This document shows positions 1 to 64,000 of a stretch of DNA of 64,000 nucleotides, piece by piece. Each line of letters begins with the position of its first letter. Position 1 is the stretch's first letter. Source of the stretch: Oscillospiraceae bacterium (GTDB lineage Bacteria > Bacillota > Clostridia > Oscillospirales > CAG-272); assembly GCA_015063695.1 (NCBI GenBank), contig SVTQ01000004.1, positions 3,784 through 67,783 of the forward strand, read 5' to 3'. The translations under genes and the position numbers were made by a program. The notes under the pieces are model-generated. The model saw nothing but the letters and a program-made list of their open reading frames with translations, searched no databases and was not told the DNA's origin.

Positions 1-248
1 GCCGAGAAACAAAATTCTCTCTTTCTTCGGAAAGCGCGTTTTCGAAATTTACATTCTGCAAAGACTTCCCATGCTTTTGCTTGACCGATTTGTACCAAGC
101 CTTCATCCCCTGCTTTTCGCGGCAATATCTTTCGCCGCTACGGTAATTCTTGCCGTACTTTACGGAAAATTTTTCGTTCCCGAAAAGCTTATAATAAAAA
201 CGAATAAAAAATAAGAATAAAAATAAAATAATTCCAAGGAGTTACAGT

Positions 249-623
249 ATGAAAATTGCACTTATCGCACACGATAAAAAGAAAAATGAAATAATCGAGC
301 TCGCAAAGGAGCACAAGGATTTCCTTGCAAACCACGAGCTTTTCGCAACGGGAACCACGGGCACGCTCATTATGGGCGAAACGGGCCTTACCATCACAAG
401 AATGAAGAGCGGCCCTCTCGGCGGCGACCAACAGATAGGCTCTATGATAGCAGACGGTCTTCTTGACCTTGTTATATTCCTCCGCGATCCCCTCACCTCA
501 CAGCCCCACGAGCCCGACGTTTCCGCTCTGCTCAGACTTTGCGACGTTCAGTCCATTCCTCTTGCGACCAACACCAAGAGCGCGGAAATTATGTTCGCCG
601 CCTTTGAAAACGGCGCAATATGA
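249..623 (+). CDS. mgsA: methylglyoxal synthase
   Basis: 124-aa [16 protein letters not shown]-terminus plus ATGTTG and [10 protein letters not shown] motifs are typical of MGS-fold methylglyoxal synthase. AAGGAG RBS lies 7 nt upstream. Confidence 0.9.
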
Positions 624-733
624 CCGTTTTAAGAAAATTTTAAGCAAAAACGCGAAAAAGTAAAAACTCTCGTGTTAATAAAGCAAAACATAGCAGGTAC
701 CACCTGCCCCCATCTAAGAAAAGGAGAAAAAAT

Positions 734-1684
734 ATGGGACCCTTTGTTATTATTTTTTTAGCTATCGTATTGGTGATCATTTTCTGCAACGTTGTTATCG
801 TTCCCCAGGCTAATGAATACGTTATTGAGCTTCTCGGTAAGTATCACACCACCTGGAGTGCAGGTCTTCACGTTAAAATTCCCCTTATCGAGAGAATTTC
901 CAAGAAGATCACTCTTAAGGAACAGGTTCTTGACTCACCTCCCCAGCCCGTTATCACAAAGGATAACGTTACAATGCAGATAGACACAGTCGTTTATTTC
1001 CGTGTCTATGACTCAAAGCTCTATACCTACGGTGCAGTTAACCCCATCGGCGCCCTTGAAAACCTCACTGCTACGACTCTTCGTAACCTCGTCGGTGAGC
1101 TTGAGCTTGACGGAACTCTCACATCCCGCGATACCATCAACGAAAAAATGACGGCAATCCTTGATGAAGCTACCGACCAATGGGGTATCAAGGTCTCCCG
1201 AGTTGAGCTGAAAAATATTATTCCTCCTCAGGAAATTCAGAACGCCATGGAAAAACAGATGAAGGCTGAACGTGACAGACGTGAAACTCTGCTCCAGGCA
1301 GAAGGTCACAAGGCGGCGGCTATCACAAGAGCAGAAGGTGACAAGCAGGCTATGATCCTCTCCGCAGAAGGTGAACGCGACGCACGTATCGCAAGAGCGG
1401 AAGGTGAAGCTAAGGCTGTTTTCCTTGCTAAGCAGGCTGAAGCTCAGGGTATTGAACTTCTTAAGGCGGCAGGCGCTGACCCCGCTGTTCTTGAGCTCAA
1501 GCGTTATGAAGCGCTTATCAAGCTGGCAGACGGCAGAGCCGCTAAGATCGTTGTTCCTACAGACGTTGTAAACGCTATCTCCCGCGACGTTCTCTTCAGT
1601 GAAGCTTCAGGTCTCGGCGACACAACCGCCCCCGACAACACACCCACCCCCAAAACAGTAAAACCCGACCCTTGCTGCGATTAA
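734..1684 (+). CDS. SPFH/band-7 (stomatin/prohibitin-like) membrane protein
   Basis: 316 aa. N-terminal TM helix (GPFVIIFLAIVLVIIFCNVVIV), band-7 core, then an A/E/K-rich coiled-coil tail (AEGEAKAVFLAKQAEAQG). AGGAG RBS present. Confidence 0.85.
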   Translation: MGPFVIIFLAIVLVIIFCNVVIVPQANEYVIELLGKYHTTWSAGLHVKIPLIERISKKITLKEQVLDSPPQPVITKDNVTMQIDTVVYFRVYDSKLYTYGAVNPIGALENLTATTLRNLVGELELDGTLTSRDTINEKMTAILDEATDQWGIKVSRVELKNIIPPQEIQNAMEKQMKAERDRRETLLQAEGHKAAAITRAEGDKQAMILSAEGERDARIARAEGEAKAVFLAKQAEAQGIELLKAAGADPAVLELKRYEALIKLADGRAAKIVVPTDVVNAISRDVLFSEASGLGDTTAPDNTPTPKTVKPDPCCD

Positions 1685-1708
1685 AGCTTGATTTGCGTAA
1701 GGGAGAAT

Positions 1709-1755
1709 GTGGGGGCTTTTCGAGAAAAGCCCCCACACCCCCAAAAGCTTTTGAA
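1709..1755 (+). terminator. intrinsic terminator; member of the dispersed dual-hairpin repeat family
   Basis: GTGGGGGCTTTTcgagAAAAGCCCCCAC hairpin followed by ACCCCCAAAAGCTTTTGAA, directly after the SPFH stop codon. Confidence 0.6.
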
Positions 1756-1950
1756 CGTTTTTTAAAACCTTTCTTGATATAACTAAAGTAACGGCACTAT
1801 GTGTTTTGCAGATAATCTGTGCTTACATAGTGCCGTTCTGTTTATTTCAAAATTTAAATAGGCTCCTGCTGTACGATAAGCCATAATTTCACAAACGTCG
1901 AGCCGTAAAGTGAACTATATGTTTTAAAAGCTGCCACACACCCGGCTCAA

Positions 1951-1991
1951 GAATTTGAGGGGGGCGTGGGGGAACTTTTTAAAGGTCCCCC
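1951..1991 (-). terminator. intrinsic terminator; member of the same repeat family (minus orientation)
   Basis: On the minus strand, GGGGGACCTTTAAAAAGTTCCCCC hairpin then ACGCCCCCCTCAAATTC, directly downstream of the 1998..2198 ORF. Confidence 0.55.
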
Positions 1992-1997
1992 GCATTA

Positions 1998-2198
1998 TTA
2001 TTCAAATCTACCTTCCGCAATTGAGTCGATAATGCGGTCGGTCTCGGCCTTGGTGGCAGATGCGGCGGCGAGGGCCTCGGCGCGGCTTTTCTGTTCGGGT
2101 GACAGCTTTGCGTACTCACTGAGGGCATCACATCTTACTTCAAGCTTCATCACAAGCTCCAGGGGCATACCTGCCATGGGGTTTTTCTCATTTTTCAT
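1998..2198 (-). CDS. small hypothetical protein (66 aa)
   Basis: Stand-alone ORF with its own downstream hairpin and an upstream AT-rich promoter region. I recognise no family. Confidence 0.4.
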   Translation of the reverse strand: MKNEKNPMAGMPLELVMKLEVRCDALSEYAKLSPEQKSRAEALAAASATKAETDRIIDSIAEGRFE

Positions 2199-2419
2199 AA
2201 GCTTTTTCCTCTCTCGGTTCTTTGTATATTTAGTTTCTGTAAGGAGCGGTCAAGGTATTCATGGGAAATTGAGGCAAGAGAAGGAATAAGCAATGCGGAA
2301 AATAAATATCTTTACTTTTGAGAATATTTGTAGTATACTTTATGTTGAGATATTATGGTATACAGTATACTTATATACCGACAACATAAAATAACAAAGA
2401 CACACCGAGGAAAAAAGAA

Positions 2420-3673
2420 ATGATAATTTCGGAAAAACTCCGTAGAATGGGCGCTGAAGCGGAAGAAGCTTTGGCGGATATATTCAAGAAAATAGACGAA
2501 ATTGCGACACACAACACCGAAAAGGTGCTTGACGTATTCAGAGAAGAAAGAGTTTCCGAGTCCATGTTTGCCGCATCAACGGGCTACGGCTACGGCGACA
2601 TGGGCAGAGATGCCATTGACAAAATTGCAACACGTATTTTCGGCGCGGAGGCAGGCTTTATGCGCCCCTCCATTCTCTGCGGAACACACGCGCTGACAGT
2701 AGGTCTTTTCGGACTTCTCCGCCCCGGTGACACAATGCTCTCCCTAACCGCCTCCCCCTACGACACACTTCGCGAGGTCATAGGCCTTGAAGGCGAAGCG
2801 GGAAACGGCTCCCTTGCCGACTACGGTGTCAGCTATGCAGAGGTTGAGCTCCTTGACGGCGGCATCGACTACGAAGAGGTTGCAAAGGCAGTAGAAAAGT
2901 ACAAGGACACTCTGAAGGTCGCATTTATTCAGCGTTCCAAGGGTTATCTTAACAGAAAAACGCTGACTGTTGCCGAGATAGAAAAAGCGGCAACAGTTGT
3001 TAAAGAAATTGCAGGCGACAAGGTTTTCGTTGTCGTTGACAACTGCTACGGCGAGTTCACCGAAGAAAGAGAACCCGTTGGCGGCGGAGTTGACATGATA
3101 ATCGGCTCCCTTATCAAAAACCCCGGCGGCGGTATGGCTGACGTCGGCGGATATATTGCAGGAACCGCTCGTGCCGTTGAGCTTGCAGGCTACAGACTCA
3201 CCTGCCCCGGCGTTGGCATTGAAATGGGCGCATCCCTCGGTCAGAACAGAAACATGCTCAAGGGCCTCTTCTATGCTCCCCACACCGTTGCGGAAGCACT
3301 GAAGACCGCTCACTTCGCAGCATACGTCTTCGAAAAGCTGGGCTACACCGTTTCCCCCGGAGCATATGAGATGAGAAGCGACATTATTCAGACTATTCAG
3401 CTTGGCAGTGCAGAAGGACTTGTAAGCTTCTGCCAAGGTATTCAGAGCGCATCCCCCATCGACGCATTCGTTTCCCCCGAGGCATGGGATATGCCCGGCT
3501 ATAACGACCCTGTTGTTATGGCGGCAGGCGCATTCGTCGGCGGAGCATCAATTGAGCTTTCCGCAGACGGCCCCGTCCGTCCTCCCTACACAGCGTTCCT
3601 TCAGGGAGGTCTCACCTTCCAGTCAGGCAAACTGGGAATTCTTGCGGCGGCTGAAAAGTGCATAAACTGTTAA
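2420..3673 (+). CDS. YnbB / aluminium-resistance family PLP-dependent enzyme (Met-gamma-lyase-like fold)
   Basis: 417 aa. The N-terminal pattern (HNTEKVLDVFREERVSESMF..STGYGYGDMGRD) is characteristic of this family. GAGGAAAAAAG RBS present. Confidence 0.75.
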   Translation: MIISEKLRRMGAEAEEALADIFKKIDEIATHNTEKVLDVFREERVSESMFAASTGYGYGDMGRDAIDKIATRIFGAEAGFMRPSILCGTHALTVGLFGLLRPGDTMLSLTASPYDTLREVIGLEGEAGNGSLADYGVSYAEVELLDGGIDYEEVAKAVEKYKDTLKVAFIQRSKGYLNRKTLTVAEIEKAATVVKEIAGDKVFVVVDNCYGEFTEEREPVGGGVDMIIGSLIKNPGGGMADVGGYIAGTARAVELAGYRLTCPGVGIEMGASLGQNRNMLKGLFYAPHTVAEALKTAHFAAYVFEKLGYTVSPGAYEMRSDIIQTIQLGSAEGLVSFCQGIQSASPIDAFVSPEAWDMPGYNDPVVMAAGAFVGGASIELSADGPVRPPYTAFLQGGLTFQSGKLGILAAAEKCINC

Positions 3674-3721
3674 AAACAAAAAAGCTCTAAAATAAAATAT
3701 AAACAAACGAGGTTTGATAAT

Positions 3722-4681
3722 ATGAAGATTACCGTTATCGGCTGCGGCCGTTGGGGTTCCTATATAGCGTATTATCTTGACAGCATAGGACACGACATAA
3801 CTATTTACGGTCTGAAAGATGCTCCCGAAATGAAAAGATTTCTCGCCGAGAGAAAAAACGATCTTCTAACCCTTTCCGACACCACGAAGCTCTCCTGCGA
3901 CAAGGCTGTTATAAAGGAAGCGGAAACTATCGTTATCAGCATCGGCTCCCAGGGCCTCCGCTCCCTTATGGGTGAGCTCTCCGAGCTTGACCTTAAAAAC
4001 AAAAACTTTGTTCTCTGCATGAAGGGAATTGAAATTGCCACGGGCAAGCGCCTTTCCGAGGTCGTTCGCGAGAACACTGACCCCTCCAACAGAATTGCGG
4101 TCTGGCTCGGTCCCGGCCACGTTCAAGACTTTTATCGCGGTATTCCCAACTGTATGGTCATCGACAGCGACGACAGCGAACTTAAAGAAATGCTTGTTGA
4201 AAGCTTTTCCAGCAATCTTATCAGATTTTACTACGGAGAGGACCTTATCGGAAGCGAGATAGGCGGCGCCGCAAAGAACGTTCTCGGAATTGCCGCAGGT
4301 ATGCTTGACGGCGCGGGAATGACCTCCCTCAAGGGTGCTCTTATGTCCCGAGGTACAAGAGAGATTGCAAGGCTTATGGCGGCCATGGGCGGTGACGAGC
4401 ATTCGGCTTACGGCCTTTGCCTTCTCGGCGACTATGAAGCAACTCTCTTCTCAAAACACAGCCACAACAGAGCCTTCGGTGAGCTTTTTGCAAGGGGCGA
4501 AAAATTTGAAGCCCTTGCAGAAGGCTACTACACCGTAAAGGCACTGATGTATCTACAGGAAAAGTACGACACAGAGCTTCCCATATGCACCGCCGTTTAC
4601 AAAATTCTCTACGAAAATGCAGACATGATGAGCCAACTGTCCTCCCTCTTCAACAGACAGCTTAAAAGCGAAAGACAGTAA
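3722..4681 (+). CDS. gpsA: NAD(P)H-dependent glycerol-3-phosphate dehydrogenase-like protein
   Basis: 319 aa. Rossmann N-terminus MKITVIGCGRWGS, and GAAKNVLGIAAG in the C-terminal domain as in GpsA. It is shorter and more divergent than canonical GpsA, so it may be a paralog. Confidence 0.7.
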   Translation: MKITVIGCGRWGSYIAYYLDSIGHDITIYGLKDAPEMKRFLAERKNDLLTLSDTTKLSCDKAVIKEAETIVISIGSQGLRSLMGELSELDLKNKNFVLCMKGIEIATGKRLSEVVRENTDPSNRIAVWLGPGHVQDFYRGIPNCMVIDSDDSELKEMLVESFSSNLIRFYYGEDLIGSEIGGAAKNVLGIAAGMLDGAGMTSLKGALMSRGTREIARLMAAMGGDEHSAYGLCLLGDYEATLFSKHSHNRAFGELFARGEKFEALAEGYYTVKALMYLQEKYDTELPICTAVYKILYENADMMSQLSSLFNRQLKSERQ

Positions 4682-4701
4682 ATATTAAGGAAAGATAAGC
4701 A

Positions 4702-5895
4702 ATGAAAAAAGTAATACTTTGTAAATACGGCGAAATAGTTTTAAAGGGAGCCAACAAGTCCCGTTTTGAGTCAATGCTCCTTAAAGAGCTGCGCCGCCGC
4801 GCCGCAAGAGTCGGCGAGTTCAAGATCTATTATGCTCAAAGCACGGTTTACGTTGAGCCCATTGATCCCGATATGCCCGAGTCTGACTTCGAAGAAATGT
4901 ACACTCAGACAAAGAAGGTCTTCGGCTTTGCGGGCGTTACCGTTGCCGCTTGCGCGGAAAAGAACATGGAAGATATTCTCCGCGTAACCAAGGAATATAT
5001 TCCCGAAAAGCTGGCAGGGGTCAAGACCTTCCGCTGTGTTGCCAAGAGAAGCGACAAGAAGTTCTCTCTCTCTTCTCCCGAAATAGCGGCAGAGGCAGGC
5101 GGAGCAATTCTCTCAGTCATGCACAAGAACATTAAGGTCGATCTTCATAATCCCGAGGTCGAAGTGCGCGTTGAGGTAAGAGAAAAGGAAGCTTACATCC
5201 ACGCAGGTCAGGAAAAGGGCGCCGGCGGTAATCCTCTCGGAAGCGCAGGCCGCGGTCTTCTTCTCCTTTCGGGCGGTATCGACTCCCCCGTTGCAGGCTT
5301 TATGATGGCAAAGCGCGGTATGTACATCGATGCCCTCCATTTTGAAAGCTTCCCCTACACAAGCGAGCGCGCACGAGAAAAGGTGCTTCAGCTTGCGCGT
5401 GAGCTTACTGAGTATACGGGAAGAATACGCGTTCACGTTATTTCCCTTACACATATACAGGAAGTTCTCCGCGACAACTGCGACGAGGATTATTTCACAC
5501 TCCTTCTCCGCCGCTTTATGATGGAGCTTGCGGTCCGTCTTGCCAAGGAATACGAAATTCCCGCGATCATTACGGGAGAGAGCCTCGGTCAGGTTGCAAG
5601 TCAGACACTTCAGGCACTCTGCGTAACAGACGCAGTAGCGGATATTCCCGTTTTCCGCCCCTGCATCGGTATGGACAAGGATGAGATAGTCGCCATCTCC
5701 CGAAAGATAGGTACCTTTGAAACGTCCATTCTTCCCTACGAGGACTGCTGTACCGTATTTACTCCCCGTCATCCCAGAACCAAGCCCATGATCGAAAAGG
5801 TCGTAGCTCAGGAAGAAAAGATCGACCGCGCCGCTCTTCTCGAGGAAGCGTGGGATTCCCGTTATTCCGTTGTTATCCATCAGTTTGAAGACTAA
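4702..5895 (+). CDS. thiI: tRNA 4-thiouridine(8) synthase ThiI
   Basis: 397 aa. N-terminal ferredoxin-like/THUMP region (KYGEIVLKGANKSRFE) and PP-loop SGGIDSPVA. Confidence 0.9.
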   Translation: MKKVILCKYGEIVLKGANKSRFESMLLKELRRRAARVGEFKIYYAQSTVYVEPIDPDMPESDFEEMYTQTKKVFGFAGVTVAACAEKNMEDILRVTKEYIPEKLAGVKTFRCVAKRSDKKFSLSSPEIAAEAGGAILSVMHKNIKVDLHNPEVEVRVEVREKEAYIHAGQEKGAGGNPLGSAGRGLLLLSGGIDSPVAGFMMAKRGMYIDALHFESFPYTSERAREKVLQLARELTEYTGRIRVHVISLTHIQEVLRDNCDEDYFTLLLRRFMMELAVRLAKEYEIPAIITGESLGQVASQTLQALCVTDAVADIPVFRPCIGMDKDEIVAISRKIGTFETSILPYEDCCTVFTPRHPRTKPMIEKVVAQEEKIDRAALLEEAWDSRYSVVIHQFED

Positions 5896-5919
5896 AGTCA
5901 ACTAACGTCAGATTTATTT

Positions 5920-5965
5920 GGGGAACTTTTAAAAAAGTTCCCCAAACCCCTCAAAATTTTTAAAG
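5920..5965 (+). terminator. intrinsic terminator; member of the dual-hairpin repeat family
   Basis: GGGGAACTTTTAAAAAAGTTCCCC hairpin followed by AAACCCCTCAAAATTTTTAAAG, just after the thiI stop. Confidence 0.6.
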
Positions 5966-5972
5966 AAACAAG

Positions 5973-6011
5973 AAAACTCCTGAAGCAGAAATAACTGTTT
6001 CAGGAGTTTTT
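5973..6011. terminator. bidirectional hairpin terminator between thiI and argH
   Basis: AAAA-CTCCTGAAgcagaaataactgtTTCAGGAG-TTTT, i.e. a stem flanked by an A-run and a T-run. Confidence 0.6.
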
Positions 6012-6026
6012 ATTTAGTTTATGAAT

Positions 6027-7403
6027 TTATTCTCCGATAAAAGCTCTGAGGAACGCGATCTGTTCATTTACGCTTGCAAGTCCCGTTCCGCCCTTTGAAA
6101 TTCTCTTTTCAACACAGGTCTTAAGAGAGATCTCATTATAGAGGTCTTCTCTGAAGAGGTCGCTGTACCCGCGGTAGGTTTCAAGAGGAAGCTCTTCAAG
6201 CACCGTTTTTTCATCGATGCAGAGAGCAACGAGCTGACCTACCGTTTTATAAGCTGTTCTGAAGGGCATTCCCTTCTTTACAAGGTAATCTGCAAGGTCG
6301 GTGGCGTTAATAAATCCGTTCTGCGCCGCCCTTAGCATATTTTCCTTTATAACAGACATGGTTGCTATCATGGGACAGAAGACCTTGAGGCACATCTTAA
6401 CGGTTTCAACACTGTCAAAGATAGACTCCTTATCCTCCTGCATATCCTTATTATACGCAAGGGGCAGACCCTTGAGAACTGTAAGCATACCCATAAGATT
6501 TCCGTAGACTCTGCCCGTTTTGCCGCGGACAAGCTCTGCCATATCGGAATTTTTCTTCTGAGGCATGATGCTTGAGCCTGTCGTAAAGGAGTCGTCAAGC
6601 TCAACGAACTTGAACTCCCAGCTTGACCAAAGTATAATTTCCTCTGAAAAACGGGACAGGTGCATCATAAGAGTCGCAAATGCGCTCATAAGCTCAACGC
6701 AATAGTCTCTGTCGGAAACGCCGTCCATAGAGTTGAGCATTACGCCGTCAAAGCCCAGCGCCGCCGCGGTCATATCGCGGTCGGTATCGTAGGTAGTTCC
6801 TGCGAGAGCGCAGGAGCCGAGGGGACTCTCGTTCATTCTCGCAAGAGCATCGCGAAGTCTTGTAACGTCACGGCGAAGCATCATTCCGTATGCAAGGATA
6901 TGGTGAGCAAAGGTTATGGGCTGTGCTCTCTGAAGGTGAGTGTAACCCGGCATAATAGCATCGCGGTTTTCTTCAGCTTTATCGCAGATAACGTCAATAA
7001 GCTCCAAAAGAAGGGCGATTATCTCGTTTACCTCGTCTCTCATATAAAGACGAAGGTCAAGAGCTACCTGGTCATTACGGCTTCTTGCGGTATGGAGCAT
7101 TTTGCCTGCGTCGCCTATTCTTTCGGTGAGAACCTTTTCCACAAACATGTGAATATCCTCACATTCAAGGTCAACAGCAAGGGTGCCGCTTTCCATATCG
7201 GCAAGTATCTTTTCAAGGCCGTCAATGATTGTATCCGCAGCATCGGCAGGGATAATACCCTTTGCCTTAAGCATTGCGGCATGAGCCATTGAGCCCGTTA
7301 TATCCTGACGGTACATTTTTGAGTCAAAGCTTATTGATGAGTTAAAATCATTCGCGGTCTTATCAAGTTCCTTTTTGAACCTTCCCGCCCACATTTTTTC
7401 CAT
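6027..7403 (-). CDS. argH: argininosuccinate lyase
   Basis: 458 aa. MWAGRF start and the fumarate-lyase signature GSSIMPQKKN. Confidence 0.95.
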   Translation of the reverse strand: MEKMWAGRFKKELDKTANDFNSSISFDSKMYRQDITGSMAHAAMLKAKGIIPADAADTIIDGLEKILADMESGTLAVDLECEDIHMFVEKVLTERIGDAGKMLHTARSRNDQVALDLRLYMRDEVNEIIALLLELIDVICDKAEENRDAIMPGYTHLQRAQPITFAHHILAYGMMLRRDVTRLRDALARMNESPLGSCALAGTTYDTDRDMTAAALGFDGVMLNSMDGVSDRDYCVELMSAFATLMMHLSRFSEEIILWSSWEFKFVELDDSFTTGSSIMPQKKNSDMAELVRGKTGRVYGNLMGMLTVLKGLPLAYNKDMQEDKESIFDSVETVKMCLKVFCPMIATMSVIKENMLRAAQNGFINATDLADYLVKKGMPFRTAYKTVGQLVALCIDEKTVLEELPLETYRGYSDLFREDLYNEISLKTCVEKRISKGGTGLASVNEQIAFLRAFIGE

Positions 7404-7482
7404 TTTTCTTCTTCCTTTTTGGAATTTATAAAAACAGACGTGTCGGGCATTTCTGCCCGACAGTCTACTTAGTTATTATTTA

Positions 7483-8718
7483 TTACTTATTCTTTTCCTT
7501 ATTCTGCTTCATAACCTGAGCACGGACCTTGATGGGCAGACCCCAAAGATTGATAAATCCTGTTGCGTCTGTCTGGTCGTAAACGTGGTCTTCATTGAAG
7601 GTTGCGATCTCTTCAGAGTAGAGTGACCAATCACTCCATACGCCTGCTTTGATGATGTTGCCCTTATAAAGCTTAAGTCTTACCTTACCTGTAACTGTTT
7701 CCTGAGTCTTATCAACGAATGCAGAAAGAGCTTCACGCAGAGGTGTATACCACTGACCGTTATAAACAAGCTCTGCAAATGTTACGGAGAGCTCAAGCTT
7801 CTTGTGAGCTGTCATCTTATCAAGACAGATAGATTCAAGGTAGTTGTGAGCGAAGTAGAGGATCTCTCCGCCGGGTGTTTCGTATACGCCGCGGCACTTC
7901 ATGCCTACGAGACGGTTTTCTACGATATCGAGAAGGCCGATGCCGTTCTTACCGCCGACCTCATTGAGAGCGAGAACAATATCTTTTGCACTCATTTTTT
8001 CGCCATTGAAAGCTACGGGTTTACCCTGTTCAAAATCAAGTGTAATATATGTAGGTTCATCGGGTGCCTGAAGGGGAGAAACGCCCATTTCAAGAAATCC
8101 GGGATGCTCGTACATAGGCTCGTTGCCTGTATCCTCAAGGTCCAGTCCTTCATGGGAAAGATGCCAAAGGTTTTTGTCCTTGGAGTAGTTTGTTTCTCTT
8201 GTTATCTTGAGGGGAATGTTGTGAGCTTCCGCGTATTCGATCTCTTCGTCACGGCTCTTGATATCCCATTCACGCCAGGGAGCGATGATCGCCATGTCGG
8301 GAGCGAAGTGCTTGAGAGTAAGCTCGAAACGAACCTGGTCGTTACCCTTACCCGTACAGCCGTGGCAGATAGCGTCTGCTCCTTCTGCGATTGCTATTTC
8401 GGCAAGTCTTTTTGCGATCACGGGACGGGCAAAAGCTGTTCCGAGAAGATATTCTTCGTACTTTGCTCCCGCCTTAACGGAGGGGATGATGAAATCTTCA
8501 ACAAATTCGTCTGTAAGGTCTTCAATATAAAGCTTGGAAGCACCTGTCTTTATTGCCTTTTCTTCGAGACCTTCAAGCTCGTCAGCCTGACCTACGTTAC
8601 CGGAAACGGCAATTACTTCACAGTTATTATAGTTTTCCTTGAGCCACGGAATGATAATGGATGTATCAAGACCGCCGGAATATGCAAGAACTACTTTTTT
8701 GATGTTTTCTTTATTCAT
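7483..8718 (-). CDS. argG: argininosuccinate synthase
   Basis: 411 aa. [11 protein letters not shown]-loop near the N-terminus and a typical ArgG C-terminal half. Confidence 0.95.
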
Positions 8719-8772
8719 TATAAACGCCTCTTTCGTGAGTAATTATACATCGTTCTGTATCAGCTACGCATA

Positions 8773-8801
8773 ATTATACAACCAAAAAATAACTTTGTCA
8801 A
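8773..8801 (-). promoter_or_regulatory. sigma-A type promoter for argG
   Basis: The minus strand reads TTGACA, a 17-nt spacer, then TATAAT, about 55 nt upstream of the argG start. Confidence 0.5.
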
Positions 8802-8896
8802 TACGTATTTGCAATAAATATATACAAATAAAACGGGAGTTTTTCCGTTTGCTAATCCACCTCCTCCCAAAGACTGTATATTTGGCAAAAAGAAGA

Positions 8897-8910
8897 TGAA
8901 TAAATATTCA
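8897..8910. promoter_or_regulatory. ARG box (ArgR/AhrC operator-like palindrome)
   Basis: TGAATAAATATTCA matches the TGAAT-W4-ATTCA core. It sits in the argG/ktrB divergent intergenic region. Confidence 0.5.
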
Positions 8911-9011
8911 TTCTTCGCAAAAAGAGTGCATAAAACTTCCGAGCTATTGATAATAATGAGAAAATGTGGTAAAATAAATCCGTAATTAAAAAACTTAAAA
9001 GTGAGATTTTT

Positions 9012-10352
9012 ATGAAAGGCGAAAAAACGTCAAGAAGATATAAGCTTTCCCATGTTCAAATAATTGCTCTCGGCTTCTTTATAATGATAGCTGCGGGGAC
9101 CTTGCTCCTCATGCTCCCCTTTTCCTCGAAAAGCGGAGAATTTACCCCCTTTACAACGTCCCTTTTCACGGCGACCTCCGCTTCCTGTGTTACGGGGCTT
9201 GTCCTTGCGGACACAGCGACACACTGGTCCCTTTTCGGTCAGATAGTTATAATCACCCTCATTCAGATAGGCGGTCTCGGCTTTATGACCATAGCCGTTC
9301 TGTTCACCATGTTATTCCACAGAAGAGCGGGTCTTCGCGAACGAGAGATAATGGTAGAGAGCATCAACCAGCTTCAGATAGGCGGAATTCTCGATATCAC
9401 AAAAATGATATTCTTCGGAACCCTTATTTTTGAGGGCGCGGGTGCAGTTCTTCTTTCCCTTCGGTTTATTCCCCTGTTCGGATGGGGGCGCGGCATATAC
9501 TATTCCGTTTTTCACTCAATTTCCGCATTCTGCAACGCAGGCTTTGACCTTATGGGAACTTTCAGCGGAGAGTATTCCTCGCTGACCGCTTTTTATAACG
9601 ACCCTTTGGTTTCCGTCACCATAATGGCACTCATAACTGTAGGCGGTATCGGCTTCTTCGTTTGGGACGACCTTCGAAAAAACAAGTTCCGCTTCAAAAA
9701 ATACAAGCTTCACTCAAAGCTTGTACTTACGGTATCGCTTATACTGACCGTGGGCGGAGCTCTTCTGTTCTTCATTTTCGAAAAAGGACTTCCCGTAGGC
9801 ACGCGAATTCTCAACGCATTTTTCGACTCTGTTACCGCAAGGACTGCAGGCTTCAACACCGTTGATATTGCCGCTTACACGGGTGCTTCAAAGCTTCTGA
9901 CAGTTATACTGATGTTCATAGGCGGCAGCTCCGGCTCAACGGCAGGCGGTATCAAGACCACCACTGTTGCGGTTATTCTTATCTATACGCTTGCGGGCGC
10001 AAGAGGTAAAAACAGCGCCGAGGTATTCGGTCGCAGTCTTGAGGAAAACGCTCTCAAAAAAGCGGTATACGTTTTCTTCGTAAACCTCCTTCTGGCCCTC
10101 GGCGCCGCTTGCTTCATCTGTGCTGCTCACGGTTTCTCCGTCATTGACGTTCTTCTTGAGACCTTCTCTGCCATGGGCACGGTCGGCATGAGCACGGGCA
10201 TTACAAGAGAGCTGGGAACAGCATCCAAATATATCATTATCCTACTTATGTATCTCGGCAGAGTGGGCAGTATCTCCGTTGCAGGCGCTCTCTTCGAAAA
10301 GAGAACGAAGCCTGCGGTAACCTCTCCTGCGGAAAAGATACTGGTTGGTTAA
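9012..10352 (+). CDS. ktrB: TrkH/KtrB-family potassium transporter membrane subunit
   Basis: 446 aa, polytopic. Repeated pore-loop glycine motifs (TASCVTG, NAGF, RTAGF, STGIT). Confidence 0.9.
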   Translation: MKGEKTSRRYKLSHVQIIALGFFIMIAAGTLLLMLPFSSKSGEFTPFTTSLFTATSASCVTGLVLADTATHWSLFGQIVIITLIQIGGLGFMTIAVLFTMLFHRRAGLREREIMVESINQLQIGGILDITKMIFFGTLIFEGAGAVLLSLRFIPLFGWGRGIYYSVFHSISAFCNAGFDLMGTFSGEYSSLTAFYNDPLVSVTIMALITVGGIGFFVWDDLRKNKFRFKKYKLHSKLVLTVSLILTVGGALLFFIFEKGLPVGTRILNAFFDSVTARTAGFNTVDIAAYTGASKLLTVILMFIGGSSGSTAGGIKTTTVAVILIYTLAGARGKNSAEVFGRSLEENALKKAVYVFFVNLLLALGAACFICAAHGFSVIDVLLETFSAMGTVGMSTGITRELGTASKYIIILLMYLGRVGSISVAGALFEKRTKPAVTSPAEKILVG

Positions 10353-10405
10353 ATTTGAAATAATCATAATATAAATCACTGACTTTCTTAACTTTTGGAG
10401 GAATT

Positions 10406-11047
10406 ATGAAAAGTTTTCTCGTTATAGGACTGAGCACCTTCGGCAAGCATCTCTGCCGCGAGCTTACAAAACAAAACTGCGAGGTAATGGTAGTAGACAA
10501 CGACCCCGTCGTTATTGAAGCCGCACTTCCCGACGTATCAAGCGCAAAGGTAGGAAACTGCACAGACGAGGCGGTTCTTGCTTCCTTTGATATCCCATCC
10601 TTTGATGCCTGCTTCGTATGCGTAGGCTCCGATTTTCAGGCAAGTCTTGAAATAATAAGCCTGCTCTCGGAAATGGGCGCTAAAAAGGTGTACGGCAAAG
10701 CGGAAAATGACACTCAGGCGAAGTTCTTCCTCAGAAACGGTGCAGACGGTATTATTTTCCCCGAAAGAGACGAGGCAAAAAGAATCGCTTTCCGCGTGAG
10801 CTCAGAGACGATATTCGACTGTATTCCCCTTACCGAAGAATACTCGATCTTTGAAATAGATACACTTGAGAAATGGAAAGGTCACAGTATTATCGATCTT
10901 GATTTCCGCCGTAAATATAACATGAGCATCCTTGCGGTAAAAAAAGGAGGCGAGGTCTTCCCCATGCCGCCTGCAGACTACATTTTTACGGAAAGCGAGC
11001 ACATAATCGTTCTCGCGCGTCCCGAAGACGTTAAAAAGCTCAAATAA
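10406..11047 (+). CDS. ktrA: TrkA/KtrA-family RCK-domain potassium uptake regulator
   Basis: 213 aa. Rossmann-like VIGLSTFGKHL N-terminus and an RCK C-terminal domain, immediately downstream of ktrB. Confidence 0.85.
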   Translation: MKSFLVIGLSTFGKHLCRELTKQNCEVMVVDNDPVVIEAALPDVSSAKVGNCTDEAVLASFDIPSFDACFVCVGSDFQASLEIISLLSEMGAKKVYGKAENDTQAKFFLRNGADGIIFPERDEAKRIAFRVSSETIFDCIPLTEEYSIFEIDTLEKWKGHSIIDLDFRRKYNMSILAVKKGGEVFPMPPADYIFTESEHIIVLARPEDVKKLK

Positions 11048-11359
11048 AGATAACACAGCAGCCCTCGGCAAATCTGCCGAGGGCTGCTCAGACCGAAGAC
11101 AAACTCGGTATAACGCAGATGTGTGCGCAAAAATCCGATGTGTCACACTTTTCGTGATGAAGCACACAAAACAAGCATAAGGCGGGCAAAAGCCCGCCAC
11201 ATCTGCTTTGAGAGCATTTTTCCCTCTGCCGTAGACTACTACACCGACGAGGTAAAAAGCTCTCAATCTACGTTCGTTTCTCTCGGTCCGGGTCAGAGTG
11301 TAGACTTTGTCTACACTCTGAGCAGCCCTCGGCAGATTTTGCCGAGGGCTGCCCTTATA

Positions 11360-13597
11360 TTATTTAATAATACACGCCTGGCGGAAATTGAGATTATAGC
11401 TCTTTTCAACCGCGGCTTTATCGTATTCCACAACGCCCTCAAGAGGGTCGCAGAAAATATAGGTATAATCGGTATATCCGATAAGAAGCAAACAGTGGGA
11501 TGCGGAAAGCCAGCAAACGTTTTTGCCGTTTATCTCTGCTTCCCAGCAAATTCTGTTTCTTCCGCTCATATTTGTGGTACCCCAAAGAAGAACGGGAATA
11601 CCCTGATCAATAAGACTTTCATAATGGGAAAGCCCTTTTCCGCTGACGTCATAAACTCTTTTTGAAGCTCCGACGGACGAAAGATACTTATTCCCCGTTT
11701 CAACAACGCAGGGCGCAAAGCATCCGTAACCCTCTCCCTTAACGTAAGGATTGCCTATGTAGGTGGTCCAGGGGTCGCCGTCACGGTAAGGGGATTTCGC
11801 CATAAAGCTTTCAAAAAGATTTATGGGAGAAATACTGTACCCATTGTAGCTAAGCGCCATAGAGAGGCTCACCACCTCGCATCCGTTGGGAAGGGCGGGT
11901 CTCTGATACATGCAAGGTACGTTGATGCAGACACGAAGGGGCTCACGGACGTTGACTGTCACATTTGCAAAAGCGACATTCCCGCTGTCGTCAACGGCAG
12001 TATACGTAACCGTATAAGCTCCTGCTGCATTCAGGTTTACCTTCGTTGAATCCACGGTGACCTTAACGTCTCCGCAAATTGCATCATAGGCGGTGACTCC
12101 CGATGAAAAATCACAAGTCTCGCCCATTATGACGTAAAAATCACGGTGTCCGCTTATAACAGGAGGCTCCGTGTCATAATAGAAAACGATTTTTCCCACG
12201 AGCTCTGCCGTATTTCCCGAAGCATCCGTTGCCACAATAGTTACGTCAAAAGTTCCGTCCTTCGAATTATCGACAGCAGTTTTAAACGAAAATGTAACGT
12301 CGGAAAAATCCTTGTATGCCGCAACGAGATCGGCCGCCTTTGGTTTTGTTCCCACAAGATAGCTGACGGGTGCAACGGAAAAATCGGGAGGTGTCGTATC
12401 TTCAAGAGTAACCTTGACGGAAACCAAGCCGTATTTACCCAGAAGCTGAAGCTCGTTTTCTCCGACCTTCATATTACGGGTCTCCCTCTGATTTTGAAAA
12501 GAAAGATTCTCCCTCGAAAAATCATCCTTGAAGATAAGCTTTGAAAGCTCTGCGTTCTCGCAGCCAAGCTCCGCCGTTATTTCGGTTTCAACGTCATGGA
12601 TATGAATATAAGAAATATATCTGCTCTCGTTTCCGAAGGCATCCGTCAGAATAGCTTTTACCTCGTACTCCCCGGGGGCCTTAAAATCGGGAAGACCTTC
12701 AAGCACTGTTTTAACCTCGGAATGGTCGTTTATGTTCTTAACAATATCGCCTTCAGTCAGTGTTTCTCCGAGAACAATGTCAAAGGAAGAGACCTCTGCG
12801 GTAGGTGCTTTTGTATCCGCAATAGTTATATAGGTATAAAAACGCACGTTGTCATTTGTTCCCGTCAGCATAAACTCGCCGCAGTCAAGCGCGTCCGTTC
12901 CGCTCACAGTAACGGCTATGGGAAACAGAGAGAAAAACAGACTTTCTACGCGTTCCTTTTCAACTCCGTATTCAAATACCGCCTCGGCAGAGGAAGGGAT
13001 AACCGTAAGCTTTGCCGCAAATTCGGTAACGTTTCCGCCGCCGTCTGTTGCGGTAAGTGTCATTTCATGCTCGCCTTCACTGAAATTTTCTACGGGGTCC
13101 TTAAAGCAGAGAACGACGTTTGTTGCATCGGTAACACCGATAACAAACAGTTCGGGAGTTACCTCAACGTCATCGGTGAGAACCACGTTAACACTTTCAA
13201 CAACGGGAAATACGGTATCTTCCACCGTAAGCCTTGAGCGTGTTCTCAGAAAACCGAAAAACTTAAGCTCCACCTTCGTTTCCTGTACCACCGAGGTATC
13301 AATGGCATCAAGGTCACTTTCCACTTTGCAAAGGTGTTTTACTACTGCCCTTTCCGTAATACGGGAATAATCGGGACGCTCTCCTGCCTCGCAAACAACG
13401 GGCGCGGAAAGTGCGAGCACGAATATAAGAATTCCGGCAAGCAAAGCTCCGACTGCAGAAAGGATAATTATATGTACTTTACCGAAGGAAGAAAAGAACC
13501 CTTTTTTTCCTTCTTCGGCATTATTCTGTTTTTCAGAAACGGCAAATTTCGTTTTTATGCCGCTTAAAGCTTCTTTGTTATCCTTTAATAACTTCAT
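11360..13597 (-). CDS. membrane-anchored surface protein with Ig-like repeats and a C-terminal peptidase C39-like domain
   Basis: 745 aa. N-terminal TM anchor (VHIIILSAVGALLAGILIFVLAL) and several Ig-like/DUF5011-like segments (TEPPVISG..GAYTVTYTAVDDSGN). The C-terminal ~200 aa carry Cys (LPNGCEVVSLSMAL) and His (SHCLLLIGY) as in C39-like/BtrH-type peptidases. Confidence 0.65.
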   Translation of the reverse strand: MKLLKDNKEALSGIKTKFAVSEKQNNAEEGKKGFFSSFGKVHIIILSAVGALLAGILIFVLALSAPVVCEAGERPDYSRITERAVVKHLCKVESDLDAIDTSVVQETKVELKFFGFLRTRSRLTVEDTVFPVVESVNVVLTDDVEVTPELFVIGVTDATNVVLCFKDPVENFSEGEHEMTLTATDGGGNVTEFAAKLTVIPSSAEAVFEYGVEKERVESLFFSLFPIAVTVSGTDALDCGEFMLTGTNDNVRFYTYITIADTKAPTAEVSSFDIVLGETLTEGDIVKNINDHSEVKTVLEGLPDFKAPGEYEVKAILTDAFGNESRYISYIHIHDVETEITAELGCENAELSKLIFKDDFSRENLSFQNQRETRNMKVGENELQLLGKYGLVSVKVTLEDTTPPDFSVAPVSYLVGTKPKAADLVAAYKDFSDVTFSFKTAVDNSKDGTFDVTIVATDASGNTAELVGKIVFYYDTEPPVISGHRDFYVIMGETCDFSSGVTAYDAICGDVKVTVDSTKVNLNAAGAYTVTYTAVDDSGNVAFANVTVNVREPLRVCINVPCMYQRPALPNGCEVVSLSMALSYNGYSISPINLFESFMAKSPYRDGDPWTTYIGNPYVKGEGYGCFAPCVVETGNKYLSSVGASKRVYDVSGKGLSHYESLIDQGIPVLLWGTTNMSGRNRICWEAEINGKNVCWLSASHCLLLIGYTDYTYIFCDPLEGVVEYDKAAVEKSYNLNFRQACIIK

Positions 13598-13744
13598 GGG
13601 CGATCCCTTCGTCGTTCAGATAGTAAAATCTCTCTTTACATTTTACGTTATTTGACTAATGTTGTCAAGTTCAACAACTTTTAATTATTTATAAAGACAA
13701 AAGCTGCCGAAAACCTCTTGGAATTCGGCAGCTTTTTGTATTTT

Positions 13745-14272
13745 TTATTTTCCCATTAAATCGGCTAAACTAACGCACTCAACACCCTTCTTTTCAGCGT
13801 ATTTCGCAGTATAAGCGCTGCCGCTGCGCTTTTGGATAAGATAAGAAATAACGCGGCCGCTGTTATCCACCATAAAACGGTTTCTTTTGTGCATACATCC
13901 CTTTTCATACTGCTCTGACGTATATATAATGTCATCCGCATTATCCTTAAGCATCTGATACTCCAGCAAATCTCTTTGGTTCTTCCATTTCTCACTTTGG
14001 TTACGGCAAGGAAGAACAAGAATAAGCTTTATGTCGGGGAATTCTGCTTTGGCGGCAAGAACTCTGAAGGCAGAAGCAGTGTCAAACCCAAGAGCTCCTC
14101 CTGAAAGAAATACGCAAAATCCGTCACTTATGGCATTTTCAATTACCTCATCAAGAAGACGGGCAAGCTCATCCATATCACCTTTCGATATTACTCTGTG
14201 GCCCGTAAAGCAAAGGGTCTTCGAAGGACCGTTTTCTTTCAGAATTCTATTTTCTTCTCCGCTGTTTTCCAT
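13745..14272 (-). CDS. YpsA-like SLOG-fold protein (DUF1273)
   Basis: 175 aa. The FTGHR...FLSGGALGFD pattern is typical of the DUF1273/YpsA family. Confidence 0.7.
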   Translation of the reverse strand: MENSGEENRILKENGPSKTLCFTGHRVISKGDMDELARLLDEVIENAISDGFCVFLSGGALGFDTASAFRVLAAKAEFPDIKLILVLPCRNQSEKWKNQRDLLEYQMLKDNADDIIYTSEQYEKGCMHKRNRFMVDNSGRVISYLIQKRSGSAYTAKYAEKKGVECVSLADLMGK

Positions 14273-14474
14273 ATCCTCCGCCCCCTTTCGCTTATTATCA
14301 GCTTAATTTTATCACAGCTTCTCCGAAAACGCAATACGTGAAAAACTTAATAATTTCAGTTTGCTTTCTCATTTATTTTTTAGTTGCAATAATATATATT
14401 CTATGTTATACTATAAGTTGAGATTATAGGCGCTTTGCCTCAAGACAAAAAGCAAAACGGAGGTTTAAACTTAA

Positions 14475-15989
14475 ATGAGAATTCTTAAATTATCCGAATA
14501 CATAAATATCCTTGACAAAGACGGTCTTCTTGTAGAATTCAAAGGCGACACTACCGCCCTTGAAACCGATATAAAGGGCCTTACCTTCGACACACGAACT
14601 CTAACCGAAAACGCACTTTTCGTATGCAAAGGCGCCCACTTCAAGGCAGAGTATCTTGAATATGCAGTAAATAACGGAGCTGCGGCTTACGTCAGCGAAA
14701 CGCTTTATGAAACAGATGCCCCCGCTCTTATAGTCTCCGATATAAGACGCGCTATGTCCGTTCTTGCCGCGCTGTTTTTCGATAACGCGCCCGAGAAAAT
14801 AGTTTCCGTAGGAATTACGGGAACAAAAGGCAAGAGCACTACCGCTTACTATATGAGAGCAGTTCTCGACAAATGGCTGGAAGGCGAAAACAAGCCGAAG
14901 AGCGCAGTTATCTCCTCCATTGACACCTACGACGGCGTGATGAATTTTGAGTCTCATCTTACCACTCCCGAAGCAATAGAGCTTTACCGCCACTTCAACA
15001 ACGCGGTGGAGTCGGGAATTTCCCATCTTACCATGGAGGTCTCCAGTCAGGCACTCAAATACGGCAGAGTTTCGGGAATAAATTTCGACGTAGTCTGCTT
15101 CTCCAACATCGGAACAGACCACATCAGCCCCATCGAGCATGCGGATTTTGAAGACTACTACACATCAAAGCTCCGTATCTTCGACTCCTGCAAGTGCGCC
15201 TGCATCAACACCGATGCAGACCATGCCGAAAGAACTCTCGCGGCGGCTGACGGAAAGTGCCGTATCGTCACCTACGGCTCTCATGAAAACGACACCATTT
15301 ACTGCTCAAATGTTGAAAAAAGAGGAGACTCCATCTTCTTTAGTGTCAGAACCCCCGAATTTGAGAGAGAAATGTGCATCACGATGCCCGGTCTCTTCAA
15401 CGTTTCAAATGCCCTTGCGACTATCGCCATGTGCTATGCACTCGGGGTTCCCGAAAAGTACGTGTACGAAGGTCTTGAATGTGCAAGAGCAGGCGGCAGA
15501 ATGCAGGTGTACAAGAGCCGTGACGAAAAAATAATAGTCATCGTTGACTATGCACACAACAGAATGAGCTTTGAAGCGCTCTTCAGCTCCGTTCGCATTG
15601 AATACCCCGGCCGCGACGTTATCGCCGTCTTCGGATGTCCCGGTAAAAAAGCCCATCTTCGCAGGGTTGACCTTGGTGAGGTTGCGGCAAAATACTGCGA
15701 CTACATAATAATCACCGAAGAGGACTCGGGAGAAGAGCCCTTCGAAAGCATTGCGGCAGATATCGCGGCAAATATCAAGGGATGCGAATACGCAGTACTC
15801 GAAGACCGCGGTCTTGCCATTAAAAAAGCCATCCTCGAATATGAGGCGGCAAAGAGAATTATTCTTCTCACAGGTAAGGGAGAGGAAACACGCCAGAAGA
15901 GAGGCACCGAATATATCGACTGTCCCTCCGACGTTGACTACACCCTTGAATTTCTTGCCGAATATGACGGCGCTCTTGCACTTAACTAA
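14475..15989 (+). CDS. murE: Mur ligase, MurE-type (UDP-MurNAc-L-Ala-D-Glu:diamino-acid ligase), non-DAP type
   Basis: 504 aa. GITGTKGKSTT P-loop, TTPE, MEVSSQ and DYAHN motifs. Overall pattern resembles streptococcal-type Lys-adding MurE. Where DAP-adding enzymes carry DNPR, this protein reads TEEDSGEEP. Confidence 0.8.
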   Translation: MRILKLSEYINILDKDGLLVEFKGDTTALETDIKGLTFDTRTLTENALFVCKGAHFKAEYLEYAVNNGAAAYVSETLYETDAPALIVSDIRRAMSVLAALFFDNAPEKIVSVGITGTKGKSTTAYYMRAVLDKWLEGENKPKSAVISSIDTYDGVMNFESHLTTPEAIELYRHFNNAVESGISHLTMEVSSQALKYGRVSGINFDVVCFSNIGTDHISPIEHADFEDYYTSKLRIFDSCKCACINTDADHAERTLAAADGKCRIVTYGSHENDTIYCSNVEKRGDSIFFSVRTPEFEREMCITMPGLFNVSNALATIAMCYALGVPEKYVYEGLECARAGGRMQVYKSRDEKIIVIVDYAHNRMSFEALFSSVRIEYPGRDVIAVFGCPGKKAHLRRVDLGEVAAKYCDYIIITEEDSGEEPFESIAADIAANIKGCEYAVLEDRGLAIKKAILEYEAAKRIILLTGKGEETRQKRGTEYIDCPSDVDYTLEFLAEYDGALALN

Positions 15990-16004
15990 AAAAGGAGATA
16001 CGCT

Positions 16005-17843
16005 ATGTGCGGATTTATCGGATATTTTTCAAATTCTCCCGCAGAATATGACAGGGAGCTTGTTCTCGACAAAATGGGTGAGGCTATTGCCCACCGCGGT
16101 CCCGACAGCAAAGGCTCCTTCCTTGACGGAAAGGCGGCACTCGGTTTTCGCAGACTGAGCATTATCGACCTTGAAGGCGGCGACCAGCCTATCCATTCCG
16201 CCTGCGGAAGATACGTTATCATCTTCAACGGCGAGATTTATAATTACCGCGAGCTCCGCGAAGGTCTTATAAAAGACTTTGGCTGTACATTTGCCACAAA
16301 TTCCGACACCGAGACTATTCTCCAGACCTATCTGAAGTACGGCAAGGAGACCGCATCTCGTCTGCGCGGTATGTTCGCTTTCGTTATCTACGATAAGGAA
16401 AACCACTCCTTCTACGGGGCGCGCGACTATTTCGGTATCAAGCCCTTCTACTATGCACACATGAACGATACCTTCCTTTTCGGCTCCGAGATAAAGGGAT
16501 TTCTCCCTCATCCTGCCTTTGAAAAGAAGGTCAATCCCGAAGCGCTGAAGATGTATCTTGAATTCCAGTATTCCCCTCTGGGGGAAACTATGTTCAAGAA
16601 CGTTTTCAAGCTTACCCCCGGTTGCTATTTCACTTATGAAAACGGCGTTTTCACCGAAACCCCCTATTTTGAAGCTACCCTCGATCCCGTTAAGCGCAGC
16701 TTTGACGAGGCGGTGAAGCTTATTGACGATGCTGTACTCTCCTCCGTTGAATACCACCAGATCGCAGACGTTGAAGTCGGCTCCTTCCTCTCAGGCGGCG
16801 TTGACTCAAGCTACGTTGCATCCACCGTCCGCCCCATGAAGACCTATTCCGTAGGCTTCAAAATTGAAGGCTTTGACGAAACCTCTCTCGCTGAGGATCT
16901 CTGTAAGACCCTCGGCATGCCCAATAAGAAAAAGGAGATAACTCCCGACGAATTCTTTGCGGCTCTCCCCCACGTTCAGTACCATTCCGACGAGCCCCAT
17001 GCCAACCTTTCCGCAGTTCCTCTTTACTATCTTTCCGAGCTTGCGGCAAAGGACGTTAAGGTAGTTCTCAGCGGCGAAGGCGCAGACGAATTTTTCGGCG
17101 GCTACGACTGGTATATCCAGAGCGATGCTTCAAGACTTTACAAAAAGCTTCCTCAGAGCTTCCGCACCGCTATGGCGAAGCTCTTCGGAAAGTTCCCCGT
17201 TTCCCACATAAAGCACTTCTTCAAGTCTAATGCACAGAGAGTTGAAGATACCTATATCGGTCAGGCGTTCATTATGAAGGATGCTGATGCAGACAAGATC
17301 ACCGCAGATGCTTATAAGAGCTCCCTTACCTACAAGGACGTAACTGCGCCCTATTACGAAAAGGTCAAAAACTGCGACGACCTTACGAAGAAGATGTATC
17401 TTGATATGCACCTGTGGCTCCCCTACGATATCCTTCTCAAGGCAGACAAAATGACAATGGCTCACTCCCTCGAAGCGAGAGTTCCTTATCTCGACAAGGA
17501 AGTATGGGCAGTTGCAAGAACACTTCTGTCTGAACAGAAGATGAAAGGCAGACATACGAAGAGAGCCTTCAGAAAAGCAGCTCTCTCCCATATCCCCCTT
17601 GACTGGGCAAACCGCAAGAAGGCAGGCTTTATGGTTCCCTTCAGAGTCTGGATAAGAGACGAAAAGTTCGCTGCTCCCATAAGAGAAGCATTCTCCTCCG
17701 ATGCGGCGGCAGAATTCTTCAACAGGGACCTTCTTCTCTCCATGCTTGACGAGCACGTAAAAGGCGAAAAGAATAACGCCCGTGTTATCTACACGGTTTA
17801 TTCCTTCCTCCTCTGGCACCAAGAGTATTTCGTAAAGAGATAA
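16005..17843 (+). CDS. asnB: asparagine synthase (glutamine-hydrolysing) family amidotransferase
   Basis: 612 aa. MCGFIG Ntn-Cys start and SGGVDSS PP-loop. It starts 15 nt after the murE-like stop. Confidence 0.9.
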   Translation: MCGFIGYFSNSPAEYDRELVLDKMGEAIAHRGPDSKGSFLDGKAALGFRRLSIIDLEGGDQPIHSACGRYVIIFNGEIYNYRELREGLIKDFGCTFATNSDTETILQTYLKYGKETASRLRGMFAFVIYDKENHSFYGARDYFGIKPFYYAHMNDTFLFGSEIKGFLPHPAFEKKVNPEALKMYLEFQYSPLGETMFKNVFKLTPGCYFTYENGVFTETPYFEATLDPVKRSFDEAVKLIDDAVLSSVEYHQIADVEVGSFLSGGVDSSYVASTVRPMKTYSVGFKIEGFDETSLAEDLCKTLGMPNKKKEITPDEFFAALPHVQYHSDEPHANLSAVPLYYLSELAAKDVKVVLSGEGADEFFGGYDWYIQSDASRLYKKLPQSFRTAMAKLFGKFPVSHIKHFFKSNAQRVEDTYIGQAFIMKDADADKITADAYKSSLTYKDVTAPYYEKVKNCDDLTKKMYLDMHLWLPYDILLKADKMTMAHSLEARVPYLDKEVWAVARTLLSEQKMKGRHTKRAFRKAALSHIPLDWANRKKAGFMVPFRVWIRDEKFAAPIREAFSSDAAAEFFNRDLLLSMLDEHVKGEKNNARVIYTVYSFLLWHQEYFVKR

Positions 17844-17918
17844 ATCAAAATATTTTCCAACCGGCCTTCTTTCTCGGGGAAGGTTGTTTGTAAAGATATA
17901 AAAACAAGGAGCAAAATC

Positions 17919-19172
17919 ATGGCAAAAGCTGAATTTTTACCCATAATCTTAGGAAGCGACGAGAATGCCTACGGCACCTCACGCCTTTTCGTCGAGGCAT
18001 ACGGTATAAAGCCTCTTCTTGTCTGCACCCGTCAGCTTATTCCTACGGTGTACAGCAGTCTTTTCGTCCTGAAAAAGGTTAAAGGCTTTGACCGCGACGA
18101 TGTTTTCCCCACCGCCCTCCTTGAAATTCTGAGAGAAGCGAAAAAGGACTACGAAAAACTCATCGTTGTCCCCTGCTCAGACTACTACTGCGCCATGCTC
18201 AGCCGTCACTATGATAAATTTGAGGGACTTATAGAAAACAAGTTCATCTCTGAAAGTCTCCTAAATACCCTTGATACGAAGGACAAGTTCTATGAGCTCT
18301 GCGAAAAATACGGCATGGACTACCCCAAAACCTACGTTGCAGACCCCGAGGACAGACTTTCCGCCATCGACAAGCTCCCCTTTGATTTTCCCATCGTCGT
18401 AAAACCCGAAAACAGTAACGCTGTTGAATACCTCCACGCTGAATTTGAAGGTAAGAAAAAGGTTTACTTCTTCTCCGACAAAGAGGCATATATCAAAGTC
18501 ATGGAGAGCATGAATAAGAGCGACTACAAGGGCAAAATGATAATTCAGGAATTCATCGAAGGCGGCGACGACGCCATGAGAGTTATGAATTCCTATTCCG
18601 ACGAAATCGGAAAAGTTCTTGCAATGTGTCTCGGTCAGCCTATTCTTGAAGAATACGCTCCCAAGACCATCGGTAACTACGCGGCTATTATCTCAAGAAG
18701 CGATAAAGCTCTCTATGAGAAGGTCAAAAAATTCCTTGAAGACATCGGATACGTCGGCTTTTGCAATATCGACATGAAGTACGACCGCAAAAGAGACCGC
18801 TACGTTATGTTTGAAATAAATCCCCGTCTCGGCAGAAGCAGCTTCTTCGTCAGAGGCGCAGGCATCAACATGATGAAGGTTCTGACAGAGGATGCGGTTT
18901 TCGGAAAAAAGGACGACTGCATCTTTGCGGATAATACCTCCCTCTGGGCAAACGTTCCCCTCGTTGTCATAAGAAAATACCTTTCCGACAAGAAGCTGAA
19001 GAGCGAAGCTCTCTCCCTTGTAAAAGCAAAAAAATACTCCCGTACTCTTGACTGTAAGGGAGACTTCCATATCAAAAGATTTTACTATATTAAGAGATAT
19101 TACCTCGGACAGTATAACAATTTCAGAAAATACTACTTTGAAAAGGACGGGGGACTACCCAAAAACACCTGA
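17919..19172 (+). CDS. ATP-grasp carboxylate-amine ligase (D-aspartate-ligase-like)
   Basis: 417 aa. Size and layout fit stand-alone ATP-grasp ligases (PIVVKPENS, IIQEFIEG, FEINPRLGRS). Confidence 0.65.
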   Translation: MAKAEFLPIILGSDENAYGTSRLFVEAYGIKPLLVCTRQLIPTVYSSLFVLKKVKGFDRDDVFPTALLEILREAKKDYEKLIVVPCSDYYCAMLSRHYDKFEGLIENKFISESLLNTLDTKDKFYELCEKYGMDYPKTYVADPEDRLSAIDKLPFDFPIVVKPENSNAVEYLHAEFEGKKKVYFFSDKEAYIKVMESMNKSDYKGKMIIQEFIEGGDDAMRVMNSYSDEIGKVLAMCLGQPILEEYAPKTIGNYAAIISRSDKALYEKVKKFLEDIGYVGFCNIDMKYDRKRDRYVMFEINPRLGRSSFFVRGAGINMMKVLTEDAVFGKKDDCIFADNTSLWANVPLVVIRKYLSDKKLKSEALSLVKAKKYSRTLDCKGDFHIKRFYYIKRYYLGQYNNFRKYYFEKDGGLPKNT

Positions 19173-19174
19173 AA

Positions 19175-20035
19175 ATGAAAAAATACATGATAATAGAAGC
19201 GCCCGTCTGTGTCGGTGCGCCCACTGTAGGAACGGAGGAGGCTTACTCCGCTCTTAAAAGTGACTTGAAATCTCTTTTTCAAGAAAGAGCGACCTTTGCC
19301 GACTTTGAGGGCGATAGAGTTCTTCCCGAAGTCCTTCTCGATAAAAGGCTTATCGGATATGAAACGGTTATGAACGTTTCAAAGGGAGTTCGCGAAAAGT
19401 ACCTTGAAGCCTTTGAAAAAGGCTATATTCCCGTAACTCTCGGAGGCGACCATTCCGTTGTTATGGGGGCCCTCGCGGCCGTCGGCGAAACCTTCGGCGC
19501 AGAAAACGTCGCCCTTATCTATATCGACGGACATACCGATATCAATACGGAAAACACCACCCTCTCGGGACGCATCCACGGACTGCCCCTCGCCGCCGCT
19601 ATGGGACTTTGCACACCTCTTCTTGACGTGGGCAAAAACAGAGTTGACCTCTACGGCAGAAACACCTATATAGTCGGCGCACACAGTATCGACCCCGAGG
19701 AATGGGGCATCATGGAAAAGGAGGGCGTTACCCTCTATTCCCCCCACGCAGTAAGAAAGCTCGGATATGAAAAGATACTTTCGGAGATCCTTGAGACGGT
19801 GAAGGATAAAAAAGTCCATATAAGCCTCGACGTTGACGTTATGGACGGCTCCGAATTCCCCGCAACGGGCTACGTTATGCCCGGAGGGCTCACCTTTGAG
19901 ACCGTCCTTAATATGATGAAATTCCTGTCAGAAAAGAACGTCGCAGTTTCCCTTGACTTCGTTGAATATAACCCCTCAAGAGATAAAGACGGCTCCTGCA
20001 AACAAAAAATGCTTAAGTTATTTGAAACACTGTAA
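19175..20035 (+). CDS. arginase/agmatinase/formiminoglutamase-family ureohydrolase
   Basis: 286 aa. Mn-binding signatures GGDHS, IDGHTDIN and SLDVDVMD. It starts 2 nt after the ATP-grasp stop. Confidence 0.85.
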   Translation: MKKYMIIEAPVCVGAPTVGTEEAYSALKSDLKSLFQERATFADFEGDRVLPEVLLDKRLIGYETVMNVSKGVREKYLEAFEKGYIPVTLGGDHSVVMGALAAVGETFGAENVALIYIDGHTDINTENTTLSGRIHGLPLAAAMGLCTPLLDVGKNRVDLYGRNTYIVGAHSIDPEEWGIMEKEGVTLYSPHAVRKLGYEKILSEILETVKDKKVHISLDVDVMDGSEFPATGYVMPGGLTFETVLNMMKFLSEKNVAVSLDFVEYNPSRDKDGSCKQKMLKLFETL

Positions 20036-20045
20036 CTTCATAAAA

Positions 20046-20095
20046 GGCTCTACGCGGTACAACACCATTTTTCGTACCTTCATAGAGCCTTTTTA
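20046..20095 (+). terminator. intrinsic terminator related to hairpin 2 of the 118-bp repeat
   Basis: GGCTCTAcgcggtacaacaccatttttcgtaccttcaTAGAGCC followed by TTTTTA, directly after the arginase-family gene. Confidence 0.6.
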
Positions 20096-20110
20096 TCTAT
20101 TCTCTATTCT

Positions 20111-20175
20111 CCAAACCCTTCCAAAAGTTTTTGGGAGGGGTTTGGGGAGGGGCTTTTTTCAAAAAGCCCCTCCCC
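20111..20175 (-). terminator. intrinsic terminator; member of the dual-hairpin repeat family (minus orientation)
   Basis: On the minus strand, GGGGAGGGGCTTTTTGAAAAAAGCCCCTCCCC then AAACCCCTCCCAAAAACTTTTGGAAGGGTTTGG, just downstream of the tepA-like stop. Confidence 0.6.
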
Positions 20176-20182
20176 ATCATCC

Positions 20183-20902
20183 TTACTCAAAGCTTTTCAG
20201 CGCCTCGCTGACGCCGCCGACGCTGTCGATAAGACCGCAGGCTACAGCTTCCTTGCCGTCAATAAGAGAACCGACATCGGTGGCTATCTGATCGGTTCGC
20301 ATGAGCATCGTTCTGAAATCATCCTCGGAGATACCCGAATGGTCGGTAACGAATTTTATAATTCTGTCCTGCATACGCTCAAAATAGTAGTAGGTCTGGG
20401 GAACACCCACCACGGTACCGCTCATGCGGACAGGGTGAATGGTCATGGTCGCAGAGGGCACGATAAAAGAGCGCTTAGCTGAAACCGCAAGAGGTACGCC
20501 GATGGAGTGACCGCCGCCGAGAACGAGAGAAACGGTAGGCTTTGACATGCTCGCCACCATTTCGGCAATGGCAAGACCCGCCTCAACGTCGCCGCCCATG
20601 GTGTTGAGTATCATCAGCATCCCGTCGATCTCGTCACTCTGCTCTATTGCCACAAGCTGAGGGATGATGTGCTCGTATTTGGTAGCCTTCTGTCCCTCTC
20701 CCAGAAGATAGTGACCTTCAATCTGCCCGATGATCGTGAGGCAGTGAATAGTTTTTCCGCCGCCGACAGTGGTGACACTTCCGCTTTTGAAAACGTCCTC
20801 AAGGTCGGAAGGAAGGGCGGCTTTTTCAGTGCCCGTATCATTTTCGTTAGCTTCTTCTTTTGCCCCCAAGCAGATACTGTTCTGCACGTTCTTATACTTC
20901 AT
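20183..20902 (-). CDS. tepA: ClpP-fold serine protease, TepA-like
   Basis: 239 aa. The [12 protein letters not shown] segment and ClpP/crotonase-like core ([20 protein letters not shown]) match TepA-type proteins of spore formers. Confidence 0.6.
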
Positions 20903-21041
20903 TTTGAAACCATCCTTCGTTTTTCACTTAGTATTGACGGAGACGACCCTTTATATTCCCATAAAATCACAAGAAAAGCACCTGAATTTTGCCACCATTT
21001 AACAAAAATACGGAAAATTACCGATTTTTGATAAATCTCTG

Positions 21042-21070
21042 TTGATTTGCAGTTTTTTTTATTGTATAAT
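21042..21070 (+). promoter_or_regulatory. near-consensus sigma-A promoter of the NifU-like/GGGtGRT operon
   Basis: TTGATT, a 17-nt spacer, then TATAAT, about 60 nt upstream of the 21129 start. Confidence 0.55.
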
Positions 21071-21128
21071 AGTAGTTGGTGTAATATTGTTATTAAATTA
21101 CCAATTCAAATAAAAGGAGACTAGACCA

Positions 21129-21827
21129 ATGAGCTTAGTTTATTCAAAAGAAGTTGAAAACATGTGCTGCGTTGCTAAGGGTCCCGACCACGGTCCCGCT
21201 CCCATTCCCGAAGAAGGCAAATGGGTTCAGGCGAAGCAGATCACAGACATTTCTGCATACACCCACGGTGTGGGCTGGTGTGCTCCTCAGCAGGGCGCTT
21301 GCAAGCTGTCCCTCAACGTTAAGGACGGTATCATCGAAGAGGCTCTCGTTGAAACTATCGGTTGCTCCGGTATGACTCACTCTGCTGCTATGGCTGCAGA
21401 AATTCTCCCCGGAAAGACTCTCCTTGAGGCTCTTAACACAGACCTCGTTTGCGATGCTATCAACACAGCTATGCGCGAACTCTTCCTCCAGATCGTATAC
21501 GGCCGTTCCCAGTCCGCATTCTCCGAAGGCGGTCTCGTAATCGGCGCAGGTATGGAAGACCTCGGTAAGGGTGAACGTTCCATGGTTGGTACTATGTACG
21601 GTACAAAGGCTAAGGGTGTTCGTTACCTCGAAATGACAGAAGGTTACTGCACAAGAATGGCTCTCGACGAAGACGATCAGGTTATCGGTTACGAATTCGT
21701 TTCCCTCGGCAAGATGACCGACTTCATCAAGAAGGGCATGGAACCTAATGAAGCATACGAAAAGTCCAAGGGTACATACGGCAGATTTAACGATGCTGTT
21801 AAGTACATCGACCCCCGTAAGGAATAA
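21129..21827 (+). CDS. NifU/IscU-like N-terminal-domain protein (partner of the GGGtGRT protein)
   Basis: 232 aa. Cys-containing segments GWCAPQQGACKLSL and TIGCSGMTHSAAMAAE resemble the IscU scaffold fold. AAGGAG RBS present. Confidence 0.6.
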   Translation: MSLVYSKEVENMCCVAKGPDHGPAPIPEEGKWVQAKQITDISAYTHGVGWCAPQQGACKLSLNVKDGIIEEALVETIGCSGMTHSAAMAAEILPGKTLLEALNTDLVCDAINTAMRELFLQIVYGRSQSAFSEGGLVIGAGMEDLGKGERSMVGTMYGTKAKGVRYLEMTEGYCTRMALDEDDQVIGYEFVSLGKMTDFIKKGMEPNEAYEKSKGTYGRFNDAVKYIDPRKE

Positions 21828-21845
21828 TTGAAGGAGGAAATAACA

Positions 21846-22844
21846 ATGGCTAAATTTGAAGGTTACGAAAGACGCGAGGCGAAAATTCTTGCCGCTCTCG
21901 CTGAATACGGCATTTCCTCTATCGACGAATGTAAGGAAATCTGTGACGCTAAGGGTATCGACCCCTACAAGATCGTTGAAGAAACACAGCCTATCGCATT
22001 TGAAAACGCAAAGTGGGCTTACACAGTAGGTGCTGCTATCGCAATCAAGAAGGGCTGCACAAAGGCTGCTGACGCTGCTGCCGCTATCGGTATCGGCCTC
22101 CAGGCATTCTGCATCCCCGGTTCCGTTGCTGAAAACCGTAAGGTTGGTCTCGGCCACGGCAACCTCGGCTCCATGCTCCTCTCCGAAGAAACAGAATGCT
22201 TCTGCTTCCTCGCAGGTCACGAATCCTTCGCAGCTGCTGAAGGCGCTATCAAGATCGCCCTCAACGCTAACAAGGTAAGAACACAGCCCCTCCGCGTTAT
22301 CCTTAACGGTCTCGGCAAGGACGCTGCTATGATCATCTCCCGTATCAACGGCTTTACATACGTTCAGACTCAGTTCGATCCCGCAACTGAAGAAGTTACA
22401 GTTGTAAGCGAAAAGGCATACTCCAAGGGTCCCCGTGCAGATGTTAAGTGCTACGGCTCCGACAGCGTTCCCGAAGGCGTTGCTATCATGAGACTTGAAA
22501 ACGTTGGCGTTTCCATTACAGGTAACTCCACTAACCCCACAAGATTCCAGCACCCCGTTGCAGGTACATATAAGAAGTGGGCAAACGAAAACGGCGTTAA
22601 GTACTTCTCCGTTGCTTCCGGCGGCGGTACAGGCCGTACACTCCATCCCGATAACATGGCAGCAGGCCCTGCTTCCTACGGTATGACAGATACTCTCGGC
22701 CGTATGCACGGTGACGCTCAGTTTGCAGGTTCCTCTTCCGTTCCCGCACACGTTGAAATGATGGGTCTCATCGGCGCAGGTAACAACCCCATGGTTGGTA
22801 TGACTGTTGCTGTTGCAGTTGCTATCGAAGAAGCAAGCAAGTAA
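21846..22844 (+). CDS. GGGtGRT-family protein (function unknown)
   Basis: Contains the eponymous SGGGTGRT motif. I prefer the ATG at 21846 (MAKFEGY), with GAAGGAGGA 8 nt upstream, over the TTG at 21828 given in the track. Confidence 0.8.
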   Translation: MAKFEGYERREAKILAALAEYGISSIDECKEICDAKGIDPYKIVEETQPIAFENAKWAYTVGAAIAIKKGCTKAADAAAAIGIGLQAFCIPGSVAENRKVGLGHGNLGSMLLSEETECFCFLAGHESFAAAEGAIKIALNANKVRTQPLRVILNGLGKDAAMIISRINGFTYVQTQFDPATEEVTVVSEKAYSKGPRADVKCYGSDSVPEGVAIMRLENVGVSITGNSTNPTRFQHPVAGTYKKWANENGVKYFSVASGGGTGRTLHPDNMAAGPASYGMTDTLGRMHGDAQFAGSSSVPAHVEMMGLIGAGNNPMVGMTVAVAVAIEEASK

Positions 22845-22854
22845 TAAGAAATAC

Positions 22855-22924
22855 GGTCGCTTTTTGAAAAAAGCTCCGCAAAAACTTTAAAACGAACCCC
22901 CGAGGGCATGCCCTCGGGGGTTAA
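22855..22924 (+). repeat. ~70-bp terminator-like repeat, left copy (flanks the AT-rich island)
   Basis: GGTCGCTTTTTGAAAAAAGCTCCGCAAAAACTTT (34 nt identical to 27531..27564), then hairpin AACCCCCGAGGGcatgCCCTCGGGGGTT. Confidence 0.8.
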
Positions 22925-23204
22925 ATACTTTATTGACTTATAAACACACAGAACTGTCCCCTGTGTTTTTATAAAAATCAGTTAGACCCATCATTTTGAG
23001 GTTTTCCTCTATGATGGGTTTAATGTCTATATACATAATATGAAGCCGCAGTAAACGCGGCAAGTGTTATTCTAAACGCCCAGATCGAAAAAATAGAAAA
23101 AATTCTATCAACGGAGAGGGCGGGTAAAATCCGCCCTTGATTTTGTTTGTTCATCTGCTATAATAGAATTATAGAAACTTGTATCTAGATGGAGGAATTT
23201 GAGT

Positions 23205-23849
23205 GTGAAATATCATTACTATTCAACACCCGATGAGATGAAGCACCTTGAAGCATGGGGATTCAATTGGCTTGAATTTGTAACTTCTATCCCTGCACCT
23301 ATGTTTCTTGTTACATCATATAAATCAAACGGAAAAGCAAATGCTTGTATGCAATCATTTGCAAGTTTTACAACAGGAGATAGAGGAGCGCGTTTTTTTG
23401 CAATTCTTTCGAGTGTGAACAAAAGCGGACATTTGTATAAAACAATAATTGAAAATGGATGTGCAGTAATAAACTTCATGTCGGCAGATTTCTACGACAA
23501 TTCTATGGAAACCATAAAGAATAATCAGTTTGAAGTTGATGAGATATTAGAATCAAAATTAACAAGTGTACCCGCAGATAAAGTAAATGCACCTATGGTA
23601 GAGGAATGTTTTATGAATTTGGAGTGTAGGTTTTCTTGGGAAAAAGAAATCGCTCCAAATGATGACCATGTTATTATCTGCTTTGAAGTTGTGAATGTTC
23701 ATATCGATAAAAACCATCTTGATAATCGCGTTGAAGAGAACGGAATACTTTACAACATTCATTATCCTATAAACCCAGAAAAGTATAGCGGTAAAGCACA
23801 TGATTATGTAGGTATTGTAAAACCGTTAATTGATGCAGGTGAATATTGA
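23205..23849 (+). CDS. flavin reductase-like (FMN-binding split-barrel) domain protein
   Basis: About 214 aa. The pattern PAPMFLVTSYKSNGKANACMQSF...GCAVINF is typical of flavin_reduct domains. The start is ambiguous: TTG 23199, or GTG 23205, which is better spaced from the GGAGGA RBS. Confidence 0.65.
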   Translation: MKYHYYSTPDEMKHLEAWGFNWLEFVTSIPAPMFLVTSYKSNGKANACMQSFASFTTGDRGARFFAILSSVNKSGHLYKTIIENGCAVINFMSADFYDNSMETIKNNQFEVDEILESKLTSVPADKVNAPMVEECFMNLECRFSWEKEIAPNDDHVIICFEVVNVHIDKNHLDNRVEENGILYNIHYPINPEKYSGKAHDYVGIVKPLIDAGEY

Positions 23850-23913
23850 CCTACTATGGCAGACCGAAGGTAGTTTCAATTTGTAAAAAAATCAAGCCAC
23901 GGAGGGCTAAAAA

Positions 23914-24327
23914 ATGTTAGGATATAATGCTATAGTTGTATTCAATAAAGAAACAGATAAAATGTTGATGTGCAAAAGAAGACATAATCCGTATAAGGGA
24001 TTGTCAAATTTTGTTGGCGGAAAAATAGAAGAAAATGAGAATGGTTTAGATGCGGCATACAGAGAGCTTGAAGAAGAAACCACAATAACAAAAAACGATA
24101 TTATTCTTTCTCATTTAATGGACTTTACATATCACCTTGGAAATTGTTATCTTGAAGTTTATGTTGAAAATTTGAATAAATTAATTGATGTTAGCGGAGA
24201 TGAAAATGATCTGTATTGGTCAACATTAGACCATAATTTTTTTGATGCAACACAATATGCGGGAGAAGGAAATATCGGGCATATTATGATGCATGTTGAA
24301 ATGTTCAAGGAAAAATTATTAAAATAA
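23914..24327 (+). CDS. NUDIX hydrolase
   Basis: 137 aa. Nudix box GGKIEENENGLDAAYRELEEETTI. Confidence 0.85.
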   Translation: MLGYNAIVVFNKETDKMLMCKRRHNPYKGLSNFVGGKIEENENGLDAAYRELEEETTITKNDIILSHLMDFTYHLGNCYLEVYVENLNKLIDVSGDENDLYWSTLDHNFFDATQYAGEGNIGHIMMHVEMFKEKLLK

Positions 24328-24359
24328 AAGATGAACTTGAATTTGCAGGGGGAATAAAT

Positions 24360-24881
24360 ATGGGTAATGCTATATTAGTCTGCGGTTTGAACGGAGCAGG
24401 AAAAAGCACACTGGCAAAAGCACTTGCCGAAAGATTAAATCTCCGCTTTATTGATATTGAAGATATATACTTTGAAAGCCAAGACAATCCTGATTATCCG
24501 TATGAAAAATCCCGTCCCTACGAAGAGGTTGTATCATTGCTTGCAAACATTGTAAACGGTGAAAATGACTTCGTTTTGGCATCGGTAACAGGTGATTTCG
24601 GAGATGAATTTATTTCTCATTTGAAGTGTGTAATTTCCGTTGAAGTTTCAAGGGAGATACGATTAAAGCGAGTACACGATAGGTCATACACACTTTTCGG
24701 TGAAAAGAGTTATAAAGGCGGAGATTTTTACGAGCAAATCAAGTCGTTCCATAAATTTTGTGCATCAAGAGATGAAAACTTGGTTAACGATTGGCTAACC
24801 ACTATATGCTGCCCCATTATTAGAGTAGATGGAACGCTACCGATATGTGACAATGTAAATCTAATTGCCGAAGAATTGTAA
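24360..24881 (+). CDS. small P-loop NTPase / kinase-like protein
   Basis: 173 aa. Walker A GLNGAGKST at the N-terminus; size and layout of nucleoside/shikimate-kinase-like AAA proteins. Confidence 0.6.
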   Translation: MGNAILVCGLNGAGKSTLAKALAERLNLRFIDIEDIYFESQDNPDYPYEKSRPYEEVVSLLANIVNGENDFVLASVTGDFGDEFISHLKCVISVEVSREIRLKRVHDRSYTLFGEKSYKGGDFYEQIKSFHKFCASRDENLVNDWLTTICCPIIRVDGTLPICDNVNLIAEEL

Positions 24882-25017
24882 AACAAATTCCCAATTTATC
24901 GAATTGATATGCCGGAGCGGGACGTGACAATCATGGGACAGTCCCCTGATTGAAGCAGTTTATATATCACTCAAAAATTGTTTTTTATGTATATCCATAT
25001 AAATTAAGGAGTTCATT

Positions 25018-25614
25018 TTGAAAACAAATATAACGTTTCTAAGAGACTGGCTCATAACACTTTTAATAACTACCTTACTGTGGGATTTTGTCGGCGGTAT
25101 TTTTCTACTCATAGCACGATTTATATTCCCGAAACAAGCAGACCATTTTTTGTTTTTTGGCATAATTGGGACTATTGTCTTTTGCTGTGTATTGGCAATA
25201 AGATCGTATAAGTCAGGTTTAGATATTAACGGAAAACGTATTCCTGTGTCGTTGGCCATGCCGATAGCGAGCATGATCATTGCGCTTGGCGTTTATATAG
25301 TTGCTTATATAATATCGGGGTGTAATTATATTGCAGGGCCTGTTGCACATTCATATGTTACCGTGTTTTGGGGCAATGGCGTAGACCAAGCCTTTATTCA
25401 CGATATTACTATGTCTCAACATCTTTCCGTTTTTGTTCCGCTTGGATCATTGTATGTAGCCGTTTCTTTGGGTGCGTACATTTTAGCGAAGTATAAACAG
25501 GATCATCATAACAGTGTCGTTCGCAAATTAAGGGAAGAGGATATGCAAAAGAAATCCGACGATCCCTTTGAAGAAGCGTTAAAAAACGGATTAGGTAACA
25601 GAAAACATAGGTAG
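25018..25614 (+). CDS. hypothetical integral membrane protein
   Basis: 198 aa. About 4 predicted TM helices and a charged C-terminal tail. TTG start with AAGGAG 7 nt upstream. Confidence 0.5.
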   Translation: MKTNITFLRDWLITLLITTLLWDFVGGIFLLIARFIFPKQADHFLFFGIIGTIVFCCVLAIRSYKSGLDINGKRIPVSLAMPIASMIIALGVYIVAYIISGCNYIAGPVAHSYVTVFWGNGVDQAFIHDITMSQHLSVFVPLGSLYVAVSLGAYILAKYKQDHHNSVVRKLREEDMQKKSDDPFEEALKNGLGNRKHR

Positions 25615-25701
25615 TTATACTTGTGATTTAATGAAATAAAACATCTCCACTTGAGTTTAAACTTTTGATATAACCCTTATTATTCTTACATAGAGGTAAA
25701 A

Positions 25702-26574
25702 ATGAACAGGAAATATAAAAAAAGTAAAATTGAAATAAACAAATATACATGTTCCCGACTACTCTCTGACCATAACAATAAAGCGCTGATTTCAACATTC
25801 TCATGTTCCAAAAACCCGTCTCTTGCGGCACACTTAAAACGAAAAGCGTGGTTTGAAGAACAAAACAATAAACGAGCACATTTTCTCGTCAAAGAAGATA
25901 ATAAAATCGTCTTATATTTTTCATTACAATGCGGTATATTGGTACAAGCACATAAAAAAATACTTAGCGGTATAAATCATCGAGAAACAGATACCGGAAC
26001 AGAATATTTTATTGATGACGATATAATTGACGTTACGAAAACTATTCCCGCAATTGAACTTTCACACTTTTGTGTAAACGATTCATACCGAAACAAAAAA
26101 AGTGAATGGGTTGTTTACAATGGTCCCTTCACATACAAAGTCGGAGAGTATTGCTTTTATCAATATGTCGCTCCTATTGTTATCGATATTGCCGAAAAGG
26201 TCGGAGTAGAAATTCTTTATCTTTTTTGTGCAGACGAAGGAAGCGACAAATTGCTTGAATATTATTCTTCCCTAAACTTTAAAATAATGGATGATATGGC
26301 ATGTGTAAGATCTGACTACGAAAGCAATCTCTCGTGTTTAACTCAAAAAATCTGTGATTTAAAAAAATCCACCCAAGAGTTCATGAATGAGAAAAAAGCA
26401 AACGATATTTTAACATACTTGAAAACACACAAAAATATAAGCATACAAAAAATCAAAAAAATAACTGAACTTTCTAATACATATGTTCTTTTAAATAAAC
26501 TCATTAAAGAAAATCTAATAGAAGAAGATTCAGAACGAAAACATACATACGTATTAAAACAAAAATCTTTGTAA
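25702..26574 (+). CDS. hypothetical protein, GNAT-like core plus C-terminal winged-helix-like tail
   Basis: 290 aa. IELSHFCVNDSYRNKK and KLLEYYSSLNFKIM resemble GNAT beta4 and alpha4. The C-terminal ~70 aa (ILTYLKTHKNISIQKIKKITELSNTYVLLNKLIKENLIE) look wHTH-like. Confidence 0.4.
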   Translation: MNRKYKKSKIEINKYTCSRLLSDHNNKALISTFSCSKNPSLAAHLKRKAWFEEQNNKRAHFLVKEDNKIVLYFSLQCGILVQAHKKILSGINHRETDTGTEYFIDDDIIDVTKTIPAIELSHFCVNDSYRNKKSEWVVYNGPFTYKVGEYCFYQYVAPIVIDIAEKVGVEILYLFCADEGSDKLLEYYSSLNFKIMDDMACVRSDYESNLSCLTQKICDLKKSTQEFMNEKKANDILTYLKTHKNISIQKIKKITELSNTYVLLNKLIKENLIEEDSERKHTYVLKQKSL

Positions 26575-26614
26575 ATGTACGAAAAATTAGTGGTTTACCG
26601 ATAGAGGGCACATT

Positions 26615-27529
26615 ATGGAAAACACGGTAAGAAGTATTGCCGAAAAACATTTCGGACAGGATATTGAATCTATAGAACCTTTGGGCGGCGGATTTTACGG
26701 GAGAGTTTTTCTTGTTAAAATGAAAAAAGCTCCGTTTTCGGCGGTGGTCAAGCTTTATCTGTTTGACGGATTTGCAGTAAATGAAGCTTTGCAACTTAAA
26801 ACTCTCTCTCGACACTCAAAACTGAAAATGCCCGAAGTTTACGGTGTTTACAAGGCAGGGGAAACAGGGCTTCCCCACGATGCTTTGATCATGGAATTTC
26901 TTGACGGAGTAAATGCAGGGTGGCTTGACGTTTCCGCTCTTTCTTCGGATGCGAAAAACACAATATGCGAAAATATTGTTGATAACCTAATCTCTATTCA
27001 CAGCAAGGCGAACTTTGAAGGCTTCGGAGAGCTCTCCCAAAAAGAATTCTTTCCCACGTGGCAGGAATTTTACCGCCCCAAAGCAAAACGAATTGTTGAA
27101 AAAGCGCGATATCTGAAAAGTATAGGTCAAATCTCCGATTACGTTATGGACGTATTTGAAAGCTCCTTTGAAAACTTTGATAAGATATTTTGCCTTCCAA
27201 TTACCGAGGCTCGTCTTATTCACGGAGATTACAACACGTGGAATATTATGCTTAACGACGAAAAAAGCCGAGCAGAATACGTGATCGATCCTTTCGGCTG
27301 TTGCTTCGGTGACAGCGAATACGACCTTTATCAACTTGATAACGCCAACGGAAAAGATTACGGACTTTTAAAAAGATACGCCGAAAAAGTAACTTTAAGT
27401 GAAAACTTTATTCAGAAAAGATATTTTTATGAGCTTTACTCGGAGATAAGCCACTACCACGATGCCCGTGTCCCCGTTGACTTTGCCGCCGCTGAGCGCA
27501 TGGCAAATAATCTTTCAGAATTTTTATAA
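26615..27529 (+). CDS. aminoglycoside-phosphotransferase / fructosamine-kinase-fold kinase
   Basis: 304 aa. Catalytic loop HGDYNTWNIM and downstream IDPFGCCFGD, as in the APH/choline-kinase fold. Confidence 0.75.
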   Translation: MENTVRSIAEKHFGQDIESIEPLGGGFYGRVFLVKMKKAPFSAVVKLYLFDGFAVNEALQLKTLSRHSKLKMPEVYGVYKAGETGLPHDALIMEFLDGVNAGWLDVSALSSDAKNTICENIVDNLISIHSKANFEGFGELSQKEFFPTWQEFYRPKAKRIVEKARYLKSIGQISDYVMDVFESSFENFDKIFCLPITEARLIHGDYNTWNIMLNDEKSRAEYVIDPFGCCFGDSEYDLYQLDNANGKDYGLLKRYAEKVTLSENFIQKRYFYELYSEISHYHDARVPVDFAAAERMANNLSEFL

Positions 27530-27530
27530 A

Positions 27531-27604
27531 GGTCGCTTTTTGAAAAAAGCTCCGCAAAAACTTTTAAAGAGAACCCCCGAATGCTCACACATTCGGGGGT
27601 TAAG
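27531..27604 (+). repeat. ~70-bp terminator-like repeat, right copy
   Basis: Same 34-nt core as 22855..22888, then hairpin AACCCCCGAATGctcacacATTCGGGGGTT. The outer stem is conserved; the inner stem differs but still pairs. Confidence 0.8.
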
Positions 27605-27650
27605 TGTTTGTATTGGAGTTTTAGAATAAACAGAACCGGCACGGGGGTTT

Positions 27651-29888
27651 TCATTTGATTGTTAGTTTCAAAGCTTCATCCGGTTTTACACTATAGGCGG
27701 TGATTATTGCGGTGCTGTTTTCAAAAGTAAATTTTGTTTCGTGAGTGGGACAAGAAACAGTCTTGACGGGGGAAGCATTTCTGATTTCGAAAGTTATGTT
27801 ACGGGAGGAAACCTCGCCGTCGAAGCCGTTGCCTTCTTTTTTGAGGGTTATTTCAATAAAGTTTTCCTTTTCCTCGTAGAAGATCCTTGTAAGTCTGTGT
27901 CCAACCTTTTCGCTTATTCCGTCATCTTCATAAAGAACACTTTCTCCATCAGCCCCGGCATAGATAACAACGGTGGGCTCTGTCAGCTTTTCACTTGTCA
28001 TTCTGCTTGTATAGGGTTGAGTTACTAAAGGAAATCCTGCTTTTGCAAAGAGGGGGAAGGTTTCAATGCCGTGTTCTACGGTGTATTCTCTACCGCCCTC
28101 GAAGCTTTCGCCGCTGAAAATATCGTACCATACCCCTTCGGGGAGCCACAAGGCTTTCTTTGCAACGTAGTTTTCATCCCCTGCAGAGCAAATGGGGGAA
28201 ACGAGAAGACCGTCGCCCAACAAATAGGTTGAAGGGTAATTATAGGAGTTTTCGTTTTGGGGTTCTTCGATATACAAAGGCTTCAGAAGGGGTAGCCCTT
28301 TTTCACAGCACTCGTAAGCCGAAGAATAAATATATGGGAAAAGTTTTGAACGAAGAGCGTATGATTTTTTCATGGACGAAGCAAAAGGCTCTGCCCACGT
28401 CCAAGGGCGTCTGTCCAGCCCTTCAACTCCGCACATATGAACACGGAGCGCGGGGCTCATTGCGCCGAACTGCACCCAACGGGCATAGACTTCACCCTGC
28501 CCTCCGGGCACGTCGTCCTGAAAACCGCCGATGTCGTGACTCCAGAAAAAGCATCCTGCGTTTCCTGCAGTAACTGTCATTTGCACCTGGAAATCAAGGG
28601 TCTCAAAAGAAGTAACCGTATCGCCCGAGAACCAGGCGGGATGTTTGTGGTCCCCGAAGCCGCCCCATCTGGAGAAGGACATACCGCGCCTTTTTGCTGT
28701 ACCTTTTTCGTCCTTTAGTTTTGCATTTTCATAGTATAGGTGGTTCAGCCATCTCAAATGGGAAAGACCCTTTATGCCGTTTACGTTGGGGTAGAGGTAG
28801 TCCTGTTGCCAGTCAAGCCAGCGAAATGCGATATCTTTTTCTTCCATTTCTCTGTTTGTAGCATCAAAAAACGCCTTCATATAACGGAAGTCTCCCGCAT
28901 TGAAACGGTAGTTAATATTTTTCTTTTTGGGATTTTCTTTTTCTCTTTCGGATATTCTCTCCGTAACGTCGGGAACAGTTTCTTTGTACCCTGCGGCGGA
29001 AAGCTTTTCTGCAAAAACGGCGAAGCACTCGTCTGCATCACGCACCCCGTCGCAGGGGTGATCGTTGAGAACTACGGAAACTCCCTTTTCCGAAAGGGAA
29101 TTAATAAGTCCGTCCGGATCGGGAATCAGTCTTCTGTTCCATGTGTAGCCTGTCCAGCCTAAGTTCTGCCCTGCGTGGCCGTAGCCGTAGAGATAGTAAG
29201 GCTCGCCGTGGGCGTGCCCCCAGTCCTGATAGTGCCAGTCCATATCAAAAACAAGAATGTCAAGGGGAAAACCGTTCTCTTCGTATTCATCGGCAATCTT
29301 CAAAAATTCTTCTGCCGTGTAGGGCCACCAACGGGAATACCATGACCCGAAAAAGTTCTTTCTCGGAAGGGGCGCTTTTCCCGAAACTGCGAAAAAGTCG
29401 GAAAAAGCCGCTTTATAATCGGCGCCGTAGGCAAAAAGATAAAAATCGTGAAGGTGTTTTTCACTTCTGTTTTTTGCCCAGCCGTCCCAAAGGACGGGAC
29501 TGCAGGAATCGTCTATTACCTGCCAACCGTCACGGGAAAGAAGTCCGTCGGGAACTTCTCTGAAACCCGAAACTCCGTCAAGAGTATGAAGGGTTCCTTT
29601 TAAGTTTTCTTTGTTTTTGTCGCCATAGTGCCAACGGCAAGACGTTCCGCCTGCGTGAATATCAGCATAAAGAGTATCGCGAGAAAACTCTCCGCCGTGA
29701 TAGTAAAGAGTAAGCTTTTCCGTCTTAACGGTCAGAATTTCACTGTCCGTTACCTCTGCATCACATTCAACACCGCGAAGGGCAAAGAGAGTGGGTGCAT
29801 CCTCAAAGACACCGTCTTTGGCATATTCAATTCTGACAGCCCCCTCGGTTATAACCGTAAATCGGGCATTACCTTTTACAATTTTCAT
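27651..29888 (-). CDS. glycoside hydrolase family 31 (alpha-glucosidase/alpha-xylosidase-like)
   Basis: 745 aa. N-terminal RFTVITEGAVRIEY beta-sandwich, ILVFDMDWH and FFWSHDIGGF catalytic-region motifs, and a C-terminal beta-sandwich. Confidence 0.8.
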   Translation of the reverse strand: MKIVKGNARFTVITEGAVRIEYAKDGVFEDAPTLFALRGVECDAEVTDSEILTVKTEKLTLYYHGGEFSRDTLYADIHAGGTSCRWHYGDKNKENLKGTLHTLDGVSGFREVPDGLLSRDGWQVIDDSCSPVLWDGWAKNRSEKHLHDFYLFAYGADYKAAFSDFFAVSGKAPLPRKNFFGSWYSRWWPYTAEEFLKIADEYEENGFPLDILVFDMDWHYQDWGHAHGEPYYLYGYGHAGQNLGWTGYTWNRRLIPDPDGLINSLSEKGVSVVLNDHPCDGVRDADECFAVFAEKLSAAGYKETVPDVTERISEREKENPKKKNINYRFNAGDFRYMKAFFDATNREMEEKDIAFRWLDWQQDYLYPNVNGIKGLSHLRWLNHLYYENAKLKDEKGTAKRRGMSFSRWGGFGDHKHPAWFSGDTVTSFETLDFQVQMTVTAGNAGCFFWSHDIGGFQDDVPGGQGEVYARWVQFGAMSPALRVHMCGVEGLDRRPWTWAEPFASSMKKSYALRSKLFPYIYSSAYECCEKGLPLLKPLYIEEPQNENSYNYPSTYLLGDGLLVSPICSAGDENYVAKKALWLPEGVWYDIFSGESFEGGREYTVEHGIETFPLFAKAGFPLVTQPYTSRMTSEKLTEPTVVIYAGADGESVLYEDDGISEKVGHRLTRIFYEEKENFIEITLKKEGNGFDGEVSSRNITFEIRNASPVKTVSCPTHETKFTFENSTAIITAYSVKPDEALKLTIK

Positions 29889-29974
29889 ATTTCCCTCTAA
29901 AAATGTTTTCTGTTTTAATGGTATACTATTTTTCTCTGTTAGTCAACGAATTTTTATAACATAACCCAAACAAA

Positions 29975-30092
29975 CGGGACGTCGAAGCGCGTCCCCTACG
30001 AAATAAGATGAAAACTCCTGCTTGTGATATAAATAAAAAATAGGCTCTATGCAGTACAACCACGTTTTGGTGTACCAACATAGAGCCGTTTT
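29975..30092 (+). repeat. 118-bp direct repeat, copy A (flanks the Fic cassette)
   Basis: CGGGACGTCGAAGCGCGTCCCCTACGAAATAAGATGAAAACT...AGGCTCTATGCAGTACAACCACGTTTTGGTGTACCAACATAGAGCC; about 90 percent identical by eye to 31355..31472. Confidence 0.85.
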
Positions 30093-30099
30093 TCGGTTT

Positions 30100-31206
30100 T
30101 TACGAGTTTGAAATTTTGGAAACTATCTCTTTTTTATTCTTTTTTGTGAATTCACTTAATGAATATGAACGAACCCTCTCTTTTACAATATTAGGAATTA
30201 AAAATCCATTCGCTGTGAGTTTAACACAACGGTTAATAATTGTTTTGTTGGTGACACCGAATTTTTTACTCACTTCAATTGGAGTGAATTCAAACAAATG
30301 ATTATTAATAAGAAATAACAAAAGTCCTTTTTCTTTTTCGTTCAGATATGACAAACTACCGTCCAATTCATCAGCGGTTGAGTTCCTTGACAGCTCGCAG
30401 ACCTTTTTTGAGTAAAGTTCCATCATACGAAGGAAATAGTTTATCCAGATTTCAGGGTGAGGCGGATTCTCTCTGCCCGAATAATACAATGCCGGCAAGC
30501 CCATTTGAAGCGATGCATAGTATTCGTCGGAATCATATGCGAAATACTCTTCAAGAGAACCGATACCGCCAAAACCGTAACCGTAAAAATCAAGAACGTA
30601 TCCCGACATCAGTCGTGCTGTTCGACCATTGCCATCTTCAAAAGGATGAATAGTAACCAACTGATAGTGAACGACCGCAGCAATAATAAGAGGATGATCA
30701 TCTGTTGTATTTACATATTCTACGAGTTCATCAATAAGTCCGGGAAGCTCGCTGTACTCGGGCGGTATATATTCAGGGGGACCGCTTTCCGAGTCATATA
30801 CGGCAAATAATACCCCCGGAGGCATTGCGCCTCTGAGTCCGATCTTTTCTTTTGAGGCTCCTTTTTCAACCATTGCCTGAACTTCAAGCAGCAGCTTTTT
30901 GGAAAACGGTTCTTTTGCTTTGAGTTTTTCTTCAAGCAAGTTAAGGGCGAGAAAATAATTTCTCACTTCCTGTTCCGGTTTCAGAAAATGTTTATGTGCA
31001 TCGCTTTCCATTGCCTCGTTTGCTTGTTCCTCTGTTAATGGATTTCCTTCAATTTTATTGGAGGCATACGAACTTTTCTTTTTGGAATTTTTTCTGAGCC
31101 TGTTTTTAGTAAGTTGAGGAACTTCAATCGTTTTAAAAGAAAAGCGGTTTTCATCAATAGCAGATATCTTTTTTAATATATCGTTTGTTAACGTAACCTT
31201 TATCAT
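30100..31206 (-). CDS. Fic-family protein (AMPylase-type) with C-terminal wHTH
   Basis: 368 aa. Active-site HPFEDGNGRTARL, N-terminal inhibitory-helix motif SNKIEGN (S-x3-E-G), and a C-terminal HTH-like segment (KFGVTNKTIINRCVKLTANGFL). Confidence 0.9.
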   Translation of the reverse strand: MIKVTLTNDILKKISAIDENRFSFKTIEVPQLTKNRLRKNSKKKSSYASNKIEGNPLTEEQANEAMESDAHKHFLKPEQEVRNYFLALNLLEEKLKAKEPFSKKLLLEVQAMVEKGASKEKIGLRGAMPPGVLFAVYDSESGPPEYIPPEYSELPGLIDELVEYVNTTDDHPLIIAAVVHYQLVTIHPFEDGNGRTARLMSGYVLDFYGYGFGGIGSLEEYFAYDSDEYYASLQMGLPALYYSGRENPPHPEIWINYFLRMMELYSKKVCELSRNSTADELDGSLSYLNEKEKGLLLFLINNHLFEFTPIEVSKKFGVTNKTIINRCVKLTANGFLIPNIVKERVRSYSLSEFTKKNKKEIVSKISNS

Positions 31207-31354
31207 AACACCATCCCCTTGCGTTTACTAATTATATTATATCATAATGAAACGAAAAATTCCATTATTTTTACACTATTTTTACACTATTTTTCATTAA
31301 GAAACGAAACCAGATCAGAGGACATGTTCCTTGATCGACCGAAATCTCACGTAA

Positions 31355-31472
31355 TCGGGACGTCGAGGCGCCGTCCCCTACGAAATAAGATGAAAACTAC
31401 TGCTGTTATATAAATAAAAAATAGGCTCTGTGCAGTACGACCACGTTTTGGTGTGCCAACATAGAGCCGTTT
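31355..31472 (+). repeat. 118-bp direct repeat, copy B
   Basis: Same two-hairpin element as 29975..30092, in the same orientation. Confidence 0.85.
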
Positions 31473-31494
31473 ATTTTTATAATATTTCTGTTTG

Positions 31495-31561
31495 TTCCCC
31501 TTTTCCCGTTTAAAAGTTTTAAAGGGGGTCAAAGGGGGAAACTTTTTCAAAAGTTTCCCCC
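31495..31561 (-). terminator. intrinsic terminator; member of the dual-hairpin repeat family (minus orientation)
   Basis: On the minus strand, GGGGGAAACTTTTGAAAAAGTTTCCCCC then TTTGACCCCCTTTAAAACTTTTAAAC, directly downstream of the aminotransferase stop. Confidence 0.6.
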
Positions 31562-31570
31562 TTAATACTC

Positions 31571-32857
31571 TTATTCAAATGATTTCAGGTACTTTTCGCA
31601 GGCTGCCTTTTTGATACAGAGGCAGAGTATCTCAACTGCCATCTGAAGCTCCTCGTTGTCGGGGAAGGTAGGCGCAATTCTGAGGTTTCTGTCTCTGGGG
31701 TCACGTCCGTAGGGGAAGGTTGCGCCTGCAGGAGTGAGGGACACGCCGTTTTTCATGGCCAGTCTGTAAACTCTTCTTGCAAGACCATCTTCAACGTTAA
31801 GGCTGATGAAGTAACCGCCCTTGGGCTCGTTCCATTCGGCAATACCGAGACCTTCAAGCTCACGCTTAAAGATACTTGTTACGATATCAAATTTGGGCTT
31901 GATTATCTGCGCGTGACGCTTCATGTGTGCATGAATGCCTTCCGCATTCTTGAAATACTTAACGTGACGCATCTGGTTTATCTTATCGTAACCGATGGTC
32001 TGTGTGCCGAGGATGGGCTTTATATGCTCAATGTTCTTTTCACTTGCCGCCATGATAGCAACACCGGAACCGGGGTAGGATATCTTGGAGGTTGAAGCAA
32101 AATAGAAGATCTGATCCTGTGTTCCGTACTTTTCAGCCGCCTTGAAGATGTTCATGAGCTCAACCTTTTCGTCGGTGAGTTCGTGCACACAATAAGCATT
32201 ATCCCAGAAAATTCTGAAGTCGGGAGCCGCAGGGCGGAGAGCCGCGAACTGTTCAACTACTTCATCGGAATAGGTGATGCCCTCGGGATTGGAGAACTTG
32301 GGAACACACCATATACCCTTAACCGCAGGGCTGGAGCAGGCAATTTCGTTTACCGCATCCATATTGGGACCGTCGGGAGTCATTTCAACGGGAATGAGCT
32401 CAATACCGAGCTTCTGACAGATAGCAAAATGTCTGTCATATCCGGGGCTGGGACAGATAAACTTGATTCTACCCTGACGGCCCCAAGGCTCGTAACCGCC
32501 TGCAACACCGAAGAGCATTGCGCGGACGATAGTGTCAAACATAACATTCAGAGAGGAGTTGCCGAGAACCATGATGCGCTCGGGGGGAATATCAAGAAGG
32601 TCGGAGAAGAGCTTCTTTGTTTCGGGCAGACCGTCAAGAATACCGTAGTTTCTGCAGTCGAGACCGTTTTCGGAGAAGCAGTCCTCGCGGGTAGAGATAA
32701 CGCTGAGCATATCTGTAGTCAGGTCAAGCTGAGCCTGACCGGGCTTACCTCTTGTAAGGTCAAGATGAAGATCTCGCGCTTCCCATTCTTTGAGAGCGGC
32801 ATTGACTTCGTCATAATAGTTTAAAAGCTGTTCCTTAGAAAAGTTGCGAAGTTCCAT
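31571..32857 (-). CDS. class I/II-fold PLP-dependent aminotransferase
   Basis: The PLP-lysine context ASTSKISYPGSG fits the fold. I prefer the ATG at 32857 (MELRNFSKEQ), with GAAAGGA upstream, over the track start at 32908. Confidence 0.75.
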   Translation of the reverse strand: MELRNFSKEQLLNYYDEVNAALKEWEARDLHLDLTRGKPGQAQLDLTTDMLSVISTREDCFSENGLDCRNYGILDGLPETKKLFSDLLDIPPERIMVLGNSSLNVMFDTIVRAMLFGVAGGYEPWGRQGRIKFICPSPGYDRHFAICQKLGIELIPVEMTPDGPNMDAVNEIACSSPAVKGIWCVPKFSNPEGITYSDEVVEQFAALRPAAPDFRIFWDNAYCVHELTDEKVELMNIFKAAEKYGTQDQIFYFASTSKISYPGSGVAIMAASEKNIEHIKPILGTQTIGYDKINQMRHVKYFKNAEGIHAHMKRHAQIIKPKFDIVTSIFKRELEGLGIAEWNEPKGGYFISLNVEDGLARRVYRLAMKNGVSLTPAGATFPYGRDPRDRNLRIAPTFPDNEELQMAVEILCLCIKKAACEKYLKSFE

Positions 32858-33028
32858 TTTTTCATGTCCTTTCGACAATTTTTGAAATATTTTCTCTAAA
32901 AATTGCAAAAAATATTTGCTATCAGCAGATATTATACCATATATTGCCTCAAATTACAAGTGTTATATGGAATTCTTTCAAAATTATTCCGAGATGCAAA
33001 AAAGAAAGACCTCTCCCGAGGCCTTTCT

Positions 33029-33748
33029 TCAGCTCTTAAGCATACTTATTATATAATCTATACCGTAAAGCACCGCAAGATGTGCAGGATAATAAATATA
33101 GAAAAAGCTTTTGAGAGGCAGCTTTCCCCTCTCTCCGTTATAGAAAAGAACGATAAGAACGGAAAGGATGCAGAAATACTGCCTTCCCCCGAAATCAAGA
33201 CTGATGAGAAGGCAGCCTATCGCCATGGCGAGAAGCTTCAGAACTCTGTTCGGCGCTATATAAATAAGAAACGGAAGGAAAATTCCGAAAACGCCGCCGT
33301 CAAAGCTTATTCTCACGGGGAGAAGTAGATTAAGACCGAAGAGGATGAACCAGACGCCAAAGGCGGCAGTGAAGATAACGAGAGCCGCCGCGGCAACGTT
33401 CTTCTTCATAAGGTTCGCCTTCACACTGTCCCAAGCCATGCAAAGTGAGACGGCTATGGAAAAGGTGATAAAGACGTTGAAGAAAAGATCCTTTTCAAAA
33501 ATCACGTAAACGATTTGAAAAGCTGAGCCGAGAAGAAAAAGTCTCAAAAGATATTTTTTTCTGTTTCTTGTGTGGATACAGCCCTCGCTTATCATGTAGG
33601 CGAAAAGGGGCATTGAAAGTCTGCCTATTATGCGAAGTATTCTATACTGCGGAAAAAGAAGCATTCCCACGTGGTCAACCGTCATGAGTATCAGCGCGAT
33701 AAGCTTTACCGCATTTGAAGAAAGAAATGCAAATGGAGGATTTTTCAC
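33029..33748 (-). CDS. TraX-family membrane protein
   Basis: 239 aa, polytopic. LKLIALILMTVDHVG N-terminal signature. GTG start with an AAGGAG RBS. Confidence 0.75.
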   Translation of the reverse strand: MKNPPFAFLSSNAVKLIALILMTVDHVGMLLFPQYRILRIIGRLSMPLFAYMISEGCIHTRNRKKYLLRLFLLGSAFQIVYVIFEKDLFFNVFITFSIAVSLCMAWDSVKANLMKKNVAAAALVIFTAAFGVWFILFGLNLLLPVRISFDGGVFGIFLPFLIYIAPNRVLKLLAMAIGCLLISLDFGGRQYFCILSVLIVLFYNGERGKLPLKSFFYIYYPAHLAVLYGIDYIISMLKS

Positions 33749-33760
33749 TTTACTCTCCTT

Positions 33761-35032
33761 TTATCTCTGACTCTTCAAAACGTAATCGCTTTCGTACTCA
33801 ACGCCCATATGATGTCTGTAATTATTGATGGTATCAAGAACAGTGTGCCACTTGTCGTCTGACTTTGCGCAGACCTGAATATATTCCTTGCCTGTTTCAA
33901 CTACCTTTGCGGCGGTAACAAGACACTGACCTGCTTCGCCGGTATATCCCGTCTTACCTGCGAACATGCTTATCTTGTCGTCATACTCGTCCTCTCCGTG
34001 AATTCTTGAGAAGGTCGTGCTGTAAATGGTAATTCCGTCGGGATGGGCCTCTGTCTTAGAAGTCGTGTATTCGTATGTACCGAGAACCTTTCTCACAAGC
34101 TCATTTTCAAGGGCTGCCCTCATTATTACCGCCATATCGTGGCAAGTCGTGTAGTGGTTATCGTCGTGAAGCCCACTGGCATTAGCGAAGTGAGTGTTTT
34201 CAAGACCTAACTCTTCGCATTTTTTATTCATAAGCTTTGCAAACTCTTCCTCGCTTCCCGAAATGGTGATAGCGGCAGTGCCCGTTGCATCGGCTCCCGA
34301 GGGAAGGATAATTCCGTAAAGAACGTCTTCTACAGTTACCTTCTCATTGGGGAAAAAGCCTGCAACGGTTGCATTTGCTCTGTAAAGAGGGTCGATAATT
34401 TCCGCGGGAACGGTAAGAACCTCGGTGAGGTCTTCAAAATGCTCAGCCGTTATAAGAGCTGTCATAACCTTTGTCATTGATGCGGGGAAAATCTTTTCAT
34501 CGCCGCCCTTTTCAGCAACGACGGTCCAGTTCTCAACGTCGATCAATATACAGTTCTGAGAATAGATGCCGTCAAGAGTTACCGTGTTCTCGGTTCTCGA
34601 AGCGTACACGGGAACAGGTTCGGGCTCGGGCTCTGGCTCTTCAACGATGGGTGTTGTTGCCTCGATGTCGGGTGTTTCGGGGTCGGGAAGTTGAGGAACC
34701 TTAACGGTTTTGGGCGACAAAATGATTATAAGGAAGAACACAACAAGCACGATGGCAAAAGCCGCAATAATTATCTGTGTACTGCGCTTTTTCGCATAAG
34801 GGTTATCGTAGGTTCTGATGCCGGGACGGGGAGCGTTTCTCCCCCCGCCATTGTAAGGTGCTCTTCCTCTGTTCGGGTATCCGCTCTGAGAACGGGGTGC
34901 ATTTCCACGGGGAGCTTGTCCGCCGCCTTGACGGTACTGTCCGTTATATGCGCCGCTGTTTCCTCTTTGCTGAGTGGACGCGGGACGCGAGCTTCTGCCC
35001 GCGCCGTTATATTGATAATCACGGTTATTCAT
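33761..35032 (-). CDS. D-alanyl-D-alanine carboxypeptidase (peptidase S11-like) with a disordered N-terminal tail
   Basis: 423 aa. SxxK (ASMTKVM) and KTG (GKTGYT) motifs, and a TM anchor (IIIAAFAIVLVVFFLIIIL) preceded by an ~85-aa R/G/N/Q/Y-rich segment. Confidence 0.85.
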   Translation of the reverse strand: MNNRDYQYNGAGRSSRPASTQQRGNSGAYNGQYRQGGGQAPRGNAPRSQSGYPNRGRAPYNGGGRNAPRPGIRTYDNPYAKKRSTQIIIAAFAIVLVVFFLIIILSPKTVKVPQLPDPETPDIEATTPIVEEPEPEPEPVPVYASRTENTVTLDGIYSQNCILIDVENWTVVAEKGGDEKIFPASMTKVMTALITAEHFEDLTEVLTVPAEIIDPLYRANATVAGFFPNEKVTVEDVLYGIILPSGADATGTAAITISGSEEEFAKLMNKKCEELGLENTHFANASGLHDDNHYTTCHDMAVIMRAALENELVRKVLGTYEYTTSKTEAHPDGITIYSTTFSRIHGEDEYDDKISMFAGKTGYTGEAGQCLVTAAKVVETGKEYIQVCAKSDDKWHTVLDTINNYRHHMGVEYESDYVLKSQR

Positions 35033-35197
35033 CTGTTTTTCTCCGTAAACGTATAAATACTTATCCTATTTTATCATTTTACCAAAAATCTTTGCCACTG
35101 TCACCCCTTGGGACGATTTTTTAAAATTTTAGTCAAGTATTTTTACACTTTGCACAAAGATAACAGTTTTGTCTTATAAATTATAACTAAGAGCTTT

Positions 35198-37702
35198 TTA
35201 TGCGGCACCTGCGCACCTTATGACCCCCACGGTCGCATCATCAAATCGGCTGTCTGCCAGATGCTCTCTTGCAGTTCTCAGTATTTCCTTTGCCGCCTCT
35301 GGCGGAGCGGAGGAAAGCTTGCCTGACGTGCAGAGAATATCGTAAAGCCACGCGCTGTTTTCCTCATCACCCAGAATTCCGTCGGAAAGCATTATTACGT
35401 AGTCGCCCTCTTCAAGGGTAAACGCCACACTTCCCGCTCTCGCCTCCTTAAGTATGCCGACGGGAGTCGTGGTACATTCCATTCTGAAAAGCTTGTTCCC
35501 TCTAAGAACAAAGGAAGGCGCCGCGCCGCTTTTTATAAACTCCGCCTTACCCGTATAAGGGTCGGCAATAAACAGATCAACCGTTGAAAAACATTCTATC
35601 CTCCTTTCCGAGGTGAAATTATTAAGCAGCTTGAGAGCTGTTTCTACGGGACAGCCTGCCGTCAGCATTCTTTCAAGGAAAATGGTGCTTACTCTTGCGG
35701 TAAGCGCCGCCTCTCTGCCGCTTCCCATGCCGTCACAGATAAGCATACAGTATTTTCCGTCGGGAAGCGCAAAAGAACAGACCGCGTCCCCGTTCACCTC
35801 GGGCCCCCCTGCCCTTTCGCTGAAATGGCCGTACCTGAAGGCAAACTTTTTTCTGCTCTCCATATAGAGATTAAGTCTGTCATAATCAACGGACATTCTC
35901 GGCTCCGTCATAGGCGCGCTCACGCACTCCTCTGCAAGCCGTCGTATATCATCACTGCCGAGGGAAAGATCCTTTACCGTCAGCCCCCTCACCATGACAC
36001 GGGGTCTCTCCCTGCCGTAAACACTTACCTTCTCTCCGACAATACCGTTTTTCTCAAAAACCTCCTTTACCTTCTCTGTAAGATCTTCATTTTTCTCCTC
36101 CTCGGGCTCTTTCCTGCACACAGTTTCCTTTATCAGAGCCGCAAGACTTCCGTAATCCTCGGCAATAACTGCAGTCTTATCCGTTTTGAGTGCCTCGGAA
36201 TAAAATTTCCCATACTCTCGGTTAATACTATCTGCTATAAGGTCGATAGACGGGCATCCCTTTTTCATGGTGTCGGGAAAGGTGTCAATGGTGACCCTTC
36301 CTCTGAGCCTTAAAGACTCGGAAACATCCCTTATAAGCCTTCCGTCGTGAAAACTCTCTCTTGCGTGGCAGAGCTTCTTTTTGGAACAAGTGCCGCAACA
36401 CTCACTGAAAGCGGCACTGCATATATCATCGCAGTCCAAGGATGTCGGAAGTCTGAGCCTTGCGGAAAGTCCGCCGAGAACTTTTGAAATATGGCTGAGA
36501 GCGGAGCTTATTTTTTTTATTTTTTCCGTGTCATCGTATCCGCTTTTTCTGAAGGCTATCTCTTCTCCCACAGGCTCCGCTTCTGCCTTGACAAAGAGCT
36601 CTACCTTTTCGGGAAGAAGTCTGAAATATGCAAGGGGATAAAAAATACCTGCCGCAAGGAGTATTTCGGGCATTGCGGTGGAAAAAGCGGCGATACCGTC
36701 AGCATAAAGTGCCCAGCTTATGCCGAGAGCGGCAGCAGAAACAGAAGCTATTCCAGGGGAAAAACAATAAAGCGCTCCGCAGGCTGCCGCCGCCACCGCA
36801 TACATCGGCGCAAAAGCAGGCTCCATCGCCATTCCCGAAAACAATCCGAAAAGAATACCGTCCGAGATACCAAATCCCACAGAGACCCACATGGAGAGCA
36901 AGAATGCAAGCACTACTCCTACGTTCATTCCGCCGAAAGTAAAGGGGGAGACCGCGAGAAAAAATGCAAAGCCGAAAACCGCCGCACCTGCCTTCCGAAG
37001 TCCTACTGCCTGCTTTCCGTCGCTGACCGAGGAAAAGGCAAAAGTCAGAAGGGGTATGATTACCGCCGTAAAAACAGATGCAAATACATCATACCAGAGA
37101 TTTCCCTCTATAAGTATCATGCCGAGGCCCACGGTAAGGGCTCCCCCAAGTGCGCAGAGCATTTTTACGCTTCCTGCCGTCGAAAAGGCATTTCTTGCCG
37201 CGCGCTTTATGCCCGTCCCCTTTGCAAGCGCAAAATATGTACCCTCGTCCAAAGGACTGTCGCGAACTGAACCCGAGAACCCTTTATAAACGGGAATATG
37301 GTAGGTCTTTACAAGCCCAAAGGTTCCAAGGGCGAGTCTGACAAAATATACGGAAAGCACTGCCGCCCCGTAAAGAAGAAGGCTTTCCTCCATAAAAAAC
37401 AGTCCAAACAGCGCTCCGACAAGTGCCGCCGTTGCAGTTCCAAATCGGTTCATGGCACATATTAGGGCTATGCCGAAAGGGTAAACTCCTGCCATAAGCG
37501 GCACCGAGGACACAAGAAGCGAAAAGGAGAATACCGAGGACGTCACAAGTATTTCTTTTATCTTCCCCATATGTACGTTTTTTACGGTTTCAAGAAGCCT
37601 TGAGGTTTTATCAAAAAAATTCCTCACTCCTTCAAAGCGCTTTTGTCCCGACGGTTTCACCTCTATGCTCTCCGCAAAAGCTTTGTCGATCTTTCTATCC
37701 AT
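35198..37702 (-). CDS. spoIIE: stage II sporulation protein E (PP2C phosphatase)
   Basis: 834 aa. About 10 N-terminal TM helices, a central domain, and a C-terminal PP2C domain (MLICDGMGSG ... VIMLSDGI). Confidence 0.9.
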   Translation of the reverse strand: MDRKIDKAFAESIEVKPSGQKRFEGVRNFFDKTSRLLETVKNVHMGKIKEILVTSSVFSFSLLVSSVPLMAGVYPFGIALICAMNRFGTATAALVGALFGLFFMEESLLLYGAAVLSVYFVRLALGTFGLVKTYHIPVYKGFSGSVRDSPLDEGTYFALAKGTGIKRAARNAFSTAGSVKMLCALGGALTVGLGMILIEGNLWYDVFASVFTAVIIPLLTFAFSSVSDGKQAVGLRKAGAAVFGFAFFLAVSPFTFGGMNVGVVLAFLLSMWVSVGFGISDGILFGLFSGMAMEPAFAPMYAVAAAACGALYCFSPGIASVSAAALGISWALYADGIAAFSTAMPEILLAAGIFYPLAYFRLLPEKVELFVKAEAEPVGEEIAFRKSGYDDTEKIKKISSALSHISKVLGGLSARLRLPTSLDCDDICSAAFSECCGTCSKKKLCHARESFHDGRLIRDVSESLRLRGRVTIDTFPDTMKKGCPSIDLIADSINREYGKFYSEALKTDKTAVIAEDYGSLAALIKETVCRKEPEEEKNEDLTEKVKEVFEKNGIVGEKVSVYGRERPRVMVRGLTVKDLSLGSDDIRRLAEECVSAPMTEPRMSVDYDRLNLYMESRKKFAFRYGHFSERAGGPEVNGDAVCSFALPDGKYCMLICDGMGSGREAALTARVSTIFLERMLTAGCPVETALKLLNNFTSERRIECFSTVDLFIADPYTGKAEFIKSGAAPSFVLRGNKLFRMECTTTPVGILKEARAGSVAFTLEEGDYVIMLSDGILGDEENSAWLYDILCTSGKLSSAPPEAAKEILRTAREHLADSRFDDATVGVIRCAGAA

Positions 37703-37987
37703 TTTTGTTTTACCAGCCTTTCTTTTAACATTCTTTCGTGCACTTTACAGCAGGTATTCTACTACTTATATGAAGAAAGGCAGGTCGTTTTTCCTCTGCA
37801 GTTTTTTGGTGCCTCGGGCGACTTTTTGTGAAATCTGAGAAAAAAGAACTGAACAAAAAAATTTCCCGTGCGTTTCCCGTGGAAGTGTTTCGGGAAATAG
37901 TCGGGAAAGAAATTTATTGCGATAAGTTTTGTTGCGGGAAAAATCTTTCTCTTGACAAAGAGAGGATATTCCTTTATAATTGGCGTA

Positions 37988-38386
37988 AAGCAGATCGGAC
38001 TGTCGCGTATCTTTGCGCCGAAAGGTATAGGTATGAGGAAAGTCCGGGCTTCACAGGGCAGGATAACGGATAACGTCCGCCGGAGGCGACTCCCGGGAAA
38101 GTGCAACAGAAATAGACCGCCTCGGTAAGGGGGCCTCAAATCAGCTTTGCTGATTTGGGGTTCTCAGAAGAGGTAAGGATGGAAAGGCGAGGTAAGAGCT
38201 CACCGGCATTGGTGGTAACACCGTGCAAATGTAAACCCTATCCGAAGCAACACCGCAAGTGAACGAGTTTTCTCATGTTTGCCCGACAGAGCTTCACAGG
38301 TGGCTGGAGGTGTACGGTAACGTGCATCCAAGACAGATGACAGTCGTGCCTTTGGCATACAAAACCCGGCTTACAGATCTGCTTTT
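37988..38386 (+). ncRNA. rnpB: RNase P RNA (bacterial type A)
   Basis: Contains GAGGAAAGTCCGGGC (P4 5' half, 38034..38048) and ACAAAACCCGGCTTACAG (P4 3' half). Terminal P1 pairing is AAGCAGATC / GATCTGCTT. No credible ORF overlaps it. Confidence 0.9.
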
Positions 38387-38400
38387 CTCTTTGAATATTA

Positions 38401-38453
38401 AAACACCTCAGTGATCTCGCTCCCTCTCGGGAAGGCGTTTCGCTGAGGTGTTT
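38401..38453. terminator. hairpin terminator between rnpB and the ATPase gene
   Basis: AAACACCTCAG...CTGAGGTGTTT stem followed by TTTTCTCTTT. Confidence 0.5.
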
Positions 38454-38464
38454 TTCTCTTTGCG

Positions 38465-41095
38465 TTATTTCTTTATAATTCTCTTTATAAGCTTTACAAC
38501 TTCTACAATGGGGATTATAAGGAAGCCGATGCCCACTGCAACGGCATAATGGGGAATACTTACGGTAGTAAAGCCGAAGGCATTTGCAATAAAAGGAACC
38601 TCCGTAACTGCCGCGGTGCTGACAAGAGCAAGGAGAGCCGCTCCGAGGAGCACCTTGTTCTGCTTTCTGACAGCAAAGATACTCTTTTCTCTTGAGCGCA
38701 TATTGAAGCTATGGAAAATCTCAGCCATGGAAAGTGTAAGAAATGCCATTGTTGTACCCAGGTCACTGTTTACAAAGTGCACTGCACCAAGCTCGAAGTA
38801 CACGCCTACAAAGTAGGAAATAAGAACGAGCGCCGCAACGGAAAGTCCCTGATAAACAACGTCAAAGCCCATACCCTCTGCAAAAATACCCGATTTGGAG
38901 CTTCGGGGAGCACGCTTCATAATTCCCGTCTCCGCCTCTTCCATACCGAGTGCCAGAGCAGGAAGGCTGTCTGTAATAAGGTTTATCCAGAGAAGATGGA
39001 CGGGCTTCAAAATAACGAAACCAAGGAGAGTTGCAACAAATATCGCAATTACCTCGGAAACGTTTGAGCCGAGAAGGAACTGAATTGCCTTTCTGATATT
39101 GTCGTAAATTCTTCTGCCCTCTTCAACTGCGCCCACGATCGTCGCAAAGTTATCGTCGGCAAGAACCATATCGGCAACGTTTTTAGTAACGTCGGTACCC
39201 GTGATACCCATGCCCACACCGATGTCGGCAGATTTAATGGAAGGAGCATCGTTTACACCGTCGCCTGTCATAGCGGTGATATATCCTGCTTTTCTCCAGG
39301 CGTTTACTATTCTTGTTTTATGCTCAGGCTGAACTCTTGCGTAAACGGAAATGTTGGGACAGCGACGTTCAAATTCCTCGTCACTCATGGCGGAGAGCTG
39401 TGCTCCCGTCACCGCTTCTTTTTCGCCGTGAAGAATTCCAAGCTCCTTTGCAATGGCAACGGCAGTATCAACGTGGTCACCCGTTATCATGATAGGAGTA
39501 ATTCCTGCGCTGACACATTCAACTATCGCCGCCTTTACCTCGGGACGGACGGGGTCTATCATTGCGGAGAGACCGACGAAGCACATTTCTCGCTCAACCT
39601 TCTCACTGACGTATTCGGAAGGCTCGCTGTCAAGCTTTACCATGGCGCATGCAAGAACACGCAGAGCTCTGTCTGCCATGCCTTTGTTTGCCTTCATTAT
39701 CTCGGCTCTGTATTCCTCGGTCATGGGAACCGGTTTTCCGTTTTCGAGGCGGGAGGTACATCTGTCGATGATCATATCGGGCGCGCCTTTTGTAAACTGA
39801 AGAAGCTTTTCACCGGCTCTGCAGACGCAGGTCATCATTTTTCTGTCGGAGTCAAAGGGTATCTCACCCACACGGGGAAACTGTCCTTTCAGCTCGTATT
39901 TTTTGTTGCCAAGCTTATTTGCCCACTCCACAAGAGCCGCCTCTGTGGGCTCGCCCGTTACCGTGCCGTCTTCATTCAGCTCCGCATCACTGGAGAGTGC
40001 CATGGCGCGTGAAAGAAGCTTCTCATCCTCGGTAAAGGACTCAACTACGGTCATTTTGTTCTGAGTGAGCGTACCCGTTTTATCGGAACAGATTATCTGT
40101 GCGCATCCGAGGGTCTCAACCGCGGTCAGACGGCGGACGATAGCGCTTCTCTTTGACATATTGGAAACGCCGATGGAAAGAACAACGGTAACGACCGCCG
40201 CAAGCCCCTCGGGAATTGCCGCAACCGCAAGGGAAACGGCTACCATAAAGGAATCGAGGGCACCGTCAAGGGTGAAACCGCCCTGACGTATCATCTGAAC
40301 TGCAAATATTACGACACAAATGCCGAGAACCACCCATGTGAGTATTTTTGAAAGGCTTGAGAGCTTCATCTGAAGGGGAGTTTTTCCCTCTTCGGTCTTT
40401 GCAAGAGCATCGGCTATCTTTCCCATTTCGGTATCCATTCCGCAAGCGGTAATAACCGCCACACCTCTGCCGTAAACGACGGTCGAGCCCATGTATACCA
40501 TATTCGTTCTGTCGCCGAGAGGCACGTCAGCGCTGCTTTTGAGGTTTATTGCATCAATAAGCTTATTTACGGGAACGGATTCACCTGTCAGCGCGGATTC
40601 TTCTATTTTAAGTCCTGCGCTTTCAAGAAGTCTGCCGTCGGCAGGAACGCTGTCGCCTGCCTCAAGAAGAACGATATCACCAACTACAAGCTCCTCGCTT
40701 TTTATGGAAACTACCTTGCCGTCACGAAGTACCTTTGAGGTTGCCGCCGCCATTTCCTGCAGTGCTTCTATTGCCTTTTCCGCCTTGCTTTCCTGGTATA
40801 CGCCGAGGATGGCATTGAAAAGCACGACCGCAAGAATAATTATAACGTCTGCAAAGCTTTCCTTTTCAATAACTGCGATAACTCCGCTGACAACTGCCGC
40901 CGCAATAAGAATAATTATCATAGGGTCGGCAAGCTGCTTTAAAAATCGAAGAAAAAAGGACTCCTTCTTCGCTTCTTTAAGCTTGTTTTTTCCGTTTTTC
41001 TCAAGACGCGCGGCAGCTTCCGCAGACGTTAGTCCTTCACGTCTGCTCTCTGTTTCTCTCAGAGCAATATCTGCGCTTTCGTTGTAAAATTTCAT
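38465..41095 (-). CDS. calcium-translocating P-type ATPase (PMCA/SERCA-like)
   Basis: 876 aa from the ATG at 41095 (MKFYNESADIALRE). Motifs TGES, CSDKTGTLT and MTGDGVNDAP. The track's N-terminal extension to 41287 would overlap the promoter at 41177..41205. Confidence 0.92.
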   Translation of the reverse strand: MKFYNESADIALRETESRREGLTSAEAAARLEKNGKNKLKEAKKESFFLRFLKQLADPMIIILIAAAVVSGVIAVIEKESFADVIIILAVVLFNAILGVYQESKAEKAIEALQEMAAATSKVLRDGKVVSIKSEELVVGDIVLLEAGDSVPADGRLLESAGLKIEESALTGESVPVNKLIDAINLKSSADVPLGDRTNMVYMGSTVVYGRGVAVITACGMDTEMGKIADALAKTEEGKTPLQMKLSSLSKILTWVVLGICVVIFAVQMIRQGGFTLDGALDSFMVAVSLAVAAIPEGLAAVVTVVLSIGVSNMSKRSAIVRRLTAVETLGCAQIICSDKTGTLTQNKMTVVESFTEDEKLLSRAMALSSDAELNEDGTVTGEPTEAALVEWANKLGNKKYELKGQFPRVGEIPFDSDRKMMTCVCRAGEKLLQFTKGAPDMIIDRCTSRLENGKPVPMTEEYRAEIMKANKGMADRALRVLACAMVKLDSEPSEYVSEKVEREMCFVGLSAMIDPVRPEVKAAIVECVSAGITPIMITGDHVDTAVAIAKELGILHGEKEAVTGAQLSAMSDEEFERRCPNISVYARVQPEHKTRIVNAWRKAGYITAMTGDGVNDAPSIKSADIGVGMGITGTDVTKNVADMVLADDNFATIVGAVEEGRRIYDNIRKAIQFLLGSNVSEVIAIFVATLLGFVILKPVHLLWINLITDSLPALALGMEEAETGIMKRAPRSSKSGIFAEGMGFDVVYQGLSVAALVLISYFVGVYFELGAVHFVNSDLGTTMAFLTLSMAEIFHSFNMRSREKSIFAVRKQNKVLLGAALLALVSTAAVTEVPFIANAFGFTTVSIPHYAVAVGIGFLIIPIVEVVKLIKRIIKK

Positions 41096-41176
41096 ATATA
41101 AAGACTTCCTTTCAAGAAGAAGACCCGCAAACGGAAAGCCGTCCGCAAGTACGGTCATTTTATTAAAGACGGGTAA

Positions 41177-41205
41177 AGTATACCACCCCTCACAGCAATT
41201 GTCAA
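41177..41205 (-). promoter_or_regulatory. sigma-A type promoter of the ATPase gene
   Basis: The minus strand reads TTGACA, a 17-nt spacer, then TATACT, about 80 nt upstream of the 41095 start. Confidence 0.5.
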
Positions 41206-41308
41206 TCAGTAGGAATGGTAAACTTTTCTTCAAAAATCGCGGAAAATAACCGTTTTCTTCCAAGTGATAAACCACTAACGGCAACACGCCCTTTTTTTCG
41301 CGAAATAT

Positions 41309-41728
41309 TTAGTACAAAATAACGTTTACATCAAGCTTAAATTTTTCAGCGGTTTTTATCATGTTCGCGGTTCCGGGACTGGTGCCGTCCCAAAAGGCGA
41401 AGAGGACACCTGAAAAACCGTCGGCTGCGGCGGCTCGTGCCATTTCTTCGTTTCGTTTGGGACCTGCGGCTCTTCCGTATTTTTTCCAATCGGCAGGGTA
41501 TCGAACAACGGGTATACCGTATTCTTCCGCATACTTTTCTCCGAGACTGTCTGCTCCCTTTGCTCCTCCGCTTATTATTTCTATACGTAAGCTCTCCTGT
41601 TCTATTTTCCAAGGAAGCTCTGTAGCTTTAACGTTCAACGTTCTTTCAAAATACTCATTCAGAGTTTTTTTGAGAAGCTCGTAATTATTAAAATCACGGC
41701 CTCCGGCTATAATTATTCTGTAATTCAT
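41309..41728 (-). CDS. SLOG-fold protein, DUF2493-like
   Basis: 139 aa. IIIAGGRDF ... ISGGAKGADSLGE ... PADWKKYGRAAGPKRNEEM pattern of the DUF2493/YspA-like SLOG family. Confidence 0.65.
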   Translation of the reverse strand: MNYRIIIAGGRDFNNYELLKKTLNEYFERTLNVKATELPWKIEQESLRIEIISGGAKGADSLGEKYAEEYGIPVVRYPADWKKYGRAAGPKRNEEMARAAAADGFSGVLFAFWDGTSPGTANMIKTAEKFKLDVNVILY

Positions 41729-41824
41729 ATTTCATTCCTTTCTGATCCGTTTGAATTAATATTCTTACTATGACAAAATCTATCAACTCATATAGTTATT
41801 AAATCAACCACAAGTCAACACATA

Positions 41825-41838
41825 ATTAGTATACTAAT
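41825..41838. promoter_or_regulatory. perfect 14-bp palindrome, candidate XRE operator
   Basis: ATTAGTATACTAAT lies 18 nt upstream of the XRE gene start, in the SLOG/XRE divergent region. Confidence 0.4.
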
Positions 41839-41856
41839 ATAGAAGGAGGTGCTGAA

Positions 41857-42147
41857 ATGGTCAACTTTGGAGACAGATTAAAAGCGTTGAGAACAGAGGC
41901 AGGCTTAACGCAAGCTGAACTTGCGGAAAAACTACATCTTACAAAATCCGTTGTGTCCTATTACGAATTGCAAGAAAGAACCCCGTCTCCCGAAATTCTT
42001 GTGCGCATCGCAAAGATATTTCATGTTACCACAAACTATTTGTTGGGTGTAGATAATAAAAAAATGATAGACGTTTCCGATCTGACCGAAGACGATCTGC
42101 ACCTTTTATTACTCACTATTGAAACACTTCGTAAAAAGAATTCTTAA
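41857..42147 (+). CDS. XRE-family HTH transcriptional regulator
   Basis: 96 aa. HTH_3 pattern LKALRTEAGLTQAELAEKLHLTKSVVSYYE. GAAGGAGG RBS present. Confidence 0.85.
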   Translation: MVNFGDRLKALRTEAGLTQAELAEKLHLTKSVVSYYELQERTPSPEILVRIAKIFHVTTNYLLGVDNKKMIDVSDLTEDDLHLLLLTIETLRKKNS

Positions 42148-42297
42148 TTGAGTAAATCCAATATAGCTATAAAACATACAAATCGCCAAAGAACATAATA
42201 CTATAATTGATTTTAGCGGATTTTCCGCTAAATGTCAATGCTGAAAAACCACCTAAACTATAATAATACATAGTTTGATGTAGGTGGTGATTTTATT

Positions 42298-42501
42298 TTG
42301 TACAGGAGAATAAGAGAGCTTCGCGAGGACAGAGATCTAACTCAAAAGCAAATGGGAGAAATATTGTCCTGCAGTCAGAGAGTATACAGTAATTACGAAC
42401 GCGGAGAACTTGATATCCCCACCGAAATTCTTATAAAGCTTGCCGATTTTCATATGGTTTCCGTTGATTATCTCTTGGGAAGAACAGATAAAAAACTTTA
42501 G
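42298..42501 (+). CDS. XRE-family HTH transcriptional regulator (short)
   Basis: 67 aa. IRELREDRDLTQKQMGEILSCSQRVYSNYERG. TTG start with an AGGTGG RBS. Confidence 0.8.
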   Translation: MYRRIRELREDRDLTQKQMGEILSCSQRVYSNYERGELDIPTEILIKLADFHMVSVDYLLGRTDKKL

Positions 42502-42591
42502 TACAATTGAATTTTATCAACTCAAAGCTCTGAAAACAGAGCTTTTTTATTTTACATAGACACAATTGCTATTGATAATTATTCGGTTTTA

Positions 42592-42690
42592 TGGTAAGAT
42601 AGTAAGTAAGATAATAAGCAAGATAATACGCAAGATAGTAAGCAAGATAGTAAGCAAGATAGTAAGCAAGATAATACGCATGATGAGAAA
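42592..42690. repeat. tandem array of a 12-bp unit (consensus AGCAAGATAGTA), 8-9 copies
   Basis: Units read GGTAAGATAGTA AGTAAGATAATA AGCAAGATAATA CGCAAGATAGTA AGCAAGATAGTA (x3) AGCAAGATAATA CGCATGATGAGA. The array ends about 5 nt before the Fic RBS. Confidence 0.9.
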
Positions 42691-42707
42691 ATATGGAGGA
42701 CATAAAA

Positions 42708-43712
42708 ATGCCCGAATATATACCGCCGTATGAAATTACGGATAAAATTTTAAGTCTTGTTGCTTCCATTTCAGAAAAAATCGGAAGAATTACAGAACGA
42801 AGCAGTCTGAGTTCAAAACCTCACTTAAGAAAAAATAACAAGATCAAATCTATTTACTCTTCTCTTGCAATTGAGGCAAATTCTCTTTCCTTTGGAGAAG
42901 TAAAAGACGTTATAAGCGGAAAAACTGTTATTGGAAAAGAAAAAGAGATACAGGAAGTAAAAAATGCTTATGCCGCTTATGAGGAAGTATCAAAGCTTGA
43001 CGTTTACAGCTTGAAAGAGCTGAAGCGTCTGCACGGTATCATGACTAAATATACCGTTAATATCAGCGGTGAGTTCAGGCGCGGAGAAGAGGGAGTCTTC
43101 AACGGAGACAAGTGCATTTTTATGGCTCCGCCCGCAAGATTTGTTCCCTCTCAAATGGAAGACCTTTTCAACTGGATGACAGAAAAAAAGGATACTGTAC
43201 ATCCGCTTATACTTTCCGCCGTTTTCCATTATGAATTTGTTTTTATTCATCCTTTTACCGACGGAAACGGAAGAATGGCCCGTTTGTGGCATACGGCGCT
43301 CCTTGCAAAATGGCAACCGATTTTTGAATATATTCCCATAGAAAGCCAGATTGAAAAATTCCAAAACGGTTATTATGATGCAATCGCAAAATGCCACAAA
43401 GAAAGCAGCAGTACATTTTTTATAGAGTTTATGCTTGAGCAGATATACACAATTCTTAATGAAGTTTCTGCCACCGTTACCTCTCCTTTCGATAATCTTT
43501 CCGAATACGTTACAAGGCTCCTTTCGGTGATGAAGTATGATAAAGCATATTCTGCAAATGAGATCCTCGCCTTGCTTGGACTAAAATCCAAAGAGACGTT
43601 AAGAAAGAATTATCTGACCCCCGCAATCAAAGATGGTCTGATAAGTATGAGCGAACCGGATAAGCCGAGAAGTAAAAACCAACGATATATTAAAACTCAT
43701 AGTGCTGATTAA
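42708..43712 (+). CDS. Fic-family protein
   Basis: Active-site HPFTDGNGRMARLW. N-terminal helix SLAIEAN, where Ala follows the inhibitory Glu instead of G/N. I prefer the ATG at 42708 (MPEYIPPYE), with GGAGGA 7 nt upstream, over 42693. Confidence 0.9.
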   Translation: MPEYIPPYEITDKILSLVASISEKIGRITERSSLSSKPHLRKNNKIKSIYSSLAIEANSLSFGEVKDVISGKTVIGKEKEIQEVKNAYAAYEEVSKLDVYSLKELKRLHGIMTKYTVNISGEFRRGEEGVFNGDKCIFMAPPARFVPSQMEDLFNWMTEKKDTVHPLILSAVFHYEFVFIHPFTDGNGRMARLWHTALLAKWQPIFEYIPIESQIEKFQNGYYDAIAKCHKESSSTFFIEFMLEQIYTILNEVSATVTSPFDNLSEYVTRLLSVMKYDKAYSANEILALLGLKSKETLRKNYLTPAIKDGLISMSEPDKPRSKNQRYIKTHSAD

Positions 43713-43752
43713 CCAAAATTTAACTATAAATCGGACAGAAAGGAGAGCTGAA

Positions 43753-45078
43753 ATGTTACCCGAAAAGGCTGAATTTATTATAAACAGACTGCGTGAAAAC
43801 GGCTTTGAGGCTTACGCAGTGGGCGGCTGTGTGCGAGATATGCTTCGCGGCACCGTTCCCAATGATTTTGATATTACAACTTCTGCTCTTCCTCATGAAA
43901 CAAAAGAGGTCTTTTCTGACCTTCACACCATTGATACGGGTATTTCTCACGGAACGGTAACCGTTATGGTTGACAATGAACCCTTTGAAGTCACAACTTT
44001 TCGATGTGACGGTGAATATCTTGATTCGCGCCACCCCGAGAGCGTAACTTTTACCATGAGCGTTGAAGACGATCTTTCAAGACGTGATTTTACGGTGAAT
44101 TCCATGGCAATGGGAGCTGACGGAAAGATAATCGACCCTTTCGACGGAAAAAGCGACCTTGAAAACAAGATGATCCGTTGTACGGGAGAAGCCGAAAAAC
44201 GTTTTTCCGAGGATGCCCTTCGCATCATGAGAGCCCTTCGCTTCTCTTCCGTTTTAGGATTTGAAATAGAAGAAGCGACTGCGGCGGCAATACACAAAAA
44301 GAAGGAGCTTCTTCTTAATATCTCCGTAGAGAGAATTTTTGAAGAACTTAAAAAGCTTCTTTGCGGAAAAGACGTTTTGAGAATTCTTATGGAATATTCC
44401 GACGTTATCTGCACGGTTATTCCCGATCTTTCGCCTTGCGTTGGATTTGACCAAAAGAATAAACACCACGTATATGATATTTACGAACACTCGGCAAGGG
44501 CAGTTGATGCCATTGAACCCGACAGCACTCTTCGTCTCACAATGCTTCTTCACGATGTGGGAAAACCCTCGGTCGTAAGCGAAGATGACAAAGGATTCAG
44601 ACACTTTTTCGGACATCCCGAAATAAGCGCAAAAATGGCAGAAGATATTCTCGGCAGACTCCATGCCGACAACGCCGCAAAGGACACCGTAAGCCTTCTT
44701 TGCAGATGGCATGACAAAGACATCATCCCCGATGAAAAACACGTAAAAAGGCTGTTTATGCGTCTCTCCTATGAGCAGATCATCATGCTTTGTAAAGTGA
44801 GAATGGCAGATAATGCCGCCCAGAATCCCAAATTTCAAAAACGGGGCGAGGATGCCGTCAAAATAATGAAGCTTGCAGAAAGAATTATATTAGAAAAACA
44901 GTGCGTTACTCTTCGTGATCTGGCAGTCAACGGTAACGACATGAAAAAGTGCGGATACAACGGTACTGAGATCGGAAGGATTCTGAATCTTCTTCTTGAA
45001 AAAGTTATCGACGGAGAAATTGAAAACAAAAAAGAAATACTTCTTCTATTTGCAGAAAGAATTAACAATAATATCTGA
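43753..45078 (+). CDS. cca: CCA tRNA nucleotidyltransferase / poly(A) polymerase-family enzyme with HD domain
   Basis: VGGCVRD and DFDITT nucleotidyltransferase motifs plus HDVGK. ATG at 43753 with AAAGGAGAG upstream; the track start at 43702 overlaps the Fic gene end. Confidence 0.85.
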   Translation: MLPEKAEFIINRLRENGFEAYAVGGCVRDMLRGTVPNDFDITTSALPHETKEVFSDLHTIDTGISHGTVTVMVDNEPFEVTTFRCDGEYLDSRHPESVTFTMSVEDDLSRRDFTVNSMAMGADGKIIDPFDGKSDLENKMIRCTGEAEKRFSEDALRIMRALRFSSVLGFEIEEATAAAIHKKKELLLNISVERIFEELKKLLCGKDVLRILMEYSDVICTVIPDLSPCVGFDQKNKHHVYDIYEHSARAVDAIEPDSTLRLTMLLHDVGKPSVVSEDDKGFRHFFGHPEISAKMAEDILGRLHADNAAKDTVSLLCRWHDKDIIPDEKHVKRLFMRLSYEQIIMLCKVRMADNAAQNPKFQKRGEDAVKIMKLAERIILEKQCVTLRDLAVNGNDMKKCGYNGTEIGRILNLLLEKVIDGEIENKKEILLLFAERINNNI

Positions 45079-45174
45079 AATAATAATCCCTGCTTTGTAA
45101 AGGAACTTATCTTCCGCGCAAAACAGGGATTTATTCTTGTTATTATATGAATTTATAAGATGTCTATATACTGT

Positions 45175-45203
45175 AAAAGGGAGTCTCCGAAGAGACTCCC
45201 TTT
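45175..45203. terminator. hairpin terminator downstream of the giant surface-protein gene
   Basis: AAAA-GGGAGTCTCcgaaGAGACTCCC-TTT, a perfect 9-bp stem. Confidence 0.7.
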
Positions 45204-45228
45204 AGAGTTTTATTTAGCTTTTAAAATA

Positions 45229-48200
45229 TCAACCAAGTTCGTCTGCTGTGATATCCTTGTTGATGAGCTGCATGAGGAGAGCCTGGTCTCTGTTGTTTAC
45301 TCTGCCGTCACCGTTAAGGTCAGCATTTTCAATTATTACCTCATCTTCTGTAATATCCTTGTTGATGAGCTGCATGAAGAGAGCCTGGTCTCTGTTGTTT
45401 ACTCTGCCGTCATCGTTAAGGTCACCGAGGAGAAGGTCGGGTTCGTCGATAATTTCTTTTTCAAGAATTACGCCGCAAACTGTACATCTTGTTACAAGAT
45501 AACCGTCTTCTTCTGCGGGTTCGCCTGCTGTATGACCTGTTTCGGGAACGATAACTGCCTTGAGGTTAGTATTGAGGTTGCCTTCAGCATCAAGCCATGC
45601 ATATCCGCAAGCTTCGCAGTACCAGTACTCAATGTTACCGGCATCTGTACATGTAGGAGCTACTGCTTCAACGTGTGTAAGCTCTGCGTGTGCTGCGGGA
45701 AGAATTACTGCCTTGAGGTTTGTATTGAGCGTGCAATCTGCGTCGAGCCATGCATATCCGCATACGTCGCAGTACCAGTGCTCAATGTTACCGTTTTCGA
45801 AGCATGTAGGAGCTACTTCTTCAACGTGAATGATGTTGTGCTTGCATTCATCATCGATCTTTTCTTCGGCAATAACTACACCTGCATTTTCAAATTCAAC
45901 TGCAAGGTCGTTAAGGTCTGCATCAAACGTATCGTAAGGAAGATCGCAAATCAGAGCGATTTCATAGATACCTTCTGCTGCGCCTGCAAACGTAATTGTT
46001 ACTGCAGTACCGTCGCCGTAGTAGTTTTCGAGTTCATTAGCTTCATAGTATACAACCAATGCTCTCTTGCCTTCTGTAGATATACCGTTTTCCTCGAAAA
46101 CAGCAGAAATAACGGGAGAAGTTGCAGGATCCATGTTGTAGTCATCACCGAGTGTCATTTCGCCTTTTTCTGTAAAGATAACGTTACCGGATTCTACAGA
46201 AAGAATTTCGAGTGCATCATCAAATACAACGATGAATCTGGAGCCCCAGATACCGGGGTTGTTCTTGATGGAGATGTCTACGGTAAATTCTTCACCGGGA
46301 GCTGCTGTTACGTCGGAAGCAACGTACTGAAGTGCATCAGCTGCAGGAAGAGCGATCTCGAGAATTGTTTCGCCACATGCTGTACATGTGAGAACCTTAG
46401 CGTCGTCTGTGTATTCCCATTCGCCTGCTACGTGACCTGTTGCAGGAATGATCTCTTCGGAGATTGTTTCACCGCAAACTACACAGCTTACTGTGCTGGA
46501 ACCGTCTTCTGTACATGTGGGAGCAACTTCAACGGGTTCGCCTGCGATGTGTGCACATGCGGGCTTTTCTGTTACGTTGAGAGCACCTGCTGCGAATTCG
46601 TAAGCGATTTCTTCTTTAGCATTGTTGAAGCAGTCTTCAGCGAGAGCTGCAACACCGATCTCGTATGCGCCGATTTCAGCTGCTGCGAATTCGAGAGTTA
46701 CGAGTGTACCGTTACCGATAATATCAGCGAGTTCGTCTGCTTCAATGTAGATGCATACGAATTCCTTGCCTGCTGCGTCAACACCGCATTCAGCGAATGC
46801 TGCTTCTGCTGCTGCGAAGGAAGCGGGAGCCTGTTCGAATTCACCGATTGTGATTTCGGAGTCAGCTGCGATCTCACCGTTGTTTACGCCAACGAGTGTA
46901 AGAGCTGCATCGTAGTAAACGAAGATACGTGTTGCCCAGAAGCCGTCGTTACCTGTGAGGTATACGGGAACTGTAGCTGCGTTGCCTGTTACTACGCTTA
47001 CGTTGTCAACTGTGATTGTAGGAACGTTAGCGATTTCCTTTTCGTTCAGCTTTTCACCGCAAACTGCGCAGTACTGAACCATCATATCGCCTTCGATTAC
47101 CCATTCGCCTGCCTTATGGCCGGGAGCTGCGATAACCTTTGTTTCAACTTCGCCGCATGTGCCGCAAGTCTTTGTTTCGGAACCTGTTTCTGTACATGTG
47201 GGAGCTACTGTTACAACATCACCCCAAGCGTGGCCGGGAGCCTTTGTTGTCTTTGTTTCTGTCTTGCCGCAGAGACCGCAATTTCTTTCTTCGATCTTAT
47301 CTGTTGTGCAGTCGCCTTCCTGAGTTGTTTTCCAATCGGACCATTCGTGTTCGCAAACTACTTCGCGAGCTACGATCTCACCGGAAACCTTTTCAAGAGA
47401 AACGTTTTCATAATCTGCATTGTATACGTTTTCAGCGGAGTAAGCTACGCCGATTTCGTATGCTACGTCAGCACCTGCAGGTACTGCGAATGTTGCGCCG
47501 AAGAGGATGCCGTCAGCTGTTACGTCATCGAGGTCAGCACTTTCAAGATAGATAGCTGTTACCTTCTTACCTGCTGCATCAACACCGCATTCATCGAATG
47601 CAACTACGCAGTCTGCAAGGTAATCGGGAGCCATGTTGAATACGGATTCATCGTATGTGATCTCAGCGAATACGTCGCCTGCTTCGATAGCTGTGAGCTC
47701 GAGAGCTTCATCATAGTATACGTATACGAGCATACCGTAGATGCCGGGGTTGTATTCTACAGAAACGTTAACAGTTGCTTCTGCTTCTGTTTCAGCTTCG
47801 ATGGAGTCAACGATGATCTTGGAGATTTCTGTTGCGGGAATTGTTTCGGAAGCAACTACTTCGCCGCAAACTGTACAGCTCTTTGTTCTGAGACCTTCAG
47901 TTGTAGGACCGGGAGCTACTACTTCTACCCATTCACCGGATGTATGACCCTTAGCGGGAACGTCGATTGTTTCTGTGCTGCCGCATGCGGAACATGTTGC
48001 TGTTGCAATACCTGTTTCTGTACATGTGGGAGCCTTTGTTTCTACGTAATCACTCCAAGAGTGACCGAGAGCTGCGATAGGCTGTGTCTTTGTTGCGCCG
48101 CAGTTTGCACATGTTGCTGTTGCAACACCTGCTTCTGTACATGTGGGAGCCTTTGTTTCTACGTATTCTCCGTAGTCGTGACCGATAGGTGCAATAGAGG

Positions 48201-50883
48201 ATGTCTTTGTTGCACCGCAGTTAGCGCACGTTGCTGTTGCAACACCTGCAACTGTACATGTGGGAGCCTTTGTTTCAACTGCTTCACCGTATGCGTGGCC
48301 GAGAGCAGCAACGGGTGCTGTGTTCATGAGCTTGCCGCAGTTTACGCAAGACTGAGTCTTTTCGCCTGCAGCTGTACATGTGGGAGCCTTTGTTTCTACC
48401 CATTCACCTGCAACGTGGTCGCAAGGATCAAGTGCGGGAATAATGATAGCACCGTCGTTTGTGTAGTATTCGAGAGCAACGCCTTCGTTGTTTACTGTGT
48501 AACCGTCGAGAGCGATGATACCGATTTCGAATTCGTATGTATCATTGTTGGGAAGATCGAATACGAGAGTTGCGAGCTCGCCGTCGCCCTTAACGTTTTC
48601 AAGGGAGAGGCTTTCTGTGTAGAACTTATAGCAAAGAACGCCGTCAGTGGAAACGCCTGCTACAGCAAATGCTGCTGCCGCTGCTGCGTCTGTTGCGGGA
48701 TCTACGTTGTAGTAAGAATCGATGATCTTTTCGAAGAGTTCGCCTTCGATTACGCCGTTGAGGTCGAGAGCTGCGTCATAGTATACGTAGAAGCCCATGG
48801 ACCAGATACCGTCGTTACCAACGAAAGTAACGGGAACCTTAACGCCTGCCGCACCCTGAGCTGCTTCAACTGTTGCGATCGTTACTGTAGGATCGGGAAT
48901 AAGGGGTATAATTTCTGTGTCGATCGTTTCGCCGCATACTGCACACTTGAGTTCCTTAAGACCTGTTTCCTGTCTTGTAGCTTCCTTAGTTACTACCCAT
49001 TCGCCTTCCTTATGGCCGAGAGCGGGGATAACTGTGTGGCTGAGTTCTTCGCCGCATACTGTACATGTTACGGATGTGTAACCGTCAACTGTACATGTAG
49101 CTGCTACTGTTGTTGTTGTGGACTTGTGTCCTGTTTTGGGAAGAGTTTCAACGATCTTTTCGCCGCATACTGTACATGTGTAAGACTTGGAACCGTCTTC
49201 TGTACATGTGGGCTGAATAGTTGTAACTGCGCCCTGCTTGTGACCGAGAGCAGGAACAACAGATGTCTTTGTTTCGCCGCATACTGTACATGTGAAGAGC
49301 TTTTCACCGGGTGTTGTACATGTAGCTGCTGTAATTGTCTTGCCTGCATCCCAAGAATGGCCGAGAGCTGCGATATCTTCAACTTCTACCTTGCCGCAGT
49401 TGGGACATGTTCTTTCTCTTGAACCCTTTTCGGTACATGTGGGAGCCTTTGTTTCTGCCCAATCACCGAACTTGTGGCCTTCACCGTTTTCAGCGAATAC
49501 GTAACCGTAACCTGCTGTGAGAACATTGGAAGTTGCTGCTACTGCATTGGATGCAGAGTAACGGGAACCAACGTTATCAACGAAGAGTGTATATGTCTTA
49601 CATTCGTAGCTGTAAGATGTGTTTACGTTGGAGGAGTTAGCTGTTGTGATATAGATATCACCGCCGCACTGGTTAGCGCCGCAAGCGTTGCCGGAGAATG
49701 CGCCGCCTGTGATAACGAGTGCCTTAGCGTTTGTGGAAGTTACAGCGATAGCACCGCCGAACTGACCTGCTGTGTTATTTGTAATGAAACCGCCGGAAAC
49801 TGTGAGAGTACCGTTGCCGTCAACAAAGATACCGCCTGCACTGTACATCTGAGATGCGTTGCCGGAGATAGTACCGCCGGAAACTGTCATTGTACCGAGA
49901 TTGTATACAGCACCGCCGCAAGACTTAGCTGTGTTACCGGAAATTTCGCCGCCTGTGATGTTGAGAACACCTGTATTGTAGATCGCGCCACCGAAGAAGA
50001 TGGTGGGATCGCTCTTGTCTGTGTATGTAGCTGTATTGCCGGAGATAAGACCGCCGGAAATGTTAAGAGTACCCTGGTTGTAGAAACCGCCGCCGTTTCT
50101 TCTGGAGTTGTTATTGATAACGGAACCGTTTTCCATATTGAAGGTACCTGCAGCTGCGATGTGAACACCGCCTGCGCCGCCGCCCTGTTCGTTGGCAACG
50201 TTGTAGGAGATCTCGCCGCCGTACATATTGAATGTACCGCTTACTACGCCGATTGCACCGTTACGACCGTCGTTCTGACCGCCTTCGCCGCCGATAACGC
50301 CGCCGTACATATTAACAGTACCGCCTGCAACTGTGATAGCTGCGCCGAACTGAGTTGTAGCGGAACTGGAGTTGTGCATATGGATATTGGTAATAGAACC
50401 ACCGTTGATGTTAAGTGTACCTACAACTGTGATACCGCCGCCGCTTACAGCTGCGTTACCTCTGTTTGTTGTAAGAAGCGCACCGTCATTGAAGTTAAGA
50501 ATACCGCCGTCCTGGACAACGATCATTTCTGTTGCCAGCTGAGCTGTTTCATAACTTGTGCGGTTACCGTTCACTGTGATGTTTTCCAGTGTAAGTTCGC
50601 CGCCGTCTGCAACTACAAACATATAGGATTTGTAGCTTGCTGCTCTGAGGATGGAACTACCGTTTGTTGATGTGATAGTTGCCTTACCGCTTACGGTAAT
50701 GGATGCTGTAAGCTCGATGTTGGCTGTTACGTCGATAACGTCAGCACCGCTTGCCAGCGCGCTCTGCAACTGTGCAAGAGTTGCTGCTTCAGCTGCTACC
50801 GCAGATGCCGTGAAAGGCACGGAAGCGAGAAGCATGCAAACTACAAGCAGAATAGCAAAGCTTTTCTTGAAAGTGTTTCTCAT
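45229..50883 (-). CDS. secreted scaffoldin-like protein: signal peptide, beta-helix head, 18 His/Cys3 mini-modules, 4 cohesin-like modules, C-terminal dockerin
   Basis: 1884 aa. Signal peptide MRNTFKKSFAILLVVCMLLASVPFTASA. GGAIY/GGAVY/GGGFYN beta-helix repeats over aa ~30-465. Cohesin-like modules at aa 664-817, 1019-1173, 1287-1438 and 1516-1673. Duplicated dockerin DLNDDGRVNNRD / DLNGDGRVNNRD in the last 69 aa. Confidence 0.85.
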   Translation of the reverse strand: MRNTFKKSFAILLVVCMLLASVPFTASAVAAEAATLAQLQSALASGADVIDVTANIELTASITVSGKATITSTNGSSILRAASYKSYMFVVADGGELTLENITVNGNRTSYETAQLATEMIVVQDGGILNFNDGALLTTNRGNAAVSGGGITVVGTLNINGGSITNIHMHNSSSATTQFGAAITVAGGTVNMYGGVIGGEGGQNDGRNGAIGVVSGTFNMYGGEISYNVANEQGGGAGGVHIAAAGTFNMENGSVINNNSRRNGGGFYNQGTLNISGGLISGNTATYTDKSDPTIFFGGAIYNTGVLNITGGEISGNTAKSCGGAVYNLGTMTVSGGTISGNASQMYSAGGIFVDGNGTLTVSGGFITNNTAGQFGGAIAVTSTNAKALVITGGAFSGNACGANQCGGDIYITTANSSNVNTSYSYECKTYTLFVDNVGSRYSASNAVAATSNVLTAGYGYVFAENGEGHKFGDWAETKAPTCTEKGSRERTCPNCGKVEVEDIAALGHSWDAGKTITAATCTTPGEKLFTCTVCGETKTSVVPALGHKQGAVTTIQPTCTEDGSKSYTCTVCGEKIVETLPKTGHKSTTTTVAATCTVDGYTSVTCTVCGEELSHTVIPALGHKEGEWVVTKEATRQETGLKELKCAVCGETIDTEIIPLIPDPTVTIATVEAAQGAAGVKVPVTFVGNDGIWSMGFYVYYDAALDLNGVIEGELFEKIIDSYYNVDPATDAAAAAAFAVAGVSTDGVLCYKFYTESLSLENVKGDGELATLVFDLPNNDTYEFEIGIIALDGYTVNNEGVALEYYTNDGAIIIPALDPCDHVAGEWVETKAPTCTAAGEKTQSCVNCGKLMNTAPVAALGHAYGEAVETKAPTCTVAGVATATCANCGATKTSSIAPIGHDYGEYVETKAPTCTEAGVATATCANCGATKTQPIAALGHSWSDYVETKAPTCTETGIATATCSACGSTETIDVPAKGHTSGEWVEVVAPGPTTEGLRTKSCTVCGEVVASETIPATEISKIIVDSIEAETEAEATVNVSVEYNPGIYGMLVYVYYDEALELTAIEAGDVFAEITYDESVFNMAPDYLADCVVAFDECGVDAAGKKVTAIYLESADLDDVTADGILFGATFAVPAGADVAYEIGVAYSAENVYNADYENVSLEKVSGEIVAREVVCEHEWSDWKTTQEGDCTTDKIEERNCGLCGKTETKTTKAPGHAWGDVVTVAPTCTETGSETKTCGTCGEVETKVIAAPGHKAGEWVIEGDMMVQYCAVCGEKLNEKEIANVPTITVDNVSVVTGNAATVPVYLTGNDGFWATRIFVYYDAALTLVGVNNGEIAADSEITIGEFEQAPASFAAAEAAFAECGVDAAGKEFVCIYIEADELADIIGNGTLVTLEFAAAEIGAYEIGVAALAEDCFNNAKEEIAYEFAAGALNVTEKPACAHIAGEPVEVAPTCTEDGSSTVSCVVCGETISEEIIPATGHVAGEWEYTDDAKVLTCTACGETILEIALPAADALQYVASDVTAAPGEEFTVDISIKNNPGIWGSRFIVVFDDALEILSVESGNVIFTEKGEMTLGDDYNMDPATSPVISAVFEENGISTEGKRALVVYYEANELENYYGDGTAVTITFAGAAEGIYEIALICDLPYDTFDADLNDLAVEFENAGVVIAEEKIDDECKHNIIHVEEVAPTCFENGNIEHWYCDVCGYAWLDADCTLNTNLKAVILPAAHAELTHVEAVAPTCTDAGNIEYWYCEACGYAWLDAEGNLNTNLKAVIVPETGHTAGEPAEEDGYLVTRCTVCGVILEKEIIDEPDLLLGDLNDDGRVNNRDQALFMQLINKDITEDEVIIENADLNGDGRVNNRDQALLMQLINKDITADELG

Positions 50884-51003
50884 GTGCTTTCTCCTTTAAA
50901 AAAGAATAAAATTGAACCAATTGCAACACGGAAATTTCTCTTTGGAAATTGCGCCTTTCGGACAAATTCTTTAGTGACAATTTTCCATGGTAATCTTATC
51001 GTA

Positions 51004-51032
51004 ATTATATAGTAATTGACTACCAATGTCAA
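51004..51032 (-). promoter_or_regulatory. consensus sigma-A promoter of the giant gene
   Basis: The minus strand reads TTGACA, a 17-nt spacer, then TATAAT, about 120 nt upstream of the 50883 start. Confidence 0.55.
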
Positions 51033-51393
51033 GGGTTTACACAAAAAACACAATATAAAACGGGATTTTTTGTGTAATTGCACAAAAAAGACGTTTACTT
51101 TTTTAGCATTAAGTTTAACAGAAAATCGATTATTTAATAAACAGGCAGAAAAACAGCGACAAAACACCGCAAAAACCGATCTTTAATTTAAAAATACTTT
51201 ACACTTCGAGAAAAATATGATATAATTTCAAAGTATGAAGATTGTTATGTTTTTCTGACAAAAACAGTTTCTTCAGCAAAAGGGCACTTGCGTAACGCGG
51301 CATTTTTGTTTTATATTCACGCTCCCTGAAAGGGGGCATTATGCATTCAGTTGCAGCCGCTCACGCTTTGCACATATATAATAAGGAAGAAAA

Positions 51394-52260
51394 ATGATGA
51401 AAAACAAGAAGAAAAAAGACGTCAGAAGAGTAAAAACTCTCCCCCCGATGTCTGTTATCGTTCCTTTCATTATGAAGGACAGGGTAGGCAGTTCCAACCT
51501 TATGTACGACAAGATAAACACCGTGAAACTTGAAAGATACATAAAGGAAAAGCAGGTGTCGGAAGATATGAAAAACCTCTCGATGATGCACGTGCTTATC
51601 GCCGCCTACTGCAGACTTATTTCCCAGCGTCCCGCAATCAACAGATTTATAAGAGGACAGAGAGTTTATACAAGACGCAGTATTGAAGTTGCCCTTACAA
51701 TAAAAAAAGAAATGACCCTCGAATCCCCCGACACCGTTGTAAAAGTTACTCTCCAGCCCGATGCAACAATATATGACGTTTACGAAGCTCTGAACAAAGA
51801 GATAGTGAATTACAGAGACAATCCCGGCGGAGACTTTGACAACACCGCAAAGTTTCTCAGCTATATTCCCGCACTCGTACTTCGCGGAGTGATATCTCTT
51901 CTCACTTTCCTTGACTATTTCAATCTTCTGCCCAAATTCCTTCAAAAGGTCAGCCCCTTCCACTGCTCCATGTTCATAACCTCAATGGGCTCCCTCGGCA
52001 TTCCCGCGATCTACCATCATCTCTACGATTTCGGCACATGCCCTGCATTTATTGCTTTCGGAGCAAAGAGAAGACGTTACGAAGTAAATCCCGACGGCTC
52101 CGTATACAAGCATCAGTTCATGGACGTGAAATTTACTCTGGACGAGAGAATTTGTGACGGCTACTATTACGCAAAGGCTCTGAAGCTCTGGAAATCCTTC
52201 CTTAATGACCCGTGGTGTCTGGATGTTCCGCCCGAAAAGGTCGTTGAAGATATTGATTGA
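51394..52260 (+). CDS. CAT-fold / 2-oxoacid dehydrogenase E2 catalytic-domain-like acyltransferase family protein
   Basis: 288 aa. Overall pattern of stand-alone E2-catalytic-domain proteins. The usual DHRxxDG motif reads DERICDG here. Confidence 0.5.
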   Translation: MMKNKKKKDVRRVKTLPPMSVIVPFIMKDRVGSSNLMYDKINTVKLERYIKEKQVSEDMKNLSMMHVLIAAYCRLISQRPAINRFIRGQRVYTRRSIEVALTIKKEMTLESPDTVVKVTLQPDATIYDVYEALNKEIVNYRDNPGGDFDNTAKFLSYIPALVLRGVISLLTFLDYFNLLPKFLQKVSPFHCSMFITSMGSLGIPAIYHHLYDFGTCPAFIAFGAKRRRYEVNPDGSVYKHQFMDVKFTLDERICDGYYYAKALKLWKSFLNDPWCLDVPPEKVVEDID

Positions 52261-52319
52261 AAGATAAAAGGCTCCCTCCGGGGAGCTTTTTCAAATTGAA
52301 GCATCACAAATATCCGCTG

Positions 52320-52348
52320 TTGACTTTTTGGAGAATAAAAGGTATAAT
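52320..52348 (+). promoter_or_regulatory. consensus sigma-A promoter inside the annotated 5' end of ORF 52257..53162
   Basis: TTGACT, a 17-nt spacer, then TATAAT. This implies the real CDS starts downstream at 52380. Confidence 0.55.
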
Positions 52349-52379
52349 GTTTTTGATTATGTGTTCAAAGGAAGAAACG

Positions 52380-53162
52380 ATGGAAGCTGTCCGAAAAAGC
52401 GGAAATACCGCCATCAAAAGAAAAAAATCAGACCGTACCGCAAGTCCTGCTGTTTCCGTTGTAGCGAAAAATGACGGTGAATTCTTTCTTTTTCTCTGTC
52501 CTTTAAACAAAAACAGTATTCAAAAAGTCTGCTTCAAAACTCCCGACAGATGTATCGGAAGAACAACAGAGGTCTCTCCCGTTTTTCTGAACATGCTTAC
52601 TGAAGCGCAGAGAGGTATTTTCAGAAAAAACACTGTTCTCGGAACTGTATTTCTGACGGACGGCGACTCGGACGGATGTCTTATTCCCCTTGAAAAAGCA
52701 TCCGATCTTCCTCTGCTTCGGGACAAAGAGCTTTACTTCGGAGTTGACAGAAGAAGCCTTGCGGCAAGGCTTACGGGAACAAGAATTCACTTTGAAAAAG
52801 CGCTGTTTATAGACGTCTCAGAAAGCAGAATGGAAGCCTTTTTCTGCATTGGAGAACAGGTTGTCTCAGTCTTTCCGATTGATGTTTCAAAAGAGAGCTT
52901 TTCTTCTGCGGAAATAGTATTATCACTGATTTCAGAGCCTTCGGAAATCCTGAATTTTTCAGAGAATTTTGCTCCCGACATTCTCTTTATTTCTATTCCG
53001 ACTCCGACGGAAAAGGATATAAAACAAATTTCGTCCGTCTTTAACAAAAACGAAGAATGGAAAAACACAACCTTATTTTTCCGGCCGTCTGACGATGAAG
53101 AGCTTGCTCTGTTTGCGGCGAAAATTTTAGCGGACAAACAGCAAAAAGCCATGATAAAATGA
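52380..53162 (+). CDS. hypothetical protein
   Basis: 260 aa from the ATG at 52380 (MEAVRKSGNT), with AAGGAAG upstream and downstream of the promoter above. I recognise no family. Confidence 0.45.
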   Translation: MEAVRKSGNTAIKRKKSDRTASPAVSVVAKNDGEFFLFLCPLNKNSIQKVCFKTPDRCIGRTTEVSPVFLNMLTEAQRGIFRKNTVLGTVFLTDGDSDGCLIPLEKASDLPLLRDKELYFGVDRRSLAARLTGTRIHFEKALFIDVSESRMEAFFCIGEQVVSVFPIDVSKESFSSAEIVLSLISEPSEILNFSENFAPDILFISIPTPTEKDIKQISSVFNKNEEWKNTTLFFRPSDDEELALFAAKILADKQQKAMIK

Positions 53163-53180
53163 ATTAATGAGGAATTTTAT

Positions 53181-53612
53181 ATGAAAATAATAATGGCAGT
53201 TGACTACGGCGATGCGAGAACAGGCCTTGCAGTATGCGACAAGCTGGGAATGCTTGCAGTAGGCGCGGGATGCGTAAAATGCGAAGGCATGAAGAAGACC
53301 GTTGAAGCGGTTGCCGCGGAAGCCGCAAAAAGAAAAGCTGAAATAATAGTAGTGGGAAATCCCATAAACATGAACGGCACCGAAGGCCCCAGAAGCGAGA
53401 AGTGCCGTGCCTTCGCCGCCCTTCTCGGCGAGGCTTGCTCTCTCCCCGTGGAACTTTATGACGAAAGGCTTACCACAGTTTCAGCCCACCGTTTTCTCTC
53501 CGATGCCAACATCAGAGGAAAGAAGCGCAAGGACTCCGTTGACGAGCTTTCCGCAACCCTTATCCTGCAAGACTTTCTTGACCGAAACAGAAACAGAGAA
53601 GACCTTAAATAA
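53181..53612 (+). CDS. ruvX: Holliday-junction resolvase-like nuclease RuvX (YqgF)
   Basis: 143 aa. MAVDYGDARTGLAVCD N-terminus and the LSATLILQDFLD C-terminal motif. Confidence 0.9.
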   Translation: MKIIMAVDYGDARTGLAVCDKLGMLAVGAGCVKCEGMKKTVEAVAAEAAKRKAEIIVVGNPINMNGTEGPRSEKCRAFAALLGEACSLPVELYDERLTTVSAHRFLSDANIRGKKRKDSVDELSATLILQDFLDRNRNREDLK

Positions 53613-53803
53613 TTGTATTCCGACTTAAACATAATCTACCGCCAAAGGAGGTGTGAAAAACGAAAAAGGCAAAAAAGTTCATAAGACGTCAGCTTCTCAG
53701 AATTAAGAAGCCCTGGATAAGAACTATACTTTATCTTTGTATCGGAATAATTGTTCCCGAATATTTCACACCTGTTTTCCTCCTCCTTGCATTTGCTTCT
53801 GCT

Positions 53804-55153
53804 ATGAGAGAAGCAAAATTCTCAAAAGACGGCGAAAAGGGAGGAGTTCACCTCGGTACGATGGCGGAGCCAATGGCACTGATCTTAATTTTCATGTGCA
53901 TCGGGCTTACGTATTCAAGAAACATCCCTTCCACACTGGGCTCAATTCTTCTTTGGGTGTCCGTAATCCTCACCTATATGGCACTTGTAACGGTCATCAC
54001 CAACAGACGAAGGCTTGAAATGACCGTTTTTGCCCTGACCGTTGCCGTTGCGGTAAACGGTATTATCGCCGGCGCACAGTTCCTCCTCGGAAGCACGCTC
54101 GGTTTTGAGCTTGACATGGCATTCTGGAAGGACTTTGACAATGCTTTCCTCGGGCTTTTCAACACGGGACTTACATATTATGACGGCGACCGTGCCGCCT
54201 CAACCTTCTGCAACCCCAACGTTTTCGCTCAGTCCATGGGTATGCTTCTGCCCTTCGGTCTTTATTTTGCCTGCAGCCACAGAAAGGATGCAAGGCACAA
54301 TCTGTGCCGTGTTCTCGTACCCCTTGCCTTCTTCGGAACTCTGTTTTCCTTCTCAAGAGGCGTATATTTAGCGCTTATCATCATCCTTCTGATGTACGGC
54401 TTCTATCACATAAAGAAACTGCGCTTTATCCTTATTGCCGCAGTTATCGTAATACTTCTTATCCCCTCGTCGGTATATACGAGATTTTTGTCCCTCGACG
54501 GCATCAGTGAGTTCATCACGGGCGTTTTCAACGACTTCTCGGGAAAGGGTATAGACTACGAAGGCTCCCTCCTTGACTCAGCCATGAAATTTTTCGAATC
54601 CGCCCTCACCAAAGGCGCGGTGGAAGAATCGACCCGTCTGCGCTTTGATGCATGGATATCTACCATGCGCCTTATAATCAAAAATCCTCTTGAGGGCTAC
54701 GGTGCAGGCTACCACAACATAAGACTTATCATCAACGAAGCGGGTATTCCCATTTTCCATACCCACAACTTCTACTTCCAGACCCTTATGGAAGGCGGTC
54801 TTATCCTCCTTCTTCTCTACGTCTGGATACATCTTTCCACTCTCCGCAAGGGAATTATGCTCATAAGACAGTCAAGCGCTCCCAAGATGGGACTCTCCAT
54901 TGAGTGCTTCATTATCGGCTTTGCGGTCATGGGTCTTACAGACATTCCCACCCTTACGGCGAAAGGTATATTCTCCTTTGCCCTTGCCATCGGCATTACG
55001 GAAGCGGCGGCAAATCTTTATTATCAAAGACGTCCCCTTTCTCCGGGCGAAGCGTTCTTCACCGTCACAAGAATAGGAAAGCTTGTGGGGATGATCAAAA
55101 GCAAGTGTGCAAAAAACAAGGAAACAAAAGAAAAAAGCCTGATTGCTAAATAA
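53804..55153 (+). CDS. O-antigen ligase / Wzy-like polytopic membrane protein (5' end probably disrupted or phase-variable)
   Basis: 449 aa from the first ATG, polytopic (~10 TM), with a FSFSRGVYLALIIIL Wzy_C-like segment. The frame stays open upstream to 53657 and encodes a plausible TM1 without any start codon (see finding). Confidence 0.6.
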   Translation: MREAKFSKDGEKGGVHLGTMAEPMALILIFMCIGLTYSRNIPSTLGSILLWVSVILTYMALVTVITNRRRLEMTVFALTVAVAVNGIIAGAQFLLGSTLGFELDMAFWKDFDNAFLGLFNTGLTYYDGDRAASTFCNPNVFAQSMGMLLPFGLYFACSHRKDARHNLCRVLVPLAFFGTLFSFSRGVYLALIIILLMYGFYHIKKLRFILIAAVIVILLIPSSVYTRFLSLDGISEFITGVFNDFSGKGIDYEGSLLDSAMKFFESALTKGAVEESTRLRFDAWISTMRLIIKNPLEGYGAGYHNIRLIINEAGIPIFHTHNFYFQTLMEGGLILLLLYVWIHLSTLRKGIMLIRQSSAPKMGLSIECFIIGFAVMGLTDIPTLTAKGIFSFALAIGITEAAANLYYQRRPLSPGEAFFTVTRIGKLVGMIKSKCAKNKETKEKSLIAK

Positions 55154-55279
55154 GAAATCCAAAACATTCCTAAAACGTGAGGAAACAAGCCCCTCCCTCA
55201 CCATAAAATTACATACAACACAAAAAGCACTTTGTAATTGCAAAAATGCATACACAAAGTGCTTTTTTTAATATCATAT

Positions 55280-56338
55280 TCAATCAAATCTCGCAAGCTC
55301 ATAGCCCATGGAACGGTAGTTGTCGATAAGACTTCCAAGTATCTCCGTATTGGTTGCGGAAACTGCGTGAAGAAGGATTATAGCTCCGGGATGAGCGGCT
55401 CCCGTAAGTCTTTCAAGTGCTGCTGCAGGTGCAGGCTGAGCGGCAGGATCCCAGTCCTTATATGCGTAGCTCCAAAAAAGGGACTTATATCCCATGCTCT
55501 GAAGAAGCGCCTGTGTTCTGTCACTTGAAGCACCTTCGGGGAAACGGAAAAGGGACATTGTGTAGCCGAAATTATCGTAGATATAATCGTGAAGTATTTT
55601 TACTTCATCATAGGCCTCCTCGAGTGTTTCGTTCGGAAGGGAACCGTGATAAGCGCTGTGATTTCCGAGAACGTGTCCTTCGTTTATCATTCGCCGGATT
55701 AAATCGGGATTGTTTTTTGCATAGTGGAGAGTTACAAAGAACACCGCCGAAACGCCCTTTGCTCTCAGGGTATCGAGAATTAGGGGAGTGTAGCCGTTTT
55801 CATAACCCTCATCGAAGGTCAGATACATCTTCATTGCGCCGTCGTTTACTATGTAGTAAGAACCGAAACCGCCGTAGGTATTCTGCGCGTAAAGAGCCCC
55901 CGTAGGTCTGTTCATTTCGTCAACGTTTACGCCCTGACCCCAGCCGCGGCGGGTGTTGTCGAGACTCATGAGGTAATTTATGGTATCCTCTCCGAGAGCT
56001 TCTACCACACGGTATTCGGGAACTACCACGGGAAGGGCTTCCGCTGTTGTTTCATAAGCGGTAGTCTGTATTACCTGCTGAGTTGCGGGTTCGGTAACAG
56101 GTTCGGTAACAGGCTCTGTCTCCGTTTCCGTTTCTGTTTCCGTTATCTCATGGAGCGTATCAGCATTTTCGGCTCCCTGAAGCTCCGCATCTTCCGAAAA
56201 AGTTTCAAAGGGCTCAACCTCGGGACCGGTATATTTGATATTCATTAGCGTCGCACCCAACACAAAAGCAGAGCCGAGAATGAGCACTGCCGCCGACGTC
56301 AGAGCGGCTGTCAGTATATATCTTTTTTTATCACTCAT
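55280..56338 (-). CDS. polysaccharide deacetylase (NodB domain), PdaA-like
   Basis: TFDEGYENGYT and GNHSAYH NodB motifs. N-terminal TM anchor and a T/E/P-rich linker (ETETETETEPVTEPVTEPAT). I prefer the ATG at 56338 (MSDKKRYIL), with GAGGGGGA upstream. Confidence 0.8.
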   Translation of the reverse strand: MSDKKRYILTAALTSAAVLILGSAFVLGATLMNIKYTGPEVEPFETFSEDAELQGAENADTLHEITETETETETEPVTEPVTEPATQQVIQTTAYETTAEALPVVVPEYRVVEALGEDTINYLMSLDNTRRGWGQGVNVDEMNRPTGALYAQNTYGGFGSYYIVNDGAMKMYLTFDEGYENGYTPLILDTLRAKGVSAVFFVTLHYAKNNPDLIRRMINEGHVLGNHSAYHGSLPNETLEEAYDEVKILHDYIYDNFGYTMSLFRFPEGASSDRTQALLQSMGYKSLFWSYAYKDWDPAAQPAPAAALERLTGAAHPGAIILLHAVSATNTEILGSLIDNYRSMGYELARFD

Positions 56339-56495
56339 AATTCTCCCCCTCACGGGATAATTCATTTATGTATTTATCATAAATAATTTAGGCCGTATTG
56401 TCAAGTAGAAATACCCTTTGTTCGCATTTTTTAACTGTTCACTCTGTTTTTTTGCTTTTTTGACGGTTTCTTTCATTAGTATTATATAGGCAAAT

Positions 56496-56507
56496 GAACA
56501 TTTGTTC
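56496..56507. promoter_or_regulatory. LexA (Cheo/SOS) box upstream of recA
   Basis: GAACATTTGTTC (GAAC-N4-GTTC) lies 20 nt upstream of the recA -35 element. Confidence 0.65.
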
Positions 56508-56526
56508 GGAAATTTTCAAAAAACTA

Positions 56527-56555
56527 TTGACTTTAATATGTGTTTATATTATAAT
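56527..56555 (+). promoter_or_regulatory. sigma-A promoter of recA
   Basis: TTGACT, a 17-nt spacer, then TATAAT. Confidence 0.55.
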
Positions 56556-56621
56556 AAAAAAGTAATCTATAAATTATGTTATTAAGATAAGTATTAATAT
56601 TATATAAGGAGCGGACACCAG

Positions 56622-57746
56622 ATGGCAGCACCCAAAAAGAAAAAGAAAGATCCCGTAACTCCCATAGACGATAAATCAGCGAAGAAAAAGGCTCTTGAAT
56701 CTGCAATTTCCCAGATCGAGCGCAGCTTCGGTAAAGGCACCGTCATTAAAATGGGCGAAAATGCAAATATGAACGTAAGCTCAGTTTCCACGGGCTCCAT
56801 CGGTCTTGACGTGGCGCTGGGTATCGGCGGTCTTCCCAAAGGAAGAATTATTGAGATCTTCGGCCCTGAATCCTCAGGTAAAACAACAGTTGCTCTTCAC
56901 GCAATTGCAGAGGTTCAGAAAGAAGGCGGCGAGGCGGCGTTTATTGACGCCGAACACGCTCTCGACCCCGTTTATGCAAAAAACCTCGGTGTCAATATTG
57001 ACGAGCTCCTTGTTTCCCAGCCCGACAGCGGCGAGCAGGCTCTTGAGGTTTGCGAAGCTCTCGTTCGCTCGGGCGCAATCGATATAGTTGTAATCGACTC
57101 CGTTGCGGCTCTCGTTCCTCAGCAGGAGCTTGAAGGCGACATGGGCTCCTCCCACGTAGGCCTTCACGCAAGACTTATGTCTCAGGCTCTCCGTAAGCTC
57201 TCAGGCGTGATCTCCGACTCCAACTGTATCGTTATCTTCATCAACCAGCTCCGCGAAAAGGTGGGCGTTATGTACGGCAACCCCGAAACAACAACGGGCG
57301 GCCGCGCACTTAAGTTCTATGCTTCGGTTCGTATAGACGTAAGAAAGAGCGACGTTCTCAAGAACGGCTCCGATATCTACGGAAACAGAGTAAAGTGCAA
57401 GATCGTAAAGAACAAAGTTGCTCCTCCCTTCAAGGTTGCCGAATTTGATATTATCTACGGCAAGGGTATCTCCAAAACAGGAGAGATAATCGACATGGGT
57501 ATTGAGCTGGGCATCATAGAAAAGAGCGGCTCATGGTTCTACTACGGCGGCGAAAGACTTGCTCAGGGTAAGGACAACGCAAAGAAGATGATCGAAGAAG
57601 ACGAAAAGCTCATCACCGAGATCGAAGAAAAAATAAAGGCGGCAATGGCTGACGGCGCACAGCTCGACGCTAACGAATTTGAAGACGAGGACGGGGATGA
57701 CGAAGAACTCGACATCCGCCTTCTCGACCTTGATATCGACGAATAA
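56622..57746 (+). CDS. recA: recombinase RecA
   Basis: 374 aa. GPESSGKTT Walker A, canonical RecA core and an acidic C-terminal tail. Confidence 0.97.
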
Positions 57747-57927
57747 TAAAATATGGTCAGGGGACTGTTTTGAACTGTCTTCATGACGGTATCTTTAAGG
57801 ATACTGTTTTTGAAGAACGGTCATGCAGTCCCTATAGGTCTTTTTTTCGGGGTTATTAAAAATCTCCCAAAAAAGGAAAAAAGACACATTTTGCAAGAAA
57901 AATTAAGGAAAAGGAGGGGTTTCAGTC

Positions 57928-59139
57928 GTGAAATGCAAACAGATAGAATTTACAAATTTCCGAAATATGGACACGGCTGACATCTGCTTTTCCGACGGTA
58001 TAAACGTGCTCTGGGGAAAAAATGCTCAGGGCAAAAGCAACATCCTCGAAGGGGTCTACTACTTTGCAAGAGGACGCTCCTTCAGAGGCGCAAAGGACAG
58101 AGAGATGATTCGCTTCGGCGAGGATTTTTCAAAGCTCCGAATGGAGTGCATAAGGGACGGCGCGACGTTTGGCACCGACCTTGAAATAATACTCCCCGCA
58201 GACCCCAAAGAAAGAAAAAAGGTCTTTCGGAACGAGGCCCCCGTCTCGGGAATTTCCGAGCTTATCGGCTCCTTCCGCGCAGTTCTTTTCTGCCCCGCCC
58301 ACCTTTCCCTTGTCAGCGGAGGCCCTGTGGGACGGAGAACCTTTCTCGATATTGCCATCTCCCAGCTTTCAAGGGAGTATATGGCAAACCTCTCAAAATA
58401 CAACAGACTTCTGACTCAGCGCACCGCCGCTCTCAAAAGCGCCGCCGCAGGCGAAAGATTTGCCCCTGCACTTTGGGAGACCTTCGCCGAACAGATGGCA
58501 GAGTGCGGCTCGAAGATCGCCGCCTTCCGCTACTCCTATATCTCCATGATGAGTGTTGAGATGGAACAGCTTTTTTCGGATATGACGGGCGGCAGTGAAA
58601 AGCCTGCCCTCACTTACGTTACTCATGCGGCAAAGCCCGAAACGGATACGTCGGCGGATATGGATGACGCACAGGATGCCGAGGGCGCAAAGGACAGAGG
58701 CGAAATGGAGACCTCAGATACCGTGGAGCTTGGCAAAGCGGAGCTTTCTCCCGAGCCGCTTTACACGGGACTTCTCGACAACTTAGATAAAGAAATAAAA
58801 TACGGAGCCACCCTCAAGGGAATTCACAAGGACGATATCCGCATAAGGCTCAACGGTAAAGATGCTAAGATATATGCATCTCAGGGTCAGATGCGAAGCC
58901 TTGCCCTCTCCATGAAGCTCTCCGAGGGAAGTCTTGCCTACACGGCGGGAGGCGAAAAACCCGTTATTCTTCTTGACGACGTGCTCTCCGAGCTTGACAG
59001 TCACAGACAAAGCTTCGTTCTCGGCTCTCTTGCCGACAGACAAATAATAGTAACCTCCTGCGAGCCCTCTCTCTTTGAGTCGGCGGGAGACAACGTTTGT
59101 CTGTTCAGAGTGGATAACGGCAACGTCGAAAAAATGTAA
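57928..59139 (+). CDS. recF: DNA replication/repair protein RecF
   Basis: 403 aa. GTG start with an AAGGAGGGG RBS, FRNMD...GKNAQGKSNILEG Walker A, C-terminal LLDDVLSELD. Carries an acidic ~45-aa insertion (58624..58770). Confidence 0.85.
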   Translation: MKCKQIEFTNFRNMDTADICFSDGINVLWGKNAQGKSNILEGVYYFARGRSFRGAKDREMIRFGEDFSKLRMECIRDGATFGTDLEIILPADPKERKKVFRNEAPVSGISELIGSFRAVLFCPAHLSLVSGGPVGRRTFLDIAISQLSREYMANLSKYNRLLTQRTAALKSAAAGERFAPALWETFAEQMAECGSKIAAFRYSYISMMSVEMEQLFSDMTGGSEKPALTYVTHAAKPETDTSADMDDAQDAEGAKDRGEMETSDTVELGKAELSPEPLYTGLLDNLDKEIKYGATLKGIHKDDIRIRLNGKDAKIYASQGQMRSLALSMKLSEGSLAYTAGGEKPVILLDDVLSELDSHRQSFVLGSLADRQIIVTSCEPSLFESAGDNVCLFRVDNGNVEKM

Positions 59140-59163
59140 CTATTTTACCTGTGGAGTTCTGCC

Positions 59164-59805
59164 ATGTACACAATAACCGCTTGCTCTGCGGCGCAGGGCA
59201 GGATAACTTTTAAAATAAGAAACGACGAGACGGGTGACAAACTCACCCTCACCGTAGGAAAAGAGTTTCTTCCGCCCTTCGCGGGTGCGGACAGCGAGGG
59301 AAAAGAGCTTTTGGAGGAAGAATTTTCCACGCTGTATGAAATGTCTCTTGTAACGGAAGCCGCATCGAAGGCGCTAAGTGTTCTCTCTTACGGCAACGTC
59401 AGCAGAAAGGGTCTTATTTTCAAGCTGACCTCAAAATACAAAATCGAAAAAGAATACGCCGAAGCGGCGGCAGACTATGCCGTGCGCCACCGTTACATCG
59501 ACGAAAAGTCCCAGGCGGCTCATATAGCGGACAAGTGCGTTAAGATAAAAAAACAGGGCAAGAGAAAGATTGCCGCCTATCTTATATCCAAGGGCTACGA
59601 AAAAGAAGCAGTAAACGAGGCGATAAACTCCGTTTCCGACAGCGACTATGAAGCTGCCGCCGTTTCTGCTCTTTTTAAAAAGACAAGAACAATGCCCGAA
59701 ACAAGAGAAGAAAAAATGAAGCTTGCCGCTTCTCTTATGCGGCAGGGGCACACAAAGGCTCATATCGAAAAAGCCTTTGAAGCGCTTGCAGACGAAAACG
59801 AATAA
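59164..59805 (+). CDS. recX: RecA regulator RecX
   Basis: 213 aa. Three-repeat helical pattern (YAVRHRYIDEKSQAAHIADK ... AYLISKGYEKEAVNEAI). Confidence 0.8.
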   Translation: MYTITACSAAQGRITFKIRNDETGDKLTLTVGKEFLPPFAGADSEGKELLEEEFSTLYEMSLVTEAASKALSVLSYGNVSRKGLIFKLTSKYKIEKEYAEAAADYAVRHRYIDEKSQAAHIADKCVKIKKQGKRKIAAYLISKGYEKEAVNEAINSVSDSDYEAAAVSALFKKTRTMPETREEKMKLAASLMRQGHTKAHIEKAFEALADENE

Positions 59806-59834
59806 AAATCCAAAATAACACAGAGGTAACGCAA

Positions 59835-61169
59835 ATGAAAGCAAAAATCGGATTTATCTCACTGGGATGCCCCAAAAATCTTGTTGACACCGAAGTTATG
59901 CTCCATCACGTAATGGAAGCAGGCTATGAAATAACCCCCGACGAAACAGAGGCGGACGTTGTTATAATCAACACCTGCGCCTTTATAGAGAGCGCAAAGA
60001 AGGAAGCCATTGAAAATATTCTTGACGTTGCGTGGCTCAAGGAAAACCGCGACCTCAAGGGTATCGTGGTAACAGGTTGTCTTCCCGAAAGATACAGAGA
60101 AGAAATTCTTTCCGAGATGCCCGAGGTCGATGCGGTCATCGGCTGCGGCGGTATTCATGAGATAGTTTCCGCCATTGAAAAGGTTCTCGGCGGAGAGAAG
60201 TATTCCTGCTTCCCCGAGCAGGAAAAGATAGACTTCAGCGGTGACAGAATCGTAACCACGGGAGATACTTTCGCTTACCTCAAGATATCCGAAGGATGCC
60301 GCAACCGCTGTACCTACTGCGCAATTCCCTCCATCAGAGGCAAATTCCGCTCACGTACCGAAGAGAGCATTCTTGCAGAAGCGCGCGACCTTGACGAAAT
60401 GGGCATAAAAGAACTCGTTATAGTTGCTCAGGATACGACCTGCTGGGGTATCGACATTTACGGAGAATACAGACTTCCCGCGCTTCTCAGAAAGATCAGT
60501 GAGGAAACGTCTGTCCCCCGTATCCGTATCCTCTACTGCTATCCTGACAAGATAACCGATGAGCTTGTTGCCGAAATAAGGGACAACGACAAAATTGTAA
60601 AATATATCGACCTGCCCGTTCAACATATCTCCGACTCCATGCTGAAGGCTATGAACAGACACGGCGACAGCGAATGTATTAAAGACGCGATAGCAAGACT
60701 CCGCCGCGAGGTTCCCGGAATTATCATCCGTTCCACTGCAATCGTCGGCTTCCCCGGTGAAACAAAGGAAGACTTCGAAGAGCTTTGTCAGTTCATTTTA
60801 GATGCAAAGTTTGAACGCTTCGGCGCTTTCCCCTACTCAAGAGAAGAGGGAACTGCGGCATACGATATGGAAGATCAGATAGACGAGCAGGAAAAACAGG
60901 ACAGATACGATATCCTCATGCGCCATCAGCTCTCAGTATGCGAAGAATTCAATGAAAAGATGGTGGGGCGCACCTTCTCCGTTCTCTGCGAGGATTTTGA
61001 CCCCGTCAGCGAAGCATACGTGGGAAGAACCTATATGGATGCCCCCGATATCGACGGCAAGGTATTCTTTATGTCCCCCCGAGGTACAAAATTCTCTCCC
61101 GGTCAGATAGTTGACGTTAAGATAACCGAAGCTATGGACTACGACCTTGTGGGAGAAACCGTAATCTGA
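59835..61169 (+). CDS. rimO: ribosomal protein S12 methylthiotransferase RimO
   Basis: 444 aa. N-terminal FISLGCPKN, radical-SAM CRNRCTYC and a C-terminal TRAM domain. Confidence 0.9.
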   Translation: MKAKIGFISLGCPKNLVDTEVMLHHVMEAGYEITPDETEADVVIINTCAFIESAKKEAIENILDVAWLKENRDLKGIVVTGCLPERYREEILSEMPEVDAVIGCGGIHEIVSAIEKVLGGEKYSCFPEQEKIDFSGDRIVTTGDTFAYLKISEGCRNRCTYCAIPSIRGKFRSRTEESILAEARDLDEMGIKELVIVAQDTTCWGIDIYGEYRLPALLRKISEETSVPRIRILYCYPDKITDELVAEIRDNDKIVKYIDLPVQHISDSMLKAMNRHGDSECIKDAIARLRREVPGIIIRSTAIVGFPGETKEDFEELCQFILDAKFERFGAFPYSREEGTAAYDMEDQIDEQEKQDRYDILMRHQLSVCEEFNEKMVGRTFSVLCEDFDPVSEAYVGRTYMDAPDIDGKVFFMSPRGTKFSPGQIVDVKITEAMDYDLVGETVI

Positions 61170-61226
61170 TAAAAACAAAAGCTTTGGGATAAATGCCCGA
61201 GCGGTGCGTTAAAGGAGAAAAACAAA

Positions 61227-61997
61227 TTGATAGCCCATATACTTTTCTCGTCAAGCAAGGGGAACTGTACTCTTGTGCGCCACGAAGGCACTCAGATACT
61301 TATTGACTGCGGAAAAAGCGCACGCGCCGTCTGCACTGCCATTAACGACGCAGGCGGAAACGCAGAAAAGATAGACGCGGTCTTTATAACCCATGAGCAC
61401 AGCGACCACACCTCAGCTCTTGACGTGCTTTGTTCGAAAAAGGAATTCGATATACATACAACGAAAAAGAGCGCGCCGAAGCTTCTTTCAAAGGAGCGCG
61501 TTGCTCCCCACGTGGTGATTCACGAAACGGAATACGAGGTTACCGTCGGCACTCTCACCGTAAAAAGCTTTCCCCTTCCCCATGACAGCGCCGACCACGT
61601 CGGTTATATCATCACCGACACCGAGGGCGACGTTCTCGGAATTGCAACGGACATGGGGCACATCACAAAATGCGCCGAGGAAAACCTTTCCTCCTGCAAA
61701 AAAGTTATAATCGAAGCTAATCACGACCACGAAATGCTTATGGAAGGCCCCTATCCCGCCGACCTCAAAAGGAGAATTCTCTCAAAGAGAGGACATCTTT
61801 CAAATACGGACTGCTCACTTCTTGCCTGCACTCTGGCAAAGGCGGGATGTAAAGCATTTGTCCTCGCCCATATCTCCCCCGAGAACAACACACCCGAAAT
61901 AGCTCACGCAGAGGTCAGATGCGCCCTTGACTCAGAAGGCTTTTCAGATCTGCCCCTGGAATGCGCTCTCCCCGATTTTCCCGTGAAAGTCGGATAA
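61227..61997 (+). CDS. MBL-fold metallo-hydrolase
   Basis: 256 aa. THEHSDH motif. TTG start with GGAGAAAAAC upstream. Confidence 0.8.
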   Translation: MIAHILFSSSKGNCTLVRHEGTQILIDCGKSARAVCTAINDAGGNAEKIDAVFITHEHSDHTSALDVLCSKKEFDIHTTKKSAPKLLSKERVAPHVVIHETEYEVTVGTLTVKSFPLPHDSADHVGYIITDTEGDVLGIATDMGHITKCAEENLSSCKKVIIEANHDHEMLMEGPYPADLKRRILSKRGHLSNTDCSLLACTLAKAGCKAFVLAHISPENNTPEIAHAEVRCALDSEGFSDLPLECALPDFPVKVG

Positions 61998-62018
61998 CGT
62001 AAAAGAGAAAGATTTAAA

Positions 62019-62501
62019 ATGCTGAAAATAGATATAATAACCTTAGGAAATTTATCGGAGCCTCACTGGAAGGCGGCATGCGACGAATATAAAAAAAGAC
62101 TGTCGGGAATGGCGGTCGTCACGGAAACTCAGCTTAAAGAAGAAAAGCTGAAAAACGACCCCTCGAGGGGAGAGATCGAAAAAGCTCTCGATGCAGAGGC
62201 GGTCCGAATAATGGAAAAGATACCGAAAAAGGCATACGTTGTGCCCATGTGCATTGAGGGAAAGCAGTTTTCCTCGGAGGCACTTGCCGCAAAGCTTGAC
62301 GGCGCCATGCTTTCGGGAAAAAGCAGTATATGCTTTATCATAGGCTCCTCTCACGGGCTCTCCCCAAAAATAAAAGCGCTTGCCGACCTAAAGCTCTCAA
62401 TGTCCGAGCTTACCTTCCCCCACCAGCTGGCAAGGGTCATGCTTTACGAAACAGTCTACCGCTGTATGAATATTCTATCGGGCGGTAAGTACCACAAATA
62501 A
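62019..62501 (+). CDS. rlmH: 23S rRNA (pseudouridine1915-N3)-methyltransferase RlmH
   Basis: 160 aa SPOUT protein. The FIIGSSHGLS and LTFPHQLARVML motifs match RlmH. Confidence 0.9.
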   Translation: MLKIDIITLGNLSEPHWKAACDEYKKRLSGMAVVTETQLKEEKLKNDPSRGEIEKALDAEAVRIMEKIPKKAYVVPMCIEGKQFSSEALAAKLDGAMLSGKSSICFIIGSSHGLSPKIKALADLKLSMSELTFPHQLARVMLYETVYRCMNILSGGKYHK

Positions 62502-62525
62502 CTAAAAATTAAGAAAGGAACGCAG

Positions 62526-64000
62526 ATGGGAAAGAAAAAACACAGCAAAAGCAAGAACAAAAAAAGCAATGAGAAAAATGCTCCTGCGAAAAAAGATACT
62601 GAAAAGCTGATATCGGACGACGCTCTGCGCTCCGAGGCAGAAAATAAAGAAACCACAAAACAGCCCGAAGCCGAAGCAAGAGCGGAAAATTCCGAAATAA
62701 AGGAAGCCGCAGAAACAAAAACGGCGAAGACAGCGGAAAAGGCAGACGAAAAAAAGAAACCCGCAAAAACAAAAAAAGCAAATCCCGTTTCATCCGAAAA
62801 CGGAAAGGGCTTTGTAAAAACGCTTTTTGAAAAATACAAGGAGTGGCTTTACAAAGACCCGCCCGAAGAAGACAAAGGCGAAAAGGCTCCTAAAGTTTGG
62901 CCCGCCCTTATTCTTCCCGCTCTTGTTATTATATTCGGGCTTTACTACATCGGCGTATTTGATGTCGCCTTCATCCCCCGCCCCCAAAGCTGGGAGACGA
63001 ATTTTGACCGTTTCCTGTCTATTGGGAAGCCCGAAGAGCCGAAGGAAGAAATCCCCGAAGACACCGAAACGGAGCCTTCCGACACGGAAAGTGCCGATAT
63101 CGGACCTGACGTACAACAGAGTATCGACCTTAAAGACACCGTTACTGCCAACAGAAACGAGCAGAAGATAAACAATTACACCGTTTTCAAAACCGACGAC
63201 GAGCTTATTTCCGAAGGCTACTATATCACCGACGGCACCTACGACAGCTACACCTGCGAGGTCGGCCTTATGACCTATGATTTCGAGCTTCCGAGAAGAT
63301 TTTCCTACCGCGACATGACGGTGCGCGATTGGGTCATTACGGAATATGACGACGGAAGAATGCCCACTGTTGAAGACACAGAGGTAACAGAGGCTCGCCC
63401 TGCACTTTATCCCTACATGGGGTACATTATTTACGACGACGCGAACCAGGAGCTTTACCTTCTTGACTACAACGGCAAGGTACTGATGAGATACAACGAA
63501 AATTATATCCCTGCCTTTGCCAGAACCAAGGACGGAAAGCCTCTCTTCTACAACACTTACAGATATTATGCGGAAACACCCGTTTCTGTAACGGAAAACG
63601 AAGCGGGCGAAGAGGTCGTGACCGATGCCAAGGGTGTTTATCTTACGGGAAAGAACTATTTTACACTTTCCGCCGCAGGCACGTCCTTCGTAAAAACAGA
63701 CTATATCGAGGAAAGAGACGGCAGAGGTCTTAACTTCGATTTTGAGGACTCATTCGGTCTTTCCGATGTGAAAATAAAGAGAGTGGGCGTTATGAGCCCC
63801 AAGTTCACCACCTTCCTTAACGGAAAAAGCGCCCTTGTCAACTTCATGAACTGGAACTATTTCCTTGAGGATGACCCGAATATCCCCGTACTTGAGGATA
63901 TTATCGCAAAGGAAGCGGAATACAACGCTCTTCCCATAGAAGAAAAGCTGAAGCTTATCGAAGCAAAACAGACACCTTCCGACCTCTACGGACTTGACAC
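62526..64000 (+). CDS. hypothetical membrane-anchored protein (5' partial; continues beyond the window)
   Basis: Not in the ORF track because no stop lies inside the window. I read the frame open from the ATG at 62526 to 64000. It has a Lys-rich N-terminus (MGKKKHSKSKNKKS), one TM helix (VWPALILPALVIIFGLYYIGVF) and a large extracytoplasmic part. Confidence 0.6.
   Translation, partial: MGKKKHSKSKNKKSNEKNAPAKKDTEKLISDDALRSEAENKETTKQPEAEARAENSEIKEAAETKTAKTAEKADEKKKPAKTKKANPVSSENGKGFVKTLFEKYKEWLYKDPPEEDKGEKAPKVWPALILPALVIIFGLYYIGVFDVAFIPRPQSWETNFDRFLSIGKPEEPKEEIPEDTETEPSDTESADIGPDVQQSIDLKDTVTANRNEQKINNYTVFKTDDELISEGYYITDGTYDSYTCEVGLMTYDFELPRRFSYRDMTVRDWVITEYDDGRMPTVEDTEVTEARPALYPYMGYIIYDDANQELYLLDYNGKVLMRYNENYIPAFARTKDGKPLFYNTYRYYAETPVSVTENEAGEEVVTDAKGVYLTGKNYFTLSAAGTSFVKTDYIEERDGRGLNFDFEDSFGLSDVKIKRVGVMSPKFTTFLNGKSALVNFMNWNYFLEDDPNIPVLEDIIAKEAEYNALPIEEKLKLIEAKQTPSDLYGLD

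Follow-up and report, generated by a model that had tools for sequence, protein, structure and literature searches.

Tandem Cys/His repeats as probable metal-stapled rods in an adaptor scaffoldin of a gut Clostridia bacterium

In classical scaffoldins, the cohesins are joined by flexible Pro/Thr-rich linkers or by X-modules. The protein described here resembles the ScaA/ScaB-type adaptor scaffoldins (Ruminococcus flavefaciens, Acetivibrio, Pseudobacteroides) in having a signal peptide, several cohesins, a C-terminal dockerin and many dockerin proteins encoded in the same genome. It differs from the classical scaffoldins in that its cohesins are joined by what are predicted to be folded Cys/His rods, with connectors of no more than 8 residues between rod and cohesin, and in its N-terminal β-helix head. 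A full-text literature search for scaffoldin linkers or zinc stalk repeats returned only papers on an IgA protease and no scaffoldin paper with such linkers; in a 2026 preprint on a ruminococcal cellulosome the term 'cysteine-rich' denotes CAP domains.

The units that make up these linkers are homologous to ZBD1 and ZBD2 (= CTD2 and CTD4) of the Thomasclavelia ramosa M64 IgA protease (IgAse/ThomasA; UniProt Q9AES2; PDB 9qa6 sequence). Two papers of 2025 (excerpts of PMC12237041 and PMC12415215) present the ZBDs, on the basis of models and SAXS, as a zinc-binding rod or periscope fold that may be new. According to the excerpts of the former, they are built of subdomains with three up-down strands, the zinc sites are predicted to lie where subdomains meet, and disulfides are absent, and those of the latter report SAXS data for CTD2 consistent with a fully extended rod; in both sets of excerpts the zinc sites are predictions only, and the capping rules given below do not appear. 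The repeat module is thus known so far only from models, with SAXS, of one IgA protease, and our literature search found neither an experimental structure nor a metal measurement for it. The present units share with the ZBDs a subdomain length of about 35–40 aa, a predicted up-down β topology, interface Cys/His sites (here by inference), an extracellular location and, probably, the projection of other domains. In contrast, IgAse is a sortase-anchored protease with 3+2 divergent subdomains and mostly predicted 2His+2Cys sites, whereas the cohesin–dockerin scaffoldin studied here carries regular Cys3His arrays of up to five units, and in relatives arrays grow to at least 30 units and a single protein has as many as 86 matched stretches.

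Tandem small β modules that form a rod and vary in copy number between homologues are also found in periscope or stalk repeats (SHIRT, G5-E of SasG/Aap; Whelan et al., 2021, PMC8201768). In RTX adhesin repeats, Ca2+ stiffens the junctions (PMC7493085), whereas here Zn bound through Cys/His of two adjacent units is proposed. The fold and ligands are unrelated to those of periscope or RTX repeats, and periscope proteins typically have near-identical DNA repeats, whereas neighbouring units here are 69–82% identical.

Architecture of the protein and its repeat units

The window is the whole 64,000-nucleotide stretch of DNA that was analysed, and all positions refer to it. The gene (45229..50883, minus strand, as are all of its parts below) was delimited from the open reading frame list, its translation and Pfam matches, and encodes a secreted protein of 1884 aa composed of a β-helix head, five rod blocks, four cohesins and a dockerin. 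A σ70-like promoter (TTGACA-17-TATAAT, 12/12 consensus; 51004..51032, minus strand), 120 nt upstream of the ATG, and a hairpin with a 12-bp stem between the convergent gene ends (45176..45203), a probable terminator, are both assigned by pattern match only. The signal peptide, MRNTFKKSFAILLVVCMLLASVPFTASA (aa 1–28; 50800..50883), was read by eye from its basic N-terminus, hydrophobic core and A-x-A site. It is followed by the head (aa 29–466; 49486..50799), for which the AF2 model predicts a right-handed β-helix with short strands throughout (pLDDT 92.7, pTM 0.93). In the PDB the nearest folds, each at E>1e-3, are those of the PfbA adhesin 4mr0 (TM 0.49), SRRP, tailspikes and pectate lyases, and Pfam gave no match for the head.

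Pfam detected cohesins (PF00963) in four stretches of the protein, with E=3.8e-12 and 47 bits against a cut-off of 24.1, and a dockerin (Dockerin_1, PF00404) with E=1.5e-9 and 38.3 bits against 22.9. The four cohesins, of about 160 aa each, are 30–37% identical in pairwise comparison and match PDB entries 3ul4, 4ums and 2xdh. Cohesin 1 (aa 660–819; 48427..48906) contains the best Pfam stretch, 666–814, and Cohesin 2 (aa 1016–1175; 47359..47838), Cohesin 3 (aa 1285–1441; 46561..47031) and Cohesin 4 (aa 1512–1678; 45850..46350) were delimited by Pfam together with the alignment of the four modules. The type-I dockerin (aa 1819–1875; 45259..45429) matches PDB dockerins such as CelS 2mte (E=8e-9), and its two halves share 94% DNA identity. 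The 1.85-Mb genome holds 43 dockerin matches in about 42 dockerin ORFs, and Pfam-detectable cohesins were found in this ORF and one other only. On the strength of this domain content, the protein is likely to be an adaptor scaffoldin of a cellulosome-like system.

The repeat units fill the spaces between these modules. A regular expression and an HMM parse both found exactly 18 C-x-x-C-G knuckles in the ORF, compared with a mean of 0.2 and a maximum of 3 in residue shuffles, and every knuckle has a His 16–24 residues upstream. The units fall into blocks of 5, 5, 3, 2 and 3 (45451–49485), with the cohesins between the blocks and the dockerin after the last. Block 1 (units 1–5, aa 467–659; 48907..49485) follows the head, block 2 (units 6–10, aa 820–1015; 47839..48426) Cohesin 1 and block 3 (units 11–13, aa 1176–1284; 47032..47358) Cohesin 2, while block 4 (units 14–15, aa 1442–1511; 46351..46560) and block 5 (units 16–18, aa 1679–1812; 45448..45849) follow Cohesins 3 and 4, respectively. 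The period is 39 aa (117 bp), except for units 16–17, a 51-aa variant (CxxCGYAWLDA..LNTNLKAV) seen as a 153-bp tandem DNA repeat at 45543–45828, and the three short terminal units 13, 15 and 18, which are cut to 32 aa. His plus three Cys are present in 13 of the 18 units; the His is invariant in this protein, and about 90% of the aligned units of the family match it.

These results bear out much of the original prediction, which had counted 18 units in the same five blocks, with one His and three Cys in each complete unit, and had placed them at 45460–49479, close to the parsed span. Its unit length of 30–35 aa was too short. Units 7–9, said to be near-identical in DNA, are 82%, 73% and 69% identical in pairwise comparison, and the roughly 120-bp tandem repeat proposed at 48000..48420 does exist in block 2, but with a period of 117 bp, 2.7 copies and 83% matches at 47992–48311, as identified by TRF.

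Relationship to described domain families

Homology to the IgAse ZBDs was detected with a profile of the 18 units, which matched 9qa6_A in the PDB (E=2.7e-5) over three full-length stretches (857–880, 938–965 and 1102–1132), and with unit 5 alone, which matched over 38 residues (938–975) with E=7e-7. No Pfam or NCBIfam family reached its cut-off for the units, whether the whole protein, single blocks or family members were scanned. The earlier statement that they belong to no named family therefore holds for these collections and fails for the literature, given the already described ZBDs; the search of proteins with the same profile likewise revealed a widespread family as well as this match.

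Several familiar zinc modules share the CxxCG knuckle followed by a strand (zinc ribbon, rubredoxin knuckle, C2H2 linker) and are otherwise different. Zinc-ribbon models (Pfam Zn_ribbon) scored 17–24 bits against cut-offs of 22–40 over 8–20 aligned residues, and these matches, like those to zf-CHY and zf-H2C2, are knuckle-level noise below the curated cut-offs. The top PDB matches to C2H2 fingers or rubredoxin cover 12–20 residues at the knuckle or linker only; for the C2H2 fingers 2i13 and 6ml2 the alignment is confined to TGEKPY-CxxCG, and the AF2 model contains no helix and no ββα fold. PF26918 was also considered as the family of the repeat and was rejected, since precomputed annotations assign it to just 3 of 120 repeat-bearing matches, two of which (P0195 and P0210) are also annotated as Big_2.

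Positional rules, predicted structure and placement of the metal site

Two positional rules are observed in the protein. First, the final unit of all five blocks (units 5, 10, 13, 15 and 18) lacks Cys1, as had been noted originally. Second, the four blocks that follow a cohesin each open with a unit that has an additional Cys at His−2 (CxH), namely C821-x-H823 (PCDH), C1177-x-H1179 (VCEH), C1443-x-H1445 (ACAH) and C1680-x-H1682 (ECKH), whereas unit 1, after the head, has Glu468 at His−2 instead. This second rule was absent from the original prediction.

Family statistics were compiled from the 150 best-scoring proteins, a repeat-rich set whose members are not phylogenetically independent. The Cys1 rule proved to be general in this set: Cys1 is present in 3850/4018 (96%) of units with a successor, compared with 4/79 (5%) of array-final units (p=7e-92). 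Similarly, Cys or His occupies His−2 in 41/74 (55%) of array-initial units (Cys in 39%, His in 16%) and in 39/3806 (1%) of units preceded by another (p=3e-54), and an offset scan identified His−2 as the sole strongly enriched position (43% vs 0.5%, p=5e-70). When a unit inside an array has lost Cys1, the unit that follows has an additional Cys or His at His±2 in 29/85 cases (34%), compared with 53/3271 (1.6%) otherwise (p=1e-27), with no compensation inside the unit that lost Cys1 (1/229 vs 52/3042, p=0.18). A His 3–4 residues before the knuckle, tested as an alternative fourth ligand, showed no enrichment. No obvious fourth ligand is seen in about half of the units that lack an upstream donor of Cys1, among them unit 1 of this protein. 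Nine homologous scaffoldins obey both rules in all of their blocks, with unit counts that vary (5,5,3,2,2; 5,4,3,2,3,2; 6,3,4,2,4,2; and others); a homologue with 84% identity (P0272) has 17 units against the 18 found here.

Covariation was observed between adjacent units as well. In an unbiased MI-APC scan of 1521 inter-unit column pairs, the top pairs link the Cys1 turn of unit k (columns 17–20) with the three residues before the His of unit k+1, and the pair (17,2) ranks seventh, although alternating unit subtypes may inflate these values.

The structure of block 2 was predicted with AF2 from a 106-sequence alignment; AF2 models contain no metal. The mean pLDDT was 94.5, with values of 97–98 over most unit junctions and lower ones in the last unit, and the pTM was 0.65. 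The model has 15 strands, three per unit, and no helix, a confident prediction that each unit is a three-stranded β-meander with up-down connectivity. Foldseek superpositions on globular proteins gave an rmsd of about 40 Å and TM scores of 0.2 or less. Within one unit the His and Cys1 are separated by about 13 residues of mostly extended chain and lie at opposite ends of the meander, suggesting that they cannot share one metal. Structure prediction had been proposed as a check of the units, and the defined fold it returned supports the initial view of them as discrete modules, resembling metal sites, that separate the large domains.

Taken together, the positional rules, the compensation in the next unit, the MI-APC scan and the AF2 topology place the site between units. 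The metal site is probably an inter-unit clasp, made up of Cys1 of unit k−1 (or the N-cap) and the His and CxxC of unit k; this model is built on topology and covariation. The initial prediction of a self-contained His/Cys3 site of zinc-ribbon type in each unit had not anticipated this arrangement. Under that proposal every complete unit would form a zinc knuckle or ribbon by itself, and a terminal unit would be a degenerate copy whose site is no longer complete, as the constant spacing of exactly one His and three Cys in 13 units and the sub-threshold zinc-ribbon matches to the knuckle might suggest. However, in the AF2 model the two ends of the meander hold the ligands apart, there is one knuckle per unit where zinc ribbons have two, and the compensation for a lost Cys1 appears in the wrong unit. 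Furthermore, the His and CxxC are essentially invariant in array-terminal units too, which makes these look functional rather than decayed, and the CxH cap is left unexplained. We therefore regard self-contained sites as very improbable.

It is also conceivable that no metal is involved and that the cysteines form disulfides or are otherwise structural, so that the units would be small modules stabilised by disulfides, in the manner of EGF-type repeats. Extracellular proteins are usually cross-linked by disulfides, and the metal binding of family members is so far a prediction. Against this, the Cys count of internal units is odd (three), and they also carry the His that is invariant in this protein, and the interchange of Cys and His at the N-cap fits metal ligation and not a disulfide. 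The hosts are gut MAGs, presumably of anaerobes. In the excerpts of PMC12237041, moreover, IgAse shows no disulfides in structures or models, and a reducing agent improved its monodispersity. A metal-free module thus appears quite unlikely, and an inter-unit metal clasp remains the preferred interpretation.

Proposed rods and their distribution

We propose, with a probability of about 0.7, that the units form rods with a metal staple at each junction and serve as spacing modules of a secreted adaptor scaffoldin in a cohesin–dockerin (cellulosome-like) system of an uncultured gut Clostridia bacterium. The rods are most likely stiff and probably zinc-stapled; the presence and identity of the metal, like the stiffness of the rods and their use as spacers, are inferred. 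Large modules would be kept apart by short rods of ~39-aa units in place of flexible Pro/Thr linkers. In each unit the His would lie just before strand 1; Cys1 (PTCT) would occupy the turn at the far end, which joins strands 1 and 2, and the CxxCG knuckle the turn at the near end, which joins strands 2 and 3. With units stacked end to end, each junction would hold a single metal ion in tetrahedral coordination, most likely Zn(II), whose ligands would be Cys1 of unit k−1 and the His, Cys2 and Cys3 of unit k, and this ion would staple adjacent units into a stiff rod. Both rules would then follow: the array-final unit lacks Cys1, and often the hairpin tip, because it has no successor to serve, and the array-initial unit carries CxH (HxH in relatives) because it has no predecessor and takes a replacement ligand at His−2.

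For the present protein, 18 sites are predicted, comprising 13 inter-unit Cys3His sites, four N-capped Cys3His sites and one, in unit 1, of His and CxxC, possibly with Glu468. Of the 54 Cys that the blocks contain, these sites would take up 53 and leave over C1717. Scaled from the published value of ~110 Å per three subdomains, the blocks would be roughly 7–18 nm long. Such rods would fix the spacing among the four cohesins, the head and the dockerin, and the number of units per block would tune it. One point against the clasp is that zinc sites rich in Cys are unusual in the extracellular space and would depend on the gut lumen being anoxic.

The arrays might instead be something other than spacers in the main, either a surface that binds glycan, host or cell wall, or a zinc-responsive element that would alter in stiffness or assembly with the supply of metal. 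The excerpts of PMC12415215 leave room for a function of CTD2/CTD4 that 'relies on and is regulated by zinc', and in this small genome 13 ORFs contain the units, next to partner domains of various kinds. However, beyond the ligands and the turn glycines the surface residues are poorly conserved (49% mean column identity among this protein's units), the unit number is free to vary between homologues, and the arrays always lie between or beside other functional modules. In the excerpts of PMC12237041, the IgAse ZBDs are dispensable for catalysis. A main role other than spacing is rather unlikely on this evidence, and the spacer role favoured here is compatible with an additional binding function, which the rods may have.

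The unit profile finds tens of thousands of protein clusters, of which the weaker matches probably include C2H2 zinc fingers, and the repeat is present in 53% of the sampled genomes of the host's order. A broader and more speculative extension, which we hold to be doubtful, is that the rods represent an uncurated general class of extracellular inter-domain metal staple, with a CxH N-cap, an internal Cys1 serving the next unit and a C-cap without Cys1, building rods of any length in gut Clostridia; here it would fix the geometry of a cellulosome-like complex, whose stiffness and architecture would depend on the zinc supply of the gut lumen.

Among the unnamed building blocks of surface proteins in gut Clostridia, this repeat ranks with the commonest, and its capping grammar offers a concrete and cheap handle on how the rod is held together. 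If the proposal is correct, an extracellular inter-module Cys/His metal staple would join Ca2+ in RTX adhesins and isopeptide bonds in pili as a means of stiffening stalks. Some scaffoldins would then space their cohesins by rigid rods of tunable length and not by flexible linkers, which would bear on the arrangement of enzyme complexes and on the design of synthetic scaffolds.

Architecture of the scaffoldin gene

The region flagged by the original prediction lies wholly within a scaffoldin gene on the minus strand (window 45229–50883; 1884 aa). By pattern matching, a promoter (12/12 match to consensus) is located 120 nt upstream of this gene and a strong hairpin follows its stop codon. The encoded protein begins with a Sec-type signal peptide, predicted by reading the sequence, and a Gly/Asn-rich head of ~440 aa (window 49486–50799, minus), after which five blocks of Cys/His units alternate with four cohesins of ~160 aa. 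The cohesins match Pfam PF00963 at 47 bits and are mutually 30–37% identical. The C-terminal module is a type-I dockerin (Pfam PF00404), whose two halves (window 45239–45322 and 45341–45424, minus) display 94% DNA identity over 84 nt, much closer to each other than adjacent rod units are. Such identity suggests that the halves arose by internal duplication or were homogenized by gene conversion, in either case recently, and that the dockerin is symmetric with a dual binding mode.

AlphaFold2 modelled the head as a right-handed β-helix (pLDDT 92.7, pTM 0.93). No Pfam match was obtained for it, even at E ≤ 10, and its nearest PDB folds, the PfbA adhesin, SRRP binding regions, phage tailspikes and pectate lyases, were all weak matches (TM of 0.5 or less, E > 1e-3). 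The head could be either an adhesin or a polysaccharide-active enzyme. Sixteen database homologues have heads that share 45–96% identity with it, and many of these homologues (P0277–P0286) lack cohesins yet carry units and a dockerin.

Antisense to the scaffoldin gene runs an open frame of 1420 aa (window 45160–49422, plus), of low complexity and rich in Cys, Phe and Val, which is almost certainly a shadow ORF arising from the codon composition of the repeats and not a gene. Two housekeeping-type genes (window 42693–43712 and 43702–45078, both plus), overlapping by 11 nt, converge on the scaffoldin 3′ end; as read from the sequence, one may encode a Fic-domain-like protein (motif HPFTDGNGRMARL) and the other a nucleotidyltransferase resembling CCA-adding enzymes or poly(A) polymerases.

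Unit anatomy and placement of predicted ligands

The count of 18 units originally predicted was borne out by exactly 18 CxxCG knuckles (Cys2 and Cys3), against 0.2 expected in shuffled sequences, each with an upstream histidine and in the predicted blocks of 5, 5, 3, 2 and 3. Thirteen units are complete, with the predicted one His and three Cys. Cys1, the first cysteine in its PTC context, is missing from the final unit of every block, also as predicted, through substitution in units 5 and 10 and with a hairpin tip seven residues shorter in units 13, 15 and 18. The period, however, is 39 aa (117 bp) rather than the 30–35 aa proposed, with units 16–17 forming a 51-aa variant (tail CGYAWLDA..LNTNLKAV), and the description of units 7–9 as near-identical in DNA was overstated, the pairwise identities being 82%, 73% and 69%. 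Unit 16 (window 45736–45849) has an additional cysteine, C1717, which is outside every predicted site and is replaced by Gly in unit 17. A second, complementary rule, absent from the original prediction, is an additional Cys at the second position upstream of the His (His−2, giving CxH, the N-cap) in the first unit after each cohesin (C821, C1177, C1443 and C1680).

Block 2 (aa 820–1019) was modelled by AlphaFold2 with a 106-sequence alignment of database homologues, yielding three strands per unit with a mean pLDDT of 94.5 and pTM of 0.65; junction pLDDT was 97–98 between most units and lower in the last. Foldseek found no PDB fold match for this model. In each modelled unit the His precedes strand 1, Cys1 occupies the turn at the far end and the knuckle forms the return turn at the near end, from which strand 3 runs to the far end to meet the His of the next unit. 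Owing to this topology and the ~13 mostly extended residues separating them, the His and Cys1 of one unit would be too far apart to ligate a common ion. Judged likewise from topology rather than measured distances, Cys1 of the preceding unit would be placed beside the His and CxxC of the following one.

To examine ligand sharing across the family, 1.84 billion representative proteins were searched with a profile built from the 18 units. Matches numbered 52,207 at E ≤ 1e-3, of which 6,505 reached E ≤ 1e-30. The best were giant proteins in which as many as 86 stretches matched; lower-scoring matches probably include eukaryotic C2H2 arrays. Among ~5,200 units parsed from the best 150 proteins, a repeat-rich set of proteins that are not independent of one another, Cys1 was present in 95.8% of units with a successor versus 5.1% of array-final units (p = 7e-92), and Cys or His occurred at His−2 in 55% of array-initial versus 1.0% of preceded units (p = 3e-54). 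Of all nearby offsets, only His−2 was strongly enriched in units without an upstream Cys1 donor (43% vs 0.5%), and about half of such units have no obvious fourth ligand. Where Cys1 was lost internally, the next unit carried an extra Cys or His at His±2 in 34% of cases versus 1.6% otherwise (p = 1e-27), whereas no compensation was seen within the unit that had lost it (0.4% vs 1.7% otherwise). When MI-APC was applied without bias to every column pair between units (1521 in total), the top pairs joined the Cys1 turn of one unit with the three residues preceding the His of the next. In nine homologous scaffoldins, CxH or HxH opens every post-cohesin block and a Cys1-less unit closes every block, while the number of units per block differs.

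Family membership and distribution

The units were originally considered unassignable to a named family. [quoted passage not shown] Searched against PDB sequences, the profile gave three full-length unit matches in IgAse (9qa6), and unit 5 alone aligned over 38 residues (E = 7e-7). Matches to C2H2 linkers and rubredoxins were spurious, covering the knuckle only, and IgAse is the single genuine relative among the PDB matches. The IgAse domains are known from models in two papers of 2025 (PMC12237041; PMC12415215), the available text of neither paper reporting a metal measurement. They are described as elongated chains of three-stranded up-and-down β subdomains with zinc sites predicted at the interfaces between subdomains (PMC12237041), and SAXS of CTD2 is described as compatible with a fully extended rod (PMC12415215). 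Given this likeness in sequence, predicted fold and placement of sites, the units and the IgAse domains form one module family, the units being a new example of a recently noted kind. Relative to the available text of the IgAse papers, the regular Cys3His array, the N-cap/C-cap grammar, with the statistical backing it lends to a sharing of ligands between units, and the use of such rods to space the cohesins of a scaffoldin are new here; no literature precedent for such spacers in scaffoldins was found.

Within the source's family, 16 of 17 genomes carry the unit, as do 159 of 301 sampled from its order (86 of 153 genera), versus just 12 of 401 in an even sample of the phylum. The closest named relatives are gut MAGs of Eubacteriales, Acutalibacteraceae and Clostridia. 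Domains beside the units in relatives (cohesin, dockerin, Flg_new, β-helix, PMP, LRR_5, SLH, Big_2 and PG_binding) are extracellular without exception.

The source genome (1.85 Mb, 45 contigs, 91% complete) carries units in 13 ORFs, seven of which also have a dockerin. A 3920-aa ORF on its contig C18 (about 53427–65000, minus) contains 33 units and a C-terminal dockerin, with about 14 repeated domains of ~120–150 aa set apart by single units or pairs, which makes it a second and larger instance of inter-domain spacing by these units. Dockerins gave 43 matches (about 42 ORFs), whereas Pfam detects cohesins in just two ORFs, the scaffoldin and one of 2344 aa on contig C19 (about 21300–28300, minus). 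The latter, with a sub-threshold cohesin match (22.2 bits), a dockerin and eight units, is a candidate second scaffoldin. The imbalance would mean either that Pfam misses most cohesins through their divergence, a situation reported for human ruminococci (bioRxiv 10.64898/2026.02.05.704116), or that dockerins are unusually numerous in this system.

A proposed metal clasp

The most likely mechanism at the junctions is a metal clasp, in which the presence and identity of the metal, the stiffness of the rods and their role as spacers are inferred. Each junction would hold one tetrahedral ion, presumably zinc, with three ligands, the His and both knuckle cysteines, coming from the unit after the junction and the fourth being Cys1 of the unit before it or, failing that, the N-cap residue. 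Shared across the junction, the metal would thus staple the units into a stiff rod. The scaffoldin would have 18 such sites, taking up 53 of the 54 block cysteines, and its blocks, scaled from ~110 Å for three IgAse subdomains, would be roughly 7–18 nm long. Since the connectors between rods and cohesins are 8 residues or fewer, the whole would form a semi-rigid adaptor scaffoldin holding its cohesins at a fixed spacing.
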